A program made the translations under genes and the position numbers. The notes under the pieces were generated by a model that saw nothing but the letters and a program-made list of their open reading frames with translations, had not been told where the DNA came from and made no database searches. From an uncultured Acidobacteriaceae bacterium (lineage in GTDB: Bacteria > Acidobacteriota > Terriglobia > Terriglobales > Acidobacteriaceae), in assembly GCA_963735215.1 (NCBI GenBank), contig CAVTKF010000015.1, forward strand, positions 572,294 to 636,293: 64,000 bases of DNA, written 5' to 3'. Below are positions 1 to 64,000 of the stretch, one piece after another (within the stretch, counting starts at the first letter, position 1; each line of letters starts with the position of its first letter).

Positions 1-786
1 TGGGAGCACGTTGAAGATGCGCCCGGAAAGCTGTGCCCCAATCCGCGTGTGATTCTGCCTCGGCGCATGCTCGAAGATATCGCTGGCGGACCACGCGCGG
101 TTGATGTGCGCAGCTTCGGCGTGCGTTGCCCGGCAACGCATCGCGAGAGCCAACTGTACGGAATCCTCGCGATGCTCCACGTGCTTAGCCCTGCGCTGGC
201 GTGGTTATGGCGGCTGGTTGCTCCGCGCGGCCATGGCAATCCCAGCATCCAGGCACAGAAGTCGAAAGAGATGCAGTCAGAGGGAGTCGGCTCCTACTGG
301 GCATTTGCGACCGGGCGTCGTGTTGACCAGGCGAATCTGCTATTGCGGCAGATTGTCGATACGCCAGAGACGCGCTACGTGCTCATTCCCAACCAGCACA
401 TCGGTGCTTGGAAGGTCGGCTTCATGGCCGAATGGATCGCGCGCGAATACTTGGCGCGCCGCGGCAGTGCCAGGTTCGGCCGCGAACAAGTGGATGAAGC
501 GCTGTTCCCCCTGCTCGGCTACATTCCCAAACAGCTCAAGATCGAAGGTTCCATGATTCCCCGCGTTTTTCTGCGCATTGAGGAGCAGATCCAGGGCGGC
601 ATGGACGTCTATGAAGAAGGCGCTCGCCAGTGGCGTGAATTCTTCGCACGGGAGTTAAAACAGTTCCAGGTACCGGAGCTCGACTTGCTGGGCCAGCGCA
701 TCATTGAGGCCTGTCTCGACGGGGCGCACCAGGAAGACTATCGCAAGCTGATTCCGCATCCGATGTTTCGCGACGACGAAATGTAG
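1..786 (+). CDS. hypothetical protein (N-terminus lies upstream of the window)
   Basis: Frame 1 is open from nt 1 (WEHVEDAPGKLCPNP...) into the listed ORF 49..786. The C-terminal two thirds have protein-like composition (...IPNQHIGAWKVGFMAEWIAREYL...). No family recognised by eye. Confidence 0.5.
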   Translation, partial: WEHVEDAPGKLCPNPRVILPRRMLEDIAGGPRAVDVRSFGVRCPATHRESQLYGILAMLHVLSPALAWLWRLVAPRGHGNPSIQAQKSKEMQSEGVGSYWAFATGRRVDQANLLLRQIVDTPETRYVLIPNQHIGAWKVGFMAEWIAREYLARRGSARFGREQVDEALFPLLGYIPKQLKIEGSMIPRVFLRIEEQIQGGMDVYEEGARQWREFFARELKQFQVPELDLLGQRIIEACLDGAHQEDYRKLIPHPMFRDDEM

Positions 787-840
787 ACGAGCTACGCGGG
801 CACGAAAGAGTGCCGCTGCGCACAATGTAAGAGACTGTGT

Positions 841-2214
841 TCAGGCTGGCGAGCCAACCGCGGCCGAAGGCTGGGCTTCACAATTCTGATCGAGTGTGGA
901 CTCAAGCCAATTTTCGGGTCGCGGCAGATGACTGAGATCGGAGGCTTCGGATTCAAGAAACGATTCGAAAAGCACCTTGTAAAGTCCGCGTCGGCCTGCC
1001 AGCCGCTTGTGCCGCGCGCGAAGAAAATCAAATCGGAAATGAGAGGCAGGTTCCAGTTCCGCGAGAAAAGCTGGAGTAAAGAAGCGGTGCGAGCGAGCCA
1101 CGGCCATCAGGATCAGGGACCGCCAACTCATGCGCAGCAGGCGCTTAAGCGCGGGTTCTCCGTGCGGCAAGCGCTCAATCTGATCGGCAACGCGTTCGCT
1201 GAGGGCAAGCAACTGCCGCACAAGATCGTCAAGCGGAATTCCTGCAGCCGCAGCGCGTGAAAACAACGTAGCGGAGCCGTGCTTCAGGTCATCCTGCACA
1301 TCCTGCAAATCATCGCCAAGCTGGAGAAGGACGCCCCAGTCAAAAGCGAAGCGCGCTTCTTCATTGTTGAGAAATCCATGCGAGAGGCATGCATCCGCGA
1401 GGACCGATGTGCCACCTTTCGCGCAGCTCAATTGCAACAGCTCGGACTCGCTGGCTTTGCGACTGCGCTTCAGTTGTGCCATGCTGTTTTCCTGCGCCTG
1501 GTGAATCGCCAGCAGGCATTCATACACGCGCGGAAAGCGCTGCCGCGGAAATTGCTCTTCAATCAATCGCACCATGGCCCATACCGCGGCCTCGTGCTGA
1601 TCGCGATGTGCAATCTGCAAGCCGCACAAGCGGTCGCGAAAGCGTTTGCTGAACTCAAGCTTCCGGTCGCTGGAAATTTTTTCGGAGTCAAGATAGTTAT
1701 CGCTGTAGGGATAGAGCAGGCTGTAGCCAAGTATCGCCGGCGTCATCTGCATGCTGTCGCCGAGCAACGGCTGAATTCCACACACGGTCCATGCATTGCG
1801 GCATGCCTGGATCGTATCGGCCATCGTTAGGTCAGGATCAAAGCGCGTGGCCCACTGCGCAAACTGGTTGCCGATGGGAAGAAAACCGCCAGTGAGCAGC
1901 TGAACAGCCTGGTCTTCAAGGCCGAGAGCGAGGGACGCAAATCGCGGAAAAGTGGCTACGATGCGGCGCTGGGCGGCAACGCGCTCTGCGGGACCGCGGC
2001 GCGCCTGTTTTGCCTCGCGCTCAACCGTATGCAAGACATCGTCATAAGCATCTTCCTTCTGTTGCTGTTCGTATGGGCTGAAGCGTGGGACCGTTCTCGC
2101 CGGGGAAGCGGCGCAGGAACGCCACTTCTCGATAGTCGCAGCGACTCTCGACTCGACCCATGACCAGTTGTACGGACGCTCCATGCCACCAGAAATTACG
2201 GATTGCCGGGGCAA
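841..2214 (-). CDS. hypothetical all-helical protein with Asp-rich motifs reminiscent of class I isoprenoid synthases (tentative)
   Basis: 457-aa ORF, convergent with the previous gene (54-nt spacer). Two acidic segments, 'LLYPYSDNYLDSE' (about aa 170) and 'LLQLGDDLQDVQDDLKHG' (about aa 300), lie about 130 aa apart. This resembles the first/second Asp-rich motif layout of trans-prenyl/terpene synthases. The function call is weak. Confidence 0.55.
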   Translation of the reverse strand: MPRQSVISGGMERPYNWSWVESRVAATIEKWRSCAASPARTVPRFSPYEQQQKEDAYDDVLHTVEREAKQARRGPAERVAAQRRIVATFPRFASLALGLEDQAVQLLTGGFLPIGNQFAQWATRFDPDLTMADTIQACRNAWTVCGIQPLLGDSMQMTPAILGYSLLYPYSDNYLDSEKISSDRKLEFSKRFRDRLCGLQIAHRDQHEAAVWAMVRLIEEQFPRQRFPRVYECLLAIHQAQENSMAQLKRSRKASESELLQLSCAKGGTSVLADACLSHGFLNNEEARFAFDWGVLLQLGDDLQDVQDDLKHGSATLFSRAAAAGIPLDDLVRQLLALSERVADQIERLPHGEPALKRLLRMSWRSLILMAVARSHRFFTPAFLAELEPASHFRFDFLRARHKRLAGRRGLYKVLFESFLESEASDLSHLPRPENWLESTLDQNCEAQPSAAVGSPA

Positions 2215-2294
2215 TCGGTTCCGTCGGCGGATTCTCGATGAACAGGGAATTTGTGCGTTTCGAAACCCCGCCTATTCCCCAAACCGTCCCGATC

Positions 2295-3107
2295 TCAACG
2301 TGGGGGACTGGTTGCCAGTTGGGCATTTGAACGGGATTCCGCGTTGCGCAGCAGCTTTGCGGCTTCAGGGGAATCCGGGACCTCGTCAACCAGCTGCCGG
2401 TATTCGAGTACGGCTTCCCGCCACATTCCATAGCGGCTGTAAAAGGAGCCGAGGAGCAGATGAGAGGGATGGCCAGCACGCAAGTTCTGGACCTCGAGCT
2501 CGCCTTCATCGGAGAGAACTGAGAATTGAGCTGTTGGGCTGGAAACAGGAGACGTCTTCGCCCGGGCCCCACTCGGAGTTCCTTCGACGCGCCACACATA
2601 GGTGTGTCCCCGCAGGAGTGGATTTGGGACTTGCCAGAGCGCTTCATCGAGAACCGGGCTTGTAGCGACGGTCTGATGGGAGTCCCGATCCACAATGACG
2701 ACTCGATAGCTCCAGCCGTCGATCAGCGCATCCCAGGTGAGGGTGGGACGCGTTTCCTCGACCGTCGTTCCAAGAGGTTGGGTGATGACGATTTGCTGCT
2801 GGCCGGGGCGCGGCGGAGATTGCGCCTGACGGGTTTGGTCGGGAAGGGGACTATCTGGAGAGCCTAACTCAGCCAGGACATTCTGTCGCTCTTCCGCAGG
2901 AACGTCTGTTCCGAATTTGCCCTGGAGCATTTGCTGGTCGGCGGCACTTGTTGGACCTGGCTGAGCACGCCTGGGCAAGCGGCTTAGATTAGCGTTGTGC
3001 GAACCGCGCAGGAATGAACGATACAAAATCGCAGACGCAATCGCAAGAATGATGATCGCAGCAATAGCGTAAACAAATCTGCGCTTATGTTTCTGGATAG
3101 GCTTCAA
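2295..3107 (-). CDS. single-pass membrane protein with extracytoplasmic domain and C-terminal TPR-like helices
   Basis: 270-aa ORF. N-terminal basic stretch plus TM segment 'FVYAIAAIIILAIASAILY', then a Pro/Gln-rich linker. C-terminal 'LLLGSFYSRYGMWREAVLEYRQLVDEVPDSPEAAKLL' is TPR-like. No catalytic motif. Confidence 0.6.
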   Translation of the reverse strand: MKPIQKHKRRFVYAIAAIIILAIASAILYRSFLRGSHNANLSRLPRRAQPGPTSAADQQMLQGKFGTDVPAEERQNVLAELGSPDSPLPDQTRQAQSPPRPGQQQIVITQPLGTTVEETRPTLTWDALIDGWSYRVVIVDRDSHQTVATSPVLDEALWQVPNPLLRGHTYVWRVEGTPSGARAKTSPVSSPTAQFSVLSDEGELEVQNLRAGHPSHLLLGSFYSRYGMWREAVLEYRQLVDEVPDSPEAAKLLRNAESRSNAQLATSPPR

Positions 3108-3350
3108 AAAACGAACACCTTCGCATTCCTGTTGATATCCGCGCGCCTTATGGACAATTCACGAAACGACACTATGTCTCCGCGCGCCGTGCACTCAGGC
3201 GCTCATTCATAACTTTAATCTCTCTGGATGCCAGCGATGGGATCGGAGTGTTGTACATGACCCGATCTTGCGGCGTGTTGTCGATTTCTTCGTTGCCGTT
3301 TAACGAAGGTCAGTGGACTCTGTTGGATTAAAACGCCGGGAAATGTGTGA

Positions 3351-4823
3351 CTATCGGGCGAGTCGCAATGTGAGGACCGTAATATCGTCTTCCTGACCGA
3401 AACTCTGGGCCGCGACCGCGATCTCCTGAGCAGAGTGCACAGTGAGATCCGGCAGCCGGTCGAAGCCGAAGAGCTCGCTTGAGTGCGAGCGAGCCTCTGG
3501 GACCCCGTCGGAGAGCAGCACGATCTGATCGTCCGGTCGCATCAGACCTCTGACCGGCTCATAAATCTGATCGGGCATGATTCCCAGTGGAAGGGCTGAA
3601 TCGGCGCTCATCTCAGTGCCGGACAGATAGGGTGCGATGTGGCCGGCGTTGGCAAAAATGAATTCTCCCGAAGGGCTGATACGCATGCTGCAGGCAGTGG
3701 TGAAGCCAAGTTGCCCCTGTGCTACCAGTGCATTGTTAAGGTTGAACAGGATTTCTGCGGGATCGTCCGATGTCTCCCGGCGCAGTACACCCAGGATCAT
3801 CGAGACCCTCATTGCGGCGGTCAGCCCCTTGCCGGAGACGTCACCGATGATTGCGAGGAGCGACCCCTCGGGGCCCGGCTGAACGAAGAAGAAGTCGCCG
3901 CCGACTTCGCTTGCCGGCAGATAGATGGATTCCACCTGGAAGCCGGGTGTGGGGCGGGACGCGCTTTGTAGGAGCATCTGCTGGACAGAGCTTGCAGCCT
4001 TTAATTCGGCTGTATACGCCGCGCGAGCGGCGGCTGATTCAACCATTTCTGCGCAGAGCGTTGCGTTCCTGATTGCCGTTCCAGTCTGGAGCGCGATCGT
4101 ATTCAGGAGTTTCAGGTTTGCCGCGCTGTAGGGAGCGTTGTCACTGGCGTTGGCAAGCGCAATGAGGCCCACAGTGCTTTGCCCGGTGCGAAGCGGAGCG
4201 AGAATCAGAGATTTCAGTTCCTTCTCGGAGTCGAGGGATCGCGAGTCGGATGCGCAATCATTCACAATCTCCCCGGAGCTTCGTTCGAGGACGGAAGCAA
4301 TGAAGGCAGAATCTGTGTTGAGGAAGCCGGCTTCTGAATCGCCGAATGTGGCTGTAACTTTGAGTGGCCCACTGGAGTTGTCCTTCACAAATACCGCACC
4401 GTGCGAGGCGGGAATGAGCCGACGTGCCTGGGCGAGCGCCGTCTCGCTGATGGCTGAAACATTGAGAAGAGCCGCGAGTTCTTCGGAGAGCTGCTCGATG
4501 AGGTGAATCTCACGGTAGAGCGTGAGGGTCTCGGAAGCAAGCGCGCGCTGTTGCGACTCGCGGTCTGCAAGATGCGAAAGGACCGCAGCCATCGCGAGAG
4601 ATGTCGTGCCCGATCCGACTACGCTGCCGAGATTTGCTTCACCCGATACGATCGGATAGTGAAAACCGGAATCGTAAGCCCCGTTCGGAAGCTCTCCGAG
4701 AAATATTTTCCCGGTTGGATCGACGACGCATAAATCGGCATCCAGCGACTCGCAGAGCTTCCTGACGACGTCCATACTGGCAGTTTTCTGGCCGAGAAGG
4801 GCTCGCAGGTTCAGGCCTGGCAT
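3351..4823 (-). CDS. GAF domain-containing PP2C-family (SpoIIE/RsbU-like) serine phosphatase
   Basis: 490 aa. C-terminal half carries the SpoIIE-type signature 'GGDFFFV...IGDVSGKGLTAAMRVSMILGVLR...LLSDGVPEA...DDITVLTL'. The central region is GAF-like. Starts 12 nt after the receiver gene on the same strand. Confidence 0.85.
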   Translation of the reverse strand: MPGLNLRALLGQKTASMDVVRKLCESLDADLCVVDPTGKIFLGELPNGAYDSGFHYPIVSGEANLGSVVGSGTTSLAMAAVLSHLADRESQQRALASETLTLYREIHLIEQLSEELAALLNVSAISETALAQARRLIPASHGAVFVKDNSSGPLKVTATFGDSEAGFLNTDSAFIASVLERSSGEIVNDCASDSRSLDSEKELKSLILAPLRTGQSTVGLIALANASDNAPYSAANLKLLNTIALQTGTAIRNATLCAEMVESAAARAAYTAELKAASSVQQMLLQSASRPTPGFQVESIYLPASEVGGDFFFVQPGPEGSLLAIIGDVSGKGLTAAMRVSMILGVLRRETSDDPAEILFNLNNALVAQGQLGFTTACSMRISPSGEFIFANAGHIAPYLSGTEMSADSALPLGIMPDQIYEPVRGLMRPDDQIVLLSDGVPEARSHSSELFGFDRLPDLTVHSAQEIAVAAQSFGQEDDITVLTLRLAR

Positions 4824-4835
4824 GTTTCAGGTTCC

Positions 4836-5222
4836 CTAACTCTCAAGTCCGAGAACAGAGCGCGCTTTGGCAACAAGAGCATCGGGATCGAATGGCTTGG
4901 TCATGTAGATGTCCGCACCGACCTCTATGCCACGCTGGCGATCGAACTCCTGTCCCTTCGCGGTGAGCAGCACGATGTAGATGTGATCCATGCCGAGTTC
5001 TCGCTTGACGGCATGGCACACATCGAATCCGTTCTTCTTCGGCATCATCACATCGAGGAAGACCATCTTCGGCTGCTCGCTGCGAATGGTTTCGAGAGCC
5101 TCTTCGCCATTTGTGGCAGTGAGAAGCTCTACGCCATCGTCTTCGAGTTCCTCAAGCGCCTGCTGGATCAAAGTGCGCAGATGCGGCTCGTCATCGACAA
5201 TAAGAATTTTCATAGGGTTCAT
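4836..5222 (-). CDS. single-domain response regulator (CheY-like receiver)
   Basis: 128 aa. '[13 protein letters not shown]...', phospho-acceptor context '[13 protein letters not shown]', and 'LLTAKG...TKPF'. Its ATG overlaps the kinase stop as ATGA (5219-5222). Confidence 0.9.
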
Positions 5223-8200
5223 TGATAGATAAGAAAGAGGACGTTCTCCATTCCCTTCTCGAAACGCAGGGCGCGCACTGCGTCGTCATTGGACAAAAGC
5301 GAACTCAAGATGATGACATCCGGCTTGGAACGCATTGCTCTCGAAACCAGTTCAGAGCCGTTGGAATCGACTACCTGGTATCCGCGTGTCTCAAGGACGT
5401 CGGCAAGCGTGCGAACGGTTGATGCGTCTTCGTCGACGATCATCACTTTCTTTTTCGACTTCCCCTGATCGAGCAATGCATCCACTTCATGGAAGAGGGA
5501 TGCCGTATCGATGGGCTTGGTGAGATACCGATCGACGCCAAGCCTGAACCCGCGCTCCTTGTCTTCAAGGATGGAGAGAATAATGATCGGAATATCCATC
5601 GTCACCGGGTCATTCTTGAGCACTGCGGCAACGTCGAAGCCGTTCATTTCGGGCATCATCACGTCGAGGATGACAAGGCCCGGCGTTTCTTCGCGGATGA
5701 GCGAGAGCGCCTTGCGGCCGTCCTCAGCGAGGCGTACGCGGTAACCGGCCTCGCTGAGTTCCTGGTTCAGAAGAGAGCGAATGTGCTGATCGTCGTCGAC
5801 AACAAGAACAGACTTGTCGCGCGGCTGATGCGTATCCACTTTCTCTCGCAGTTGCTTGACGAGCGATTCGATATCGACTGTCCGGCGTCTCGGTTGGAGA
5901 TCAGGCCTGTCGTTTTTGTCCGCGATGGGAAGCGTGAATGAGAATGTACTGCCCCGGCCCGGCCTGCTTTCAACCCAGATCTGCCCGCCGTGATATTCGA
6001 CGATCTCCTTGCAGATCGGGAGACCGAGGCCGGTGCCCTTTGGCTTATCGGTGAGCGTGTCGCCTACCTGCTTGAACTTCTCGAATACCTTCGGCTGGTC
6101 TGCCGGAGCGATGCCAATTCCGGAGTCCGTCACGCTGACGACCAAGTCGGCGTTGTCCCTTCGAGCGGAGCACTTGATTGAGCCATCATCGGTGAACTTG
6201 ACGGCGTTAGAAATCAGGTTGATGACTACCTGGATCAATCGATCCTGATCGCCCGTCACGACCGGGAGATCAGGTTCGATGTCCCGCTCCAAATTGAGCT
6301 TCTTCGCTTCAAACAGCGAGGCAGTGGCCGCTACCGCGCGATCAATGACATCTTGCACGGACACAGAAGCCATGTTCCAAGTGAACTTGCCGGCCTCGAT
6401 CTTCGCGAGGTCTAGGACATCATCGATCAATTTGGTGAGACGCTCGCCTTCGCTGACGACGACACCGAGGTTCTCGATAACTTGCTGCTTGGCCTGTTCC
6501 ACCTTGCGATCGTCACTGGGGATAAGCGGGAAAAGCCGCTCCTGCAGGCGACGGCGAATGATTTTTGCGAAGCCCAGCACCGAGGTCAGCGGCGTACGTA
6601 ATTCATGGCTGACAGTCGACAGGAAAGAGCTTTTTGCGGCGTCGGCCTCTTCCGCCGCGGCGCGTGCAATGCGTGCTTCTTCAAAGAGCTTTGCATTGTG
6701 CAGCGCTACGCCCACGGCCGATGCGATGGTCGAAAGCAGGCGCTGGTCTGCCTCGGTGAAGCGTCCCTCCTGCTCCGTCGATTGGACGCTGATGACACCG
6801 ATGAATTCGCCTCCGGCTGGGATCGGCACGCCCAGGTAGGATGCGGAGACGCGGCCGATCTGCGCAATTCCCATGCGGGCGCGGTTGCGTTCCATGTTCT
6901 CGTTGATAAGGAGCGGCTGCCCGGAACGAATGATCTGCGAGGTGAGTCCAGCGCCAAAGGGTCGCGGCTGCGCATCTTCGCCATATGTGTAGGGGAAGCG
7001 CAGCATCATGTTCGTGCGGTCAAGCAGGGAAATGTAGGCGATCGATGCATGGAACAGGTCGCGAATCTGCTCGCCCACGAGTTGAATCAGTGGTTCCTGA
7101 TCAAGCTGCGTGGCGAGCGCCTGCGTAATGTTGTTGATGGTAATGAGTTCGGCAGCGCGCTCGCTGACTTCTCGCTCCCGTTTGTTGATCAGCAGGTAGG
7201 CGTTTGCGTTGTCGAGTGCAATCGTGGTGTAAGACGCAAGGTTCTCAAGCAGGCTGAGATGCTGCTCGGTATAAGCATTCTTTTTGAAACTCTGGATGCT
7301 GAGCACGCCGAGCACGCGCTCCTGCGCGATCAACGGGAGATAGATCATGGAAGCCGGCGGCTGTGCGGTGCTTCCGTCTTCAAGCTTCCTGCTTGCGTGC
7401 TCGTAGGTGGGGATGTACTTCGAATATTCGACGGCGACGTCATTGATCAGGATCGGCTGGCGGTGATCGATGCACCAGACGGCGAACTGGTTCTTGTCCT
7501 CGGTAGTCCGCGTGTAGGGAGCGTAGCGCTTGCCGTTTTCGATAGCGAGACTGTATTCGATGAGGTGTTGCTCAGGCCGGTAGAGACCTACACCGAAGAT
7601 GCTCGCATCAACAATCTGATTTACGCGCTCATAGAGTTTGAAGAGGATTGTGTTGAGATCGAGAGAAGCCGTGATCTCCCTGCCGATTTCGCTCAGCAGC
7701 TCAATACTGTCTTTCTGAGCCGCGATTTCAGCGGCCTGCTCCCGGATCTCCTGGGTGCGCTCGTTGACGGTGGCTTCCAGCGCCTTTGCCTGGTCCTCAA
7801 GAATCGCGGTCTTGCGGCGCGCCTTCTCCTGTTCGTGTGCAGTGATCCAGCGCCAGGCGACATAGGTCAAAAACAGGAAGAGCAAAACATAGCCGATATA
7901 GGCGAGAGTTGTTCTGTACCACGGCGGAAGGATTGCGAACGCGTAGGTCGCTTCTTCGCCGCTGCGTCCGTCGTCTGCACGCGAACGAACGTGGAAGCGA
8001 TAAGAACCGGGACCCAGCCCACTGTAATTAGCTTCCTTTTGCTTGCCCCATGCCGACCAATCCTTGTCTGCGCCCTCGAGCCAGTATTGGTATTCGGTGT
8101 CAACAGGATTGGCGTAGTTGAGTGCAGCGAACTGGAAGCTAAGGGCGCTACTGCCGGGCGGTAAGCGAAGCTCAGGAGCTCCTTCGATGTTTAAGCCGCT

Positions 8201-10252
8201 GAATACGACCTTGGAGCCGGCATTGACCCGTCGCACGAGCGTTGGAAACGGTGGCGCTGCGGCCTGACTTTTTGCCGGAGCGAGGCGGAGCACCTGTTCT
8301 CCGGTTATCCACACCACGCCGTCCGGATCATGAAATGTATTAAAAGTACGGAAGCGATTCAGACGGCGATAGGAATCTTCATCGACGTGCCATGTCCCGT
8401 CGGGTTGACGGCTAAAAAGACCGAGGCGCCGACTGTCTGAAGATGTCTCTACAGACCAGAATTTCGCGTTCGGACCCTGATATTCGGCATCATACGGGCC
8501 GAGGCCGGCACCAACGTCTGGAGCATCGATAGGAAGTAGGAAGCGGTCGTCAACGACAAATTTGCCTGCTGCCGGATCCCAGCGAAAGATATGTTTTGAG
8601 CGATCGACGGTGGCAAAAACGCTTCCTGCTACAAATTCCAGGTCGTTCTGGCCTTCGGGAAGACCTTCATTTTGCGAGAAGACCTGGTACTTCGAATCGC
8701 GCATCCCCGAGGGAGCCACTTCAACCCGGAGAACGCTTCTACTTCCTCCACTCGCCCAGAGCACGCCGTCAGCATCTTCGACCAGGCCCCGGGATTCATA
8801 GATTGTCTTTGGCAACCTGCCTTCGTCAATCCACTTCTGACCATCCCAACGCATTGAACCCAGACCATCGGAATGCCCGATGAATACCCGTGATGGATTC
8901 TTGCGCGATTGCTCAATGAAGTATGTTTGCTCAGTGAGACCGTGCACCGCTGGCATGGCGGGGACGAGGCTGTCGCCTTGCAGTCTCATCACGCCTTCGC
9001 TGGTGGCCACAAGGAGTTGATGCGGAGATTTTCCGGCAGGGTCTTGGAAGTCAAGCATGTTCCAACCCTGATTGGGCCCCTGGATTGGAACGGACGACGG
9101 GCGGCCGGTCTTAGGGTCGAAGACGACGCGTGCGATCGCATTGGATGCAACCGAGGAAGCGTAGATTGATCCCTGGAACCGGATTACATTGAGAGCACTG
9201 CTTCGCAGAATGATTGAAATTGGCGAGTTGACTTCAACACGAGCCACTCCGCTGCCCATGCCGAGCCACAGCGTACCTTCGCGGTCTGAGTAAGCAGAGA
9301 CGGTCTCAGAATCAAGCAGACCCGAAGTCTTATCGATAATCTCCCGGATTCCCCCGTCGTGAGCGAGGATCACCGCTCCGCCGTTGAGCGTGGTAATGCA
9401 AATGCTGCCATCCGGCAGCAGGGCAGTCGTGTAGACCTTGTGTACCCTCAGGTAGTCATCCGCCTGGGTGGGGAACGGAACCACTTTCTGGCCGTCGTAA
9501 AGCGTCAACAGCTGGTCGCGCGACGAAACGAGAATGCGGTTGTCGTCGTAGGGATGAAGAAACAGCTTGATTGAGTCTTTGTAGGCTTCGCCGCCCGGCA
9601 GAGTGCGGAGTTCATCGCCGACAATCTCTTGCAAACCGATTCCGCTTTGGGAGGTGAGAATATGGCCTCGAATATTCGCGATCGCCTGGAATCTGTTGTT
9701 CCCCGAGGGGGTCCAGACCTGCATTCGGCTTCCGTCCCAACGGAAGAGCTGTTCGTAGGAACGAAAGAAGACGCCTTGCGGAGTGGCCAGCGTTTGCCAT
9801 ACATCGGTAAAACCACGATTTTCCTGCGGAACTTTGTCGAGTAGCGAAACAAACTGCAGAGCACCCGTGGCATCCGGAGTCAGATAACCGAACTTGGCAC
9901 CAGCGCCGACCCAGATTCTCCCAGATTCATCCAGCGCCAACGATCGCACGACCGACGAACCCGTAAAGATCTTTCGCCAGGTCACGCCGTCATATTCGAG
10001 CAGGTCACCGCTGGAATTGCCGAAGTACATGATGCCGCGGCGGTCTTGCTGAATCGCCCAGACCTGCGGTCCCCCGTTGTAATCTCTCGCCGAGTAATTC
10101 TGGAGGACCGGCATCCCTTGTTCGGAACTCGACTGGCTGGCAGGCTTAGAGAGAGCGACTTTCGCCTCCTCGCCAAAGCATGCGCATGCCAACGCGATGG
10201 GCACGATTGCCAGGAACTGAAGACGGAGACACAAACCAGTACGTCGGATCAA
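5219..10252 (-). CDS. hybrid sensor histidine kinase: signal peptide, beta-propeller (two-component regulator propeller) repeats, Y_Y_Y domain, TM, 2x GAF, HisKA, HATPase_c, receiver, degenerate second receiver
   Basis: 1677 aa. Y_Y_Y-like '[37 protein letters not shown]'. TM '[21 protein letters not shown]'. H-box '[19 protein letters not shown]'. G-box '[34 protein letters not shown]'. Receiver '[12 protein letters not shown]...[13 protein letters not shown]...TKP'. The C-terminal receiver-like tail has '[10 protein letters not shown]' where the phospho-acceptor Asp would be. Confidence 0.9.
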
Positions 10253-10582
10253 AGAATCCTACCTGGGGCGATGAAGATGACCTGACAGCGTGGAGAACGG
10301 GGGACGCGGCTTGAGCTTAACACGCACGAAATTGCATGTGCAAGGCAAAAACCAGCTGATTTCAAGGGGTTACCGGCGGCACCATCGAAGAACGCAACGG
10401 TGAGGACCGCTTCAAATTGATGAGGCCCATCGAGTGGCTCGATCCGCGGCGATCATTCGTGCGCGTTTTAGAACGCAACAACTCATCGGCTCCGGTCGGG
10501 TTCCGCGACAGCACTTGCCCTTTGTAGTAAAACGGTTCACTGAGATTGGAAGGTCGTCCGGCTGGAGACAGGAGATGCGGAG

Positions 10583-11359
10583 ATGATCACTCGCAGAGAT
10601 TTGATGGTTGGTTTGATTGCCGCGGCGTGCACAGCGGGCGGGCTCGCGGCTGCTGACGAATTACCTCTGATCAGCTCAGCAGTATTTGACTGGAATGCGG
10701 TGACAGCAAAACCGACGGACGTGGGCTCGGTGCGGTCCTTTTTCAAGGTGCGCACTCCGACGCTTGAGCAATTGGAGGTGCACGTCACTACGCTCAATCC
10801 GGGGAAGTCGCCGCACCCGCCACATCGGCACCCCAATGAGGAGATGATCATCGTGCGGGAGGGCACGGTGGAGGCGCTGATCAATGGCGTGTGGAAGCGG
10901 GTCGGACCGGGGTCGGTGATCTTCTTCGCGTCGAATCAGCTGCACGGGCTGAAAAACGTGGGCACAGAGCCGGCGGTGTATCACGTGATCAACTTCAAGA
11001 CGGCTGCGACCCGGCCGAAGGTCACGAATAATAGCGCCCGACTCGAACGGGCTTCGAGTCAATCACCTTTGGCGAAAGAGGGATACGAATGGAAGTCAGA
11101 TTGGCACGGTCATTGTTGGCATTTGTTTGCTGCCTCTTTCTTTGCTTCGAGGCTGGAGTATGCAGGGCGCAGGCGGGTTCTGGCGGGCTTGGAGTTTTTG
11201 AAGGACAGACGGATGTTGGTGCGGTTTCGCCGCCGGGAGTGGCGAAATACGACGCCGGTCGCGGGGTTTACACGGTTGAGGCGGCCGGGGACAACATGTG
11301 GTCCACGGTCGATGCGTTTCACTTTGTGTGGAAGAAAGTGTCGGGTGATGTTTCGCTGA
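10583..11359 (+). CDS. Tat-signal cupin domain protein; annotated ORF end is probably artefactual (3' frame disruption, likely true end near 11031)
   Basis: 'MITRRDLMVGLIAAACTAGGLAAA' is a twin-arginine-like signal. Cupin core 'HPPHRHPNEEMIIVREGTVEALI...GSVIFFASNQLHGLKNVGTEPAVYHVI'. After 'INFKT' the translation turns non-protein-like and runs 271 nt into the next gene. A TAATAG double stop in the adjacent frame (11029-11034) is followed by an 8-bp hairpin. Confidence 0.7.
   Translation: MITRRDLMVGLIAAACTAGGLAAADELPLISSAVFDWNAVTAKPTDVGSVRSFFKVRTPTLEQLEVHVTTLNPGKSPHPPHRHPNEEMIIVREGTVEALINGVWKRVGPGSVIFFASNQLHGLKNVGTEPAVYHVINFKTAATRPKVTNNSARLERASSQSPLAKEGYEWKSDWHGHCWHLFAASFFASRLEYAGRRRVLAGLEFLKDRRMLVRFRRREWRNTTPVAGFTRLRRPGTTCGPRSMRFTLCGRKCRVMFR
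11040..11060 (+). terminator. perfect 8-bp hairpin (GACTCGAA-CGGGC-TTCGAGTC) after the presumed original cupin stop
   Basis: Inverted repeat read directly: 11040-11047 pairs with 11053-11060. There is no U-tract, so terminator function is uncertain. Confidence 0.3.
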
Positions 11360-12645
11360 CGGCGGAGATGGCGTTTCCATCGACGGCCGGGAATCCCAGC
11401 CCGCATCGCAAAGCGGTGCTGATGCTTCGGCAGACGCTGGATGCCGATGGCGTTTATGTCGATGCGGCGCAACATGGGTCTGGAATGACGGCGCTGCAAT
11501 ACCGCCGCGAGCGCGGCGCAACCACGCAGGATATCGAGCTAAATATTGAGACGCCGCATAAGATCCGGCTGGAGAAGCGCGGCGATACAATCACGATGTT
11601 TCTGAGCAATCATGGAGAGCCGCTGCACCAGGCGGGAGCGTCGATCAGGCTGCACCTGGAGGGGCCGTTCTACGCGGGCATCGGAGTGTGTTCGCACAAC
11701 AAGGATGTGGTGGAGCGGGCGACATTTGCTGATGTCAAGCTGGATGCACTCAAGCCCGAAACAAATGGAGGACAGGCGGCCCTTTACAGCACGCTCCAGA
11801 CGATCGGTATTGAAGAGAACTTTCGGCGCGCCATTGTGGTGGCGACGGGACCGGGACGGATGGAAGCGCCAAACTGGAGCCGCGATGGAAAGACGCTGAT
11901 CTTCAACCGCGACGGGCATATCTGGACGATTCCTGCAGAGGGCGGCGCGGCAGCGATGATCAATGCAGGCCTTGCGACGAACTGCACGGGGAGCCACGGG
12001 CTGTCACCGGACGGCAAGTGGCTGGCGATCAGTTGCAGCACACCGGGCAAGCCGGAAACGCGCGTCTATATCGTGCCCTCGGCGGGTGGCGAGCCGAGAC
12101 TGCTGACGGAGAATCCATCGTCGTATTTTCATAGCTGGTCGCCGGACGGAAAGACGATCGCGTTCACGCGGCCGAATCACACTGGCGGGGGCAACATCTT
12201 TTCAATTCCCGTGGAAGGCGGAACGGAGACGGCACTGACGACGGGGAACGGGATAAGCGACGACCCGGACTACTCGGCAGACGGGAAGTGGATCTACTTC
12301 AACTCGGATCGCACGGGCGGCCTGATGCAGATCTGGCGGATGCGTCCGGATGGGAGCGGCGCGGAGCAGGTGACCAAAGACGACTACAACAATTGGACAC
12401 CGCATGCTTCGCCGGATGGGAAGTCGATTGTGATGGTGAGCTACGACAAGGATGTGAAGGGGCATCCGGCGAACAAGGACATCGCCCTCCGGATTCTGAA
12501 CGTGAGCGATGGGAAGATTCGCGTGCTGGTGAACCTGGTTGGCGGTGCGGGAAGCGACAATGTTCCGAACTGGGCTCCTGACGGGATGCATCTGGCGTTC
12601 GTGAGCTTTCAAACGCTGCCAGAAGATGCTGGTCCGTCAAGATGA
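11089..12645 (+). CDS. secreted protein: N-terminal beta-sandwich domain fused to a TolB-like (PD40) beta-propeller
   Basis: Signal peptide 'MEVRLARSLLAFVCCLFLCFEAGVCRAQA'. Repeated PD40-type motifs 'LSPDGKWLAIS', 'WSPDGKTIAFT', 'YSADGKWIYFNSDR', 'ASPDGKSIVMVS', 'WAPDGMHLAFVS'. RBS AGAGGGA lies 5-6 nt upstream of the ATG. Confidence 0.8.
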   Translation: MEVRLARSLLAFVCCLFLCFEAGVCRAQAGSGGLGVFEGQTDVGAVSPPGVAKYDAGRGVYTVEAAGDNMWSTVDAFHFVWKKVSGDVSLTAEMAFPSTAGNPSPHRKAVLMLRQTLDADGVYVDAAQHGSGMTALQYRRERGATTQDIELNIETPHKIRLEKRGDTITMFLSNHGEPLHQAGASIRLHLEGPFYAGIGVCSHNKDVVERATFADVKLDALKPETNGGQAALYSTLQTIGIEENFRRAIVVATGPGRMEAPNWSRDGKTLIFNRDGHIWTIPAEGGAAAMINAGLATNCTGSHGLSPDGKWLAISCSTPGKPETRVYIVPSAGGEPRLLTENPSSYFHSWSPDGKTIAFTRPNHTGGGNIFSIPVEGGTETALTTGNGISDDPDYSADGKWIYFNSDRTGGLMQIWRMRPDGSGAEQVTKDDYNNWTPHASPDGKSIVMVSYDKDVKGHPANKDIALRILNVSDGKIRVLVNLVGGAGSDNVPNWAPDGMHLAFVSFQTLPEDAGPSR

Positions 12646-12905
12646 TATGCGGCTGATAAGAGCGACGCTGGCAGATGCAACGCAAAGATCGTGGGAGGCT
12701 AGAAGCCCTTGCGGGATCGCTTGCGCCCGGTGCAGCCGACAACTAAACTCATCCAGTGCAGTAACATTGGGGAATTGAAGGCACGGCCTGGAATGCCGGA
12801 GCGTGGCCTTCCTTCTCAAGAGCCTTCCCGGTGGAATCCGATCACGGTTGCGCCCCCGGGTTTATCGAGAGAGTGCCGGAATTAGTGCGACCGGAGGTCA
12901 GAGGA

Positions 12906-14129
12906 ATGCGCGTCGGCATATTCACACGTGAGTATCCCCCCCTGGTGTACGGCGGCGCGGGCGTCCATGTCGATTACTTGAGCCGGGAATTGGCCAAGGA
13001 GATTGAAGTCGAAGTGCATTGCTGGGGACCGCAGAACTCCGACGCTGGTAATTTGCACGTTCGTGGAGCAGAGCCCTGGCAGGAGATTTCCAATGGGACC
13101 GAGGGGAAATTCAAAGGCGCGCTCGAGGCCTTCAGCCTGAACCTGACACAGATCAAGGCCCTCGAAGGAATCGACATCGTCCACACGCACACGTGGTATG
13201 TATCGATGGCGGGATTCCTGGCGAAGAAACTCTACGGCGTGCCATTCGTGTTGACGACACACTCACTTGAACCATTGCGCGCATGGAAGGCGGAGCAACT
13301 GGGCAGCGGTTATTCGATGAGTTCGTGGATGGAGCGGACCGCAATTCTGGATGCCGACGCGGTCATCGCTGTATCGCAAGGGACGAAAGCCGATATACAA
13401 AAGGCGTATCCCGAAGTCGATCCGGCGCGCATCCACGTTATTTATAACGGGATCGATCTGGCTGAATATCAGAAGACCGCGGAGACCAAGGCGCTGACGG
13501 ATTATGGCGTCGATCCGGCGGTTCCGTATGTGCTGTTTGTGGGGCGCATAACGCGGCAGAAGGGCGTGACGCACCTGGTGGATTCGATTCGCTATTTGCC
13601 GGCCGAGACGCAGGTGGTGCTGTGCGCCGGCGCGCCGGACACGCCGGAGATTGCGACCGAGCTTCGCGAGAAGGTAGAGGCGGCGCGGAAGGATCATCCG
13701 CGCATTGTCTGGATCGAAAAGATGGTGACCAAGCAGGAGGCGATCCAGCTCTACAGCCATGCGCGCGTTTTCTGTTGCCCATCGGTTTATGAGCCGTTCG
13801 GGATCATCAATCTTGAGGCGATGGCTTGCAGGGCGCCGGTGGTTGCGAGTGCGACGGGCGGCATCAAAGAGGTAGTCGTCGATGACAAAACTGGTTACCT
13901 GGTTCCATTCGATCAGGATCCCGTGACGAGCTTTCCGCGCGATCCGGAGGGATTTGCGAGGGATCTGGCGGGGCGGCTTAACGAGCTATTACGGGATCCG
14001 GAGAAATGCAGGCGGTTCGGAGATGCAGGCAGGCGGCGGGTGGAAGAGATCTTCAGCTGGACGGCGATCGCGCATCAGACGATCGATCTGTATGAACGTT
14101 TGATCGAACAAAAGAAGACGAAGAAATGA
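12906..14129 (+). CDS. glgA: GT4 glycogen synthase of the actinobacterial GlgA/GlgM type (ADP-glucose-dependent; probable maltose-1-phosphate-forming glucosyltransferase)
   Basis: N-terminus 'MRVGIFTREYPPLVYGGAGVHVDYLSREL' closely matches, from memory, the Corynebacterium/Mycobacterium GlgA(GlgM) family. The C-terminal half is typical GT4 ('FCCPSVYEPFGIINLEAMACRAPVVASATGGIKEVV'). Start set at ATG 12906 with GGAGG 8 nt upstream; the listed ORF start 12831 is an upstream extension. Confidence 0.8.
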   Translation: MRVGIFTREYPPLVYGGAGVHVDYLSRELAKEIEVEVHCWGPQNSDAGNLHVRGAEPWQEISNGTEGKFKGALEAFSLNLTQIKALEGIDIVHTHTWYVSMAGFLAKKLYGVPFVLTTHSLEPLRAWKAEQLGSGYSMSSWMERTAILDADAVIAVSQGTKADIQKAYPEVDPARIHVIYNGIDLAEYQKTAETKALTDYGVDPAVPYVLFVGRITRQKGVTHLVDSIRYLPAETQVVLCAGAPDTPEIATELREKVEAARKDHPRIVWIEKMVTKQEAIQLYSHARVFCCPSVYEPFGIINLEAMACRAPVVASATGGIKEVVVDDKTGYLVPFDQDPVTSFPRDPEGFARDLAGRLNELLRDPEKCRRFGDAGRRRVEEIFSWTAIAHQTIDLYERLIEQKKTKK

Positions 14130-14210
14130 GTTGAGCTGGGCAAGTTTGGCTGACCTCAGAAACACTCCTGTAACGCGAAACAAAGCGAATCTTGCAGAAC
14201 GTGAAAGGCC

Positions 14211-16208
14211 ATGACAACAAAGACATCCGATGGACGCAGGCGCGTCATTATTGAAGGAATCACGCCGCAGGTGGACTGTGGCCTATTTCCAGCCAAGCGC
14301 ACTGTAGGCGACGAGGTGCGTGTGGAGGCCGACATTTTTACCGATGGCCACGATGCGATTGCGGCGTCTCTGCTGGCGCACCGGGAGGGCTCCGACGAGT
14401 GGACCGAGATTCCGATGCATCCGCTGGTGAATGACCGGTGGCAGGCATCATTTCGAGTCGCGGAGCTGGGCCGTTACGGATACAAGGTGCAGGGGTGGGT
14501 AGATCACTTTGAGACCTGGAGACGCGATCTGCTGAAGCGCATCAAGGCCGAGAGCGACGCATCCATTGACTACCTGATTGGGGCGGACCTTGTAGCGGAG
14601 GCGGCAACGAGGGCTTTGGGCGGGGACGCAGTGTGGTTACGCGAGCGCGCTGCTGTTCTGCGTTCAGCAAAAACGGCGAGCGAACTCAGGATTCATGCGA
14701 CGGACCCGATGCTGCACGAACTGGTCTTACGCTATCCCGACAAGCGCTTTGCGACCGAATCGAATCCAGAGTTGACGATCGTCGTCGAGCCGGTGCGCGC
14801 GCGATTCAGTTCGTGGTATGAATTCTTTCCCCGCTCGTCTTCTGAGAAACCCGGAGCGCACGGCACATTTGCGGACTGCGAAAAGAGACTGCCCTACATT
14901 GCGGAGATGGGATTCAATGTTGTGTACCTGCCCCCAATTCATCCAATTGGGCGCACCTTTCGCAAGGGACGCAATAACAATCCGGAAGCACAGCCGGGCG
15001 ATTGCGGCAGCCCGTGGGCAATCGGGGCCAAGGAAGGCGGACATAAGGAGATCCTGAGCGATCTCGGAACCGTAGAAGATTTCAAGCGATTTGTGGCTAA
15101 GGCCGGAGAACTCGGGATGTCTGTCGCACTGGATATCGCGTTCCAGGCAGCCCCGGATCATCCATATGTAAAGAAGCATGAGACCTGGTTCAAGAAGCGT
15201 CCGGATGGGACGATTCAGTATGCAGAGAATCCTCCGAAGAAATACCAGGACATTTATCCCTTTGATTTTGAAAGCGGAGATTGGGAAGGGATGTGGACGG
15301 AGCTAAAGAGCGTTTTCGTCTACTGGATCGGCATGGGAGTGACGATCTTCCGCGTCGATAATCCGCACACCAAGGCGTTTCCTTTCTGGGAGTGGGTAAT
15401 CACCGAGATCAAGCGCGATCACCCCGAAGTGCTCTTTCTCGCAGAAGCATTTACGCGGCCGAAGATTATGTACCGGCTGGCGAAGCTGGGATTCAGCCAG
15501 TCGTACACCTATTTTCCGTGGCGCAATGGGAAGCACGAAATCACGACTTATCTCACCGAATTGGCGCAGACGCCGGTACGCGAATTCTTCAGGGCAAATC
15601 AATGGCCAAATACACCAGATATTCTTACCGAGTTTTTGCAGATGGGCGGCCGGCCGGGATTCGTGATCCGGCTGCTATTGGCGGCTACTCTCGGCGCGAA
15701 CTACGGGATCTATGGACCGCCATTCGAGTTGCAGGAGAATAGACCTGTTAAGCACGGCAGCGAAGAATACCTGAATTCTGAGAAGTACGAGATCAGGCAT
15801 TGGGACCTGGCGCGCCCCGATAGCTTGCGAGAATTCATTGGCCAGGTCAATAGAGTCCGCAATGAGAATCTAGCTCTGCAAAATGACTGGTCATTAAAAT
15901 TCCATTCCACCGATAATGATCAGCTGATTTGCTACAGCAAGGAATCGGATGATCGCTCGAATCTGCTTGTGATGGCGGTTAATCTTGATCCCCACCATTC
16001 GCAATCCGGATTCATCACGTTGCCTTTGGACGAGCTGGAAATTCCGCAGGATCGTAGCTTTGAGGCCGAAGACCTGCTGTCGGGCGAGCGATACTTGTGG
16101 CAAGGCCCGCGCAACTATGTGGATCTGAATCCATCGACAAGATCAGGACACATTCTCAAGATCCATCGCCGAATGAGGGTCGAGACGGACTTCGAATACT
16201 TTCTCTAG
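14211..16208 (+). CDS. glgE: alpha-1,4-glucan:maltose-1-phosphate maltosyltransferase
   Basis: 665 aa. N-terminus 'GRRRVIIEGITPQVDCGLFPAKRTVGDEVRVEADIFTDGHDAI' and GH13 core 'FRVDNPHTKAFPFWEWVI...LAEAFTRPKIMYRLAKLGFSQSYTYFPWRN' are characteristic of GlgE. Confidence 0.9.
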   Translation: MTTKTSDGRRRVIIEGITPQVDCGLFPAKRTVGDEVRVEADIFTDGHDAIAASLLAHREGSDEWTEIPMHPLVNDRWQASFRVAELGRYGYKVQGWVDHFETWRRDLLKRIKAESDASIDYLIGADLVAEAATRALGGDAVWLRERAAVLRSAKTASELRIHATDPMLHELVLRYPDKRFATESNPELTIVVEPVRARFSSWYEFFPRSSSEKPGAHGTFADCEKRLPYIAEMGFNVVYLPPIHPIGRTFRKGRNNNPEAQPGDCGSPWAIGAKEGGHKEILSDLGTVEDFKRFVAKAGELGMSVALDIAFQAAPDHPYVKKHETWFKKRPDGTIQYAENPPKKYQDIYPFDFESGDWEGMWTELKSVFVYWIGMGVTIFRVDNPHTKAFPFWEWVITEIKRDHPEVLFLAEAFTRPKIMYRLAKLGFSQSYTYFPWRNGKHEITTYLTELAQTPVREFFRANQWPNTPDILTEFLQMGGRPGFVIRLLLAATLGANYGIYGPPFELQENRPVKHGSEEYLNSEKYEIRHWDLARPDSLREFIGQVNRVRNENLALQNDWSLKFHSTDNDQLICYSKESDDRSNLLVMAVNLDPHHSQSGFITLPLDELEIPQDRSFEAEDLLSGERYLWQGPRNYVDLNPSTRSGHILKIHRRMRVETDFEYFL

Positions 16209-16360
16209 CTTTGTTGAATTCGTCTGCATTGGTTTCTGAATCATCGAGCGACGTCGGCTGAGCACCCGTTTCAAACCAGAGGGGGCTCCCGGCGACCTAA
16301 CATCCGAAGCCTCCGGTCGATGTGGGGAAGCGCATCAAATAAGCTTGGGAGACCCGTCGC

Positions 16361-19300
16361 GTGAAGAAGATCGCAAGCACAATCGATCCGCTCTGGTATA
16401 AAGACGCGATCATTTACGAGATTCACGTGCGCGCGTTTTCTGACTCCAACAATGACGGGATCGGAGACTTTCCGGGACTAATTTCGAGGCTCGACTATCT
16501 GTCGGATCTCGGAGTGACCTGTATCTGGCTTCTACCCTTCTTCCCTTCGCCCTTGCGCGATGACGGGTACGATATCGCGAATTACATTGATGTGAATCCG
16601 TCGTATGGGACGTTGAGCGACTTCAAGCGATTTCTCGATGAGGCTCACCAACGCAATATGCAGGTGATGATCGAACTGGTCATCAACCACACGAGCGACC
16701 AACACCCGTGGTTCCAAGCGGCAAGGCTGGAGCCGCCCGGCTCGCCCGAGCGGGAGATGTACGTCTGGTCAGAGTCGGATCAGCTCTACAAGAACGCGCG
16801 CATCATCTTTACCGATACAGAAAAATCCAACTGGACATGGGACGAGGCTGCCCAGGCCTACTACTGGCATCGCTTCTTCTCGCACCAGCCGGATCTGAAC
16901 TGGGATAATCCGCGCGTGATGGAAGAAGTGTTGAAGGCCATGCGCTTCTGGCTCGATATGGGCGTGGATGCGTTGCGCATGGATGCCATTCCTTATCTCC
17001 TGGAGCGGGATGGAACTTCGTGCGAGAATCTGCCGGAGACGCATGACGTCATCAAAGCGATCCGGGCAGCGATCGATGCCGAATATGCCAACCGCCTGAT
17101 CCTGGCAGAAGCGAATCAATGGCCTGCGGATGTGCGCCCTTACTTCGGCGATGGCGACGAGTGCCACATGGCATTTCATTTCCCACTGATGCCGCGTATC
17201 TACATGGCTCTCAGGCAGGAAGATCGACTGCCCATCACGGACATCATGGCGCAGACACCCCCCATTCCAGATAGCTGCCAGTGGGGATTGTTTCTCCGCA
17301 ATCACGATGAGCTGACGCTGGAGATGGTGACCGACGATGAGCGCGACTACATGTACTTCGCGTACTCGGCCGATCCTCGGATGCGTATTAATGTCGGCAT
17401 TCGGCGGAGGCTCGCGCCGCTGGTCGACAATAATCGCCGGCGCATTGAGCTGCTCAATTCACTGCTGCTGAGCTTTCCCGGCACACCGATTCTTTACTAC
17501 GGCGACGAAATTGGGATGGGCGACAACATCTACCTCGGCGACCGCAATGGCGTGCGAACGCCGATGCAGTGGACTTCGGATCGCAATGCCGGGTTTTCAA
17601 AGTGCGATCCGGCGCGGCTTTATTTGCCCGTTGTAATGGATCCCATCTACGGATACCAGGTAGTCAATGTAGAAGCGCAGCTCGCCGACCAGTCGAGTCT
17701 TCTGCATTGGACGCGAAACATGATCGCGCTGCGCAAACTGTTCCAGGTTTTCGGCCGGGGAAGCCTGAGCTTTCTGAACCCATCGAACAGGAAGATCCTT
17801 GCCTATTTAAGGGAACTCGAGCAGGACGATACCACTCATGAAACGGTTTTATGCGTTGCCAACCTTAGCCGGTTTGCACAACCGGTTTCGCTGGACCTGG
17901 CAGCTTATGAAGGCAGGGAGCCGGTCGAAATGCTGGGGTACGTGCCTTTCCCCACCGTCACTGCCGAGCCGTATCAGTTGACGCTCGCCCCGTATTCTTT
18001 TCTGTGGCTTGAACTGCAGACCCCGAGCTCCGAAGCAAAGTCTCTGCCGGAACCTCAACTTGTGCCGGTACCAGATACGGCCGGAACAGAAGCGCCCCCG
18101 GTTGATTTCGCGACCGCAGGATGGTCGGGGCTTCTCACCGCAAGCGGTCTCGCACAAATTGAATCCGCCTTGCCGGCGTGGCTCGCGCGCCAGCGCTGGT
18201 TTGGGGCGAAGAGCAGAAGAATTCAATCCGCGAGCGTTCGACAGTGGGCCGATCTATCCGTTGTAGAGTCTGGCATCAAGGACCTCCAACCTGGGAACCG
18301 GTCCGCGGCAGTTCCGGCGCCGCCCGCCATCTTCTTCGTAGAAGTGAGCTACTTTGATGGTGAGCCTGACACCTACCAGCTGCCCCTTTCGATCAGCACC
18401 GGCAACCATGCCGATACGGTGACTTCCGAGCACCCCAACAGTGTTCTGACAACGCTGACTTCCGTATCCGGTGTAGCTGTTCTGCATGATGCAACGGCAC
18501 GCGAGGATTTTCGTCAGATGGCGTTGGTGCTGATTGAGCGGAACGCGTCAGTGCCGCTCACGAGCATGCTTGCATCGGGATTGTCGAGGGGCCCGCAGAA
18601 TTTCGAAGTGGATGGCGACGGACCTCTTTCAACGTCAGAAAAGAAGTCATCAGCCGAGGCAGGAGCTGGCCATGACACAAGCAGCCTTCCTGTGCGGCCA
18701 TTGCCGTTACATGCGCAACCTGGGCAAGCAGCATCCGAGCCGCGGACAGCGAATCCTGAGCCGAGTACCGCCAACTCGCAAAAGAGTGAGCCGCGCGAAT
18801 CGCCCGCCACGGGCGGCGCCAGTGGCGTAGAAGGAACGCTCAATGCGCATTCTTCGACGGCCTTGCGCGAGATGAAAATCGAAAGGACTTTGCCATCGCG
18901 CGTCGGCTCGGCCGAGCAATCGAACAGCTCTATCCTCTATGGTGAAGCGCTGATACTGAAGTTGTTCCGGCGGATGCAACCGGGAGAGAATCCCGATGTG
19001 GAGATTGGAAAATTCCTTACTGAAGTTGCGCATTTCGATCGGATAGCCCCATTCCTTGGTGAGATCTCCGTGGCGCGGCGATCGGGTGACAAGACGACGG
19101 CAGCCATGCTGCAAGGACTGGTGGCCAACGAAGGCGATGGCTGGGCATGGTTCCTTCATCAACTTTCGAATTTCTACGAGGCAGTTGCAATGGCCCAAGA
19201 GGCGCCCGATGTGTCTTCACCGGGATTTGGAAACGCAAGAACACAGCGAGATCGGGTGCCAGCAATCGCCCAGGTTGCGATGGAAGCGTCTGCACTCCTT

Positions 19301-20053
19301 GGCCGCCGCACAGCCGAGATGCACCTCGCCTTGAGTTGCTCCCCAACTGACCCCAAATTTGCGCCGGAACCCTGTTCTCATGACGATCTGGAGACGGATG
19401 CCGGCCTGATTGAAGCACAGATCCGTTCAGCGCTGGAAGCTCTCAAATCGAAGTTCTCGATCCTGGATGAATCCGCGTCAGACGATGCGGGCCTGCTACT
19501 GTCAAAACGCCGGGAACTGATCGAGCGCAGCCACGCCATTCTGAGACTGCCTGCAGCCGGGCAACGCATTCGCATTCATGGCGATTATCATCTGGGCCAG
19601 ACCCTCCGAACCGGTGCTAAAGACGGCACAACAGGTGGTGATTTTGTCATGCTGGACTTTGAAGGCGAGCCTGCACGTCCACTCTCGCAACGCCGCCGCA
19701 AGCAGTCGCCGCTGAAAGATGTAGCGGGGATGCTGCGTTCTTTCTCTTACGTCGCATTTGCCGGGCTGAAGCAGTACCAGGAAGCCACCGATAAAGTCGC
19801 GCGGCAACCCGGATCTCCAAACTTGAGCAAGTGGGCCGAGGCGTGGCAGAACTGTGCGTCTGCCGAATTTTTGCATGCCTATCACGAAACCATCGCAAAA
19901 AATTCAGCCCTGCTGCCCTCGGCGCAAGAGACCCAAACTCTGTTGGAGGCATTTGTCCTGGAGAAGGCGCTTTACGAGTTGCAATATGAGCTCAACAACC
20001 GTCCAACGTGGCTACACATCCCAATTGCAGGTATCCTATCGTTGTGCAGATGA
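16361..20053 (+). CDS. treS: trehalose synthase (maltose alpha-D-glucosyltransferase) fused to maltokinase (TreS-Mak/Pep2)
   Basis: 1230 aa, GTG start with GGGAGA 8 nt upstream. N-terminal GH13 TreS ('LWYKDAIIYEIHVRAFSDSNNDGIGDFPGL...LPFFPSPLRDDGYDIANY'). C-terminal maltokinase ('EQSNSSILYGEALILKLFRRMQPGENPDVEI', 'IHGDYHLGQTL...MLDFEGEP'). A roughly 100-aa low-complexity insertion lies in the kinase N-lobe region. Confidence 0.9.
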   Translation: MKKIASTIDPLWYKDAIIYEIHVRAFSDSNNDGIGDFPGLISRLDYLSDLGVTCIWLLPFFPSPLRDDGYDIANYIDVNPSYGTLSDFKRFLDEAHQRNMQVMIELVINHTSDQHPWFQAARLEPPGSPEREMYVWSESDQLYKNARIIFTDTEKSNWTWDEAAQAYYWHRFFSHQPDLNWDNPRVMEEVLKAMRFWLDMGVDALRMDAIPYLLERDGTSCENLPETHDVIKAIRAAIDAEYANRLILAEANQWPADVRPYFGDGDECHMAFHFPLMPRIYMALRQEDRLPITDIMAQTPPIPDSCQWGLFLRNHDELTLEMVTDDERDYMYFAYSADPRMRINVGIRRRLAPLVDNNRRRIELLNSLLLSFPGTPILYYGDEIGMGDNIYLGDRNGVRTPMQWTSDRNAGFSKCDPARLYLPVVMDPIYGYQVVNVEAQLADQSSLLHWTRNMIALRKLFQVFGRGSLSFLNPSNRKILAYLRELEQDDTTHETVLCVANLSRFAQPVSLDLAAYEGREPVEMLGYVPFPTVTAEPYQLTLAPYSFLWLELQTPSSEAKSLPEPQLVPVPDTAGTEAPPVDFATAGWSGLLTASGLAQIESALPAWLARQRWFGAKSRRIQSASVRQWADLSVVESGIKDLQPGNRSAAVPAPPAIFFVEVSYFDGEPDTYQLPLSISTGNHADTVTSEHPNSVLTTLTSVSGVAVLHDATAREDFRQMALVLIERNASVPLTSMLASGLSRGPQNFEVDGDGPLSTSEKKSSAEAGAGHDTSSLPVRPLPLHAQPGQAASEPRTANPEPSTANSQKSEPRESPATGGASGVEGTLNAHSSTALREMKIERTLPSRVGSAEQSNSSILYGEALILKLFRRMQPGENPDVEIGKFLTEVAHFDRIAPFLGEISVARRSGDKTTAAMLQGLVANEGDGWAWFLHQLSNFYEAVAMAQEAPDVSSPGFGNARTQRDRVPAIAQVAMEASALLGRRTAEMHLALSCSPTDPKFAPEPCSHDDLETDAGLIEAQIRSALEALKSKFSILDESASDDAGLLLSKRRELIERSHAILRLPAAGQRIRIHGDYHLGQTLRTGAKDGTTGGDFVMLDFEGEPARPLSQRRRKQSPLKDVAGMLRSFSYVAFAGLKQYQEATDKVARQPGSPNLSKWAEAWQNCASAEFLHAYHETIAKNSALLPSAQETQTLLEAFVLEKALYELQYELNNRPTWLHIPIAGILSLCR

Positions 20054-20128
20054 CCGGCAGCAGGTTGGTTGAGCCGGCCAGCCAGTTAAACTACCATTCC
20101 GCTTTGGCACGACCTTCCCCCGTTCCTT

Positions 20129-21319
20129 ATGGCGACCGCGAATTCAGTTTCGGATGCCCACACCTCGGCCACTCCGGTCCGAGCGGATTTGCTGGTCTTT
20201 GTCGCGCCTATGGCTGCGGAGTCGCTCGAAAATCTTTTCGCCAATCTGGCGGCGGTGTTTCCGCCAGAAGACCTGGTGATCGCAACTCCGAATGACACCT
20301 CGGGGACCGCTTATCCCGCCTTGCGTGTGGTGTCTACGCAAGCTACCGATGCGGTATGGCCTCTCGCAGCATCTGACTTTGTGAATGCAGCGAATGCCGC
20401 CAAAGCAAATGAGGCACGCGCGGTTTTGATGCTAGGCCCTGGCGCGGAGTCTCTGAGCACTTCAGCAATTCGCGACCTGGCTGGCGCCGTATCCGATTCC
20501 ACATTTGACCTGGCGGCTCCGCACTACTCGATTCCGCCGAACGCCGGGTTGGTGAACTCCGCCATTCTCTACCCGTTGACCCGCGCACTATTCGGTTCAC
20601 GAACACGGTTTCCACTGTCGATCGACATGGCATTCTCTGCCCGCATGGCCGATCGGCTGGCGAACACCGCGCAGCGCTTTGTCAATTTGAACCAGTCGGA
20701 CGCCATCCTCTGGCCTGTGAGCGAAGCGGCGGTTGCCGGCCTAAGTGTGGATGAGATCGACGTAGGCACTCGCATTTTGCCGCAACCTGCTGAACCAAAC
20801 GTCAATACGATTCTCACCCTGGTTACGGGATCTCTGTTTGCCGACATTGAGGCGAAGGCGGCTTTCTGGCAGCGCCCTCGCCGTCTTCCACCGGAGCAGC
20901 GCATCTTCCCTTCGATCCATGGAATCGAAGGGGATGTTGATATCGTGCCCATGGTCGAAGCGTTTCGCCTGGCATTTTCAAACTTGCAGGAGATCTGGTC
21001 TCTCGTGCTGGCCCCGAATTCTCTGCTGGGGTTGAAGCGGCTTTCTGTGGTTGAACCCTCTGCATTTCGTATGCCGGAGAATCTCTGGGCCCGCATTGTG
21101 TTTGATTTTCTGGTGGCCTACAGGCTTCGTACTCTGAATCGTGGACATCTGCTGGGCGCGCTGATTCCACTCTATCTCGCGTGGGTTGCGGGACATATCA
21201 ATGTCGTGAAATCTGGCACCAGTTCCGAGGTTCACGTGGAGGCAGGGGCCGCTGCATTTGAATCAGACAAGCAGTACATCGTCTCGCGCTGGCGTTGGCC
21301 AGACAGATTTAACTCATGA
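20129..21319 (+). CDS. uncharacterised protein, GT-A (GT2-like) glycosyltransferase-like, no obvious DXD motif
   Basis: 396 aa, 75 nt downstream of treS-mak. From memory, 'DLAAPHYSIPPNAGLVNSAILYPLTRALFGSRTRFPLSIDMAFS' and 'LWARIVFDFLVAYRLRT...LLGALIPLYLAWVAGHI' resemble glucosylglycerate-synthase-type GT-A proteins. The expected DXD position reads 'LMLGPGAES'. Confidence 0.6.
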   Translation: MATANSVSDAHTSATPVRADLLVFVAPMAAESLENLFANLAAVFPPEDLVIATPNDTSGTAYPALRVVSTQATDAVWPLAASDFVNAANAAKANEARAVLMLGPGAESLSTSAIRDLAGAVSDSTFDLAAPHYSIPPNAGLVNSAILYPLTRALFGSRTRFPLSIDMAFSARMADRLANTAQRFVNLNQSDAILWPVSEAAVAGLSVDEIDVGTRILPQPAEPNVNTILTLVTGSLFADIEAKAAFWQRPRRLPPEQRIFPSIHGIEGDVDIVPMVEAFRLAFSNLQEIWSLVLAPNSLLGLKRLSVVEPSAFRMPENLWARIVFDFLVAYRLRTLNRGHLLGALIPLYLAWVAGHINVVKSGTSSEVHVEAGAAAFESDKQYIVSRWRWPDRFNS

Positions 21320-21389
21320 TGCTCAGTTTGAGAGAGAACTCGTTCGATTCAGCGATGACCCGGTTTGAGTAGTTCAAGGAGTGAGTCCG

Positions 21390-22217
21390 ATGCATCGATT
21401 CCTCGCAACAATGCTCCAGACGATTCAAGACCCGAATTCTTCGCCTCCTCCCGTGATGACGGATAGCGGAACGATTTGGCACCACATGTCTGACGCGCTT
21501 CAGCAGTCCGTGTATCGCGTGCTGTCGCTGTTCATCGCAGTCCTGCCGGGCATCCTGGCGGTATTCGTCGCATTGACTCTGTTCACGTTAATCGGGATAG
21601 GGCTGTCCACGCTTCTACGAAAGGGGCTCACGTTGCTCAAGTTCGACGAGCGACTGAATCGCACCAGTTCGGAGTGGGCCCCTTCGAGCTCTCCAACAGC
21701 CCTGATCGCCCGTGTCGCATTCTGGGGCTGCGTTCTGCTTGGATTGATCATTGGAGTGTCGGCATTCGACGCATCCTACGCAACGGGCGCGCCCTTGCCG
21801 GTTTCCATGCTGCCCTACCTGACGCACATGGTCGGAGCCATCCTGCTGCTCATCGCTGGCACCTTAATCGCACGGTTCCTGGCACGTTCCGTGCTTATCG
21901 GGGCGGTGAACGCCCAACTACAATATGCGAGGTTTCTCTCACTGGGTGTGAAATGGCTGGTGCTGGTGCTTACCGCTGCAATGGTGCTCGATCACCTTCA
22001 GGTCGGCGGGAACGTAGTTGAACTTGCATTCGGGATTTTGTTTGGCGGCATCGTGCTGACGCTCGCGCTGGCGGTAGGTCTTGGATCGCGCGACCTGGTC
22101 AGTCGATCGCTTGAGGGCCGCGTGGACCGATCGAACGAACGGGCGCACGGGTCACAGACGGAAGCTGAACCCGCGCCGGTGGAGCCTATACGGCACGAGA
22201 CAATTCGGCACTTCTAG
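21390..22217 (+). CDS. multi-pass membrane protein with 'conserved TM helix'-type repeats (as in MscS-related channel N-terminal regions)
   Basis: Hydrophobic segments 'VLSLFIAVLPGILAVFVALTLFTLIGIGL', 'ARVAFWGCVLLGLIIGV', 'MVGAILLLIAGTLIARFLA', 'LSLGVKWLVLVLTAAMVL', 'LAFGILFGGIVLTLALAVGLG'. ATG 21390 has AAGGAG 8 nt upstream; GTG 21381 is the listed alternative. The stop overlaps the stop of convergent treZ. Confidence 0.7.
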   Translation: MHRFLATMLQTIQDPNSSPPPVMTDSGTIWHHMSDALQQSVYRVLSLFIAVLPGILAVFVALTLFTLIGIGLSTLLRKGLTLLKFDERLNRTSSEWAPSSSPTALIARVAFWGCVLLGLIIGVSAFDASYATGAPLPVSMLPYLTHMVGAILLLIAGTLIARFLARSVLIGAVNAQLQYARFLSLGVKWLVLVLTAAMVLDHLQVGGNVVELAFGILFGGIVLTLALAVGLGSRDLVSRSLEGRVDRSNERAHGSQTEAEPAPVEPIRHETIRHF

Positions 22218-23962
22218 AATTCTGCGTTGGTTCGAAGGACTGCGACGGAATCAGCTGGCAGGATGATGCTGCCGCGTTCGACGGCGATGTTCGATCGAGA
22301 TGCAAGAACCAGTTTGGCATCAAGCCCGGTCTGTATCGACCGGGGAATCGAGTCCAGATTGCAAGCCACAACGATTGATCCGCGAGTCATGCAGAGCCAT
22401 TTCTGCTCTTCGCTAAAGGTGACTTTTGTATTTCCAGGTTCTCCGTCGTTCAAGGAGGGCGTCGAATGCCTTAGCTGAATTAGCTTCCGGTACCAGGCGA
22501 GCATTTCGGCATGAGACGGTTTTGGAAGTTCGTCCCAATGCAATTTCGAGCGCTCGAACGTATCGCCACTTTCAGGGTCGGGGATGGCCGCAGTATCCCA
22601 GCCGAAGGCCACGAACTCGCGCCTCCGCCCTTCTGAAACCCGGCGAGCCAGTTCGCTGTCGGCGTGATCGGCGAAGTATTGGAACGGCGACGTCGCCGCC
22701 CATTCTTCGCCTTGAAACAGCATTGGAATGAAGGGGCCAAGCAGTACCAGCGCTGCGGCAATCTTCGCGCGATCGATTCCCGCAATTTGTGCAATTCTGT
22801 CACCGACGGCTCTGTTGCCGACCTGATCGTGATTCTGGATGAAGCCTAAAAAACGATGCTGGGTGAGACCTCCTACTGGGCGGCCGTGGATTCGTTTGCG
22901 ATACCAGGAAAAAATCCCGTCGTAGACGAAAGTCTTCTCGAGTGCTTTGGCGAGTTGAGCAAGTGTTCCGAAATCCCGGTAATAGCCGGTGGGAGTTTTC
23001 CGGTCGAGAACAGCAAAGAGTGCATGGTGAAAATCATCACTCCACTGTGCGTCGATACCGAAACCACCGCAATCGCGTGGGGTCACGATGCGCGGATCGT
23101 TCAGATCGCTCTCCGCGATTAAGAGCAGGCTACGGCCAAGCGTTGCACCGAGAGTTTCCACTCCCATTGCCAGTTGTTCGAGAAAGTGGATCGCAGAGCG
23201 ATCCACGAAAGAATGCACTGCATCGATGCGCAATCCATCAATATGGAAATCGCGCAACCACATTTGCGCGTTGTCACAGAAGAATCGACGCACCTCATAT
23301 GAGCCTGCCTCTTCAAGGTTTACGGCGCCTCCCCAGGGTGTTTTATGGGCATCCGTGAGATACGGACCGAACTTTCCGGTGTAATTCCCGGATGGACCGA
23401 AGTGGTTGTAGACAACATCGAGCAACACCGCGATGCCAAGGCTATGAGCAGCATTGACGAATCGCTTCAATCCATCGGGCCCGCCATACGGTTCGTGTAC
23501 GGCAAAAAGAGCCACGCCGTCGTAGCCCCATCCATGATTGCCATCGAAGGCCGCCACGGGCATCAGTTCTACATGGGTGACGCCGAGATCGCGAAGATAT
23601 TCAAGCTTTGCGATCGCGGAATCAAATGTACCCTCTTGCGTGAATGTTCCCAGATGGAGCTCGTAGATAACAGCACTCGATAAGGGTCTAGCCTGAAAGC
23701 CCTGATCAGTCCAGCGAAAAGCATTCTGGTCGTAGACACGGGAAAGAGCATGAACGCCATTCGGCTGCCACTGGGACCTGGGGTCGGGCTTGGGGTTACG
23801 ATCCTCGCCGATCAGGAAACCGTAGTCTGTACCAGGGCCAGCGGAATCGACATCAACGCTCCACCAAGCGTTATCATCTGGCCCAGACATGGGGTATGGC
23901 CTGTCGTCGGCTTGCACAGAAATGGAATGCGGGAGCGGCGCCCAAACCTTGAATTCATGCAT
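22214..23962 (-). CDS. treZ: malto-oligosyltrehalose trehalohydrolase
   Basis: 582 aa. 'FKVWAPLPHSISV...' N-domain and GH13 core 'GIAVLLDVVYNHFGPSGNY', 'DGLRIDAVHSF', 'LLIAESDLNDPR', 'IQNHDQVGNR'. Starts 3 nt after the treY stop. Confidence 0.9.
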   Translation of the reverse strand: MHEFKVWAPLPHSISVQADDRPYPMSGPDDNAWWSVDVDSAGPGTDYGFLIGEDRNPKPDPRSQWQPNGVHALSRVYDQNAFRWTDQGFQARPLSSAVIYELHLGTFTQEGTFDSAIAKLEYLRDLGVTHVELMPVAAFDGNHGWGYDGVALFAVHEPYGGPDGLKRFVNAAHSLGIAVLLDVVYNHFGPSGNYTGKFGPYLTDAHKTPWGGAVNLEEAGSYEVRRFFCDNAQMWLRDFHIDGLRIDAVHSFVDRSAIHFLEQLAMGVETLGATLGRSLLLIAESDLNDPRIVTPRDCGGFGIDAQWSDDFHHALFAVLDRKTPTGYYRDFGTLAQLAKALEKTFVYDGIFSWYRKRIHGRPVGGLTQHRFLGFIQNHDQVGNRAVGDRIAQIAGIDRAKIAAALVLLGPFIPMLFQGEEWAATSPFQYFADHADSELARRVSEGRRREFVAFGWDTAAIPDPESGDTFERSKLHWDELPKPSHAEMLAWYRKLIQLRHSTPSLNDGEPGNTKVTFSEEQKWLCMTRGSIVVACNLDSIPRSIQTGLDAKLVLASRSNIAVERGSIILPADSVAVLRTNAEF

Positions 23963-23965
23963 CGC

Positions 23966-26620
23966 TCAGCTCTCTTCCTTGACCAGCAGTGCCACGGGAA
24001 AGAGGCGCAGGAGATTCTGCATGGAAACGCGCCCACCGTCCAATATCTCATCGGTGAGCAAGTTTTTCCAGCGCCCCCCGGGCAGGTCAACCATCGTGTT
24101 CGACCATCTCCCGCCAAGCTTTAAATTCCATCTTGGAACAATTGTTGCGAGACTTCCAGCTCGCAGATAACCCATGGCGTGATCCGTCTTTCTTCCCTCA
24201 ATCGTAAGCGGAGTGAAGTCTGCACCTGCTCCAAACAACTCCGGCCGACGCCGCCGAAGATGGAGCGCGCAGTAGAGCAACCAGAGCTTCGGCATGCCGC
24301 TATCCATTCCCTTCAGAATCTCTTCGACCGCCATACCTGATTCCAGTTCTGACAGCAGCGATTGCCTTGCCCCATAATCGATTGGCCCGCGATTATCGGG
24401 ATCCACAAGATGAAGATCCCACATTTCGCTCCCTTGATAGGTGTCCGGAACTCCCGGAGCGGTACATTTCAGCAGGGTTTGTGCGAGACTGTTCACTCTT
24501 CCGGGGGCGATGATGCGGGTCACGAATTCGTCGAGTGATGCCATGAACTCCGAGTTGCCATAAAGGCGCTCGATGAAGGTCTTGAGAGCATCTTCAAATT
24601 CCTTGTTTTGCTGTGTCCAGCTTGTTTGCTGCTTGGCTTCGCGTACTGCCTTCAGCATGTAGGTGGACAGTCTGTCGAAGTCAATTGGCCATGCGCCGAT
24701 CATTGTCTGGTATAGAAAGTATTCCGTATTGCGATCGGGTTGACTTTGTGTTTTGAAGGGAGCATTCAGGCGCGACCAACGCTTCAGAGATGCCTTCCAT
24801 CGGCCCGGCTCCTCCGTCATGACCGCGAGCCGTGCGCGCACATCGTCGGACCGCTTGGTGTCGTGGGTTGAGAGCGTGGTCATGGTGAGGGGATGAGTGG
24901 CCTGCATCTTCTCGCAGTAATCGAGAAATTCCGAGGTGGCAACGCCATTACAATCCGGCGCATTGCCAACTTCGTTTAACCCGATCATGCGGTTGAAGCA
25001 ATAGAAGGCTGTGTCTTCTACGCCTTTTGCCATCACGGGTGAAGTGAACTGCTGGAACCGGTGGACAAATTCGGTTTCGAGCGGCCCTTGGGAACGCAAG
25101 AGCAGCACGTCCGCGATGAAGTCAAGCAGGCCGGCGTCGAGGTCGGGTCTTTGGCTCTTGGCTCTTTCCACGGCACTTGCGACTTCGCTGCGATCCTCGT
25201 CCGCGATCTCATCCCGTTCCGGCACGACGTAGGTTCTATAGACAGCGAAGCAGGAGGCAACTTCGCGGATGGCACGCCTGATTTCTGCTCGCGTGAAATC
25301 ACGGCGATCGCGGTTGTTTTCGCAGATTTCGACGAAGAGACTGGCGAGGCGGTTCACATCGCTGCCCAGCGCTTCCTGTTCGACGTTGAGCTTTTTGTCG
25401 TGGGCAATGGGGATGAAATCGGTCGGCTGTTGGGTGAACTCTTTGTATATCTGCGTCAGCTCTTTTAAGCCATCCGGTTGCATCAGCCAGTCATTGCACA
25501 CATTCAGGAAGTCGTAGCCGCTGGTGCCGTCGATGGGCCAATTTTCGCGAAGGAACTCTCCTGGCTCGAGTATCTTTTCGCCAATGATCCAGGCATCAGG
25601 AGACCGTTGCCGCAAACGCGTGAAGTATTGAAGTGGATCGCGCAGACCGTCAGGATGATCAACGCGAACTCCATCGAGAACGCCCTCGCGAAGCCAATCG
25701 AGGATGCGCCGATGTGTCGCATCGAAAACGTGTGGCCGCTCAACGCGCAAGCCAACTAGAGTGTTCACATCGAAGAATCGGCGATAGCCAAGTTCCTGGT
25801 CGGCAACACGCCAGTAAGCCAGTCGGTAGTGTTGCAGGTTCAGCAGCTGATCCAGAGAGTCATGATCCGCATTCAGCTCGCGAACGGCTTTGTCGATTGC
25901 CTGAAGCGTCTCAGGTTGCTCTTCACAGAACCGTTGCAGGAGGCCGTAGATGACCACCTTGTCGCGGTGTCGCGAATTGATCCCCTCAACGTCCGTCGGA
26001 TCCGGCACCGGCAAGCGGGACAAGCTGTCAGAGAGAAAGCTAAGGGTCGGACTGTTCGCGAATCGAGCCGCTCGATTAAGAATGACAGGCAAAGAACGTG
26101 GGGCGAGAGGGTAGATATTCTCGACGTATCGGACACATAAGGAACCGTGATCGCGATCGACCTGAATCTGGCCCGCAGCCAGCACGCGGCCATACTGGTC
26201 GCCCAGGACAGGTATCAGAACCTTGTTCTGAAGTTTGACTTCCGATGAGTGCCAGTCGATGTCGAACCACGTGGCAAAACGGCTCGACGGTCCATTCTCG
26301 AGAACATCCCACCAGTTCTGGTTGCCGGCGCCGGTCGCCATGTGATTCGGTACGATATCGAGCACCTGGCCAAGCCCGAGTTCTGCGAGACGTGCACAAA
26401 ATCGCTGATGGCCCTCCTCGCCACCTAGTTCTTCATTCACACGCTGATGGTCGACGACATCGTAACCGTGCATGCTACCCGGAGCCGCTTGTAGATACGG
26501 CGAACAATAGATGTGCGAAACACCCAGCTCCTTCAAGTAAGGAGCAACCTTCGCTGCGTCGTCGAATGTAAAATTCGCGTGCAACTGGAGCCGGTATGTC
26601 GAGGTGGGAACGCGCGGCAT
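23966..26620 (-). CDS. treY: malto-oligosyltrehalose synthase
   Basis: 884 aa. 'PTSTYRLQLHANFTFDDAAKVAPYLKELGVSHIYCSPYLQAAPGSMHGYDVVDH...LDIVPNHMA...DGVRVDHPDGL' is the characteristic TreY N-terminal GH13 signature. Confidence 0.9.
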   Translation of the reverse strand: MPRVPTSTYRLQLHANFTFDDAAKVAPYLKELGVSHIYCSPYLQAAPGSMHGYDVVDHQRVNEELGGEEGHQRFCARLAELGLGQVLDIVPNHMATGAGNQNWWDVLENGPSSRFATWFDIDWHSSEVKLQNKVLIPVLGDQYGRVLAAGQIQVDRDHGSLCVRYVENIYPLAPRSLPVILNRAARFANSPTLSFLSDSLSRLPVPDPTDVEGINSRHRDKVVIYGLLQRFCEEQPETLQAIDKAVRELNADHDSLDQLLNLQHYRLAYWRVADQELGYRRFFDVNTLVGLRVERPHVFDATHRRILDWLREGVLDGVRVDHPDGLRDPLQYFTRLRQRSPDAWIIGEKILEPGEFLRENWPIDGTSGYDFLNVCNDWLMQPDGLKELTQIYKEFTQQPTDFIPIAHDKKLNVEQEALGSDVNRLASLFVEICENNRDRRDFTRAEIRRAIREVASCFAVYRTYVVPERDEIADEDRSEVASAVERAKSQRPDLDAGLLDFIADVLLLRSQGPLETEFVHRFQQFTSPVMAKGVEDTAFYCFNRMIGLNEVGNAPDCNGVATSEFLDYCEKMQATHPLTMTTLSTHDTKRSDDVRARLAVMTEEPGRWKASLKRWSRLNAPFKTQSQPDRNTEYFLYQTMIGAWPIDFDRLSTYMLKAVREAKQQTSWTQQNKEFEDALKTFIERLYGNSEFMASLDEFVTRIIAPGRVNSLAQTLLKCTAPGVPDTYQGSEMWDLHLVDPDNRGPIDYGARQSLLSELESGMAVEEILKGMDSGMPKLWLLYCALHLRRRRPELFGAGADFTPLTIEGRKTDHAMGYLRAGSLATIVPRWNLKLGGRWSNTMVDLPGGRWKNLLTDEILDGGRVSMQNLLRLFPVALLVKEES

Positions 26621-26734
26621 ATCTGGTGTTGCACCAAGTTGGCCTGGGATGGGAGGAGCTATAACTCAGCCGTAACGCAGTTGGATGCAGACCGCATCCC
26701 AGGAGGATGCATCTCTCATTCGTTTCCCACATCT

Positions 26735-27979
26735 TCAGGTCAGCAGAGCGGCCAGGATCGCAAAGAATAGTGAAATCGGCATGATGATCATTCCAACTCT
26801 GAAGAACTGCCAGCCGCTTATCTCGAGCCCCTCGCGTCGGATGGCGGTGAGCCAGAGAATCGTGGCAATCGAGCCCGTGATGGAAAGGTTTGGGCCGAGA
26901 TCAATTGCGATCAGGACCACTCTTGCGAAAATCGGCTGAAGGGGAACCGTGCGCAAGGTCGCTCCTGTGATTAGTCCGAGAGGGAGATTGTTGACGAGGT
27001 TTGTGCCAAAGGCCAACGCAATTCCAAGCGCGAATGCCGCTTGAGCAGACGGCAGGTGCAGAAGTCTCTCGAATGCATTCTGAAGCAGGCGCATGGCTCC
27101 GGCGTTCTTCACTGCTTCAACAATGACAAACAGAGCGGCAACGAGCGGAAGCACGCTCCAGCTGATCTCCCGCACCAGGCGGATCGGATTGGACCTGCTT
27201 CGGATCACCACGATTGTTGTAACTGCGATGGAGGCCAAACACGTCGGCAATCCAAGATCCATCTTCAAGGCCGAGGCGACGAGCAATACAGCCGCGACCG
27301 CAAGGATTCCGAACAGGCTGATCTTTCCCATGCCGGAAAGATATACATCCGACGTCGAGCCATTGCAGGACGCAGACAGACCTTTGCGGCTGTGCCAGCG
27401 AAGCAGCACGTAGGTGATCACGATGGCTGCCAGTGAGGGGGCGCTAAACATGGCGAGCCATTGAATCAAGGGCGGCATGGCCGAATTGAAGACAACCAAA
27501 TTTGCGGGATTGGAGATGGGAAGAACAAAGCTGGCCGCATTTGCGATGAGCGCGCAGGAAAGAAGGTACGGCAGTGGCTGAGCCTTGGCGCGCTTGACTG
27601 CCGTCAGGACCGCCGGAGTGAGCACAACAGCGGTAGCATCATTCGACATGAAGATTGTGACCAATGTGCCGACCGCGTAAATCAAGGTGAATAAGCGGGC
27701 CGAAGATCCGTTCGCCAGTCTGACTGCAATATTCGCCATCCAGGCGAACACGCCCTGATCTTTGGCGAGCTCAGCGAGAAGCATCATGCCGGTGAGGAAC
27801 AGATACACATCTAGTCCTTCAGCAACAGCCTTGCCCGCAAGGGTTAGCGGTATGAGCCGTAAAATGCAAAGCAAAATAGCGCCGCCTGAGGCCCAAACCG
27901 CCTCGGGCATTTTGAATGGCCGAAACAGCATCAGGACAATGGTCAATATCGAAATGGTCCATATGAGGAAATGCGCCAT
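26735..27979 (-). CDS. ArsB/NhaD-superfamily permease (arsenical-pump/citrate-transporter-like)
   Basis: About 10-12 TM segments. The N-terminal pattern 'FLIWTISILTIVLMLFRPFKMPEAVWASGGAILLCIL...LDVYLFLTGMMLLAELAKDQGVFAWMA' is typical of ArsB-like pumps. Start could be 27979 (MAHFLIW) or 28027 (listed ORF). Ends 114 nt upstream of treY on the same strand. Confidence 0.8.
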   Translation of the reverse strand: MAHFLIWTISILTIVLMLFRPFKMPEAVWASGGAILLCILRLIPLTLAGKAVAEGLDVYLFLTGMMLLAELAKDQGVFAWMANIAVRLANGSSARLFTLIYAVGTLVTIFMSNDATAVVLTPAVLTAVKRAKAQPLPYLLSCALIANAASFVLPISNPANLVVFNSAMPPLIQWLAMFSAPSLAAIVITYVLLRWHSRKGLSASCNGSTSDVYLSGMGKISLFGILAVAAVLLVASALKMDLGLPTCLASIAVTTIVVIRSRSNPIRLVREISWSVLPLVAALFVIVEAVKNAGAMRLLQNAFERLLHLPSAQAAFALGIALAFGTNLVNNLPLGLITGATLRTVPLQPIFARVVLIAIDLGPNLSITGSIATILWLTAIRREGLEISGWQFFRVGMIIMPISLFFAILAALLT

Positions 27980-28173
27980 TATCGCTTCGGTCTGCCCCCG
28001 CATGCGTGAATTCCGAAACTCGAACATGGCAACGCTTTTTGGGGGCCCTCAATTCCCCAGAGATGGGGCGGCAAGGGCTCGCTGAGGTTTTGCAAAGTAC
28101 AGACCTCCAGAATGGATAGCGCTCTGGGTTTGATGCGCAACAAGGTGCTACCCAAAACATTTTCGCATCAAGC

Positions 28174-29250
28174 TCAAGAACCGACCTGGAAGAGTAGATC
28201 GTCCTCCGGCTCTGCAATGGGATCGCAGAAGTTCGAGAGACCGACGCCGACGAGGCGGAATTTCTGCTTCGGATCCATTCGTACTTTTTCTCGAAGCGCA
28301 AGAGCGATGTTGGTGAGTTCGTCGCACGAAGAAACAGGTGAGCCGGGCGTACGGCTTCGCGTGAGGATACTGAACTCCGCAGTTTTGAGCTTGAGCACGA
28401 TCGTTCTCGCGATTCTTGATTCCTTGCGCGAGGCCTGCCACACCTTCTCCGCTAGGCGACGAATCATGGCTTCGGTTTCGTTCAATAGGACATCGGATTC
28501 AAACGTGTCCTCAGCGGAGATCGACTGGGTTGGCCGGTTCGGTTCGACAGGGTTGTTGTCGATTCCGCGCGCCAACTCATATAGACGGATGCCGTAGCGC
28601 CCAAATCGCTCCTGCAGAACAGCAGCGTCGAGACTTCGAATGTCTCCGACTGTCTTCGCTCCGAGTTGAATAAGTCTTTGCGCCGTCACCTTGCCGACCC
28701 CGGGCAATCGCTCAACAGCAAGCGGAGTGAGAAAGTCAATCACCTTGTCTGGCTTAATCACAAACAAGCCATCCGGCTTCTTCCAGTCTGAAGCGATCTT
28801 CGCCAGGAACTTGTTCGGCGCAACCCCGGCAGAAGCGGTGAGATTCAGTTCGTGTCGGATTTGCTCACGAATCGTGCGGGCAACCTGCGTTGCGCTGGGA
28901 AGTCCGGTCTTGTTCTCCGTGACATCAAGATAGGCCTCGTCCAGTGAGAGCGGCTCGACGAGGTCGGTATGGCGCAGAAAAATCTCTCGCACATTTCTTG
29001 AGACTGCGCGGTAGCGAGGAAAATCCGGTGGGAGAAAGATGGCGTGCGGACATAAACGTTCGGCCTGAATCGCGGGCATTGCGGATCGGACGCCGAATTT
29101 TCTCGCTTCGTATGAAGCAGCGCAAACCACGGAGCGCTTTCCGCGCCAGGCCACGACGACAGGCACGCCCCGTAGCTTCGGATCATCCCGCTGCTCGACC
29201 GATGCATAAAACGCATCCATGTCCACGTGAATGATCTTGCGAGCGTCCAT
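28174..29250 (-). CDS. dinB: DNA polymerase IV (Y-family translesion polymerase)
   Basis: 'RKIIHVDMDAFYASVEQRDDPKLRGVPVVVAW...SVVCAASYEARKFGVRSAMP...SLDEAYLDVT...SAGVAPNKFLAKIASD'. Start taken at 'MDARKIIHVD' (29250); the listed ORF extends to 29286. Confidence 0.9.
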   Translation of the reverse strand: MDARKIIHVDMDAFYASVEQRDDPKLRGVPVVVAWRGKRSVVCAASYEARKFGVRSAMPAIQAERLCPHAIFLPPDFPRYRAVSRNVREIFLRHTDLVEPLSLDEAYLDVTENKTGLPSATQVARTIREQIRHELNLTASAGVAPNKFLAKIASDWKKPDGLFVIKPDKVIDFLTPLAVERLPGVGKVTAQRLIQLGAKTVGDIRSLDAAVLQERFGRYGIRLYELARGIDNNPVEPNRPTQSISAEDTFESDVLLNETEAMIRRLAEKVWQASRKESRIARTIVLKLKTAEFSILTRSRTPGSPVSSCDELTNIALALREKVRMDPKQKFRLVGVGLSNFCDPIAEPEDDLLFQVGS

Positions 29251-29297
29251 CTGACTATTGCGACCTGGATAGGTTAGAGAACGCAAGCGGCAATTGG

Positions 29298-30938
29298 TCA
29301 GTGCCCCGCAACAGGCCGATCAGTAGCATATAGGGTCACATGATAAATCCGCATCCGGTGCGGATCCATCGAAAGCTGCCGGCCCTGATTGCTCTGATCT
29401 CCGTTGAGACGGCGCAGCGTGGTCCAGGCGCCGTCCGCGCCCCGGCTAACTTCCTCGATCGATGCAATGCCACTCAGTTTGTTGTCGGTGTCGGGGTCTC
29501 GAAAGAATGAAATCGTCAAGCCGCTGCCGGCGATGTAGAACTCGTTCGGCCTCGATTGAATCGCGATCATCGCGCCGTCATCCGTCGCAAGCGTCCGTGC
29601 CGGCCATGACCGAGATAGCCCGGCTTCGAACAAATACCCGCCGAGCGCTATGGTCCGCATAGGTCTTGGACTGTCCTTGTGAAGCACGAGCGCTCGAATA
29701 TCTCCAGAAGCCTGACTGGCTAGCAGGATGTCGCTCAGTTGGCTCAGAACATCGTAGACTTCCGCAATGTTGGGTGCCGTGGACTCCGCGTTTGTCGACT
29801 GCTGCACACCCTCAATCGCAAATGGAGAAAAACCGAAGGCCTTAGCCTCTCCATAGGCATAGAGCGCATTGTATGGAGCGTTGTCCATTCGCGCCTCGGG
29901 AACGAAGATAGCATTGCCACCGAATCGGTAGCGGTCAATCCAATAATCAAAATTGGGCCAGTAAATATCGGGCGAGTAGAAGTCTATCGCGGGCGCGGTA
30001 ACTCGATAGACCTCAAGATAATATGGATGCGGTCCACCGCTCGGATACTCGCCGGCCCGCTCGCCTGGCGCAGGAAGCTGGCAGTTCACATACATCGGCA
30101 ACGGGTACTCGCGCTTGCCTGCCTCGGCAACGGCCTGAATATATCGCGCGTAATTCCAGGCCATGAATACTTCGTCCGAAGCATCTCCAAAGACATCGCG
30201 CCATGTCTTCCCAGCCGGCTTGAAGTGCGAACGCAGTTCCGGAGAGAGAGCGTCACGATTTTTTTGAAGATCCTGGATCAGCTGCACTGGAACCGCTCCC
30301 TCGAATAACCGATTCGCAGCTGTGGACCGGTCGCGGCCACGCCCAAGATAGCCGACCTCATTCTCCACTTGCACCATGAGCACGGTCTGATCATTTCCGT
30401 CCTTGTCCTTGAGATGCTTCATCAGTGCTGAAAATGCGGCGCTGTCAGCATGGAGCGATTCGGTCCCCAGGGTGGAAAGAATTTCAAGCTGTTCGCCATC
30501 CGCAGATTCAGCTCTAGGAAAGCGCCTTGGATCCTGCTTGACCCAGGCGGGGACGTAACTTGAAACGCCATTCTTCCAACTGCCGAACCACAGAAGCACG
30601 AGGTGCAGATGCTGCTCGCGCGCGACGTCAATCCAATGATCGAGAACGCCGAAATCGAAAGTGCCCTCGGCGGGTTCGATCTGTTCCCACGCCACCGGCA
30701 TTAACACCGTGTTCACGTGGAGTGAGGCGAGTCGAGAGAGGATGCTGTCTGCCTGCGCCGCGGTGCCTGCAGAGGAATTGCCCAATTCACCACCTAAAAT
30801 CAGGTATGGCTTGCCGCCGACGATCAGTTGCCCGCTGTCGCCGGATCTCAAAATCTTTGGCGGCTCAGCTGCATTCGAAATAAGTGCGCCAGAAAGACAT
30901 CCGGCGAACAGGAAAACGAGCAGTCCTTTGGGCGTCAA
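29298..30938 (-). CDS. secreted GH35-like beta-galactosidase family protein (TIM barrel plus DUF5597-type C-terminal domain)
   Basis: Signal peptide 'MTPKGLLVFLFAGCLSGALISNA'. 'GKPYLILGGELGNSS...HVNTVLMPVAWEQIEPAEGTFDF', 'LVLLWFGSWKNG', and the acid/base-type 'MVQVENEVG'. Confidence 0.75.
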   Translation of the reverse strand: MTPKGLLVFLFAGCLSGALISNAAEPPKILRSGDSGQLIVGGKPYLILGGELGNSSAGTAAQADSILSRLASLHVNTVLMPVAWEQIEPAEGTFDFGVLDHWIDVAREQHLHLVLLWFGSWKNGVSSYVPAWVKQDPRRFPRAESADGEQLEILSTLGTESLHADSAAFSALMKHLKDKDGNDQTVLMVQVENEVGYLGRGRDRSTAANRLFEGAVPVQLIQDLQKNRDALSPELRSHFKPAGKTWRDVFGDASDEVFMAWNYARYIQAVAEAGKREYPLPMYVNCQLPAPGERAGEYPSGGPHPYYLEVYRVTAPAIDFYSPDIYWPNFDYWIDRYRFGGNAIFVPEARMDNAPYNALYAYGEAKAFGFSPFAIEGVQQSTNAESTAPNIAEVYDVLSQLSDILLASQASGDIRALVLHKDSPRPMRTIALGGYLFEAGLSRSWPARTLATDDGAMIAIQSRPNEFYIAGSGLTISFFRDPDTDNKLSGIASIEEVSRGADGAWTTLRRLNGDQSNQGRQLSMDPHRMRIYHVTLYATDRPVAGH

Positions 30939-30956
30939 GTTTGCGCCTCCTGTCTA

Positions 30957-32220
30957 TCAGTTTGCCCGGTCAAACAGGCTCAGAGGAATCGCATCGCCCA
31001 TCGCCTTGTATCCCGCGGGTGAAGGATGCAGGTGGTCGCCGCTGTCAAATGCCGGCAGAAGCTGGTCGGGGTGCTGCGGATCGCGGACAACGCTGTCAAA
31101 ATCAATGACCGCATCGAAGTTTCCGGCAGTGCGAATCCAGCGGTTCACTGCCAGCCTGTCGGCCTCGCTGAGTGGTCCGGGGTGATAGTAACCGGACCCA
31201 ACGTAAGGCGTGATTGTGGCGCCTATTACGTGCAGCCCGTGAGCATGCGCGCGGTCGATGATCTGCTGATACGCCGCTAGCACTCTTTCAATGAGCGCCG
31301 CGTGCTGCGTCGCGGGCACCTCGCCGTCGCGCGCTAATCCACCCAAATCGTTCACGCCTTCGAAAACGATGACCCACCGCACGCCTGCCGGAGCGAGCAC
31401 GTCGCGATCAAAGCGCGCTAGCGCATTCGGCCCCAGGCCATCGCTGAGCAAGTGATTTCCGCCGATACCCTGGTTGGATACTCCCATGTTGCGCGTTGCC
31501 GGAGAGGATTGCAGTCTGCCGGCAAGCATGTCCGTCCATCGATCGTTCCCATTCGTCGTCGCGCCGTGCCCGTCGGTGATGGAATCGCCAAGCGCAACAA
31601 CGGCGGCAGAACCGGGCGCAGCCTGCACATCAATCTCCGAGACCTGGTACCAGTGGTCCACATGCTTCGGCTCGGTCAAATGTCGGCGCGGCCACCAGGT
31701 CTCCATGGACGTAATAAGACGTTGCCCGCGAGCCCGGATGGCCCGTCTCCCTTGAGGGTGGCGACTGCAAATGGAAGGTCACCGCCAGGTCAGAGAGTGG
31801 CGCGACGTTGTAATTCACTGGATCGGAGATGAGCTCAGCGCCTGGCGGAATCACGGCTTCGGCACTTCCAGCAAATGCCAGTGGTCGATCGCTTGCGGGG
31901 TCAATTGATGGCGAAGCGGGCGAAACTGGCCGGGCGATGTGCGCGGACGTTACATGAAGCGCTTCGGTTCCGAAAGCATTCGAGAGATGCACACGCAGCG
32001 CCGGTCCGCCTACCGATAAATGAAAAACCTGCCGCACCGTCGCATCGGTGAGATCGTCTGGCGGCAACGCGTTTTGTGGTTCCGGTATCTGCTGCGATGC
32101 TCCCCAACTCGCCACCCAGACCGAAGGAGTTGACGCAGGTTGAGACTGCGACCAGGCTACAACGCAATTCAGAAAGACGAACAGGGCGACGAACGCAAAG
32201 AAATCTCGTGCTTGCTTCAT
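30957..32220 (-). pseudogene. secreted SGNH/GDSL hydrolase (carbohydrate esterase-like), interrupted by one frameshift
   Basis: ORF 31630..32409 supplies the signal peptide 'MKQARDFFAFVALFVFLNCVVAWSQ' (ATG at 32220) and the N-terminal domain. ORF 30957..31706 supplies the SGNH blocks 'VVALGDSITDGHG', 'GIGGNHLL', 'VIVFEGVNDLG', 'SGDHLHPSPAGY'. The two frames overlap at 31630..31706 and join sensibly around '...VAAPTFD / KHVDHWYQVSEIDV...'. Confidence 0.75.
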
Positions 32221-32296
32221 GGCGGAAGGTTTAATATGGCCCCCAACTAAATCGCTTTGCGAAAACGACCAAAGCATAACATCCTGGAGCTTTTCC

Positions 32297-33838
32297 GTGA
32301 TCGTCTTCAAGCAAAACCTTGCGCTTATTTGTCTTCTTTCGATAATTTGCGGGATCACCGGTAGCGTAGCACTCGCGCAGGCTCCTGATCCACCACCGGT
32401 CACCTTCACTGCCGACCAGGATCATCAGAACATGATGGATCAACTGGGGATCAAGGCTCTACGCCCGGGGCCAAGCGGCAACGAGAACGCGCCGAATCAT
32501 GCCAACTACGACGAGTCGAAAGCCAATCCCTACCCCAATGTTCCTGACCCGCTCACTATGAACGACGGGCAGAAGGTGACGACGGCGGAGATGTGGTGGA
32601 ACCAGCGTCGTCCCGAAATTGTGGAGATGTACTCGAAGTATGTCTACGGTCGCGTCCCGAGCAACGTCCCGAAGGTGAGTTGGAAGGTCAATACAGTGGA
32701 TCACGAGATGATTGGCTTCACGCCCGTCATCGCCAAAGACGTCGAGGGCGTCGTAGACAGCTCATCGTATCCGGCGATCGGCGTCCACATCCACATGATG
32801 GTGGTATTGCCTGTTCGCGCCAAGGTCCCGGTTCCCGTGCTGATGATGTTTGGCCGCTCCGCATTTCCGAATCCCAACGAACCCTCCGGCGCTGATCTGG
32901 ACAAGATCAACAAGGCCTGGGAGTCCGTGCTTGTCCAGCAGGACCCCTCGCTCAAGGAGGTCTTCGAACAGCATCCCGCGTGGCAAATGGTTAAGGCTAC
33001 GCCATTCCAGTTCCCGCAGTTGAATGAGGATGGAGGTCTGCCCAACACCTGGCAACTGATTGCAGCAGGTTGGGGATTCGTTTTAATCGATCCGGCGAGC
33101 GTGCAGGCCGATGACGGTGCCGGGCTCACTCGGGGAATTATCGGCCTGGTTAACAAGGGGCAGCCGCGCAAGCCCGAGGACTGGGGCGCGCTTCGAGCGT
33201 GGGCGTGGGGTGCGGGACGCGGCCTGGACTACCTTGAGACTGACCCCGCCGTCGACGCAAAGCATGTTGGCATCGAAGGGGTTTCGCGCTATGGCAAGGC
33301 TGCGTTGGTGACCATGGCGTTCGATCAGCGGTTCGCGATGGTACTGGTCGGGTCCTCGGGCAAGGGTGGCGCAACGCTGTTGCGGCGCAACTTCGGTGAA
33401 GCCGTGGAGAGCCTGACCGGAGGCGAACATCATTGGATGGCCGGAAATTTCTTGAAATATGGAGCTTCCGAGGCGGCTTTTGGAAGCATGACACCTGGGG
33501 ATATTCCGGTCGATTCGAACGAACTGATTGCGCTGTGTGCACCGCGGCTCACTTTCATCAGCTACGGAATTCCGGCAAAGGGCGATGCGAAGTGGCTCGA
33601 TCACGAAGGAAGCTTTATGGCCACTGTGGATGCAAGCCGTGTGTTCGCTCTGCTCGGCGCCAAGGGTCTTGCAGTCGAGGGCGATTACCGGGCGGCGCAA
33701 ATGCCGCCGGTAAACACCGGGCTCCTCGACGGACAGCTCGCCTGGCGACAGCACGATGGAGGCCACACAGATGCGCCAAACGTGAAGTACTTTATCGAAT
33801 GGGCCGACAAGTTTATCGGACATGCTCCGCCGCAGTAG
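32297..33838 (+). CDS. CE15-type glucuronoyl (4-O-methyl-glucuronoyl methyl-) esterase-like protein
   Basis: 'IEGVSRYGKAALVTMAFDQRFAMVLVGSSGKGG' matches the CE15 G-C/V-S-R-x-G-K nucleophile motif. Signal peptide 'IVFKQNLALICLLSIICGITGSVALAQA' follows an in-frame GTG at 32297; the listed ORF start 32219 is an upstream extension. Divergent from the SGNH gene. Confidence 0.75.
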   Translation: MIVFKQNLALICLLSIICGITGSVALAQAPDPPPVTFTADQDHQNMMDQLGIKALRPGPSGNENAPNHANYDESKANPYPNVPDPLTMNDGQKVTTAEMWWNQRRPEIVEMYSKYVYGRVPSNVPKVSWKVNTVDHEMIGFTPVIAKDVEGVVDSSSYPAIGVHIHMMVVLPVRAKVPVPVLMMFGRSAFPNPNEPSGADLDKINKAWESVLVQQDPSLKEVFEQHPAWQMVKATPFQFPQLNEDGGLPNTWQLIAAGWGFVLIDPASVQADDGAGLTRGIIGLVNKGQPRKPEDWGALRAWAWGAGRGLDYLETDPAVDAKHVGIEGVSRYGKAALVTMAFDQRFAMVLVGSSGKGGATLLRRNFGEAVESLTGGEHHWMAGNFLKYGASEAAFGSMTPGDIPVDSNELIALCAPRLTFISYGIPAKGDAKWLDHEGSFMATVDASRVFALLGAKGLAVEGDYRAAQMPPVNTGLLDGQLAWRQHDGGHTDAPNVKYFIEWADKFIGHAPPQ

Positions 33839-33879
33839 CTGAAAGGCAGATGCATCGTGGAGGACCTCCTGCTGCAGCG

Positions 33880-35451
33880 CTACTGCGGCTGTACTTCGAT
33901 GCCGACGACTGTCGCGTATCCTTCTACGGGCTCAAATCTGACGAGCAGTTTTCCCTGTGCATTCGGCTCAAGTCCGGCGAATTTGCGGGTTATGCCATCC
34001 GTCGCATGCGCTTCTTTTGTCAGGTCGAAGTCTTGCAATAACACCTTGCCATTGCAATACACGTTGAAGACGTGCTGGATTTCTGCGCCTTTGCTCTCAG
34101 AATTCAACAGCTCCGCGGGATCACTTTGGCGCGCCGCAAAGTACAGCGTCAACAAATACCGCCCCGGCGCCACCGGAATTGCGTAGGAAAAATTGCCCCA
34201 CCGCTCCGATTCAAATAACTCAGGATCATCGGTACCAGTAACCTCCGTTGAGTAAGAAGCGAGTTGGCCGCCTTCGAAATAGTTGTCGGGACTCCACCAA
34301 TGGCTGTCGTTGGAGTAGTAGGGCGTTTGCCGCGCGAGGATCCGCACCGGACGCATGCGGTCTCGCAGGCCAGGCAGGATTTCAATTGCCGAAAGCGTCG
34401 CTTGCTTTCCATCTTCGCCGGCGAACTCGAGATGAAGCACACCATCCGCCGCGGGAGTGATCTCCGGGAAGACTTTGATATCGGCGGTCAGGCTGGCGCC
34501 GGCGTCTGCCACCACGTCGAATCCGTTGAGCAGCGTTTTGCCATTCGCACGAACCGTCATGATCCGGCTGCCTTCTCCGCCGGATCCTCCAGACTCCGGA
34601 CCGAATACTGTTTCGGCGAAGTGCAGGCGCAGTTCGTATGTTCCTTTCGGCAAGGGAATATCGTAGCGGAACTGCCCCTGGCGATTCGTTCGATAAAAGG
34701 CGGAATCCTGGGTGCGCGCAATGCGCGAAACGGGGCTCTTTAATGCTGTCCCGCCCGTGAAAGCGTAATCCGCGCTCCACAGTTTGCCTGCGTGGTCCAC
34801 CAGGCTTCGGCTGCTGCCGGCGAGAATCCGAACCTCCTGCCCTGTAGGCGGTCCGATAAGGGAATCGGCGCGCTCACCACCCTGGGATGCAGTTGCCACG
34901 CTCGTGGTGGCAGAGGGTTTTTGCATTCTGCTTCGTAACCACGGATAGGCGATTCCGAGGCTTAGAAGCAGCAGGCCAATGATGCCGGCAACCCACCACT
35001 GAGGTTTGACAAAGGGCCGCTTCTGATGGGCCGCTATTTCGACCGAGGCATCGGGATGTGCATCTGGAGCCTCAGGCAGCGAATCTGCGGTGGGTGAGCG
35101 CTCGTCGACTTCGAACCTCGGTACGTATTGTCCGACGGGTATGGTGATACGCACATGGTGCGATGCGCCCGCCCCTGCGTAATACTCGGCCAGCCGCTTG
35201 CGCAGCCGGTTGGCCTCGACTCTTACGATGGAATCGGAATCCTGATCAAAAGATTCCCGCCGCTGAAAAACCTCCAGAGCGATCGAATATTCCTTGATCT
35301 GATTCGCTTCCCCGGCAAAGTACTTTTCGCAGAGATACGACAACAGATGGGCGAGCTTCGGGGCGCGAACGAACTCCTTCGCTTCGAGCAGAGCGGCAAG
35401 CTCCGCGCGTTGCAGTTCTCGTTCAACCGATTCCATGCTTCCTATCGTCAT
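33880..35451 (-). CDS. membrane-spanning protein: cytoplasmic winged-helix-like module, one TM, two extracytoplasmic malectin domains
   Basis: N-terminal 'KEYSIALEVFQRRESFDQDSDSIVRVEANRLRKRLAEYYAGAGASHHVRITIPVGQYVPRF'. This motif recurs at N-termini of bacterial signalling proteins. TM 'WWVAGIIGLLLLSLGIAYPWL'. Two malectin-like units ('...FYRTNRQGQFRYDIPLPKGTYELRLHFAE...NGFDVVADAG' and '...LFESERWGNFSYAIPVAPGRYLLTLYFAA...QDFDLTKEA'). Confidence 0.7.
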   Translation of the reverse strand: MTIGSMESVERELQRAELAALLEAKEFVRAPKLAHLLSYLCEKYFAGEANQIKEYSIALEVFQRRESFDQDSDSIVRVEANRLRKRLAEYYAGAGASHHVRITIPVGQYVPRFEVDERSPTADSLPEAPDAHPDASVEIAAHQKRPFVKPQWWVAGIIGLLLLSLGIAYPWLRSRMQKPSATTSVATASQGGERADSLIGPPTGQEVRILAGSSRSLVDHAGKLWSADYAFTGGTALKSPVSRIARTQDSAFYRTNRQGQFRYDIPLPKGTYELRLHFAETVFGPESGGSGGEGSRIMTVRANGKTLLNGFDVVADAGASLTADIKVFPEITPAADGVLHLEFAGEDGKQATLSAIEILPGLRDRMRPVRILARQTPYYSNDSHWWSPDNYFEGGQLASYSTEVTGTDDPELFESERWGNFSYAIPVAPGRYLLTLYFAARQSDPAELLNSESKGAEIQHVFNVYCNGKVLLQDFDLTKEAHATDGITRKFAGLEPNAQGKLLVRFEPVEGYATVVGIEVQPQ

Positions 35452-35822
35452 TTTGCGACGCTTTCAACCGCAGCTTCCCACTATAGAGATTCGGATGCAC
35501 AGCCATATTAGTTCCACATTATTGTTGCTGGGCGGATTTAACGGTGTAGGTAGCGGTCTGTCGCCCGATGTAACGGTACGAACCTCGCCCACAAACCTTG
35601 AATACCCGACCACGGGGGTCGGCAATGGTTCGCTGTAAGTAGCTGGGGAATTAGGTACCTGCGGCAATCTCGAGAACTTGTAACGGCGATGCAACGGGTA
35701 AGTAGCAGGTATAGCGTTGTTGCACCGCAGCGCTGGTCGTTTACTTGAATCGACGTTGAGCAGATCGCCAGGCACACCATCAGTCGAAGCAAGCGAGATG
35801 CTCCCGTGGAGGAGGTAAGACC

Positions 35823-36572
35823 ATGAGAACTTTCACGATGAAGCTGATTGCAACCGGCCTTGTTTTGTGCGCGGCGCCTTTTCTGAGGGCAGATTCTTCC
35901 TCGCTTGACCTTCCCAAGACTGACGAAGTTGCGAAGTCCGCAGAGATGAAGGGAGATCTGGAGCGCATCCACAACAATTACCTGCTGGCAGTCGACTATT
36001 ACCGTCAGGCTTTACGAGCCAATCCGCGGAATGCAACCCTTCTGAACAAGCTGGGGATCTCCGAACTGAAACTGGGTGATCGGGGACCGGCACGCAAGTA
36101 TTTCAACCAGGCGTTGAAGGCCGATCCGAAGAACATTTCCGCCCTGAACAACCTGGGCGCCGTCGCTTACCTGGATAAGAAATACAAGCCCGCGGTCAAA
36201 TATCTGAAGCAGGCGCTCGAACTTGACGAATCCAGTGCGCCTTCTCATTTAAATCTTGCCGAAGCCTGGATGGGTCTGAATCAAGTGGATCGCGCCATGA
36301 CGGAATATGCCCGGGCAATCGAATTGGATGCCGACATCTTGAGCGAAAGCCAATCCGGCATTTCCGCCCGTGTGAGCACTCCGGAACAGCGTGCGCGCGT
36401 TGACTACCTGATCGCTAAGGCCTATGCGAGACGTGGCAATCTCGACGGTGCGTTGGAATACCTGAAACGCGCCAAGGAGGGGAACTTTGCCGAAATGTCC
36501 AGAGTGTACAAGGATCTGGATTTTGCCATGCTTTGGACCGACCCGAGGCTAGAGAAGATCGCCAAGCGGTGA
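35823..36572 (+). CDS. secreted TPR-repeat protein
   Basis: Signal peptide 'MRTFTMKLIATGLVLCAAPFLRA'. At least four TPR units ('YYRQALRANPRNATLLNKLG', 'KYFNQALKADPKNISALNNLG', 'KYLKQALELDESSAPSHLNLA', 'EYARAIELD'). RBS GGAGGAGG upstream. Confidence 0.8.
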   Translation: MRTFTMKLIATGLVLCAAPFLRADSSSLDLPKTDEVAKSAEMKGDLERIHNNYLLAVDYYRQALRANPRNATLLNKLGISELKLGDRGPARKYFNQALKADPKNISALNNLGAVAYLDKKYKPAVKYLKQALELDESSAPSHLNLAEAWMGLNQVDRAMTEYARAIELDADILSESQSGISARVSTPEQRARVDYLIAKAYARRGNLDGALEYLKRAKEGNFAEMSRVYKDLDFAMLWTDPRLEKIAKR

Positions 36573-36594
36573 TGAACCAGTTGCGGATTGTCAG

Positions 36595-36634
36595 GTTGCG
36601 CCTCGCGTTTCACCGCGAGGCGCAACATTTTTTT
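36595..36634 (+). terminator. rho-independent terminator
   Basis: 13-bp perfect stem GTTGCGCCTCGCG / CGCGAGGCGCAAC with loop TTTCAC, followed by A-TTTTTTT. Lies 22 nt after the TPR gene stop. Confidence 0.8.
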
Positions 36635-37110
36635 GCGCGGACCACTTTATGGTCGTAGAGGGTAGTGGGCGCTCGGATCTGCATCATGAACGTTCACCCA
36701 AACCCGAGGCAGTCGGAGTTTGAAAGACAAGTCCAAAGGCGCCGACGGGATTGATTCCAGCTTCTCTGACTCGGGCAACACGTGCTCCATCCGCCAGAAG
36801 GGTTACTTTCGTCAGGACTCACTATGCCCCATTGAGCCGGAGGGTATCTGGTGCGTTTCGCTGAAATCTGTTCCTCTTTCAATACCGCTAAGGCTTGATG
36901 CAGAGGGAAGTAGCTCCTTCTACGGAGAGCCCTGGCTGTAACAGATTTTCATCGGCTATCCACATCCTCTGACGCTGAAGGGATAGTGCACCTAAGCAAC
37001 TGGGTCAACCCCAGGCTTACTTGCGCAGAAATCTCACAAGGCTATTTTTCGGCCGGCTCCCCACAGAGGTTCTGGAGTGAATTGCTTCTCCCCGCGAACC
37101 AGGAGCCTAA

Positions 37111-39948
37111 ATGCAAGTAAAAGCTGCGCGCCCTTCTGTCTTGAGCCTCTCACTGTCTCTCGTGACGCTCGGTGCAATTATTCCGCTCCTGAGCGGCTGC
37201 GGATATTTCGCTGTCACTGACCCCGCGTTCTATGCCGGCATCTCAGCGCCGGTAAGCACTCTGCGCGTGAATCAGCAGACGCAGCTGAAAGACAACGCCA
37301 GGACGACCGGCGTGCCGGTGATCTTCTACGTGAACGGAGTTCAGGGCGGGAACTCAGAATTCGGCACCATCGACAGCAACGGCCTCTACACAGCACCCGC
37401 GATAGTTCCGGTTCCAAACACCGTGAACATCACCAGCACTACTGCCAAATTCCCCAACGATCCCCCTGGGGCGATTGCGATCGGCGTTCTGAACCCTATT
37501 CCTAATCTGACTTCAGTGACGCCGACCGCCTTCTCCGAAGGCACCACCACGGTTACGGTGAGCGGCTCGCAGTTCGTTTACGGCGCGCAGATTCAGTGGA
37601 ACGGTGCAGCGGTTCCGACAACGTTTATTTCTTCAACTCAACTGGTGGCTTCTATACCGGCGCCAAATCCCGGGACGTTTCCCTTGGCTGTGAGCAATCC
37701 GAACCCCGGTTCAGTGACGACAAAGCCAATCTCGGTTAAGGTCGGCCCCGGGCAAGTCGTGCTCACGCTGCAGCCTTATGACGGCACCGATGTGCGCGTG
37801 AGCAATCAACTCAATCTCGGACTCCTGGTCACCGGCACTGACAATCCAGCTGTTAATCTCTCCGTCAACGGAGTTCCCGGGGGTAACGCGCAGATCGGCA
37901 CAGCGGTTTCCAACTCTGACGGCTCCATCACCTATACTGCGCCGGCCGTAGTTCCGAGTCCCAACGTTGTACAGCTTACGATCGTCAGTGTTGACAACCC
38001 CACCGTCTCCATCAACCGCAATATCTCGGTCTTGAATCCGATCCCGATTCTCAGTTCTGCAACTCCCAATTCGTTCAACGTGGGAACGGCATCGGTAGTG
38101 GTTCAGGGGCAGAATTTTATATCCGGTGCCCAGGTGCTCATGAACGGAGCCGCGGTACCGACAACCTTTAACAGCGGCGGGCAACTCACCGCGAATCTCT
38201 CCATCTCCGAGCCGGGCACTCTCGACTTGCAGGTGCTGAACCCAAACCCGGGCCCCGCCACCTCCAACGATTTGATTGAAGACGTTGCAGGGGGCGCGCC
38301 GGTTCTGTTGGAAACGCCCCAGGATGCCACGCGTTTCCTTGACCAGGCGACATTCGGCGCCACCGACGGAGACATCCATCAGGTCTCGCAGATAGGCTTC
38401 CAGACTTGGCTCAATCAGCAGTTCACCATTCCACAGACGTTGCGTGAGCCAAGTGTAGAGCAGGCACTGATCGTGAACAACCCTCCGTGCAGCTCCAGCG
38501 ATTTGAAGTGCAACACGGCTCTCTTCCTACAGAACAACCAGAGCGAGATCTATGTCGAAAATGCCTTTTGGCAGCAAGCTCTTGCGGCAAACGATGAACT
38601 CCGGCAGCGTGTGCAGTATGCTCTCTCAGAACAATTCGTGATTTCAGGGACGACTCCAGCGGTGCAGAACATGCCGCGCGGCGAAGCGGCCTATTACGAC
38701 ATGCTGGGTGCCGACGCCTTCGGGAATTTCCGGCAGCTGCTTCAGGACGTCACGCTGAATCCCATGATGGGACAGTTCCTCGCGATGCTTCAGAACGACA
38801 AGGGCGATGCCAATACGGATCCGGACGAGAACTACGCGCGCGAAGTAATGCAGTTGTTCACCGTCGGCCTTTATCAGTTGAACGACGATGGCACACAGAA
38901 GCTCGACTCCACCGGCAACCCCATTCCAACGTACTCGAATACCGATGTAATGGGACTGGCAAAAGTCCTCACCGGCTTCAGTTGGAATGTCCCCGGCAAC
39001 ACCAGTGATACGGCATGGTCGAATTGCTGCATCTATGTCGGGACCGGGTTTGGCGAAGATCTCCTGCCCATGCAGGCTTACCCGAGCCATCACTCCACCG
39101 AGGAGAAGGATTTTCTCGGTGTCACTATTCCCGCCTCGGGCGCGCCGGATCCAAATGGCGATCTCAAAATCGCGCTCGATACGCTTTTCAATCACCCGAA
39201 TCTGCCGGCATTTTTCTCAAAGCAATTGATCGAACACCTGGTGACGTCGAATCCAAGCCCCGCATACGTGGGCCGGGTCGCCGCCGTTTTCAAGGACAAC
39301 GGCCAGGGTGTTCGCGGCGATATGAAGGCCGTAATCACCGCAATTCTTCTCGATCCTGAAGCACGCGACACTGCGACCGATGCCGCCAATCCGCAATATG
39401 GCAAAGTCCGTGAAGCGCTGATCCGCTACACCAACTGGGCTCGAGCTTTCACGGCACAATCGCGAACGGGGTCGTATTACCTGGGCAGCACCGAGGATCC
39501 CATCTGGGGTGTTGGACAGATGCCCATGCGTTCTCCAACGGTGTTCAACTGGTTTGCCCCGGGCTACGTGCCGCCCGGTACCAGCATTGCGCAAGCCGGA
39601 CTCGTCGCGCCTGAGATGCAGATGACGAACGTTACGACCGTCGTCGGTTATCTGAACTACATGCAATCTGCTATTGGAAGTGATTCGAAAAATGGGTCCG
39701 ATCTCTTTTCCTCCTATGGCGCCGAGTTGAACCTGGCGAACACGCCAGATCAACTGGTGGATCGAGTCAATCTGCTGCTAATGGCAGGACAGATGGACAG
39801 CACGCTGCAAAGCCAGATTCTGAGCGCGGTGAGCGCTATCCCTATCCCGACCAGCGATCAAAACGCAATCAACGCGGCGCTTGCCGCACGCGTGCAGACG
39901 GCAATTTACTTAACGATGGCTTCACCGGCTTTCTGTGTGCAGTTCTAG
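37111..39948 (+). CDS. DUF1800 family lipoprotein with duplicated N-terminal Ig-like/IPT-TIG module
   Basis: Lipobox 'LLSGC'. Two about 170-aa modules, each with 'VNGV.GGN..GT...G..YTAPA.VP.PN' followed by an IPT/TIG-like 'NPIP.L.S.TP..F..GT..V.V.G..F..GAQ...NGAAVPTTF'. C-terminal about 560 aa is DUF1800-like ('ATRFLDQATFGAT...', 'ENYAREVMQLFTVG'). Confidence 0.8.
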   Translation: MQVKAARPSVLSLSLSLVTLGAIIPLLSGCGYFAVTDPAFYAGISAPVSTLRVNQQTQLKDNARTTGVPVIFYVNGVQGGNSEFGTIDSNGLYTAPAIVPVPNTVNITSTTAKFPNDPPGAIAIGVLNPIPNLTSVTPTAFSEGTTTVTVSGSQFVYGAQIQWNGAAVPTTFISSTQLVASIPAPNPGTFPLAVSNPNPGSVTTKPISVKVGPGQVVLTLQPYDGTDVRVSNQLNLGLLVTGTDNPAVNLSVNGVPGGNAQIGTAVSNSDGSITYTAPAVVPSPNVVQLTIVSVDNPTVSINRNISVLNPIPILSSATPNSFNVGTASVVVQGQNFISGAQVLMNGAAVPTTFNSGGQLTANLSISEPGTLDLQVLNPNPGPATSNDLIEDVAGGAPVLLETPQDATRFLDQATFGATDGDIHQVSQIGFQTWLNQQFTIPQTLREPSVEQALIVNNPPCSSSDLKCNTALFLQNNQSEIYVENAFWQQALAANDELRQRVQYALSEQFVISGTTPAVQNMPRGEAAYYDMLGADAFGNFRQLLQDVTLNPMMGQFLAMLQNDKGDANTDPDENYAREVMQLFTVGLYQLNDDGTQKLDSTGNPIPTYSNTDVMGLAKVLTGFSWNVPGNTSDTAWSNCCIYVGTGFGEDLLPMQAYPSHHSTEEKDFLGVTIPASGAPDPNGDLKIALDTLFNHPNLPAFFSKQLIEHLVTSNPSPAYVGRVAAVFKDNGQGVRGDMKAVITAILLDPEARDTATDAANPQYGKVREALIRYTNWARAFTAQSRTGSYYLGSTEDPIWGVGQMPMRSPTVFNWFAPGYVPPGTSIAQAGLVAPEMQMTNVTTVVGYLNYMQSAIGSDSKNGSDLFSSYGAELNLANTPDQLVDRVNLLLMAGQMDSTLQSQILSAVSAIPIPTSDQNAINAALAARVQTAIYLTMASPAFCVQF

Positions 39949-39957
39949 GAGACTACA

Positions 39958-41391
39958 GTGAATAAACTCGAACGATCACGCCGCCAGTTTCTTCGGACAG
40001 CCTCTATGGCCTCAATGGCAGGCCTTTACGCCAGCCCTTTCCTCCTGGAACTGAATTCGTTGGCAGCCATGGCGCAGAGTTCCGCGCCATCCGACTATCG
40101 GGCACTTGTGTGCGTGTTTCTGCAGGGCGGCAACGATGGTCACGGTACGATTATTGCGACCGATCCTGGTTCCTATGCGGCTTTTACGCAGGCAAGGTCG
40201 GGCGCGCCAGGTCTCGCCTATCCTCTCAGCCAACTGCTTCCAATCACGCCGAGGACCGCACAGAGCGGCCGCACCTTTGCCCTGAATCCATCCTTGGGCG
40301 GCGTCCAGAACCTGTTCAACGCAGGGCGAGCCGCAGTTGTCGCGAATGTCGGTACACTCATCGCTCCGGCGACCAAGGCACAGGTGATGAGCAGTTCTGT
40401 TCCGCTGCCCGCTTCGCTCTATTCGCATTTCGATCAAACGGCGGCGTGGCAGGCGATCGCATCCAACGGTGGCAGTGCCGAGCACATCGGCTGGGGTGGA
40501 TCGGTCGCCGATCTGATTGAAAGCATGGGCATGAATTCCAATTCCATGTTCACCTGCATCTCCACCTCGGGAATCGCGCTATTCCTTTCCGGCCAGAGTT
40601 CTTACCAGCTCAACGTCACCTCGGCTGGCCCCATTCCCATCGGCGGATTAGCACAGCCGCTCTTCGGGCAGCCAGCAGGGACCAACGCCCTCTCGTCGAT
40701 CCTGACAGCCGACGAAGCAAATCTGTTCGCGAAGGAATACGAGGTCGTGGTGAACCGGTCGCAGCTGGCTCAGGAGCAGCTTTCCACTTCAATGATGCCC
40801 GCGGGAGCGACAGGAATCCCCAATCCCCCGCAATACCTCGACCCTGTCACCAACAAGCTCACTGATAATCCTCTCGCTATTTCGTTGCAGACGGTCGCGC
40901 GCATCATCGGCGGACGCTCGGGACTTGGCGTGAGCCGGCAGATCTTCTACGTGCAGCTCGGCAGTTTCGATACGCACAACAATCAGGCCCAGTTGCATGC
41001 TCAACTCCTTACACAGCTCGGCCAGGCACTTGAATACTTCGACGGATTGATGACATCCGCAGGTCTTGGAGATCAGGTCACCGCCTTTACTGCATCCGAC
41101 TTCGGCAGGACACTCACGTCGAATAGCAACGGTACGGACCATGGCTGGGGAAGTCACCACTTCGTTGTGGGTGGCGCGGTGCAAGGGCAGGACATCTACG
41201 GTCAATACCCAGTTGTCGGTGCAAACCAAGCCAACGACGTAGGCGCGGGCCGTTTGATTCCGACCATATCTGTGGATGAGTACGCCGGGACGCTGGCTCG
41301 GTGGTTTGGTTTGTCAGACGGTCAGATCCGGCAGATACTGCCGAATCTGGGCAACTTCGGCTCGAGCCCATATCTTGGCTTCATGGGCTAG
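39958..41391 (+). CDS. DUF1501 family protein (sulfatase/alkaline-phosphatase-like fold) with Tat signal
   Basis: 'SRRQFLRTASMASMAGL' twin-arginine signal. 'LVCVFLQGGNDGHG', 'FYVQLGSFDTHNNQ', 'SDFGRTLTSNSNGTDHGWGSHHFVVGG' are typical DUF1501 blocks. GTG start 9 nt after the DUF1800 stop. Confidence 0.85.
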   Translation: MNKLERSRRQFLRTASMASMAGLYASPFLLELNSLAAMAQSSAPSDYRALVCVFLQGGNDGHGTIIATDPGSYAAFTQARSGAPGLAYPLSQLLPITPRTAQSGRTFALNPSLGGVQNLFNAGRAAVVANVGTLIAPATKAQVMSSSVPLPASLYSHFDQTAAWQAIASNGGSAEHIGWGGSVADLIESMGMNSNSMFTCISTSGIALFLSGQSSYQLNVTSAGPIPIGGLAQPLFGQPAGTNALSSILTADEANLFAKEYEVVVNRSQLAQEQLSTSMMPAGATGIPNPPQYLDPVTNKLTDNPLAISLQTVARIIGGRSGLGVSRQIFYVQLGSFDTHNNQAQLHAQLLTQLGQALEYFDGLMTSAGLGDQVTAFTASDFGRTLTSNSNGTDHGWGSHHFVVGGAVQGQDIYGQYPVVGANQANDVGAGRLIPTISVDEYAGTLARWFGLSDGQIRQILPNLGNFGSSPYLGFMG

Positions 41392-42045
41392 TCTGCCGGG
41401 TCTCTTTGGACCCAGGGTTGCAAACCTGCTCTCACCATGCCGGTGCCCTGACATGTGCGCCATGAAGGCTTGTCTGCGTCAGCATCACAAGCGCGCCCAC
41501 TCAAAGATAGTGCGCAGTTAACAGCCGTTGTCCAAAGACAAGCGTCTTTAAATGGCCGCCATCAGCCACAGACACTTTCCATTCGAGCCGGAAAGGACCG
41601 CAATACCGTAATTTTTCGGGATACCCGCCAGTAATATTCCGAATAGACCCGCGGCCTCCCCTGGCTTACCTTGCAACCTAGAGTGCGGGCCTTCGCTATC
41701 CCGAGAGAGCATTTGCAGCTGAGGTCCAAGAGCACAAAAGCAGGTGTCGAAGTTCTGGGCCACTCAGGTCTTGCAAGCGCATCCAAGAACGTTCTGACTA
41801 TCAACCATCAAAGCTCCAGAGGAATGCTCTTCTGAAGAATCCGTAGTTTCGCTTCAGATACCCCCGCACGCGGAGCTCTGCACCTTTGACCAAATATGCA
41901 ACGCCTCGCGCCCCGATCTCTAATGGGGTGCACATCGGCGCGCGGGTAGGGTTGAAGGTAACGGCAGGAATCGTCAAGAGACGTTAGAAGCTGTCGGTTT
42001 GATGAAGGTACGACAACATTACTTTCTTGAAACGCGAGGTGTTCC

Positions 42046-43752
42046 TTGAAGAAACTCCTATGGCTCGCCGAGCTTGCAAGTCTGTGCGTATTCATTGGGT
42101 GCAGTGATGCAAAGCTTCCCTATCTCGTGTCCATCCAGATAAGTCCGTCGGCTCCGTCGATCGCTGCGGGAACCACCCAACAATTTACCGCTCAGGGGAC
42201 ATTCAGCAACTCCGCGACGCGCGATCTAACCGGATTGGTGACGTGGAGCTCGTCAACCCCATACGTGGCCTCGATTGCCGGCGGAGGACTCGCGACCACT
42301 TACAGTCAAGGCAGTTCGAATATTACGGCTAGTTTTACTCAGCCCAGTGGCACGGTTACCGGAACGGCCACACTTGCAGTGGGAGCGCCCGCATTAGTTT
42401 CCGTCGTCATCTCCGATGCTTCGGTTATTGTCCCCGGTCCGAACTCCCTTACGACCGTCAAGACGGCCATGGGCACAAGCCACCAGTTCGTCGCCTACGG
42501 TATCTACACCGACGGCGGTGAGCGCAACATCACGACTTCCGTTACCTGGAGCTCAAGTCCCCTTACCGTTGCGACGATCAACAATGCAGGACGCGCATCT
42601 GGTGTTACACCGGGAAATGCCACGATCACAGCGACTGATCCGACCACCAGCCTGGCAATGAGCGCCACTCTCAACGTGACCAGTGCGACGGTAACGGCCA
42701 TTGTGGTCTCGCCTGTAAACCTGACCATCGCTCCTCTTACCAGCCTCGGCTTCACGGCGCTTGGAGAGTTCAGTGACGGCACCACGCAGGATATTACCGC
42801 GGATGCGGGTTGGACCAGTAACAACGTAACCGCGGCAACAGTCACGAGCACCACTCCAAAGGGGATTGCTACAGGTGTTGGCCCCGGCACAACCACCATC
42901 AATGCTGGTTTCGGTGGCGTGGTGAATTCAGCCCTGCTTACTGTAAGTGCAGCCACGCTGACATCCATCGCTCTTACCCCGCCTTCCTCCGGAGTCGCAA
43001 TCGGTTCGACTCTGCAGTTGCAGGCGGTGGGTACCTTCAGTGACAGCACAACCCAGCCCATCAATCTGGCGGCAGCGTGGAGTGTTTCCCCGAACGATGG
43101 CTCCGTCGCAACCGTGAATCCGGCAGGACTAGTGACCGGTGTCGCTGCTGGAACAGCCACAGTGAAGGCGCAGGTTGGTACTGTCACGAAGACGGCGACT
43201 CTCACCGTCGAAAACCTGACTTCCATTGCCGTCACTCCGACGGCCGCAAGCATAGCCGACGGGACAGCCGCGGGGTTGGACGCGGTAGCCACTCTCGCCG
43301 ACGGCTCGACTCAGGACGTAACTTCCTCCGTCACCTGGGTATCGGCGAATCCGGCTGCCGCCACTATCAGCGATGCCGTGGGTACGTCCGGATGGGCAAC
43401 AGGCGTCGCTCCCGGAAATGCCGCGATTGAAGCGGTGTTCAACGGCCAATCTGCTTTGGTTCAACTCACGGTGACGAATGCCACCTTGAGTACCATCGCG
43501 ATCACGCCGGCAACGGCCCAAAGCATCGCTCTTGGTCACGCACAGCAATACAGCGTCCAGGCAACCTTCAGCGATTCGACAACTCAGGACCTCACCAACC
43601 AGGTGACGTGGACTTCATCCGATCCAGCTGTGGCTGTCATCAATGGATTCGGTCTCGCTACCAGCACGGGTGCCGGATCAACCACGGTGAAGGCCGCGGG
43701 CGATATCAACGGAAGCACTGCGACCGATAGCAAGGTTCTCGTTGTGTTTTGA
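42046..43752 (+). CDS. lipoprotein made of six bacterial Ig-like group 2 (Big_2) domains
   Basis: TTG start. 'MKKLLWLAELASLCVFIGCSD' is a lipobox-like signal. Six about 90-aa repeats follow the pattern 'L.SI.(I/V)(S/T)P....I..G...Q..A.G.FSD.TT.D.T..V.W.S....VA...'. Confidence 0.8.
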   Translation: MKKLLWLAELASLCVFIGCSDAKLPYLVSIQISPSAPSIAAGTTQQFTAQGTFSNSATRDLTGLVTWSSSTPYVASIAGGGLATTYSQGSSNITASFTQPSGTVTGTATLAVGAPALVSVVISDASVIVPGPNSLTTVKTAMGTSHQFVAYGIYTDGGERNITTSVTWSSSPLTVATINNAGRASGVTPGNATITATDPTTSLAMSATLNVTSATVTAIVVSPVNLTIAPLTSLGFTALGEFSDGTTQDITADAGWTSNNVTAATVTSTTPKGIATGVGPGTTTINAGFGGVVNSALLTVSAATLTSIALTPPSSGVAIGSTLQLQAVGTFSDSTTQPINLAAAWSVSPNDGSVATVNPAGLVTGVAAGTATVKAQVGTVTKTATLTVENLTSIAVTPTAASIADGTAAGLDAVATLADGSTQDVTSSVTWVSANPAAATISDAVGTSGWATGVAPGNAAIEAVFNGQSALVQLTVTNATLSTIAITPATAQSIALGHAQQYSVQATFSDSTTQDLTNQVTWTSSDPAVAVINGFGLATSTGAGSTTVKAAGDINGSTATDSKVLVVF

Positions 43753-43879
43753 AGCGGAGGAACGCTCGAAGGAGAGACCCTCACGAAGGCCTCTTCAAGC
43801 AGAGTCAACTTCTCGAAGCACCAATGAGTCCGATCAAGGGATCAAGATTGCTGCCCGACGTGGAGTTATGGAGGAATTA

Positions 43880-45556
43880 ATGAAGCTCAAAGTCGCGTTT
43901 ATCTTTGTGGCTGTCATGCTGCTTGGCTTGGCGGCATGGTCTCAGCAAGCTCCGAAGGTGGAACTCTCGGTCGACTATAGCTACGCGCACTATGGAGCTA
44001 TCGACTTCGAGTCCCAGACCTTTGAATACGGGCAATGGTTTGGTCTAAACGGCGGCGGCGCTGCGGTGGTTTACAACTTTGGCTCGAAGTTCGGACTCAG
44101 GGCCGATTTCCAGGGCTACACAAGCGATACGCGCACCCTGACCATCCCGGCCGGCAACCCATTTCTCCCACAGGGCGGATCGGCCAGTGTCTCTGGCAAT
44201 CTCACCACCTACATGTTCGGTCCCCAATTCGGAATTCGACGCGGCCATTTTCGTCCGTACGCGCTTGGGCTGGTTGGAGGTGCGTACAGCAACGTCTTTG
44301 GCAATGCGATCACAGCACTCAATTTAACGAACATCAGCAAATCCCGTTCCAACAATGCGTTTGCGGCTGATGCTGGTGTAGGACTTGACATTGCTTTGAA
44401 TCGGCGATTTTCCCTGCGTCCCTTTGAGTTCAGTTATTTGTACACAAACTTTGACAGCGCCGCCTATCTGACCACCAATCAAAATAGCTGGCGCTATCTC
44501 GGTGGTGCGGTAATCAATTTCGGAGGCAAGCCACCTGTTCCTGTTACGGCAACCTGCTCCGCCACACCGGCAACGGTCATGGTTGGCGAACCGGTCACCG
44601 TGACTGCTGCAGGAGCCAACTTCAACCCGAAACACACCTTGAAATATGCGTGGACGGCGTCTGGCGGCAAGCTGTCGAGCGTAGATACGGCGACGGCTAC
44701 CGTCGATACGACCGGTCTGTCCGAGGGGAAATACACGGCGAGTGCCTCCATCACCGATCCAAAAGGTCCGAAGAAATACAACGTGACCAACTGCGCAGCG
44801 GATTTCAATGTCAACGTCCCGCACAACCCGCCGCAGGTGACTTGCTCCGCCAGCCCGACGTCGGTCAAACCAGGCGAATCGTCCACGATCACCGCGAATG
44901 CGACGAGTCCGGACAAGTCAAACATCACCGCCTACACATACACAGCTTCAGGAGGTACTGTCAGCGGCAGCGGAACCACAGCTGCTCTGGATACCGGTTC
45001 GCAGCCCAGTGGAACGATCACCGTAACCGTAACGGCAACCGACGCACGCGGGTTGTCTGGCACCTGCACAACCTCCGTAGACGTAGCCGCACCCCCACCC
45101 CCACCCCCTCCCGCCTGCGCCAACATCGAGGACTGGGGCCAATGCACCTTCGAAAAGAACCCGCATAAACCGTGGCGCGTAGACAACGACTGCCGTGATA
45201 CGCTGGACAAACTCGCGCTCCGCCTGCAGCAGCAACCCAGCGGCACGCTGGCCATCGTCGGCTCCACAAACGATAAGGAAGCCGCTTCGAAGCGCACGTC
45301 TACCTTGGGTGCGCAGCGCGCGGTCAACAGCAAGAACTATCTCACGACAGAGGGACCCACCAAGGCCGATCCAAACCGTATCCACCCGCGCCAGGGTGCT
45401 ACGGAGGGCCAGGTAGTTCACTTCTTCTTTGTCCCTGAAGGAAATCTGTGTTCTGGACAAACGGAACAAGGATCCCCCATCGACGAAAGCACGGTTCACC
45501 CGCAATCCCGCACAGGAGCTGCTCCGAAGCACAGTGCTAAACCTCCGGCACAATAG
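43880..45556 (+). CDS. outer-membrane beta-barrel protein with two Ig-like repeats, poly-Pro linker and degenerate OmpA_C-like domain
   Basis: ATG 43880 with GGAGG 5 nt upstream. Signal 'MKLKVAFIFVAVMLLGLAAWSQQ'. Alternating-hydrophobic barrel strands run up to 'RYLGGAVINFGG'. Two about 90-aa repeats begin 'TCSATPATV...' and 'TCSASPTSV...'. Then 'AAPPPPPPPAC', and a C-terminal 'LDKLALRLQQQPSGTLAIVGSTND...LGAQRAVNSKNYL' that is OmpA_C-like. Confidence 0.7.
   Translation: MKLKVAFIFVAVMLLGLAAWSQQAPKVELSVDYSYAHYGAIDFESQTFEYGQWFGLNGGGAAVVYNFGSKFGLRADFQGYTSDTRTLTIPAGNPFLPQGGSASVSGNLTTYMFGPQFGIRRGHFRPYALGLVGGAYSNVFGNAITALNLTNISKSRSNNAFAADAGVGLDIALNRRFSLRPFEFSYLYTNFDSAAYLTTNQNSWRYLGGAVINFGGKPPVPVTATCSATPATVMVGEPVTVTAAGANFNPKHTLKYAWTASGGKLSSVDTATATVDTTGLSEGKYTASASITDPKGPKKYNVTNCAADFNVNVPHNPPQVTCSASPTSVKPGESSTITANATSPDKSNITAYTYTASGGTVSGSGTTAALDTGSQPSGTITVTVTATDARGLSGTCTTSVDVAAPPPPPPPACANIEDWGQCTFEKNPHKPWRVDNDCRDTLDKLALRLQQQPSGTLAIVGSTNDKEAASKRTSTLGAQRAVNSKNYLTTEGPTKADPNRIHPRQGATEGQVVHFFFVPEGNLCSGQTEQGSPIDESTVHPQSRTGAAPKHSAKPPAQ
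45091..45112 (+). repeat. (ACCCCC)x3-TCCC tract encoding the poly-proline linker
   Basis: Read directly: ACCCCC ACCCCC ACCCCC TCCC. Three C5 homopolymers arranged as a hexanucleotide tandem repeat inside the CDS. Confidence 0.9.
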
Positions 45557-45588
45557 GCGACTGCCTCAGTTGAAACCCTCCCCCCTGA

Positions 45589-45620
45589 CCTGTGAGAGGC
45601 ACGCCTCTCACAGGTTTTTT
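45589..45620 (+). terminator. rho-independent terminator
   Basis: 11-bp perfect stem CCTGTGAGAGG / CCTCTCACAGG with loop CACG, followed by TTTTTT. Lies 33 nt after the stop of the barrel-OmpA gene. Confidence 0.85.
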
Positions 45621-45783
45621 CGCGGGAGCGCTCAGATGTCCGTGGCGCCTCATTGAGATTGCTCAGATCGGCAACGGTTCGAGCGGTTGGTGTGCACTGC
45701 AACCTGGCAGATTAATTTCTGTTTTTCTGCATCTTATTTACATGTGATTGACGCGCAAGGAAGAAGGGGGTAGCGTCTTCGCG

Positions 45784-47853
45784 ATGATCAAGCGATCTGG
45801 TGGTGCTGCGGTGCTTCTGTTTTGCGCCGTGCTTTCTCTGCCAAGAGATTCCGTTGCTTCCGATTGGCAACTGATCGGGCCGGAGGGAGGGAATGCGCGG
45901 AGCCTCGCGTACGACCCGGGCAATCCGAAGCACATCCTGCTTGGCACCAGCACTGGACAACTCTTCACATCCAACGACGGCGGTGATTCCTGGGAACTGC
46001 AGACTCACTTTGGCCCGGCCGAAGACTACGTCATCGACCACATCGTCTTCGATCCCACTCACCCGACAACCGTTTACGCAGCCGGGTGGGGACTGTTCCA
46101 CGACACCGAAGGTGACGTTTTTCGCTCGGACGACAGCGGCCGCACCTGGCGAACATTGGAGGGGGTACGCGGCAAGTCGATTCGTGCCCTCGCAATGGCG
46201 CCCAGTGATCACAACACGCTTGTCATCGGCGCGCTCGATGGAGTATTCCGATCGCGCGATGGCGGAACGACCTGGAAGCGCATGACGCCTGAAGACCCGC
46301 CGGTGATGGAAAACCACTCCTCGATGAAGAACTTTGTTTCCGTCGCGGTAGATCCGCAAGACCCTGACATCGTCTATGCCGGCACCAGGCATTTGGCATG
46401 GAAGACGACGGACGGAGGATTGCACTGGCACAATACGGCGGAGGGAATGCAGGATGATTCCGATGTATTCAGCATTATCGTTGACTCCAAGACTCCGTCG
46501 CTGGTGTATGCAGGCGCATGCTCAGGCATTTACGAGAGCGACAACGCCGCCGAAATGTTTCACCGGGTTGAAGGGCTTCCGAGCACCGCAATGCGCACCA
46601 GGGTATTGAAGCAGGACCATGAGCGCCCTTCGATCATTTATGCCGGCACTACCGGCGGACTCTGGAAAACTCTGGATGGCGGCGCGAAGTGGTCGCTGGT
46701 GTCATCGGCTGATGTCGTTGTAAATGATGTGCTGATTGATCCGCGCTTCCCGGACCGGATACTACTGGCAACCGATCTCCAGGGAATCCTCGCCAGCGAT
46801 GACGGCTTCGCACATTACACAACGTCGAATCGCGGATTCTCCCTTCGCGTCGTGGGCGGTATGGTCGTGGACCGCGAAGATCCCGATCGTCTTTTCGTTG
46901 GTGTGGCCAATGACAGCAAGATGGGCGGCGTATTTTTCTCGGCAAATGCTGGAAAGACATGGTGGCAGTCCAGCAGTGGCCTCGCCGATCGCAACATCCT
47001 GAGCTTGCAACAGGGCTACGACGGAGTGCTTTTCGCGGGCACGAACAACGGGATCTTCTCTCTGGCATCCCTTGGCGACTCCTGGCGGGCTGCGAGCATG
47101 ATCCGGGGAACTGTGCCGCAATGGCGATCGAGAGAACAACAGGTAGCTGGCTCTGGGAAAAGAACCTCCACGTCCACATCCACCGATCCGGCTGATCCAG
47201 ATATTCCTGAGATCGTGGCGCCTCGCGTGCGCTCTCTTGGCATCGGAGAGAAAGCTTCGTATGCAGCCACGAGCGAAGGTCTCTTCATCAGCATGGATCA
47301 TGGAAGGAACTGGTACGGTCGATCTGTTGAGGGAGAGCGCGACTTCATTGCAGTGAATTTGTATGAGGGTGGAACATTAACGCTGGTCGGTTACAAGGGG
47401 GTCTATCTCTCTCGCGATTGGGGTAGGACCTGGATTTCCATTGCAGTTCCCCAACAGATCGGTGACGTGTACAACCTGACCCTGGTTCCCGATTCTTCTC
47501 TGTGGCTCGGAACAAGTGCGGGCGCACTCCAGTCGACCGACGACGGCAAGACCTGGCGGCACAGGCACGGTGGTCTTCCCGAGAAAGATGTTCTGGCTGT
47601 CCGTTATGACGCGAGTGGTAGACGGCTGTTAGCGACCGCACTCCATGAATCTGCTGTTTTTGAGAGCGAGGACAACGGAGAGACATGGCAGAAGACGCCG
47701 AATGCTCTCGACTCCATCCTCTGGGCTACCAGCTACCAGGGTCGTTTGCTTGCCGTGTCTTCCGACAACGGGCTCTTTCTTGAACAAGGTGGAGAGCCCG
47801 CCGCCAGCGAGATCGGTGTTTCAACTGCCGGAACAGCAGACCACCAAAAGTGA
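45784..47853 (+). CDS. secreted BNR/Asp-box repeat beta-propeller protein (GH74/sortilin/Ycf48-like architecture)
   Basis: Signal 'MIKRSGGAAVLLFCAVLSLPRDSVA'. About ten Asp-boxes (S/T-x-D-x-G-x-T/S-W): 'SNDGGDSW', 'SDDSGRTW', 'SRDGGTTW', 'TTDGGLHW', 'TLDGGAKW', 'SANAGKTW', 'SMDHGRNW', 'SRDWGRTW', 'STDDGKTW', 'SEDNGETW'. The listed ORF start 45748 (TTG) is an upstream extension. Confidence 0.75.
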   Translation: MIKRSGGAAVLLFCAVLSLPRDSVASDWQLIGPEGGNARSLAYDPGNPKHILLGTSTGQLFTSNDGGDSWELQTHFGPAEDYVIDHIVFDPTHPTTVYAAGWGLFHDTEGDVFRSDDSGRTWRTLEGVRGKSIRALAMAPSDHNTLVIGALDGVFRSRDGGTTWKRMTPEDPPVMENHSSMKNFVSVAVDPQDPDIVYAGTRHLAWKTTDGGLHWHNTAEGMQDDSDVFSIIVDSKTPSLVYAGACSGIYESDNAAEMFHRVEGLPSTAMRTRVLKQDHERPSIIYAGTTGGLWKTLDGGAKWSLVSSADVVVNDVLIDPRFPDRILLATDLQGILASDDGFAHYTTSNRGFSLRVVGGMVVDREDPDRLFVGVANDSKMGGVFFSANAGKTWWQSSSGLADRNILSLQQGYDGVLFAGTNNGIFSLASLGDSWRAASMIRGTVPQWRSREQQVAGSGKRTSTSTSTDPADPDIPEIVAPRVRSLGIGEKASYAATSEGLFISMDHGRNWYGRSVEGERDFIAVNLYEGGTLTLVGYKGVYLSRDWGRTWISIAVPQQIGDVYNLTLVPDSSLWLGTSAGALQSTDDGKTWRHRHGGLPEKDVLAVRYDASGRRLLATALHESAVFESEDNGETWQKTPNALDSILWATSYQGRLLAVSSDNGLFLEQGGEPAASEIGVSTAGTADHQK

Positions 47854-48079
47854 GCTCTGCCCTCGCTGACTGATGTCCCGTCCCTTATTTACGACGAGCC
47901 GGTTCTAGCTTTCATGCCAGTGGATCGACAAAAACGATTGCGCTCTACCGTAATTATTCGGTGAGCAATTTCTGTAGTTTTCCGACTGCCCAAGCCGGAA
48001 TGTGAACGCTAGTATCACTCTGAGAAGGGGCGGGATCATTCGCCAATGCCGGATGCAGTTCAAATAGGAGAGGTAAAGT

Positions 48080-49216
48080 ATGCCATCGAATCTTCTGGAA
48101 ACGGTCAATAGCTATCTGACGCCTGACGTGATCAGCAAGGCCAGCGGGTTTCTCGGAGAGAATCCTGCCAACACGTCGAAGGCGATGAGTGGCATCGTTC
48201 CAACCCTGCTCTCCAGTGTTGCGCATATGTCGTCTCAGCCCGGAGGCGCCGCGCAACTTGAGGGTCTTTTGAGCAGCGGTGGTCATGACGGAAGCATTCT
48301 CGGCAATCTGTCAAACGTGTTTGGAGGCGGCAGCTCCACGACCTCTGCCATCGGGCAGGGAGAGAAGATCCTGGGCAGTTTGCTCGGCAACAATACCAGC
48401 TCGGTCACTTCATCCATCGCAGGTTTCAGCGGCATTGGAAGGGGTTCCGCATCGTCCCTGCTGGCGCTCGCCGCACCGTTCATTTTGGGCGTGATCGCAA
48501 AGATCAAGTCCACACAAGGACTAAGTACGAGTGGTCTGGCAAGTTTGCTAAGCAGCAACAAAACATCCTTCGCGTCCGCGATACCTCCGGCTCTCACTGG
48601 CGCTGTTCACACTCCAGGAGTTGAGGGAGTGCGTTCGGTTACGGTCGCCCCGATCGTGGAGAGGGCAAAGCCGTTTCCGTGGATGCCGGTCGCGCTGGGT
48701 GCTTTGGCACTGCTGGCCCTGTTGGCGTTCTTACTCAGAGGCCGTCATGAACCGCAGGTGGCGGGCCTGGCAGAGGTCAAACTTTGCGGCGGCCAAACCA
48801 TCTCGCTGAACAGGGATTCGTTCAACTGGAATCTGGCTAACTTCCTCGCCAACGGGAATGATTCCGAAGTGCCGAAGACCTTTGTCTTTGACAACCTGAA
48901 TTTCGATACCAACTCGACCAACCTGACTCCAGCATCGCAGAAGACTGTGAATGACCTGGTCGCCATTCTGAAAGCTTGTCCGAATGCGCAGGCTCAACTT
49001 GCCGGTCATACGGACAATACGGGGGATGCAGCTGCCAATCAGGGTCTGTCGGAGCAGCGCGCCGCCGCGATCAGGAATCAGCTTGTCGCGGCCGGTATCG
49101 CACCAGACCGCCTGACAACTGCAGGTTACGGTGAAAGCAAGCCAGTGGCCTCTAACGATACCGAGGAGGGCAAAGCCCGCAATCGTCGCACTGAACTGAC
49201 TGTGACCAAGCGGTAA
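48080..49216 (+). CDS. DUF937 domain - TM - OmpA/MotB C-terminal peptidoglycan-binding domain protein
   Basis: N-terminus 'LLETVNSYLTPDVISKASGFLGENPANTSKAMSGIVPTLL' is DUF937-like. TM 'FPWMPVALGALALLALLAFLL'. Canonical OmpA_C 'FDTNSTNLTP...LAGHTDNTGDAAANQGLSEQRAAAIRNQLVAAGIAPDRLTTAGYGESKPV...NRRTEL'. RBS GGAGAGG upstream. Confidence 0.85.
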   Translation: MPSNLLETVNSYLTPDVISKASGFLGENPANTSKAMSGIVPTLLSSVAHMSSQPGGAAQLEGLLSSGGHDGSILGNLSNVFGGGSSTTSAIGQGEKILGSLLGNNTSSVTSSIAGFSGIGRGSASSLLALAAPFILGVIAKIKSTQGLSTSGLASLLSSNKTSFASAIPPALTGAVHTPGVEGVRSVTVAPIVERAKPFPWMPVALGALALLALLAFLLRGRHEPQVAGLAEVKLCGGQTISLNRDSFNWNLANFLANGNDSEVPKTFVFDNLNFDTNSTNLTPASQKTVNDLVAILKACPNAQAQLAGHTDNTGDAAANQGLSEQRAAAIRNQLVAAGIAPDRLTTAGYGESKPVASNDTEEGKARNRRTELTVTKR

Positions 49217-49609
49217 GCCTTCCGAACTCGACTCCGAGTACGGCGCCGCCGATTTGGCCCGATTCTCTCTGAACTCCATTCCCATGAAGTGGAGGCACGG
49301 ATCCCTTGCCCTGGCGGGTTATGCCGGGCCCCGATCCGTGGCTCTACGATGCTTCCGCTCCTGTTTAAGCAGCTCTCGGCGGCCGTTGGGATATTCGAAA
49401 AGTTGCTCGGCGCAAGCCGTAGTTCTACGGTGATCTTAGTAAGTAGTTTTCCGAATACATTTGAATTCAGCATCGACTTATCCTTCGAGAATGGACAAGC
49501 AACAACGATGTTGCGCACATCCACACTTCGCCAGACCTTGAGTGGGAAGCCGATCAAATCTGCCGGCTCGAGTTTGGTGAGCAAAACGCCATTTAACCGT
49601 AGGTAGTTT

Positions 49610-49843
49610 ATGGCCCCTGAGCAGTCGAAGAGTCCTGAATTGAGGGTGCGTAGGCTGGTAGAACTGCGATGGCAGCGAGAAGTTATCACGCGCTGGCTGG
49701 CCGGCTTTGGATCCCCGGCAGAGTCTCGATCGCAGCTTGAAGAAATGCTCGCCCAGGTGAATGCTGAACTGGAGGCACTGGAAGGAACACCCGCTCGGGA
49801 TCCAAACGCGGAACAGATCGACGAACGCGGACTCGATTCCTGA
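49610..49843 (+). CDS. possible small helical protein (77 aa), unsupported by homology
   Basis: Charged, helix-prone translation ('ELRVRRLVELRWQREVITRWL...QLEEMLAQVNAELEALEG'). No clear RBS. Lies in an otherwise unassigned 670-bp interval. Confidence 0.3.
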   Translation: MAPEQSKSPELRVRRLVELRWQREVITRWLAGFGSPAESRSQLEEMLAQVNAELEALEGTPARDPNAEQIDERGLDS

Positions 49844-49885
49844 GAGACTCTGTTACCCGATCCAATTCTCGAAAATCCGTCCAAG

Positions 49886-50551
49886 CTAAACGGCGGCGCC
49901 CAGTGGCCTCACCGTGATCAAGCCAATCTTGATTGCGTGTTGCACCAATTCAGCAGTAGTACGGATTCCAAGCACCGTCATCAGGTGGTATTTATAGGAC
50001 TCTGCGGTGCGGGTCGAGATGTTCAATTGAGAGGCAATCTCTTTCATGGTTTTTCCCTCAGCAACAAGCTGCAGCACCTCGCGTTGACGGGGGGTAAGTT
50101 GAGGAGCCGCCAGGTCAACCATGGGGCGCCGGGCCGCTTCAGCGAGAACGCTGACCAGGTCGCTGGGAAATTGAGGACTTAAGTAGCACCCTCCGCCGAG
50201 CACCACATTAATGGCTTCCTTCAAGTCGTCGCTACTGGCCGTCTTTAAGACAAAGGCCGAGGCTCCCGCTCGAAATACAAGGACTGCAAGACTTATATCC
50301 ACTTGCATCGTCAGAAAGATGAACTTGCTGCGCACGCCCATGCCAATGAGAGTATGCACGGCATCGAGGCCATTCATCTGCGGCATCGATAGATCGGTGA
50401 GAACCAGAGTCGGCTTGTACTGTATGGCCATCTCAACGAGTTCTTTGCCGTTTGTGGCAATGTCAACAATGGTGTAGGACGGGCTCAACAGCGAGCGCAG
50501 ACTCTCTGCAAGCAGTTGTTGGTCATCGGCGATAAGGACAGTGGGTCGCAT
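49886..50551 (-). CDS. NarL/FixJ (LuxR-type HTH) response regulator, no cognate kinase adjacent
   Basis: 'MRPTVLIADDQQLLAESL...LVLTDLSMPQMNG...LKTAS' is the receiver. 'LTPRQREVLQLVAEGKTMKEIASQLNISTRTAESYKYHLMTVLG' is the LuxR HTH. Start set at the ATG whose complement is CAT at 50549-50551; the listed ORF extends 72 codons further upstream. Confidence 0.9.
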   Translation of the reverse strand: MRPTVLIADDQQLLAESLRSLLSPSYTIVDIATNGKELVEMAIQYKPTLVLTDLSMPQMNGLDAVHTLIGMGVRSKFIFLTMQVDISLAVLVFRAGASAFVLKTASSDDLKEAINVVLGGGCYLSPQFPSDLVSVLAEAARRPMVDLAAPQLTPRQREVLQLVAEGKTMKEIASQLNISTRTAESYKYHLMTVLGIRTTAELVQHAIKIGLITVRPLGAAV

Positions 50552-51035
50552 TGGTTGACTCGTTGGCGACGAATCGCAACTGTTGCAGAACCTTTGATTC
50601 ACGATCGCGGAGGTCGCCCATGGGGAGGTATTGCGCCCCAATTGTCCCAGCATCATACCCGACTTTCTGCCTGGTTTACTACGGTAGTTTTGACGGTTGC
50701 AAGTCTTCACATGAGCGCGTATTCTCCCGCGAATCCCTGCCAGGCAGCCAGACGTCGTTGCCAACAATCTGTGTCGTTGGGTGCCCAGGCCCTCAGTGGA
50801 GATTGGTGTGAAAAATCACGATCGGAAGGGCCTTTTCTCTTCGACAGGTCCTTAACATCCGCTAAAGGCTTCTTAAAATACGCAAAAACGTGCCAAACTT
50901 CGGCATTTGTCGTCGAAATTCAAAGATTGACTTTTCGATACCTTCGCTTCGTATCCTAAAAGCCTCCTTTACAGGGTGAGGCTGTGATGCAGTAAAACCG
51001 CGAATCATATAGCAGGAAAGAGTGAAGTCCAAAGT

Positions 51036-51713
51036 GTGAACTCCAAAATCGCAAAATCCTATCGTGCCAACCTCGAAGCCACCGGCACATCGCTGCGCTG
51101 GGTCATCGCGCGCGTGCCATTCGACCTGAAGAAAGCGTGGCCCATGTGGAAGAGCCGTCGCGTCACCGGAGAAATCAACGGTTTCGCCTTCAAAACCGCG
51201 CTGATCCCCGGCACAAAGGGACAGGGCCACGTCCTCATCGTCAATAAAAAAATGCAGGCCGGCGCTCGCGTTCGCGCAGGAGAACGTGCACTGATCAAGT
51301 TAGCGCCCGATCTCGGCGAACTCGTCATCGACCTGCCACCCGAATTCGCCAAGATCCTCAAGAGCGATCGCTCCCTGACGAAATGGTTCGACGCCATGAG
51401 CCCCTCCATGCGCAAAGGCTTCACCAACTTCATCGCCGATGCCAAATCCGCGGCGACACGTCAGAAGCGTGCCGAGGCCATGGCCGAAAGCCTGATGCTC
51501 GCGATGGAGGGTGAAGTGGAACCGCCGCCCATCCTGCGCGCTGCGTTTCAACTCCAACCCGAAGCACGGGGCGGCTGGGACTTGATGACTCCGACGCAGC
51601 GCAAGAATCAGCTGCTCGGCATCTTCTACCAGCAGACTGTCGAAGGCCGCGAACGCCGGGCAGCCAAAGCCATTGAAAGCTGTCTGGCCGTGGCGCGCCG
51701 CCGTCGCCCGTAG
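51036..51713 (+). CDS. DUF1905 plus YdeI/OmpD-associated domain protein
   Basis: 'RWVIARVPFDLKKAWPMWKSRRVTGEINGFAFKTALIPGTKGQGHVLIVNKKM' is DUF1905-like. 'PPEFAKILKSDRSLTKWFDAMSPSMRKGFTNFIADAKSAATRQKRAEAMAE' is YdeI-like. GTG start. Confidence 0.7.
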   Translation: MNSKIAKSYRANLEATGTSLRWVIARVPFDLKKAWPMWKSRRVTGEINGFAFKTALIPGTKGQGHVLIVNKKMQAGARVRAGERALIKLAPDLGELVIDLPPEFAKILKSDRSLTKWFDAMSPSMRKGFTNFIADAKSAATRQKRAEAMAESLMLAMEGEVEPPPILRAAFQLQPEARGGWDLMTPTQRKNQLLGIFYQQTVEGRERRAAKAIESCLAVARRRRP

Positions 51714-51738
51714 CCGTAGCGCAATCTACACTGGAGAC

Positions 51739-52542
51739 ATGGAAGTCCTCTACGGAGTGCACCCGGTCGCTGAAGCTCTCAAGGCTGGTCGTCGCCGCTT
51801 CGATCATGTCCTCGTCGCCGCCGAGCGCCACGACGAGCGCCTCGCGCGTCTCGTTGCCGATTGCAAACAGGCAGGCGTCCGCGTCCGCCAGGAACCGCGC
51901 GAGCACCTCACCCACCTCGCTGGCACACCGGCTCATCAGGGCGTTGTGGCTCTTGTGCGTCCGCGGGAAGCGCTGGCTATTGAAGACCTCTTCAGCGCGC
52001 CCGACACCTCGCTACCGCGCCTTCTTCTCGCGCTCGACGGCGTCGAAGATCCGCAGAATCTCGGCGCACTGCTGCGCGTCGCCGACGGCGCCGGGGTAGA
52101 CGGCGTTGTCCTTACCGAGCGCCGCGCGGCCCCGTTGAGTCCCGTCGCGGTCAAGGCCAGCGCCGGGGCTACCGAACATCTTCGCGTCGCACGCGTCGTC
52201 AACCTTGTCCGCGCGCTCGAAGAGTTGAAGGAGCAGAACATCTGGGTCATCGGTCTCGACGAACGCGGCACGACCGACTACGACCAGTTCGACCTCACCG
52301 GCGACTGTGTACTCGTTCTGGGCCGGGAAGGTGCCGGCCTCCACGACCTTGTCCGCCGAACCTGCGACCATCTGCTTCGCATCCCCATGGCAGGCGGAGT
52401 CAGTTCTCTGAATGTCTCTGCAGCCGGTGCCGTTGTCCTCTACGAGGCTGCACGCCAACGTCGCGCCGCTCGCCAGCCCGCGAGTGCTCGCGCATCGGGC
52501 GCCGGTGCGTCCAATAAGAAACAGAAAGGTTTAGGTTCATGA
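51739..52542 (+). CDS. rlmB: 23S rRNA (guanosine-2'-O-)-methyltransferase, SpoU/TrmH class (RlmB-like)
   Basis: 'MEVLYGVHPVAEALKAGRR...HQGVVALV...LDGVEDPQNLGALLRVADGAGVDGVVL...NIWVIGLD...LVLGREGAGL...IPMAGGVSSLNVSAAGAVVLYE'. ATG 51739 has GGAGA upstream; the listed start 51673 overlaps the previous gene. Confidence 0.85.
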   Translation: MEVLYGVHPVAEALKAGRRRFDHVLVAAERHDERLARLVADCKQAGVRVRQEPREHLTHLAGTPAHQGVVALVRPREALAIEDLFSAPDTSLPRLLLALDGVEDPQNLGALLRVADGAGVDGVVLTERRAAPLSPVAVKASAGATEHLRVARVVNLVRALEELKEQNIWVIGLDERGTTDYDQFDLTGDCVLVLGREGAGLHDLVRRTCDHLLRIPMAGGVSSLNVSAAGAVVLYEAARQRRAARQPASARASGAGASNKKQKGLGS

Positions 52543-54553
52543 AGTTGTCCCCCGCCCGGACGCTGGCCATCGCTTCGATCGCCGCGCTCCTGGTTGTTCT
52601 TCCCGGCAAATCCCAAACCACTCAAAGCACGAATCCTAGTGGCCCTCAGGCGAGCCAGTCTCGGCCGAACTCGTCTCAGACGAATCAGGAGCAACCTGCG
52701 CCGCCCTCACAGCCGGCTGGCAAGGTCATTTTTCAGCGATCCCTCGATGCCGATGGCAACACGATCAGCACCACCGGCCCCGCCGCCAAGCCGACCGCGC
52801 AGGCAACTGATCCCCAATCGGTGGAAGACTCCGTGCGTCAGTCCGTTGCCGTAACCGGTCTCGATCTCGACGTGCACCTCAATACTGCGGCGCAACAACT
52901 TGCGGCACGAGCGACCGTGACGATCCACAACACCGGCAAGTCCCCGCTGCCGCGCATTCCGCTCCAAATCTCCTCGTCACTGAATTGGGAGCGCATCCGC
53001 ATCGCCGGCCGTGACGTCTCCTTCCCGGTGGCAACCATCAACTCCGATTCCGACCACACCGGCCAACTTCACGAAGCCGTGGTACCGCTCGCTGAGCCGC
53101 TTGCCCCCGGCGCAACGCTTCAGACTCGACGTCACCTACTCCGGAACAGTCGCCGCAACCGCTCGCCGTCTTCTCTCCGTGGGAACACCAGAAGACTCAG
53201 CCGCCCACTCCGACTGGGATGAGATCAGCCCCGCGTTCACGGGCTTGCGCGGCTTTGGCAATGTTGTTTGGTACCCAGTCACGAGCGTCCCGGTTGTCAT
53301 TGGTGATGGAGCACGTCTTTTCGAAGAAATTGGCAGGCAGAAACTTCGCTCGTCCGGCACTAGCTTCCGTCTGCGCCTCACCGTGGAGTTTCCACACGGC
53401 CAGGCGCCCACCGTTGCCGCAGTCAATGGAAACATAATTCCGTTCAAGGTAATGGATCCGCAGAGCTTGAGCTCCGATGTGCCCGGCGTCGCAACCTCAG
53501 ATATGGGCCCGACCACGCTAAGTTTCGAATCGCCAAGCCTCTTTGTTGCCACCCAGACAGCCCATCCTGGAACCCACTTGACTGCTTACACCGTTCCTGA
53601 TGATGAATCCGCCGTGAAAAGCTGGCTGGCCGCCGCGACCAGTGTCTCTGGATTGATTGAACGCTGGCTCGGACCCAATCCGCGCACTCAGCTCACGGTG
53701 CTCGATCTCCCCGACCCTGAAGATTTGCCCTGGGAATCGGGTCCGTTGCTTGCCATTCCAGTACGCGACGCGCCTCCCGATCAGCTTTCGTCAGTCCTGT
53801 CGCATGCCCTGACCCACGCGTGGATGGCACCCAACCCGTATTGGCTCAACGAAGGCACGGCCAACTTCATGGGCACGCTGTGGGATGACCACCAACACCA
53901 TCGCGACCAGGCATTAGGTACGCTCGAAGCGGGCCGGCAGGCGTTGGCGCTCGCAGAACCACCAAATCCCGGCGAAGGGTTAGGCGAGCCTCTCGCGCGA
54001 GCCACCTCACCCGTCTATTACCGCACAAAAGCCGCTTATATCCTCTGGATGCTGCGCGATCTGGTTGGCGACGATGCGCTCGGGGCAGCTTTTCGGGCGT
54101 CGAACGCCGCTGCCGAAAAGGGGACTACAGGCGCAAACACCGATACACCGGAGTCGTTTCAGGCCGCTTTGAAGACCGCCGCACCCGGCAAGGACCTCAA
54201 CTGGCTCTTCGCCGACTGGGTCGATGCCGATCACGGCCTTCCCGATCTCACTATCGACAGGATCTTCCCCAACGCGGTGCAATCGGGCAACTGGCTGGTC
54301 TCCGTGACCATATCCAATTCCGGATACGTCTGCTGTGCAAGTGCCGGTCACCGTGCGCTCGGCAACCAATTCGACCACCGAGCGGGTGCTGGTGCCAGCA
54401 CATGGCACGGTCACACCGCGCGTCCTCGTTCAGGGCAAGCCTACCGAGGTCCAAGTCAACGACGGAACCATTCCCGAAACCCAGGCCAGCGTGCACATCC
54501 TGCATCTTGACCAGCAACCCGAATCTGAACCGACAGCCACCGCACCCCAATAG
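52539..54553 (+). pseudogene. secreted M1-like peptidase homologue with HALTH in place of HExxH, split by two frameshifts
   Basis: Three consecutive ORFs (52539..53222, 53011..54510, 54335..54553) join sensibly. The first junction is '...VVPLAEPLAPG / QRFRLDVTYSGTV...' near 53100-53125. The second is '...VSVTISNSGYV / SAVQVPVTVRSATN...' near 54320-54335. Motifs 'LSHALTHAWMAPNPYWLNEGTANFMG'. The ATG overlaps the rlmB stop (ATGA). Confidence 0.7.
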
Positions 54554-54565
54554 CTGGAAGCTCCT

Positions 54566-54592
54566 GGCGCCGGCGAGAGATCTCGACCGGCG
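54566..54592 (+). terminator. GC-rich hairpin after the M1-like gene (no U-tract)
   Basis: GCGCCGGCGAG-AGAT-CTCG(A)CCGGCGC: 11 bp with one bulge. Lies 13 nt after the stop at 54553. Confidence 0.3.
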
Positions 54593-54653
54593 CAGTTCTC
54601 CATCCAAAGACTGATGCGCGGTCGTACGGATAGTCAGTTACGATAACGAAACC

Positions 54654-56039
54654 ATGGAGGCGGATCCCCAAACCAGCCGGCAGATGGGCGTGTGGGCGGC
54701 TACGGCCGTCGTCACTGGAGAAGCCATCTCCCTCGGCATCTTCCTCACCCCAGCCGGGATGGCCCGTTCGCTGGGCTCGCCTGCGCTGCTGGCAGCAGTA
54801 TGGTGCGGCATGGCTCTCATCACGCTGGCCGGAGCGCTTTGCTTCACCGAACTCGCCATCCGCAATCCGCACGACGGCGGCGAATACCTTTATCTTCGCC
54901 GAGGCTTCGGTTCGCGCGTTGCTTTCCTCTACGGCTGGATGGCCGCCGTCGTGATGTATCCCGGCGTGGCCGCTGCGCTTTGCGTTGGCACGGTGCCTTA
55001 CATCCAGGCTCTCTTCTCAGTTCCGACTGCAATCGCCAGGGCCCTTCCCGCACTGATCCTGCTCAGTCTCGGCGCGCTCAACTACTTCGGCACGCGTTTA
55101 AGCAGCGGCGTGATGACGGCCCTCAACTGGCTCAAGGTCCCGGTGCTCGCCGCTTTGGTTGGTTGGGCCTTCCTTTCAGGGCACGCCACAATAGCCAATA
55201 TTGGCTCGCTTTCTACGCGCCGGCCCGGCTCCGATCCATTGATCGACGCCATTGCCGGAGCGACAATCAGCGCCTTCTTCTGCTTTGGAGGCTGGTGGGA
55301 GGCCGGAAAAATCGCCGGCGAAGTCCGCAATCCATCGCGCAACCTGGCGGTTGCCTTTTCCGGCGGCGTGCTGATTGTGACGGCGATCTATCTCTTGCTC
55401 AGCTTCGCGTTTGTTGCAGTCGTTCCCATGCAGCAGATTCAATCCAATACCGCATTTGTCGCGCTGTTCGGACAGGCGCTTTTCGGTGCATCAGGAGCCC
55501 GGGTCCTTTCGATGTGCGTCGTGCTTTGCGTTCTCGGCGGCCTCATGGTGCTCAGCATGGCTGTTCCGCGGGTCACGTATGCATTGGCTCGGGGAGAAAC
55601 AGGCACGACATCCACAGGGCCGCTTGCCGCACTGTCGCGTCTGCATCCGCGTTTTGGCTCACCGGCCAACGCGGTTCTGCTGCAAACGGGAATGGCGCTG
55701 CTCGTTCTCATGCTGGGCGCCTTTGACCGGATCCTCGCCTTTATTATTTTCTCTGCTGTCGCATTTCTCGCCCTCACTGTGGCGACGCTCTTTCGCACCA
55801 TTACCCCTGTCCGCCGCTGGTGGTATCCCGTCGCTCCCATCGTGTTCATCACCGGCAGCGGGGTGCTCGCCGTCATGCTGCTGATGCACAACCCGGTTTC
55901 GGCGCTGCTGGGTGCCGGTGTAGTACTTTGCGGTCTCCCGGTCCGCTGGCTCCTCACTCGCCGCAATGAAGCCCCTCGCTCGGTTGCTACCGATTCCGCC
56001 TCTCCCTTGATCTTCGAGTCTCCGAAAGCTGACAACTGA
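54654..56039 (+). CDS. APC-superfamily amino acid permease
   Basis: 461 aa, about 12 TM. N-terminal 'GVWAATAVVTGEAISLGIFLTPAGMA...ALCFTELAIRNPHDGGEYLYLRRGFG..AFLYGW' is typical of the amino acid/polyamine/organocation family. Confidence 0.85.
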   Translation: MEADPQTSRQMGVWAATAVVTGEAISLGIFLTPAGMARSLGSPALLAAVWCGMALITLAGALCFTELAIRNPHDGGEYLYLRRGFGSRVAFLYGWMAAVVMYPGVAAALCVGTVPYIQALFSVPTAIARALPALILLSLGALNYFGTRLSSGVMTALNWLKVPVLAALVGWAFLSGHATIANIGSLSTRRPGSDPLIDAIAGATISAFFCFGGWWEAGKIAGEVRNPSRNLAVAFSGGVLIVTAIYLLLSFAFVAVVPMQQIQSNTAFVALFGQALFGASGARVLSMCVVLCVLGGLMVLSMAVPRVTYALARGETGTTSTGPLAALSRLHPRFGSPANAVLLQTGMALLVLMLGAFDRILAFIIFSAVAFLALTVATLFRTITPVRRWWYPVAPIVFITGSGVLAVMLLMHNPVSALLGAGVVLCGLPVRWLLTRRNEAPRSVATDSASPLIFESPKADN

Positions 56040-56078
56040 AACTGAAAGACAACAACAGAAATCTGGAGAACCAACCCC

Positions 56079-56660
56079 ATGCCCCATATCGCACTTCCGC
56101 CGGAACACATCGGCATCCGCGGCGCCATGGCCTTCCGCCCCGAAACAGCGAAGCCCTTGAATGAGATTGTCGAGATCCTGCTTGCCGGGCCCAGCACGCT
56201 GAGCAAAGGTGAGCGCGAGTTGATCGCTACCTACGTCTCAAGCCGCAACTGCACTCACTTCTGCGCCAGTATCCACGGAGCCATCGCGGCAGCGCATCTG
56301 GGCGGCGATGAGGCGCTGGTGAAGCAGGTGAAAGCTGACTTCACGCAAGCTAACATCACTCCCAAGCTCAAGGCGCTGCTTGTCATCGCCGGCAAAGTGC
56401 AGCAGGACGGCAAGCTCGTCACCTCCGCCGACGTCGACAATGCACGCAAGCAAGGCGCGACTGATCTCGAGATTCACGACACGGTGCTGATTGCCGCGGC
56501 ATTCTGCATGTACAACCGATACGTGGATGGACTCGGCACCGTGCAGCCTGATGACGAAGCGCTCTACCGCGAGCGAGGCCGTATGGTGGCGCGAAACGGC
56601 TACGTCAACACCAGCAAGGAATACCTCGGTTCAGAGGTGTCCGTGCCCGCGCACTCTTAG
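56079..56660 (+). CDS. AhpD-like / carboxymuconolactone decarboxylase family 'peroxidase-related' protein (paralog 1)
   Basis: 193 aa. 'ERELIATYVSSRNCTHFCASIHG' carries the CxxCxxxH AhpD-core motif. 'DLEIHDTVLIAAAFCMYNRYVDGLG'. Confidence 0.8.
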   Translation: MPHIALPPEHIGIRGAMAFRPETAKPLNEIVEILLAGPSTLSKGERELIATYVSSRNCTHFCASIHGAIAAAHLGGDEALVKQVKADFTQANITPKLKALLVIAGKVQQDGKLVTSADVDNARKQGATDLEIHDTVLIAAAFCMYNRYVDGLGTVQPDDEALYRERGRMVARNGYVNTSKEYLGSEVSVPAHS

Positions 56661-56674
56661 TGTGTTGAGAGTCT

Positions 56675-56755
56675 GTCATCCTGAGCGAAGCAAGCTTGGG
56701 GCCCCGCGAACGAGAACGCGTTCGTGGGGTAGGCGGAGCGAAGAATCTGCTTCTC
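56675..56755. repeat. composite intergenic repeat: GTCATCCTGAGCGAAGC...GGAGCGAAGAATCTGCTTCTC flanking an 11-bp-stem hairpin
   Basis: Hairpin CCCCGCGAACG-AGAACG-CGTTCGTGGGG at 56702..56729 (one G:T pair). The flanks both contain GAGCGAAG. The 'GTCATCCTGAGCGAAGC' type sequence (translating to CHPERS/VILSEA) is, from memory, a dispersed repeat in Acidobacteria. Only one copy is seen in this window. Confidence 0.5.
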
Positions 56756-56795
56756 ATCGTGCTTACGGCTCACAATAATTCAGAAGGAGAAGTGA

Positions 56796-57356
56796 ATGCC
56801 ACACATCAATCTTCCCGAAGGATATCCCGGCATCAGCGCGGGATTTACATATCGCCCTGAAACAGCCAAGCCCATGCGCGAACTGGCTGACATCCTCCTG
56901 CATCAGCCAAACTCGCTCACCCCCGGCGAGCGCGAGCTGATTGCCACGTTTGTTTCGTCGCGAAATTGCACGACGTTTTGCGCGTTGAGCCATGGAGCCG
57001 CAGCCGCGAACCATCTTGGCGACGCCTCGGTTGTGGAGAAGGTGAAAGCTGATTTCGTCTCAGCACCCATCAGCCCAAAGCTCAAGGCATTGCTGGGGAT
57101 CGCCGGCAAAGTCCAGCAGGACGGAAAGCTCGTGACCGAATCCGATGTGCTGGCCGCACGCACGCTGGGCGCCACCGATTTAGAAATTCACGACACCGTG
57201 CTCATCGCTGCAGCGTTCTCGATGTATAACCGCTACGTTGACGGACTTGGCACCATCCAGCCGACAAATCCGGACATGTATGCCCAGATGGGCAAGCATC
57301 TGGCCGAAGAAGGCTACACCAAGCCATCGATTCGCCAACCCGTCGGCTCGCTCTGA
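56796..57356 (+). CDS. AhpD-like / carboxymuconolactone decarboxylase family 'peroxidase-related' protein (paralog 2)
   Basis: 186 aa. Collinear with paralog 1 and roughly two-thirds identical by eye. 'ERELIATFVSSRNCTTFCALSHG', 'DLEIHDTVLIAAAFSMYNRYVDGLG'. RBS AGGAGAAG upstream. Confidence 0.8.
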   Translation: MPHINLPEGYPGISAGFTYRPETAKPMRELADILLHQPNSLTPGERELIATFVSSRNCTTFCALSHGAAAANHLGDASVVEKVKADFVSAPISPKLKALLGIAGKVQQDGKLVTESDVLAARTLGATDLEIHDTVLIAAAFSMYNRYVDGLGTIQPTNPDMYAQMGKHLAEEGYTKPSIRQPVGSL

Positions 57357-57385
57357 TTCACTCCGATCGCGCAATCGGGCTGCTT

Positions 57386-58279
57386 TTACTTGTAGATCTC
57401 CGGGATAAATGTCTGCTCGTTCATCGGTGGTCGCGTGTAGTTCTTCTTGTTGATGGGCGGCAGGGGTAGCGGTCTGCTCGTCAAGTCGCGGTAAGGTATC
57501 AGCGACAGAAGGTGCCGGATCACGTTCAGGCGAGCTCTCTTCTTGTTGTCGGCATTTACCACGTACCAGGGCGCCTGCTTGACGTCGGTACCCGCAAACA
57601 TCTCGTCCTTGGCGCGGGAATACTCGGCCCAGTGCTTCCGCGACTCCAGGTCCATCGGGCTAAGCTTCCAGCGCTTGGTCGGATTCTTCATCCGCTCCTG
57701 GAACCTTCGTTCCTGTTCCTCATCGCTCACAGAGAACCAGTATTTGATCACCAGAATTCCTGAACGGACAAGCATGCGCTCAAACTCCGGGCAGGTCCGC
57801 ATGAACTCCAGATACTCCGCCTCCGTGCAAAAGCCCATCACATGTTCTACACCCGCGCGGTTGTACCAACTGCGGTCGAACAGCACCATCTCGCCCGCTG
57901 CCGGCAGGTGCGGCACGTATCGCTGAAAATACCATTGCGTCTTTTCCCGCTCCGTCGGTGTGCCCAGGGCCACAACGCGGCAGATGCGCGGATTCAGAGT
58001 CTCCGTAATTCTCTTGATGGCTCCGCCCTTGCCTGCCGCGTCTCGACCTTCAAAAATCGCCACCACGCGCAACCCTTCGTGGCGAATCCATTCCTGCAGT
58101 TTCGCCAATTCCACCTGCAGGCGTCGCAATTCCTTTTCGTAGTCGCAGTCCTTGCCCAGGCGCATCCTATGGATCTTGTCGAATTCGTGGGCTTGTGTCG
58201 AACCATTCAAATGTTCGAGGGTGACGATCGAGGCTTCGGAGTGTTCTGAGCCGTTTCTGTGGGCGTGCTTGTCCGCCAT
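57386..58279 (-). CDS. ppk2: polyphosphate kinase 2
   Basis: 'LRVVAIFEGRDAAGKGGAIKRITETLNPRICRVVALGTPTEREKTQWYFQRYVPHLPAAGEMVLFDRSWYNRAGVE'. Start at 'MADKHAH' (58279) with GGGAGGA upstream; the listed ORF extends to 58360. Confidence 0.9.
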   Translation of the reverse strand: MADKHAHRNGSEHSEASIVTLEHLNGSTQAHEFDKIHRMRLGKDCDYEKELRRLQVELAKLQEWIRHEGLRVVAIFEGRDAAGKGGAIKRITETLNPRICRVVALGTPTEREKTQWYFQRYVPHLPAAGEMVLFDRSWYNRAGVEHVMGFCTEAEYLEFMRTCPEFERMLVRSGILVIKYWFSVSDEEQERRFQERMKNPTKRWKLSPMDLESRKHWAEYSRAKDEMFAGTDVKQAPWYVVNADNKKRARLNVIRHLLSLIPYRDLTSRPLPLPPINKKNYTRPPMNEQTFIPEIYK

Positions 58280-58437
58280 GGTTCCTCCCATTGGCTGACC
58301 CCCACAACTACGTCTGCGAACGGAAATCTCGCGCACGATGACGCGCGCTTTGACGCCCAAAGGGAAGTAGACGCAAATGTGCTATTTATTCTATCGGCTA
58401 AGAAGGCGGAAGTTTCAGGAAACAGCGAGCGGCGCGG

Positions 58438-59940
58438 TTACTCGTCCTTGTCGGCGTTTCTAGCTTTGACCTTGAACCAGATGGGCGTGCCCTTGAAACC
58501 GAAGGCATCGCGAATCTGGTTTTCGAGGAAGCGCTCGAAAGCGAAGTGCAGCTTGATGTTGCGATCGGTGAAGAGCACGAACGTCGGTGGGGCCACCGCA
58601 GCCTGGGTCATGTAGAAGATCCTGATCCGCTTGGCCATCGGTACCGGGGCACGCTGGAAGTCGATCTTGTCGAGGAACCGGTTCATCTGTCCCGTCGTCA
58701 CACGCTTGCGCCGCTCCGCCGCCACAGACTTTACTTCATTGAGAACACGCGGCATTCCCTTCACTTCGAGAGCAGAGAGAAAGATCACCGGCGCATAATC
58801 CAGATACTTGAGCGCACGTCGCAATTGCTGCTCGAAGATCTCGCGATCCGCTGGCGGCTTGCCGTCCGTTCGTGCAGTGGTTACCGCGTCCCACTTGTTC
58901 ACGATGATGATGACGCTGCGGCCGCTTTCGTGGGCATAGCCGCCGATGGTGGCGTCGGCACCCGTCACACCTTCCGTCGCGTCGATAACCAGAAGCGCGA
59001 CGTCAGCAGCCTCCAGGTGGCGTCGTGCCATGACCACGCTCATTTTTTCGGCCATCAGGTGCGTCTTGCCCTTGCGACGAATACCCGCGGTGTCCACAAA
59101 ACGCAGAGTACTGCCTTCGAATTCGATCGCCTCATCCACCGCGTCACGCGTGGTTCCTGCGATCGGCGAGACAATCGCACGCGACGTTCCCGTCAGCGCA
59201 TTCAGCAACGTCGACTTGCCGACATTAGGCCGCCCGATAATGGCTACCGCCGTCTCGCGTTGCTCAAATTCGCCGTGGGTGCGAATCAAACGCTTGTGCG
59301 ATTCGTCTTCCTCGCCCGGTTCGAGCGGGCCACCTTCGGAAATCTCATCCTCTTCTGCGATTTCCTCAGCCGTCTCTGCCGCAGTCCCCGCTTCCGAAGC
59401 AGGGATAGCCTCGGATATCGCATCCAGCAGATCGCCGATGCCCAGCGCATGCTCCGCGCTGATTGCGTACACGTTCTTGATGCCCAGCTGGCGGAAATTC
59501 TCAGCGGCGTAGGCCATAGCCTCGCCCTCGATCTTGTTCACCGCCAGGAATACCGGCTTTTTTGAGCGCCCCAACAGCCGAACCAGGTCGTAATCCGGGC
59601 TGGCCAGCTCCGTGCGAGCGTCGACAACCATCACCAGCGCCTGTGCTTCTTCCAGGGCAACCTTCGCCTGGTTATAGATCTCCGTGGGAATCAATTCCGG
59701 GTCATCGGGTACGATGCCGCCAGTGTCGACCAGCCGGAACCGCCGCCCCATCCACTCGTATTCGCCGTAGATGCGGTCTCGCGTAATGCCCGGCTCGTCA
59801 CCTACGATCGAGCGCCTGCTCTTCGTCAACCGGTTGAACAGCGTGGACTTGCCCACGTTTGGACGGCCCACAATCGCCACCAAAGGCAGCGCTTCGGCTC
59901 CGGGCCGCGTGGGAATTACCGATCTGCGATACGTAGGCAA
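58438..59940 (-). CDS. der: ribosome-associated GTPase Der (EngA), two G domains plus KH-like domain
   Basis: 'VAIVGRPNVGKSTLFNRL...DTGG...NKIE' and 'VAIIGRPNVGKSTLLNAL...DTAG...NKWD'. Acidic linker between the G domains. C-terminal 'PPTFVLFTD'. Confidence 0.9.
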   Translation of the reverse strand: MPTYRRSVIPTRPGAEALPLVAIVGRPNVGKSTLFNRLTKSRRSIVGDEPGITRDRIYGEYEWMGRRFRLVDTGGIVPDDPELIPTEIYNQAKVALEEAQALVMVVDARTELASPDYDLVRLLGRSKKPVFLAVNKIEGEAMAYAAENFRQLGIKNVYAISAEHALGIGDLLDAISEAIPASEAGTAAETAEEIAEEDEISEGGPLEPGEEDESHKRLIRTHGEFEQRETAVAIIGRPNVGKSTLLNALTGTSRAIVSPIAGTTRDAVDEAIEFEGSTLRFVDTAGIRRKGKTHLMAEKMSVVMARRHLEAADVALLVIDATEGVTGADATIGGYAHESGRSVIIIVNKWDAVTTARTDGKPPADREIFEQQLRRALKYLDYAPVIFLSALEVKGMPRVLNEVKSVAAERRKRVTTGQMNRFLDKIDFQRAPVPMAKRIRIFYMTQAAVAPPTFVLFTDRNIKLHFAFERFLENQIRDAFGFKGTPIWFKVKARNADKDE

Positions 59941-60119
59941 AGCGTTCTCCTCGGAAAAGACAGCATCTTCAGTCTATCGTCCGGCGGACTCCCCCGCCCC
60001 AATTTGGTTCGTTACAGCGGTTCGGCTCCAAAACGGTTGCCGCCCGCGCAAGTCCCCGGCGCCCGCACAAAACTACGCTGTCGAAGCCTGACCTATGATG
60101 GAGGCAGTACCTGCCACCG

Positions 60120-62207
60120 ATGGCCTCCTCCCAAACATCAACCCGCGCCTTGCCCACGCTGCACGAATTCTTTTCGCCCGGCGGCATTCTTTCCCGTTCT
60201 CCGCTGCCTTATGAATACCGGCCCGGCCAGCTCGAAATGGCCAAGGCCGTTGAGCGTGCTCTCACTGAGCGCCGCCACCTCATCGTCGAGGCCGGAACGG
60301 GTACGGGCAAGACTCTCGCCTATCTGTTGCCAGCTCTCCGCACCGGTCAGCGCATCATCGTGTCGACGGGAACGAAGGCTCTCCAGGATCAGCTCTTTTT
60401 CCGCGACGTGCCGTTCCTGGAATCGCTGCTCGGCAACCTGCAAGTTTGCTACATGAAGGGCCGCGCCAACTATCTCTGCCGACACAAGCTCGTCGCCCTG
60501 CGCGATCAGCCAATTTTGTCCGGCCTCGAAGAGATCGACCAGTATCGCCAGATCGCCGAGTGGGAAAAGACGACTGAGACGGGCGATCGCTCCGAGCTCT
60601 CCGAACTTCCGGAGTCGAGCGCCCTCTGGCACAAGCTCGACGCGCGCAGCGAAGCCTGCCTCGGGTCAACCTGTCCGGATTACCGTCGCTGCTTCATCAC
60701 CGAGATGCGACGCCGCGCCCTCGAGTCCGACATCATCATCGTCAACCACCATCTCTTCTTTGCCGATCTCGCCGTGAAGCAGGAAGCCGCCGGTGCGCCT
60801 GATGCAGGCATTCTGCCGGAAGCTGCCGCGGTGGTCTTCGACGAAGCACATGAGTTGGAGGATGTCGCCTCCAGCTACTTCGGGTTGTCCGTGTCGAACG
60901 TGCGGTTTGAGGAGCTGGCGCGCGATACCGACGTTCTCCTCCGTGCCAAGCCCGGCGCCGAAAAGCTGCCTTACACGACGCAGCAGTTGCGCGATCGCGC
61001 CCGCATGTTCTTCGCGAGCCTGCCCAGCAATGGTGATGGCCGCCAGCCCTTCGACAATCGCGAAGAATTTCTTGAGACTTCCGGCGATATGTATCTCTCG
61101 CTGCGCAACACGCTGCGTCTGCTCGAGTCGGAGATCGAACTGTTGACCGAGATCGACGAGGCTCCCGGACTGCGCAAGCGCGTTGCGCGATTGCGGACAG
61201 AGCTCGAATTCCTGCTCGAATCGAACTCCAGCAACATGGTCTATTGGCTCGAACGCCGCGCCGCGCCTCAGGGTTCCCAAGGAGCCGATGTTTTGAAGGG
61301 GCATGGCTTTAGCCGTGCCGAGAAAGGTGCCCAATCAGGTGGGGCTTTAGCCCCTGAGGAACGTTTTGCAGGAAGCCGCACGCGCCTTCATCGGACCCAA
61401 TCAAGAGCGACGTTCCTGCAGGCCACTCCCATTGATGTGTCGGAACTGCTGCACGAAATGGTCTTCGAGAACATCCCCACTGTGGTTCTCACCTCGGCCA
61501 CGCTCACCGTGCAGGGCGGCTTCGAACACATCCGCAAACGCCTCGGCATGACCGATGCGCGCGAACTCGTCGTGCCCTCACATTTTCGCTACGGCGAGCA
61601 AGCGCTGCTTTATTTGCCCCCCAACATGCCCGACCCGCGCGATCCCGAATTCCCTGAAGCCGCCGCCACCTGCATCCGGCGCGTACTTGAACTGTCAAAG
61701 GGCCGTGCCTTCTGCCTCTTCACCAGCTACGCGCAGATGCGCGACCTCTACGAGCGCCTGCTGCCGGTGCTCGACTACCCGATCCTGCTGCACGGCACCG
61801 CTCCACGCAAAGCGCTGCTCGAGCAGTTCCGAACTACGCCGAACGCCGTGCTCTTCGGCACGTCGAGTTTCTGGCAGGGCGTCGACGTGCAGGGTGAAGC
61901 GCTCAGCTGCGTCATCATCGACCGCCTGCCATTCGCTGTGCCCAACGATCCCGTGGTCCAGGCGCGGATGAAGGCAATTGAAGAAGCCGGCGGCAAGCCA
62001 TTCTTCGACTACCAGGTCCCATCCGCCGTGCTCACGCTGAAGCAAGGCTTCGGCCGCCTCATCCGCTCCCTCGAAGACCGCGGCGTGCTGGTGCTGCTCG
62101 ACCCACGCATCACCAGGCAGCGCTACGGCCAGACGTTTCTCGCGAGCCTTCCGCCCTACCGCATGACCGCAACGATCACAGATGTGGAAGCGTTCTTTGC
62201 TCCCTAA
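60120..62207 (+). CDS. dinG: ATP-dependent DinG/XPD(Rad3)-family DNA helicase with Fe-S cluster cysteines; carries an in-frame repeat-element insertion
   Basis: 'YEYRPGQLEMAKAV', Walker A 'VEAGTGTGKTLAYL', Cys cluster 'VCYMKGRANYLCRHK ... EACLGSTCPDYRRCF', DEAH box 'VVFDEAHELED', C-terminal 'LFGTSSFWQGVDVQGEALSCVIIDRLPF ... LKQGFGRLIRS'. Confidence 0.85.
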   Translation: MASSQTSTRALPTLHEFFSPGGILSRSPLPYEYRPGQLEMAKAVERALTERRHLIVEAGTGTGKTLAYLLPALRTGQRIIVSTGTKALQDQLFFRDVPFLESLLGNLQVCYMKGRANYLCRHKLVALRDQPILSGLEEIDQYRQIAEWEKTTETGDRSELSELPESSALWHKLDARSEACLGSTCPDYRRCFITEMRRRALESDIIIVNHHLFFADLAVKQEAAGAPDAGILPEAAAVVFDEAHELEDVASSYFGLSVSNVRFEELARDTDVLLRAKPGAEKLPYTTQQLRDRARMFFASLPSNGDGRQPFDNREEFLETSGDMYLSLRNTLRLLESEIELLTEIDEAPGLRKRVARLRTELEFLLESNSSNMVYWLERRAAPQGSQGADVLKGHGFSRAEKGAQSGGALAPEERFAGSRTRLHRTQSRATFLQATPIDVSELLHEMVFENIPTVVLTSATLTVQGGFEHIRKRLGMTDARELVVPSHFRYGEQALLYLPPNMPDPRDPEFPEAAATCIRRVLELSKGRAFCLFTSYAQMRDLYERLLPVLDYPILLHGTAPRKALLEQFRTTPNAVLFGTSSFWQGVDVQGEALSCVIIDRLPFAVPNDPVVQARMKAIEEAGGKPFFDYQVPSAVLTLKQGFGRLIRSLEDRGVLVLLDPRITRQRYGQTFLASLPPYRMTATITDVEAFFAP
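61290..61410. repeat. REP/MITE-like element with two GC-TTTA-GC hairpins, inserted in frame in the helicase gene
   Basis: Hairpin A GGCATGGC-TTTA-GCCGTGCC (61300..61319, one G:T pair). Hairpin B GGGGC-TTTA-GCCCC (61341..61354). Translates as '...LKGHGFSRAEKGAQSGGALAPEERF...', which from memory matches the '...GH(D/G)FSRA...ALAPE...' translations of a dispersed acidobacterial repeat. Confidence 0.55.
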
Positions 62208-62210
62208 TGG

Positions 62211-62897
62211 TTAGGTTAAGAATTCGGCATGTGTCTTGAAAATCTGATCGAGCCAGAATTTGCCTTGGGCCTTATCGCGTTTCAAGGCATATGCAAGGAT
62301 CCAGCACGGCCAGCCGAGTAAAGCCACGCCGCCAAGCAGCGCTCGCAAGTATGCATGCCACTGCGTGAGCGATCCACCTTCATCTTCAAGGACGCGGTAG
62401 CCCAAGATGCACGCTCCCGGCGTCGGCTTACCACGCCTCCAGCATAGGACGAAGTAGGCGGGCATGAACACAAACATCAAGCCCAAAACGCCTACAAGCG
62501 ATGGGGCCCAATCTCCCGGATCGTATTGCTGCCGATCGATCACCCAATCAAAGACCCCTGTCCGCTTATATTCCGTCAGGACGGCGACTAGCCCTAGAAA
62601 GGGCGCGACCCCCACAAGCGCAAGCACCCAATCGATCAGGCCTGCAATCCATCTCCTGAACAAGTGCGGCATCGGCCGAAAAGAGGGGCTGACTTCACTC
62701 AAACTCAGGGCAATGTAGAGGCCTGCAAACGCGATTCCAAACGCCAGAGACCACGGTGGTGCACCGCCAGAAAACGAATACTCTCCATTTTTTGAATTGA
62801 TGCTGATCCCCACCGATTCGTCGGAATGAATTGCCATCGCGAAAAGTAGGAGGATGAAGAAGCCGAACGAAATCCATCGAAACCAAACTGCCTTCAT
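62211..62897 (-). CDS. RDD family membrane protein
   Basis: 228 aa. N-terminal TM, then 'LFRRWIAGLIDWVLALVGVAPFLGLVAVL' (RDD-type) and two further TM segments. Its stop is 3 nt from the helicase stop. Confidence 0.7.
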   Translation of the reverse strand: MKAVWFRWISFGFFILLLFAMAIHSDESVGISINSKNGEYSFSGGAPPWSLAFGIAFAGLYIALSLSEVSPSFRPMPHLFRRWIAGLIDWVLALVGVAPFLGLVAVLTEYKRTGVFDWVIDRQQYDPGDWAPSLVGVLGLMFVFMPAYFVLCWRRGKPTPGACILGYRVLEDEGGSLTQWHAYLRALLGGVALLGWPCWILAYALKRDKAQGKFWLDQIFKTHAEFLT

Positions 62898-62978
62898 CTG
62901 GCATTCTCTCTAGGTCAGGAGTGTCGTTAAAGCTCGATACAATGTATCACTACGTGGCTTTTCCGATATCCAGGCCAA

Positions 62979-63624
62979 ATGAAGATCACTCCACAAGACG
63001 TCCTCATCGTCATCGACGTACAAAATGATTTCTGCCCTGGTGGCGCCCTCGCCGTGGCCGACGGTGACGCCATCATTCCGATCATCCATTCCGTTGACGC
63101 CGCGTTTCCAGCACATCATCGTCACGCAGGACTGGCACACCCCCGACCACAACTCCTTCGCCTCGGCCCATCCCGGCAAAAAGCCCTTCGAGCAGATCGA
63201 ACTCCCTTATGGCCCGCAGACCTTATGGCCTGACCATTGCATTCAAGGGAGCAGCGGAGCGGAATTCCACCCCGCGCTTCAACTCACCCACGCCGAACTC
63301 AGCCGAGCCGAGCTTATTTTGCGCAAAGGCTTCCGCCGCGAGATCGACTCGTATTCCGCCTTTTTCGAAAACGACCGCACCACGCAGACCGGTCTCGCGG
63401 GCTACCTGCGTGAGCGCGGCTTCACGCGCGTCTTCCTCGCCGGCCTCGCCTACGACTATTGCGTCGGCTACTCAGCCCTTGATGCCCGCCGCCTCGGTCT
63501 GCCCGCCGTGATTCTCCGCGATGCCTGCCGCGCCATCGACCTCAACGGCTCCGTCGCGGCCATCGAGCGGGAGTTCGCCTCCGCCGGTGTTGAGCTGGTG
63601 AACACCGCCGATCTTTCCAGCTAA
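62979..63624 (+). pseudogene. pncA: nicotinamidase/pyrazinamidase (isochorismatase family), interrupted by one frameshift
   Basis: ORF 62979..63233 gives 'MKITPQDVLIVIDVQNDFCPGGALAVADGDAIIPIIH'. ORF 63025..63624, in the adjacent frame, gives '...LTPRFQHIIVTQDWHTPDHNSFA...LRKG...FLAGLAYDYCVGYSALDA'. The join is near 63088-63096. Confidence 0.75.
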
Positions 63625-63665
63625 CCGCGGCGACGTAAAATCGCATCAGGCCTTTGTCCACGAGC

Positions 63666-63938
63666 ATGTCGCGAAACTTCTACATCCTGGCCGCCGCACT
63701 CGGCTTCTTTGCGCTGCTTTCGGCAGGCATGACCATGATCCCATCGAGCTTCCAACCGGGACTGCCGACCAACGGCTCTCTTTGGAGAACCGTCGCGTTG
63801 CTGATGCTGCTCGCCGGACTCGCCTGCGCCCTTATCGGGGTAATGAGCAACCTGTTTGAGCAGGTGGACCGCCGCAGCGCAGAACAACGCCAGACCGCCC
63901 GTCGTAAACGGCGCGACTCGCACCCACCCAGCGATTGA
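63666..63938 (+). CDS. small two-TM membrane protein, hypothetical
   Basis: 'MSRNFYILAAALGFFALLSAGMTMI' and 'WRTVALLMLLAGLACALIGVM' are hydrophobic segments, followed by a basic C-terminus. No homology recognised. Confidence 0.45.
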   Translation: MSRNFYILAAALGFFALLSAGMTMIPSSFQPGLPTNGSLWRTVALLMLLAGLACALIGVMSNLFEQVDRRSAEQRQTARRKRRDSHPPSD

Positions 63939-64000
63939 CTGCTGATACCAAAGGTTTTGTAGGCGGCGCGGGACCGCGGCGAAGCGGGAAGAACTAAAAT

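Follow-up and report, generated by a model that had tools for sequence, protein, structure and literature searches.

The question posed by this locus is what two uncharacterized genes are doing among the genes of trehalose and α-glucan metabolism. Trehalose and GlgE-type α-glucan play a central part in how soil bacteria survive desiccation and osmotic stress and in the virulence of mycobacteria, and the regulation of flux through TreS-Mak is described as unresolved in a 2024 review. The pair was studied in a window of 64,000 nucleotides, which is the whole stretch of DNA that was analyzed, from an uncultured, Terracidiphilus-like soil bacterium of the Acidobacteriaceae. Its members, ORF1 and ORF2, encode a glycosyltransferase-like protein and a membrane protein, and they may connect trehalose turnover with osmotic or membrane state.

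Two genes enclosed by a trehalose locus

Immediately 5′ of ORF1 lies the treS-mak fusion gene (16361..20053, forward strand; TIGR02456 932 bits, TIGR02457 413 bits), which follows glgE, encoding the maltosyltransferase (14211..16208, forward strand; PF11896 4e-56, PF21702 1.6e-28). The head of this same-strand gene run is a GlgM/GlgA_Coryne-type GT4 gene (12831..14129, forward strand; TIGR02149 567 bits against a cutoff of 302, with Pfam GT4/GT1). ORF1 (20129..21319, forward strand) starts with ATG and encodes 396 amino acids, and ORF2 (21390..22217, forward strand) encodes 275. On the reverse strand beyond them are the convergent treZ (22214..23962; TIGR02402 714 bits) and treY (23966..26620; TIGR02401 927 bits). 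A preliminary description had the pair enclosed by five trehalose/α-glucan genes; curated models confirm all five, and the sequence agrees with it on both reading frames and on the spacers of 75 nt between treS-mak and ORF1 (20054..20128) and 70 nt between ORF1 and ORF2 (21320..21389). The overlap it reported between the stop codons of ORF2 and treZ amounts to 2 nt within a CTAG, where the TAG of ORF2 (22215-22217) meets the reverse-strand stop of treZ (22214-22216). In the 75-nt spacer, scans found nothing resembling a promoter or terminator and no structure of unusual stability (fold z-score 0.30), and the spacers of the locus all came out empty when scanned for promoters, terminators, and RNA structure. 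For ORF2, the list of open reading frames gives a GTG start at 21381, but the ATG at 21390 taken in the preliminary description is supported as the start by an AAGGAG Shine-Dalgarno sequence (21376..21381, forward strand) 8 nt ahead of it.

Both genes are genuine rather than chance reading frames, as the homologues of each number in the thousands and dN/dS is 0.06-0.09. By gene, the ratio is 0.06-0.085 for ORF1, 0.065-0.086 for ORF2, and 0.08-0.11 for TreS-Mak, and ORF1 and ORF2 are thus under strong purifying selection. The possibility that ORF1 is a decaying pseudogene was rejected on the same values, which are as low as those of TreS-Mak or lower.

A glycosyltransferase fold with an eroded donor side

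Structurally, ORF1 is a two-domain GT-A protein in an AF2 model built from a 97-sequence alignment (pLDDT 91, pTM 0.89). The GT-A domain is followed by a C-terminal helical domain of residues 225-392 (20801..21304, forward strand), delimited by the model helices. A shallow alignment of close relatives gave a pLDDT of only 59.7, and that model was set aside. The top Foldseek match is mannosylglycerate synthase (MgS; 2y4m/2y4k/2bo4), which aligns over both domains (E 4e-8, TM 0.55-0.61, ~410 columns), followed by GpgS over the GT-A domain (E 3e-5). The Foldseek probability is 1.00 against MgS, GpgS, and MpgS, and every structural neighbour is a glycosyl-(phospho)glycerate synthase. The GT-A fold that had been suspected from the letters alone is therefore found in the model.

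Sequence searches reach less far. No family in Pfam or in NCBIfam matches ORF1 at E <= 0.01, leaving the thresholds of PF00535, PF21969, and NF010496 unmet, and a single-sequence phmmer search of the PDB returned only noise. GpgS is the sole solved family reachable by sequence, through a profile of the canonical members (E 9e-8) or of the whole family (E 0.007). NF010496 is matched by 18 of the 24 canonical members of the ORF1 family with scores far under its curated cutoff (43.7 bits against 262 for P0336, the only score listed), and Pfam MGS_GT is matched by a few family members. A C-terminal motif, R387-W-R-W-P-D-R-F394 (21287..21310, forward strand), is the hallmark of the family and is near-invariant across it, occurring in 75 of 86 representatives. 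We propose retaining GT-A glycosyl-glycerate synthases of the MGS/GpgS/GgS-like type as the ancestors of ORF1.

Residues of ORF1 were equated with those of these enzymes by profile alignment and by the secondary structure of the model rather than by superposing coordinates, and the roles of residues in GpgS and MgS were taken from Pereira 2008. The catalytic residues are D134/D136, K114, and H258 in GpgS and Asp100/Asp102, Lys76, and His217 in MgS; the Asp-Lys-Glu network is described as strictly conserved among retaining GT-A enzymes, and a PLSGE motif shapes the donor-sugar site of both proteins (Pereira 2008). In ORF1, the segment LMLGPGAES follows β-strand 98-102 of the model and occupies the column of the GpgS D-S-D, making L102-G103-P104-G105-A106-E107 (20432..20449, forward strand) a degenerate DXD loop. 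The preliminary description had placed this segment at the DXD position; on proper alignment no intact DXD appears in ORF1, and the peptide segments it quoted are all present in the translation. Among 77 orthologues, the first DXD position (residue 103) is Gly in 74 and Ser in 3, while the third (residue 105) is Glu in 42, Gly in 30, Asp in 2, Asn in 2, and Arg in 1; at least 9 of the 77 carry no acidic residue anywhere in the loop. The equivalent of GpgS Lys114 (P112-G113-K114) and MgS K76 falls in P78-L79-A80, in a column of T48/K11/A9/S4/R2. The loop aligned with GpgS LGVRAHRNR reads G213-T-R-I-L-P-Q-P220 (20765..20788, forward strand) and is without the metal-binding His, residue 217 being Leu, Met, Val, Ile, Gln, or Thr but never His in the 77 orthologues. 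The PxYN and DGGSxD nucleotide-binding motifs are gone as well. A weakened metal site may persist in part of the clade, since Glu stands in for the second DXD aspartate in 42 of the 77 and, in many of the rest, an Asp or Glu lies two residues further along.

The acceptor side of the pocket has been kept. Its core, N143-S144, YPLTRALF, R160-F-P-L-S-I-D166, and S170 (20555..20638, forward strand), includes a PLSGE-like motif; N143, S144, P149, R152, R160, P162, and D166 are invariant in the 77 orthologues, and the PLSGE/PLGGE donor-sugar motif survives as P162-L163-S164-I165-D166 with Asp replacing Glu. Candidates for the counterpart of GpgS E232 and MgS D192 are D191 (Asp in 44 and Glu in 23 of the 77) and the invariant E199, in a stretch that the profiles align unreliably. 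A working active site would be equally compatible with the invariant PLS(I)D, N143-S144, R152, R160, and E199. Across the family, motif state varies with TreS: members from Nitrospirota that lack TreS retain PSYNN, DGGSTD, D[SA]D, and K-x-H, and TreS-adjacent groups show DAG, DGG, DAS, or GPG/GPE at the DXD.

These losses bear on the name the family has received. NCBI calls the ORF1 protein hypothetical, the cluster-member names of 10 distant representatives are uninformative, and the JGI automatic name for many close and distant homologues is "glucosylglycerate synthase," in agreement with the resemblance noted in the preliminary description. Taken at face value, ORF1 would be a true glucosylglycerate synthase (EC 2.4.1.268) making glucosylglycerate, a compatible solute, from NDP-glucose and glycerate, and the structural neighbours and a HAD phosphatase that is sometimes the next gene 3′ of canonical members would fit. 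We hold this to be very improbable. The window's clade has neither DXD aspartate and is also without the Lys and the metal-binding His, while the Persephonella marina enzyme reportedly needs Mg2+ or Ca2+; there is no curated Pfam or NCBIfam match, and the JGI name is applied whatever the motif state. Judged by these motifs, the label is unlikely to be right for the window's clade and is probably a systematic mis-annotation in metagenome databases.

Selection has also been redistributed within the protein. Compared at equal overall divergence (0.607 for the window's clade and 0.608 for canonical Nitrospirota members), the mean pairwise identity of the N-subdomain is 0.436 in the clade versus 0.637 in the canonical members, and that of the helical domain is 0.694 versus 0.512. 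The C-terminal helical domain has the lowest dN and is the most constrained part of ORF1 in the clade. TreS-linked lineages show a shift of constraint, away from the subdomain that binds nucleotide and onto the C-terminal helical domain. The preliminary description had left open whether ORF1 is a divergent transferase or a non-catalytic glycan- or nucleotide-binding partner; the non-catalytic option is now the better supported, and a nucleotide-binding role is unlikely, given that conservation is lowest in the subdomain for that function.

Metal-independent GT-A enzymes exist, so the loss of catalytic motifs alone is no proof that ORF1 is inactive. It could still be an enzyme, non-Leloir or metal-independent, that uses a sugar-1-phosphate supplied by the neighbouring enzymes, either the maltose-1-phosphate of Mak or glucose-1-phosphate, to glycosylate glycerate or another small acceptor; the product would be a compatible solute or a GlgE primer, and ORF2 would be a membrane anchor. 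Such an enzyme would explain why the sugar/acceptor side (N143, S144, R152, R160, P162-L-S-I-D166, W195, and E199, the PLSGE-like motif included) is invariant and why losses are limited to the holders of nucleotide and metal, which are superfluous for a sugar-phosphate donor, and the gene does lie immediately 3′ of mak. However, sugar-1-phosphate donors are known for no GT-A of its lineage, the Asp-Lys-Glu network is broken at two of three positions, the N-subdomain has drifted as if ligand-free, and the near-obligatory membrane partner is left unexplained. Weighing both sides, we consider continued catalysis unlikely, if somewhat less so than the remaining alternative discussed below.

A membrane partner and a proposed accessory module

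ORF2 is predicted from hydropathy to be a membrane protein of five helices, with 43 residues remaining after the last. PF05552 matches it in two stretches (28 bits, cutoff 22), and residues 139-212 (21804..22025, forward strand) are homologous to TM1-TM2, the sensor paddle, of Escherichia coli MscS (residues 23-98; hhalign probability 83%, E 8.9e-6). The MscS-N-terminal-like character given to ORF2 in the preliminary description is thus borne out. An hmmsearch against PDB MscS chains reached E of about 0.02, and the NCBIfam model NF033912, "msc," scores 55.8 bits, under its cutoff of 100, over model positions 167-363 only. The PF00924 channel domain is absent from ORF2 and from 5 distant homologues, even at E <= 10. 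After the TM1-TM2-like part comes a Gly/Ala-rich helix, FGILFGGIVLTLALAVGLGS, at the position of TM3a; the hhalign alignment ends before TM3a, and homology of the last helix of ORF2 to this pore helix is unsupported.

The pairing of the two genes is near-obligate. Counts for the Acidobacteriaceae rest on the 80 closest loci listed, all from that family: among these, ORF2 is immediately 3′ of ORF1 in 79 of 79 loci with room, and TreS or TreS-Mak is immediately 5′ in 75 of 77. Distant loci were sampled with a metagenome scan that started from an alignment of canonical-motif members, and through contigs encoding family members; in the distant metagenome loci, ORF2 directly follows the ORF1-family gene in 60 of 61 with room, and TreS or TreS-Mak directly precedes it in 23 of 55. 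In one group of the family (group B), a 41-nt overlap between the TreS stop and the ORF1-family start recurs. Other arrangements place the ORF1-like gene (X) in OtsA>X>ORF2>OtsB>DUF5752>TreT, TreT>X>ORF2>TreS>Mak, and GlgX|X>ORF2>GlgE. The synteny with trehalose and glucan genes that had been predicted for related genomes holds and is far wider than was proposed. The only credible fusion is one of TreS to an ORF1-like protein, in a single metagenome sequence. A candidate Mak::ORF1 fusion, P0385, was rejected as a frameshift artefact, having low-complexity garbage between its parts and a partial ORF1 match.

The module comprises about 1,000 clusters at 50% identity and matches at least 545 stretches in species-representative genomes, from at least Acidobacteriota and Nitrospirota. 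The pair is ancient and widespread, and it is apparently undescribed, literature searches having returned no description of a TreS-linked GT/MscS-like pair. It represents a newly identified and large accessory module, in which a GT-like protein and an MscS-paddle protein are almost always paired inside several types of trehalose cluster.

One way to read this partnership is that ORF2 is a minimal MscS-like solute-release valve, with ORF1 as a cytoplasmic cap or gate in place of the MscS cage, through which trehalose would be jettisoned on hypo-osmotic shock, as has been proposed for the Thermoproteus tenax MSC. The TM1-TM2 homology followed by the Gly/Ala-rich helix, the lack of a cytoplasmic domain in a protein whose soluble partner always adjoins it, the T. 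tenax model as precedent, and the presence of the module beside several trehalose-synthesis routes besides TreS would all be in keeping with a valve. Against this putative channel stand the end of the MscS alignment before the pore helix, the missing PF00924 match, and the erosion of ORF1 motifs specifically in TreS-linked lineages, which a valve does not explain. We judge it improbable.

The explanation we prefer, and to which we attach roughly even confidence, is that the two proteins, ORF1 and ORF2, make up an accessory module for trehalose metabolism, in which a GT-like subunit without catalytic activity and a membrane sensor would make TreS-Mak responsive to osmotic or membrane state. In TreS-linked lineages, ORF1 no longer has the residues for binding nucleotide-sugar donor and metal but retains an intact acceptor- or sugar-side pocket and a strongly constrained helical domain, and it would most likely serve TreS-Mak as a ligand-binding, regulatory, or scaffolding subunit. 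ORF2, a predicted inner-membrane protein that has kept the lipid-facing TM1-TM2 paddle of MscS and not the cytoplasmic cage, would most likely tether ORF1 to the membrane and report membrane tension or osmotic state. Together they could tune the flow from trehalose through maltose and maltose-1-phosphate to GlgE α-glucan. The analysis establishes the fold, the lost motifs, the purifying selection and its redistribution, the near-obligate pairing, and the linkage to trehalose genes; physical contact among ORF1, ORF2, and TreS-Mak, a regulatory role, and an osmotic signal are what we infer, and it is the gene context that suggests an osmotic-stress module, as the preliminary description had it. 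Within the family, intact enzymes grade naturally into pseudoenzymes, and this makes the regulatory hypothesis directly testable. A bolder form, which we put forward only tentatively, is a split mechanosensor, in which the ORF2 paddle without a channel body and ORF1 as a signal-transmitting pseudoenzyme directly gate TreS-Mak. If true, membrane tension or turgor would decide how much is held as trehalose, an osmolyte, and how much as α-glucan, which is osmotically inert, and a metabolic step would be under direct mechanical control across several bacterial phyla.

Comparison with known systems

The best structural match to ORF1 over both domains is the MgS of Rhodothermus marinus (CAZy GT78; PDB 2BO4, 2Y4K, 2Y4M), although sequence identity is just 14-15%. 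Asp100/Asp102, Lys76, and His217 of MgS have no counterparts in ORF1, and the RWRWPDRF motif at the C terminus is specific to the ORF1 family, unlike MgS; no membrane partner is mentioned in the MGS literature consulted. The GT-A domain of GpgS (GT81; PDB 4Y6N, 7PDO) superposes on ORF1 by Foldseek, but GpgS has no comparable C-terminal helical domain and ORF1 has no equivalents of D134, D136, K114, and H258. The P. marina GgS (EC 2.4.1.268) converts ADP-glucose and D-glycerate to a compatible solute in a single step. It is reportedly metal-dependent, whereas ORF1 is without the metal ligands, and JGI/IMG automatically gives its name to many members of the ORF1 family. ORF2 shares TM1-TM2 with E. 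coli MscS (PDB 2OAU, 6RLD) in a compatible topology, but has two extra N-terminal helices and lacks the PF00924 channel/beta domain. In Granulicella under high-sugar stress, the TreS, GlgE, and OtsA proteins rise.

The system closest in logic is the msc-gt-tpsp operon of T. tenax, described by its authors as unique to Thermoproteales (Zaparty et al. 2013, PMC3634074). There, a GT-like protein that does not itself catalyze activates trehalose synthesis by forming a complex, and its gene shares the operon with that of a small protein resembling only the transmembrane part of MscS (PMC3634074). That GT, a PimA-like member of GT4 with a GT-B fold, is non-homologous to the GT-A ORF1, and the partner enzyme is TPSP rather than TreS-Mak, so the two systems are analogous. 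Both nevertheless combine a GT-like protein, an MscS-TM-like partner (for the T. tenax MSC, likened by description), and a trehalose enzyme.

Gene order around the ORF1/ORF2 pair

The gene for the degenerate GT-A-like protein (ORF1, 20129-21319, + strand, 396 aa) begins 75 nt after the TreS-Mak fusion gene (16361-20053, +) and is followed, after 70 nt, by the gene for an MscS-like membrane protein (ORF2, 21390-22217, +, 275 aa), whose ATG at 21390 is backed by AAGGAG 8 nt upstream. ORF2 and minus-strand treZ converge on a shared CTAG (22214-22217), within which the ORF2 TAG and the treZ stop have 2 nt in common. This leaves no space for a terminator, so transcripts must end within the opposing gene. 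These coordinates, spacers and stops are exactly those of the preliminary description, and its claim that trehalose and alpha-glucan genes enclose the pair is upheld by curated models, which identify a GlgM/GlgA_Coryne GT4 (12831-14129, +), GlgE (+) between the GT4 and TreS-Mak genes, TreS-Mak itself, and TreZ and TreY on the minus strand. Both known maltose-1-phosphate routes (GlgM-type GT4 and TreS-Mak) lie in one same-strand run, with GlgE between them. Scanning both spacers revealed no promoter-like site, terminator-like site or unusually stable RNA structure; such featureless spacers are compatible with co-transcription, but are no proof of it. Proteins identical to ORF1 and ORF2 are present in Terracidiphilus MAGs. 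Both are labelled hypothetical by NCBI, while JGI labels ORF1 relatives 'glucosylglycerate synthase' or hypothetical.

Further out, an ArsB/CitMHS-type permease gene (26735-28027, -) lies downstream of treY, and its synteny is kept in the closest relatives (L001, L005-L009, L012 and L026). About 2.6 kb from glgM is a 1677-aa hybrid sensor kinase (5219-10252, -) with a Reg_prop/Y_Y_Y propeller, GAF, HisKA, HATPase_c and receiver domains. A PAS/HisKA hybrid kinase also directly follows the ORF2 homologue in two distant loci (L083:4920-7166 and L169:11350-14078), and it may be that such kinases form a recurring regulatory link.

Fold and altered motifs of ORF1

The family that includes ORF1 is large (1,049 clusters at 50% identity). 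ORF1 itself had no match among Pfam and NCBIfam models or, as a single sequence, among PDB sequences. The AlphaFold2 model (pLDDT 91, pTM 0.89, from a 97-sequence alignment) divides into an alpha/beta GT-A domain (residues ~20-222) and a C-terminal domain of helices (~225-390). The top Foldseek matches are seven Rhodothermus mannosylglycerate synthase (MgS) chains that align over both domains (E 4e-8 to 3e-7, TM 0.55-0.63), followed by GpgS, ArnC, hyaluronan and chitin synthases and MpgS, whose matches are confined to the GT-A domain. GpgS is also matched by the whole-family profile at E 0.007 and by a profile of the motif-bearing subgroup at E 9e-8, and in both alignments the family's DXD column falls on GpgS 'fiDSDL'. 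Because the structural matches and sequence profiles agree, ORF1 can be assigned a GT-A fold, specifically of the glycosyl-glycerate synthase group, which bears out a likeness previously proposed.

The catalytic set of GpgS and MgS was defined by Pereira et al. 2008 and comprises Glu54 of GpgS (MgS Glu11), which binds ribose; Pro-Gly-Lys114 (MgS Lys76); Asp134-x-Asp136 (MgS Asp100/Asp102), the second Asp being a metal ligand; the PLSGE motif; Glu232 (MgS Asp192); and His258 (MgS His217). The first DXD Asp is part of an Asp-Lys-Glu network termed strictly conserved in retaining GT-A enzymes (Pereira et al. 2008). In ORF1, DXD is replaced by G103-P104-G105, PGK by P78-L79-A80, the His position by R215-I-L217, and the N-terminal PxYN and DGGSxD by APMAAES and PNDTSG. 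Profile alignments and orthologue columns thus confirm the missing DXD noted at 'LMLGPGAES'. Syntenic orthologues from Acidobacteriaceae (n = 77, 52-98% identity) have Gly (74) or Ser (3) but never Asp at the first DXD position; the third position is variable (E42/G30/D2/N2/R1), and in at least 9 the loop lacks any acidic residue. The Lys position reads T48/K11/A9/S4/R2, and His is found at its position in 0 of 77. N143, S144, P149, R152, R160, P162, D166, W195 and E199 are invariant, P162 and D166 lying in a PLSID motif that stands where GpgS and MgS have PLSGE.

Motif state varies with gene context. TreS-less members (Nitrospirota) keep PSYNN, DGGSTD, D[SA]D and K-x-H; TreS-adjacent groups have DAG, DGG or DAS at the DXD position; and both the Acidobacteriaceae clade and the TreS fusion have GPG or GPE. 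Of the 86 representatives closest to the query, 10 are DxD, 15 Dxx, 41 xxD and 20 have neither Asp. It could be argued that ORF1 is a genuine glucosylglycerate synthase, as JGI labels imply for its relatives, but since the metal ligands are missing this is the least likely alternative, and the name is probably wrong for TreS-linked clades. Alternatively, ORF1 may be a sugar-phosphate-dependent or metal-independent enzyme.

The ORF1 gene is under purifying selection and is not decaying, with dN/dS of 0.06-0.085 for ORF1, 0.065-0.086 for ORF2 and 0.08-0.11 for TreS-Mak, values that are only approximate because dS is near saturation. Mean pairwise identity is comparable in this clade and the canonical, motif-keeping clade (0.607 vs 0.608). 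Constraint has nonetheless moved toward the helical domain (0.694 vs 0.512) from the nucleotide-binding subdomain (0.436 vs 0.637). A C-terminal RWRWPDRF motif, found in 75 of the 86 representatives and close to family-wide, is, like ORF2, constant across the family, and may on that account be a point of contact with ORF2 or the membrane.

ORF2 and the conservation of the pair

Two PF05552 helices are found in ORF2 (28 bits against a cutoff of 22), along with a below-threshold match to NF033912. Hydropathy predicts five helices, with positive charge on the cytoplasmic loops and further charges in the C-terminal tail. A profile of the ORF2 family picks up residues 23-99 of E. coli MscS (E ~0.02), and hhalign aligns ORF2 residues 139-212 with MscS TM1-TM2 (83% probability, E 9e-6), ending short of the pore helix. 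No PF00924 domain was detected in ORF2 or five distant homologues. The MscS-like character first proposed for ORF2 therefore stands, and the TM1-TM2 match without PF00924 identifies it, at the sequence level, as a putative MscS sensor paddle lacking the channel body. In the nearest MAG (L001, ORF1 98% identical), the ORF2 match (L001:11262-12089) falls to 69% identity, and the same contig has a recorded ORF2 fragment of 161 aa, probably reflecting a frameshift in that assembly.

The best 80 genome loci all belong to Acidobacteriaceae (Terracidiphilus, Occallatibacter, Granulicella and Edaphobacter). ORF2 comes after ORF1 in every one of these loci with room (79 of 79), and TreS-Mak is directly upstream in 75/77. 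The only loci there without it, the Edaphobacter-like L077 and L078, have TreZ-TreY ~2.3 kb upstream on the opposite strand, with an unidentified gene intervening. Two loci (L038 and L071, ORF1 59-60% identical) are labelled as Limisphaerales and Binataceae MAGs; they may come from acidobacterial contigs that were binned wrongly and not be real occurrences in other phyla. In 80 metagenome loci from a distant-subgroup seed (37-75% identical to its member P0336, ~30% to ORF1), an ORF2 homologue is next in 60 of 61 with room and TreS or Mak immediately upstream in 23/55. The expected synteny with trehalose and glucan genes thus holds in relatives, and the pairing is an old one linked to trehalose genes.

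In many distant loci (L083, L096-L102, L106, L107 and L109), the end of TreS and the beginning of the ORF1-family gene overlap by the same 41 nt, suggesting translational coupling. A single contig carries a TreS::ORF1-like fusion, then ORF2, beside otsA/otsB; a second apparent fusion, P0385, was rejected as a frameshift artefact. With X denoting the ORF1-family gene, other orders include OtsA > X > ORF2 > OtsB > DUF5752 > TreT (L147), GlgX beside X > ORF2 > GlgE (L088), GlgB > TreS-Mak > X > ORF2 > PAS-HisKA kinase (L169) and TreY-like > GlgX > DUF5752 > TreT > X > ORF2 > TreS > Mak (L170). The DUF5752 gene, paired with a TreT-type trehalose synthase in two unrelated loci (L147:10860-12745, L170:6986-8855), may be a further uncharacterised trehalose accessory. 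Nitrospirota-type loci whose GT motifs are all canonical read X > ORF2 > HAD Hydrolase_3 phosphatase (L145:9944-10837, L164:9977-10801), an arrangement suggesting that their hosts make a glycoside solute by a synthase/phosphatase route.

A proposed regulatory role and its archaeal analogue

ORF1 combines an MGS/GpgS-type fold, lost donor and metal residues, near-obligate pairing with ORF2 and embedding in trehalose pathways. We propose that ORF1 would be a subunit without catalytic function that binds a ligand or regulates, and that ORF2 would sense membrane or osmotic state or serve as a tether. Jointly the two would modulate TreS-Mak and hence the trehalose/GlgE glucan balance. Alternatively, the two proteins may form a valve for solute release, capped by ORF1. 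High-sugar stress raises the levels of TreS, GlgE and OtsA proteins in Granulicella.

Targeted literature searches found no description of the pair. In a 2024 Chem Rev survey of alpha-glucan enzymes, TreS and Pep2 are treated at length, and 'mechanosensitive' and 'glucosylglycerate' are absent from the 300,000 characters examined. Each component falls into an established superfamily, and the overall scheme has one precedent, in an archaeon. In Thermoproteus tenax, a GT4 protein activates TPSP via complex formation without catalysing the reaction, and its gene is co-transcribed with that of a 197-aa MscS-TM-like protein (PMC3634074). This system is a functional analogue of the regulatory pair proposed here, but the T. 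tenax GT has a GT-B fold and ORF1 a GT-A fold, so the likeness between them is convergent.
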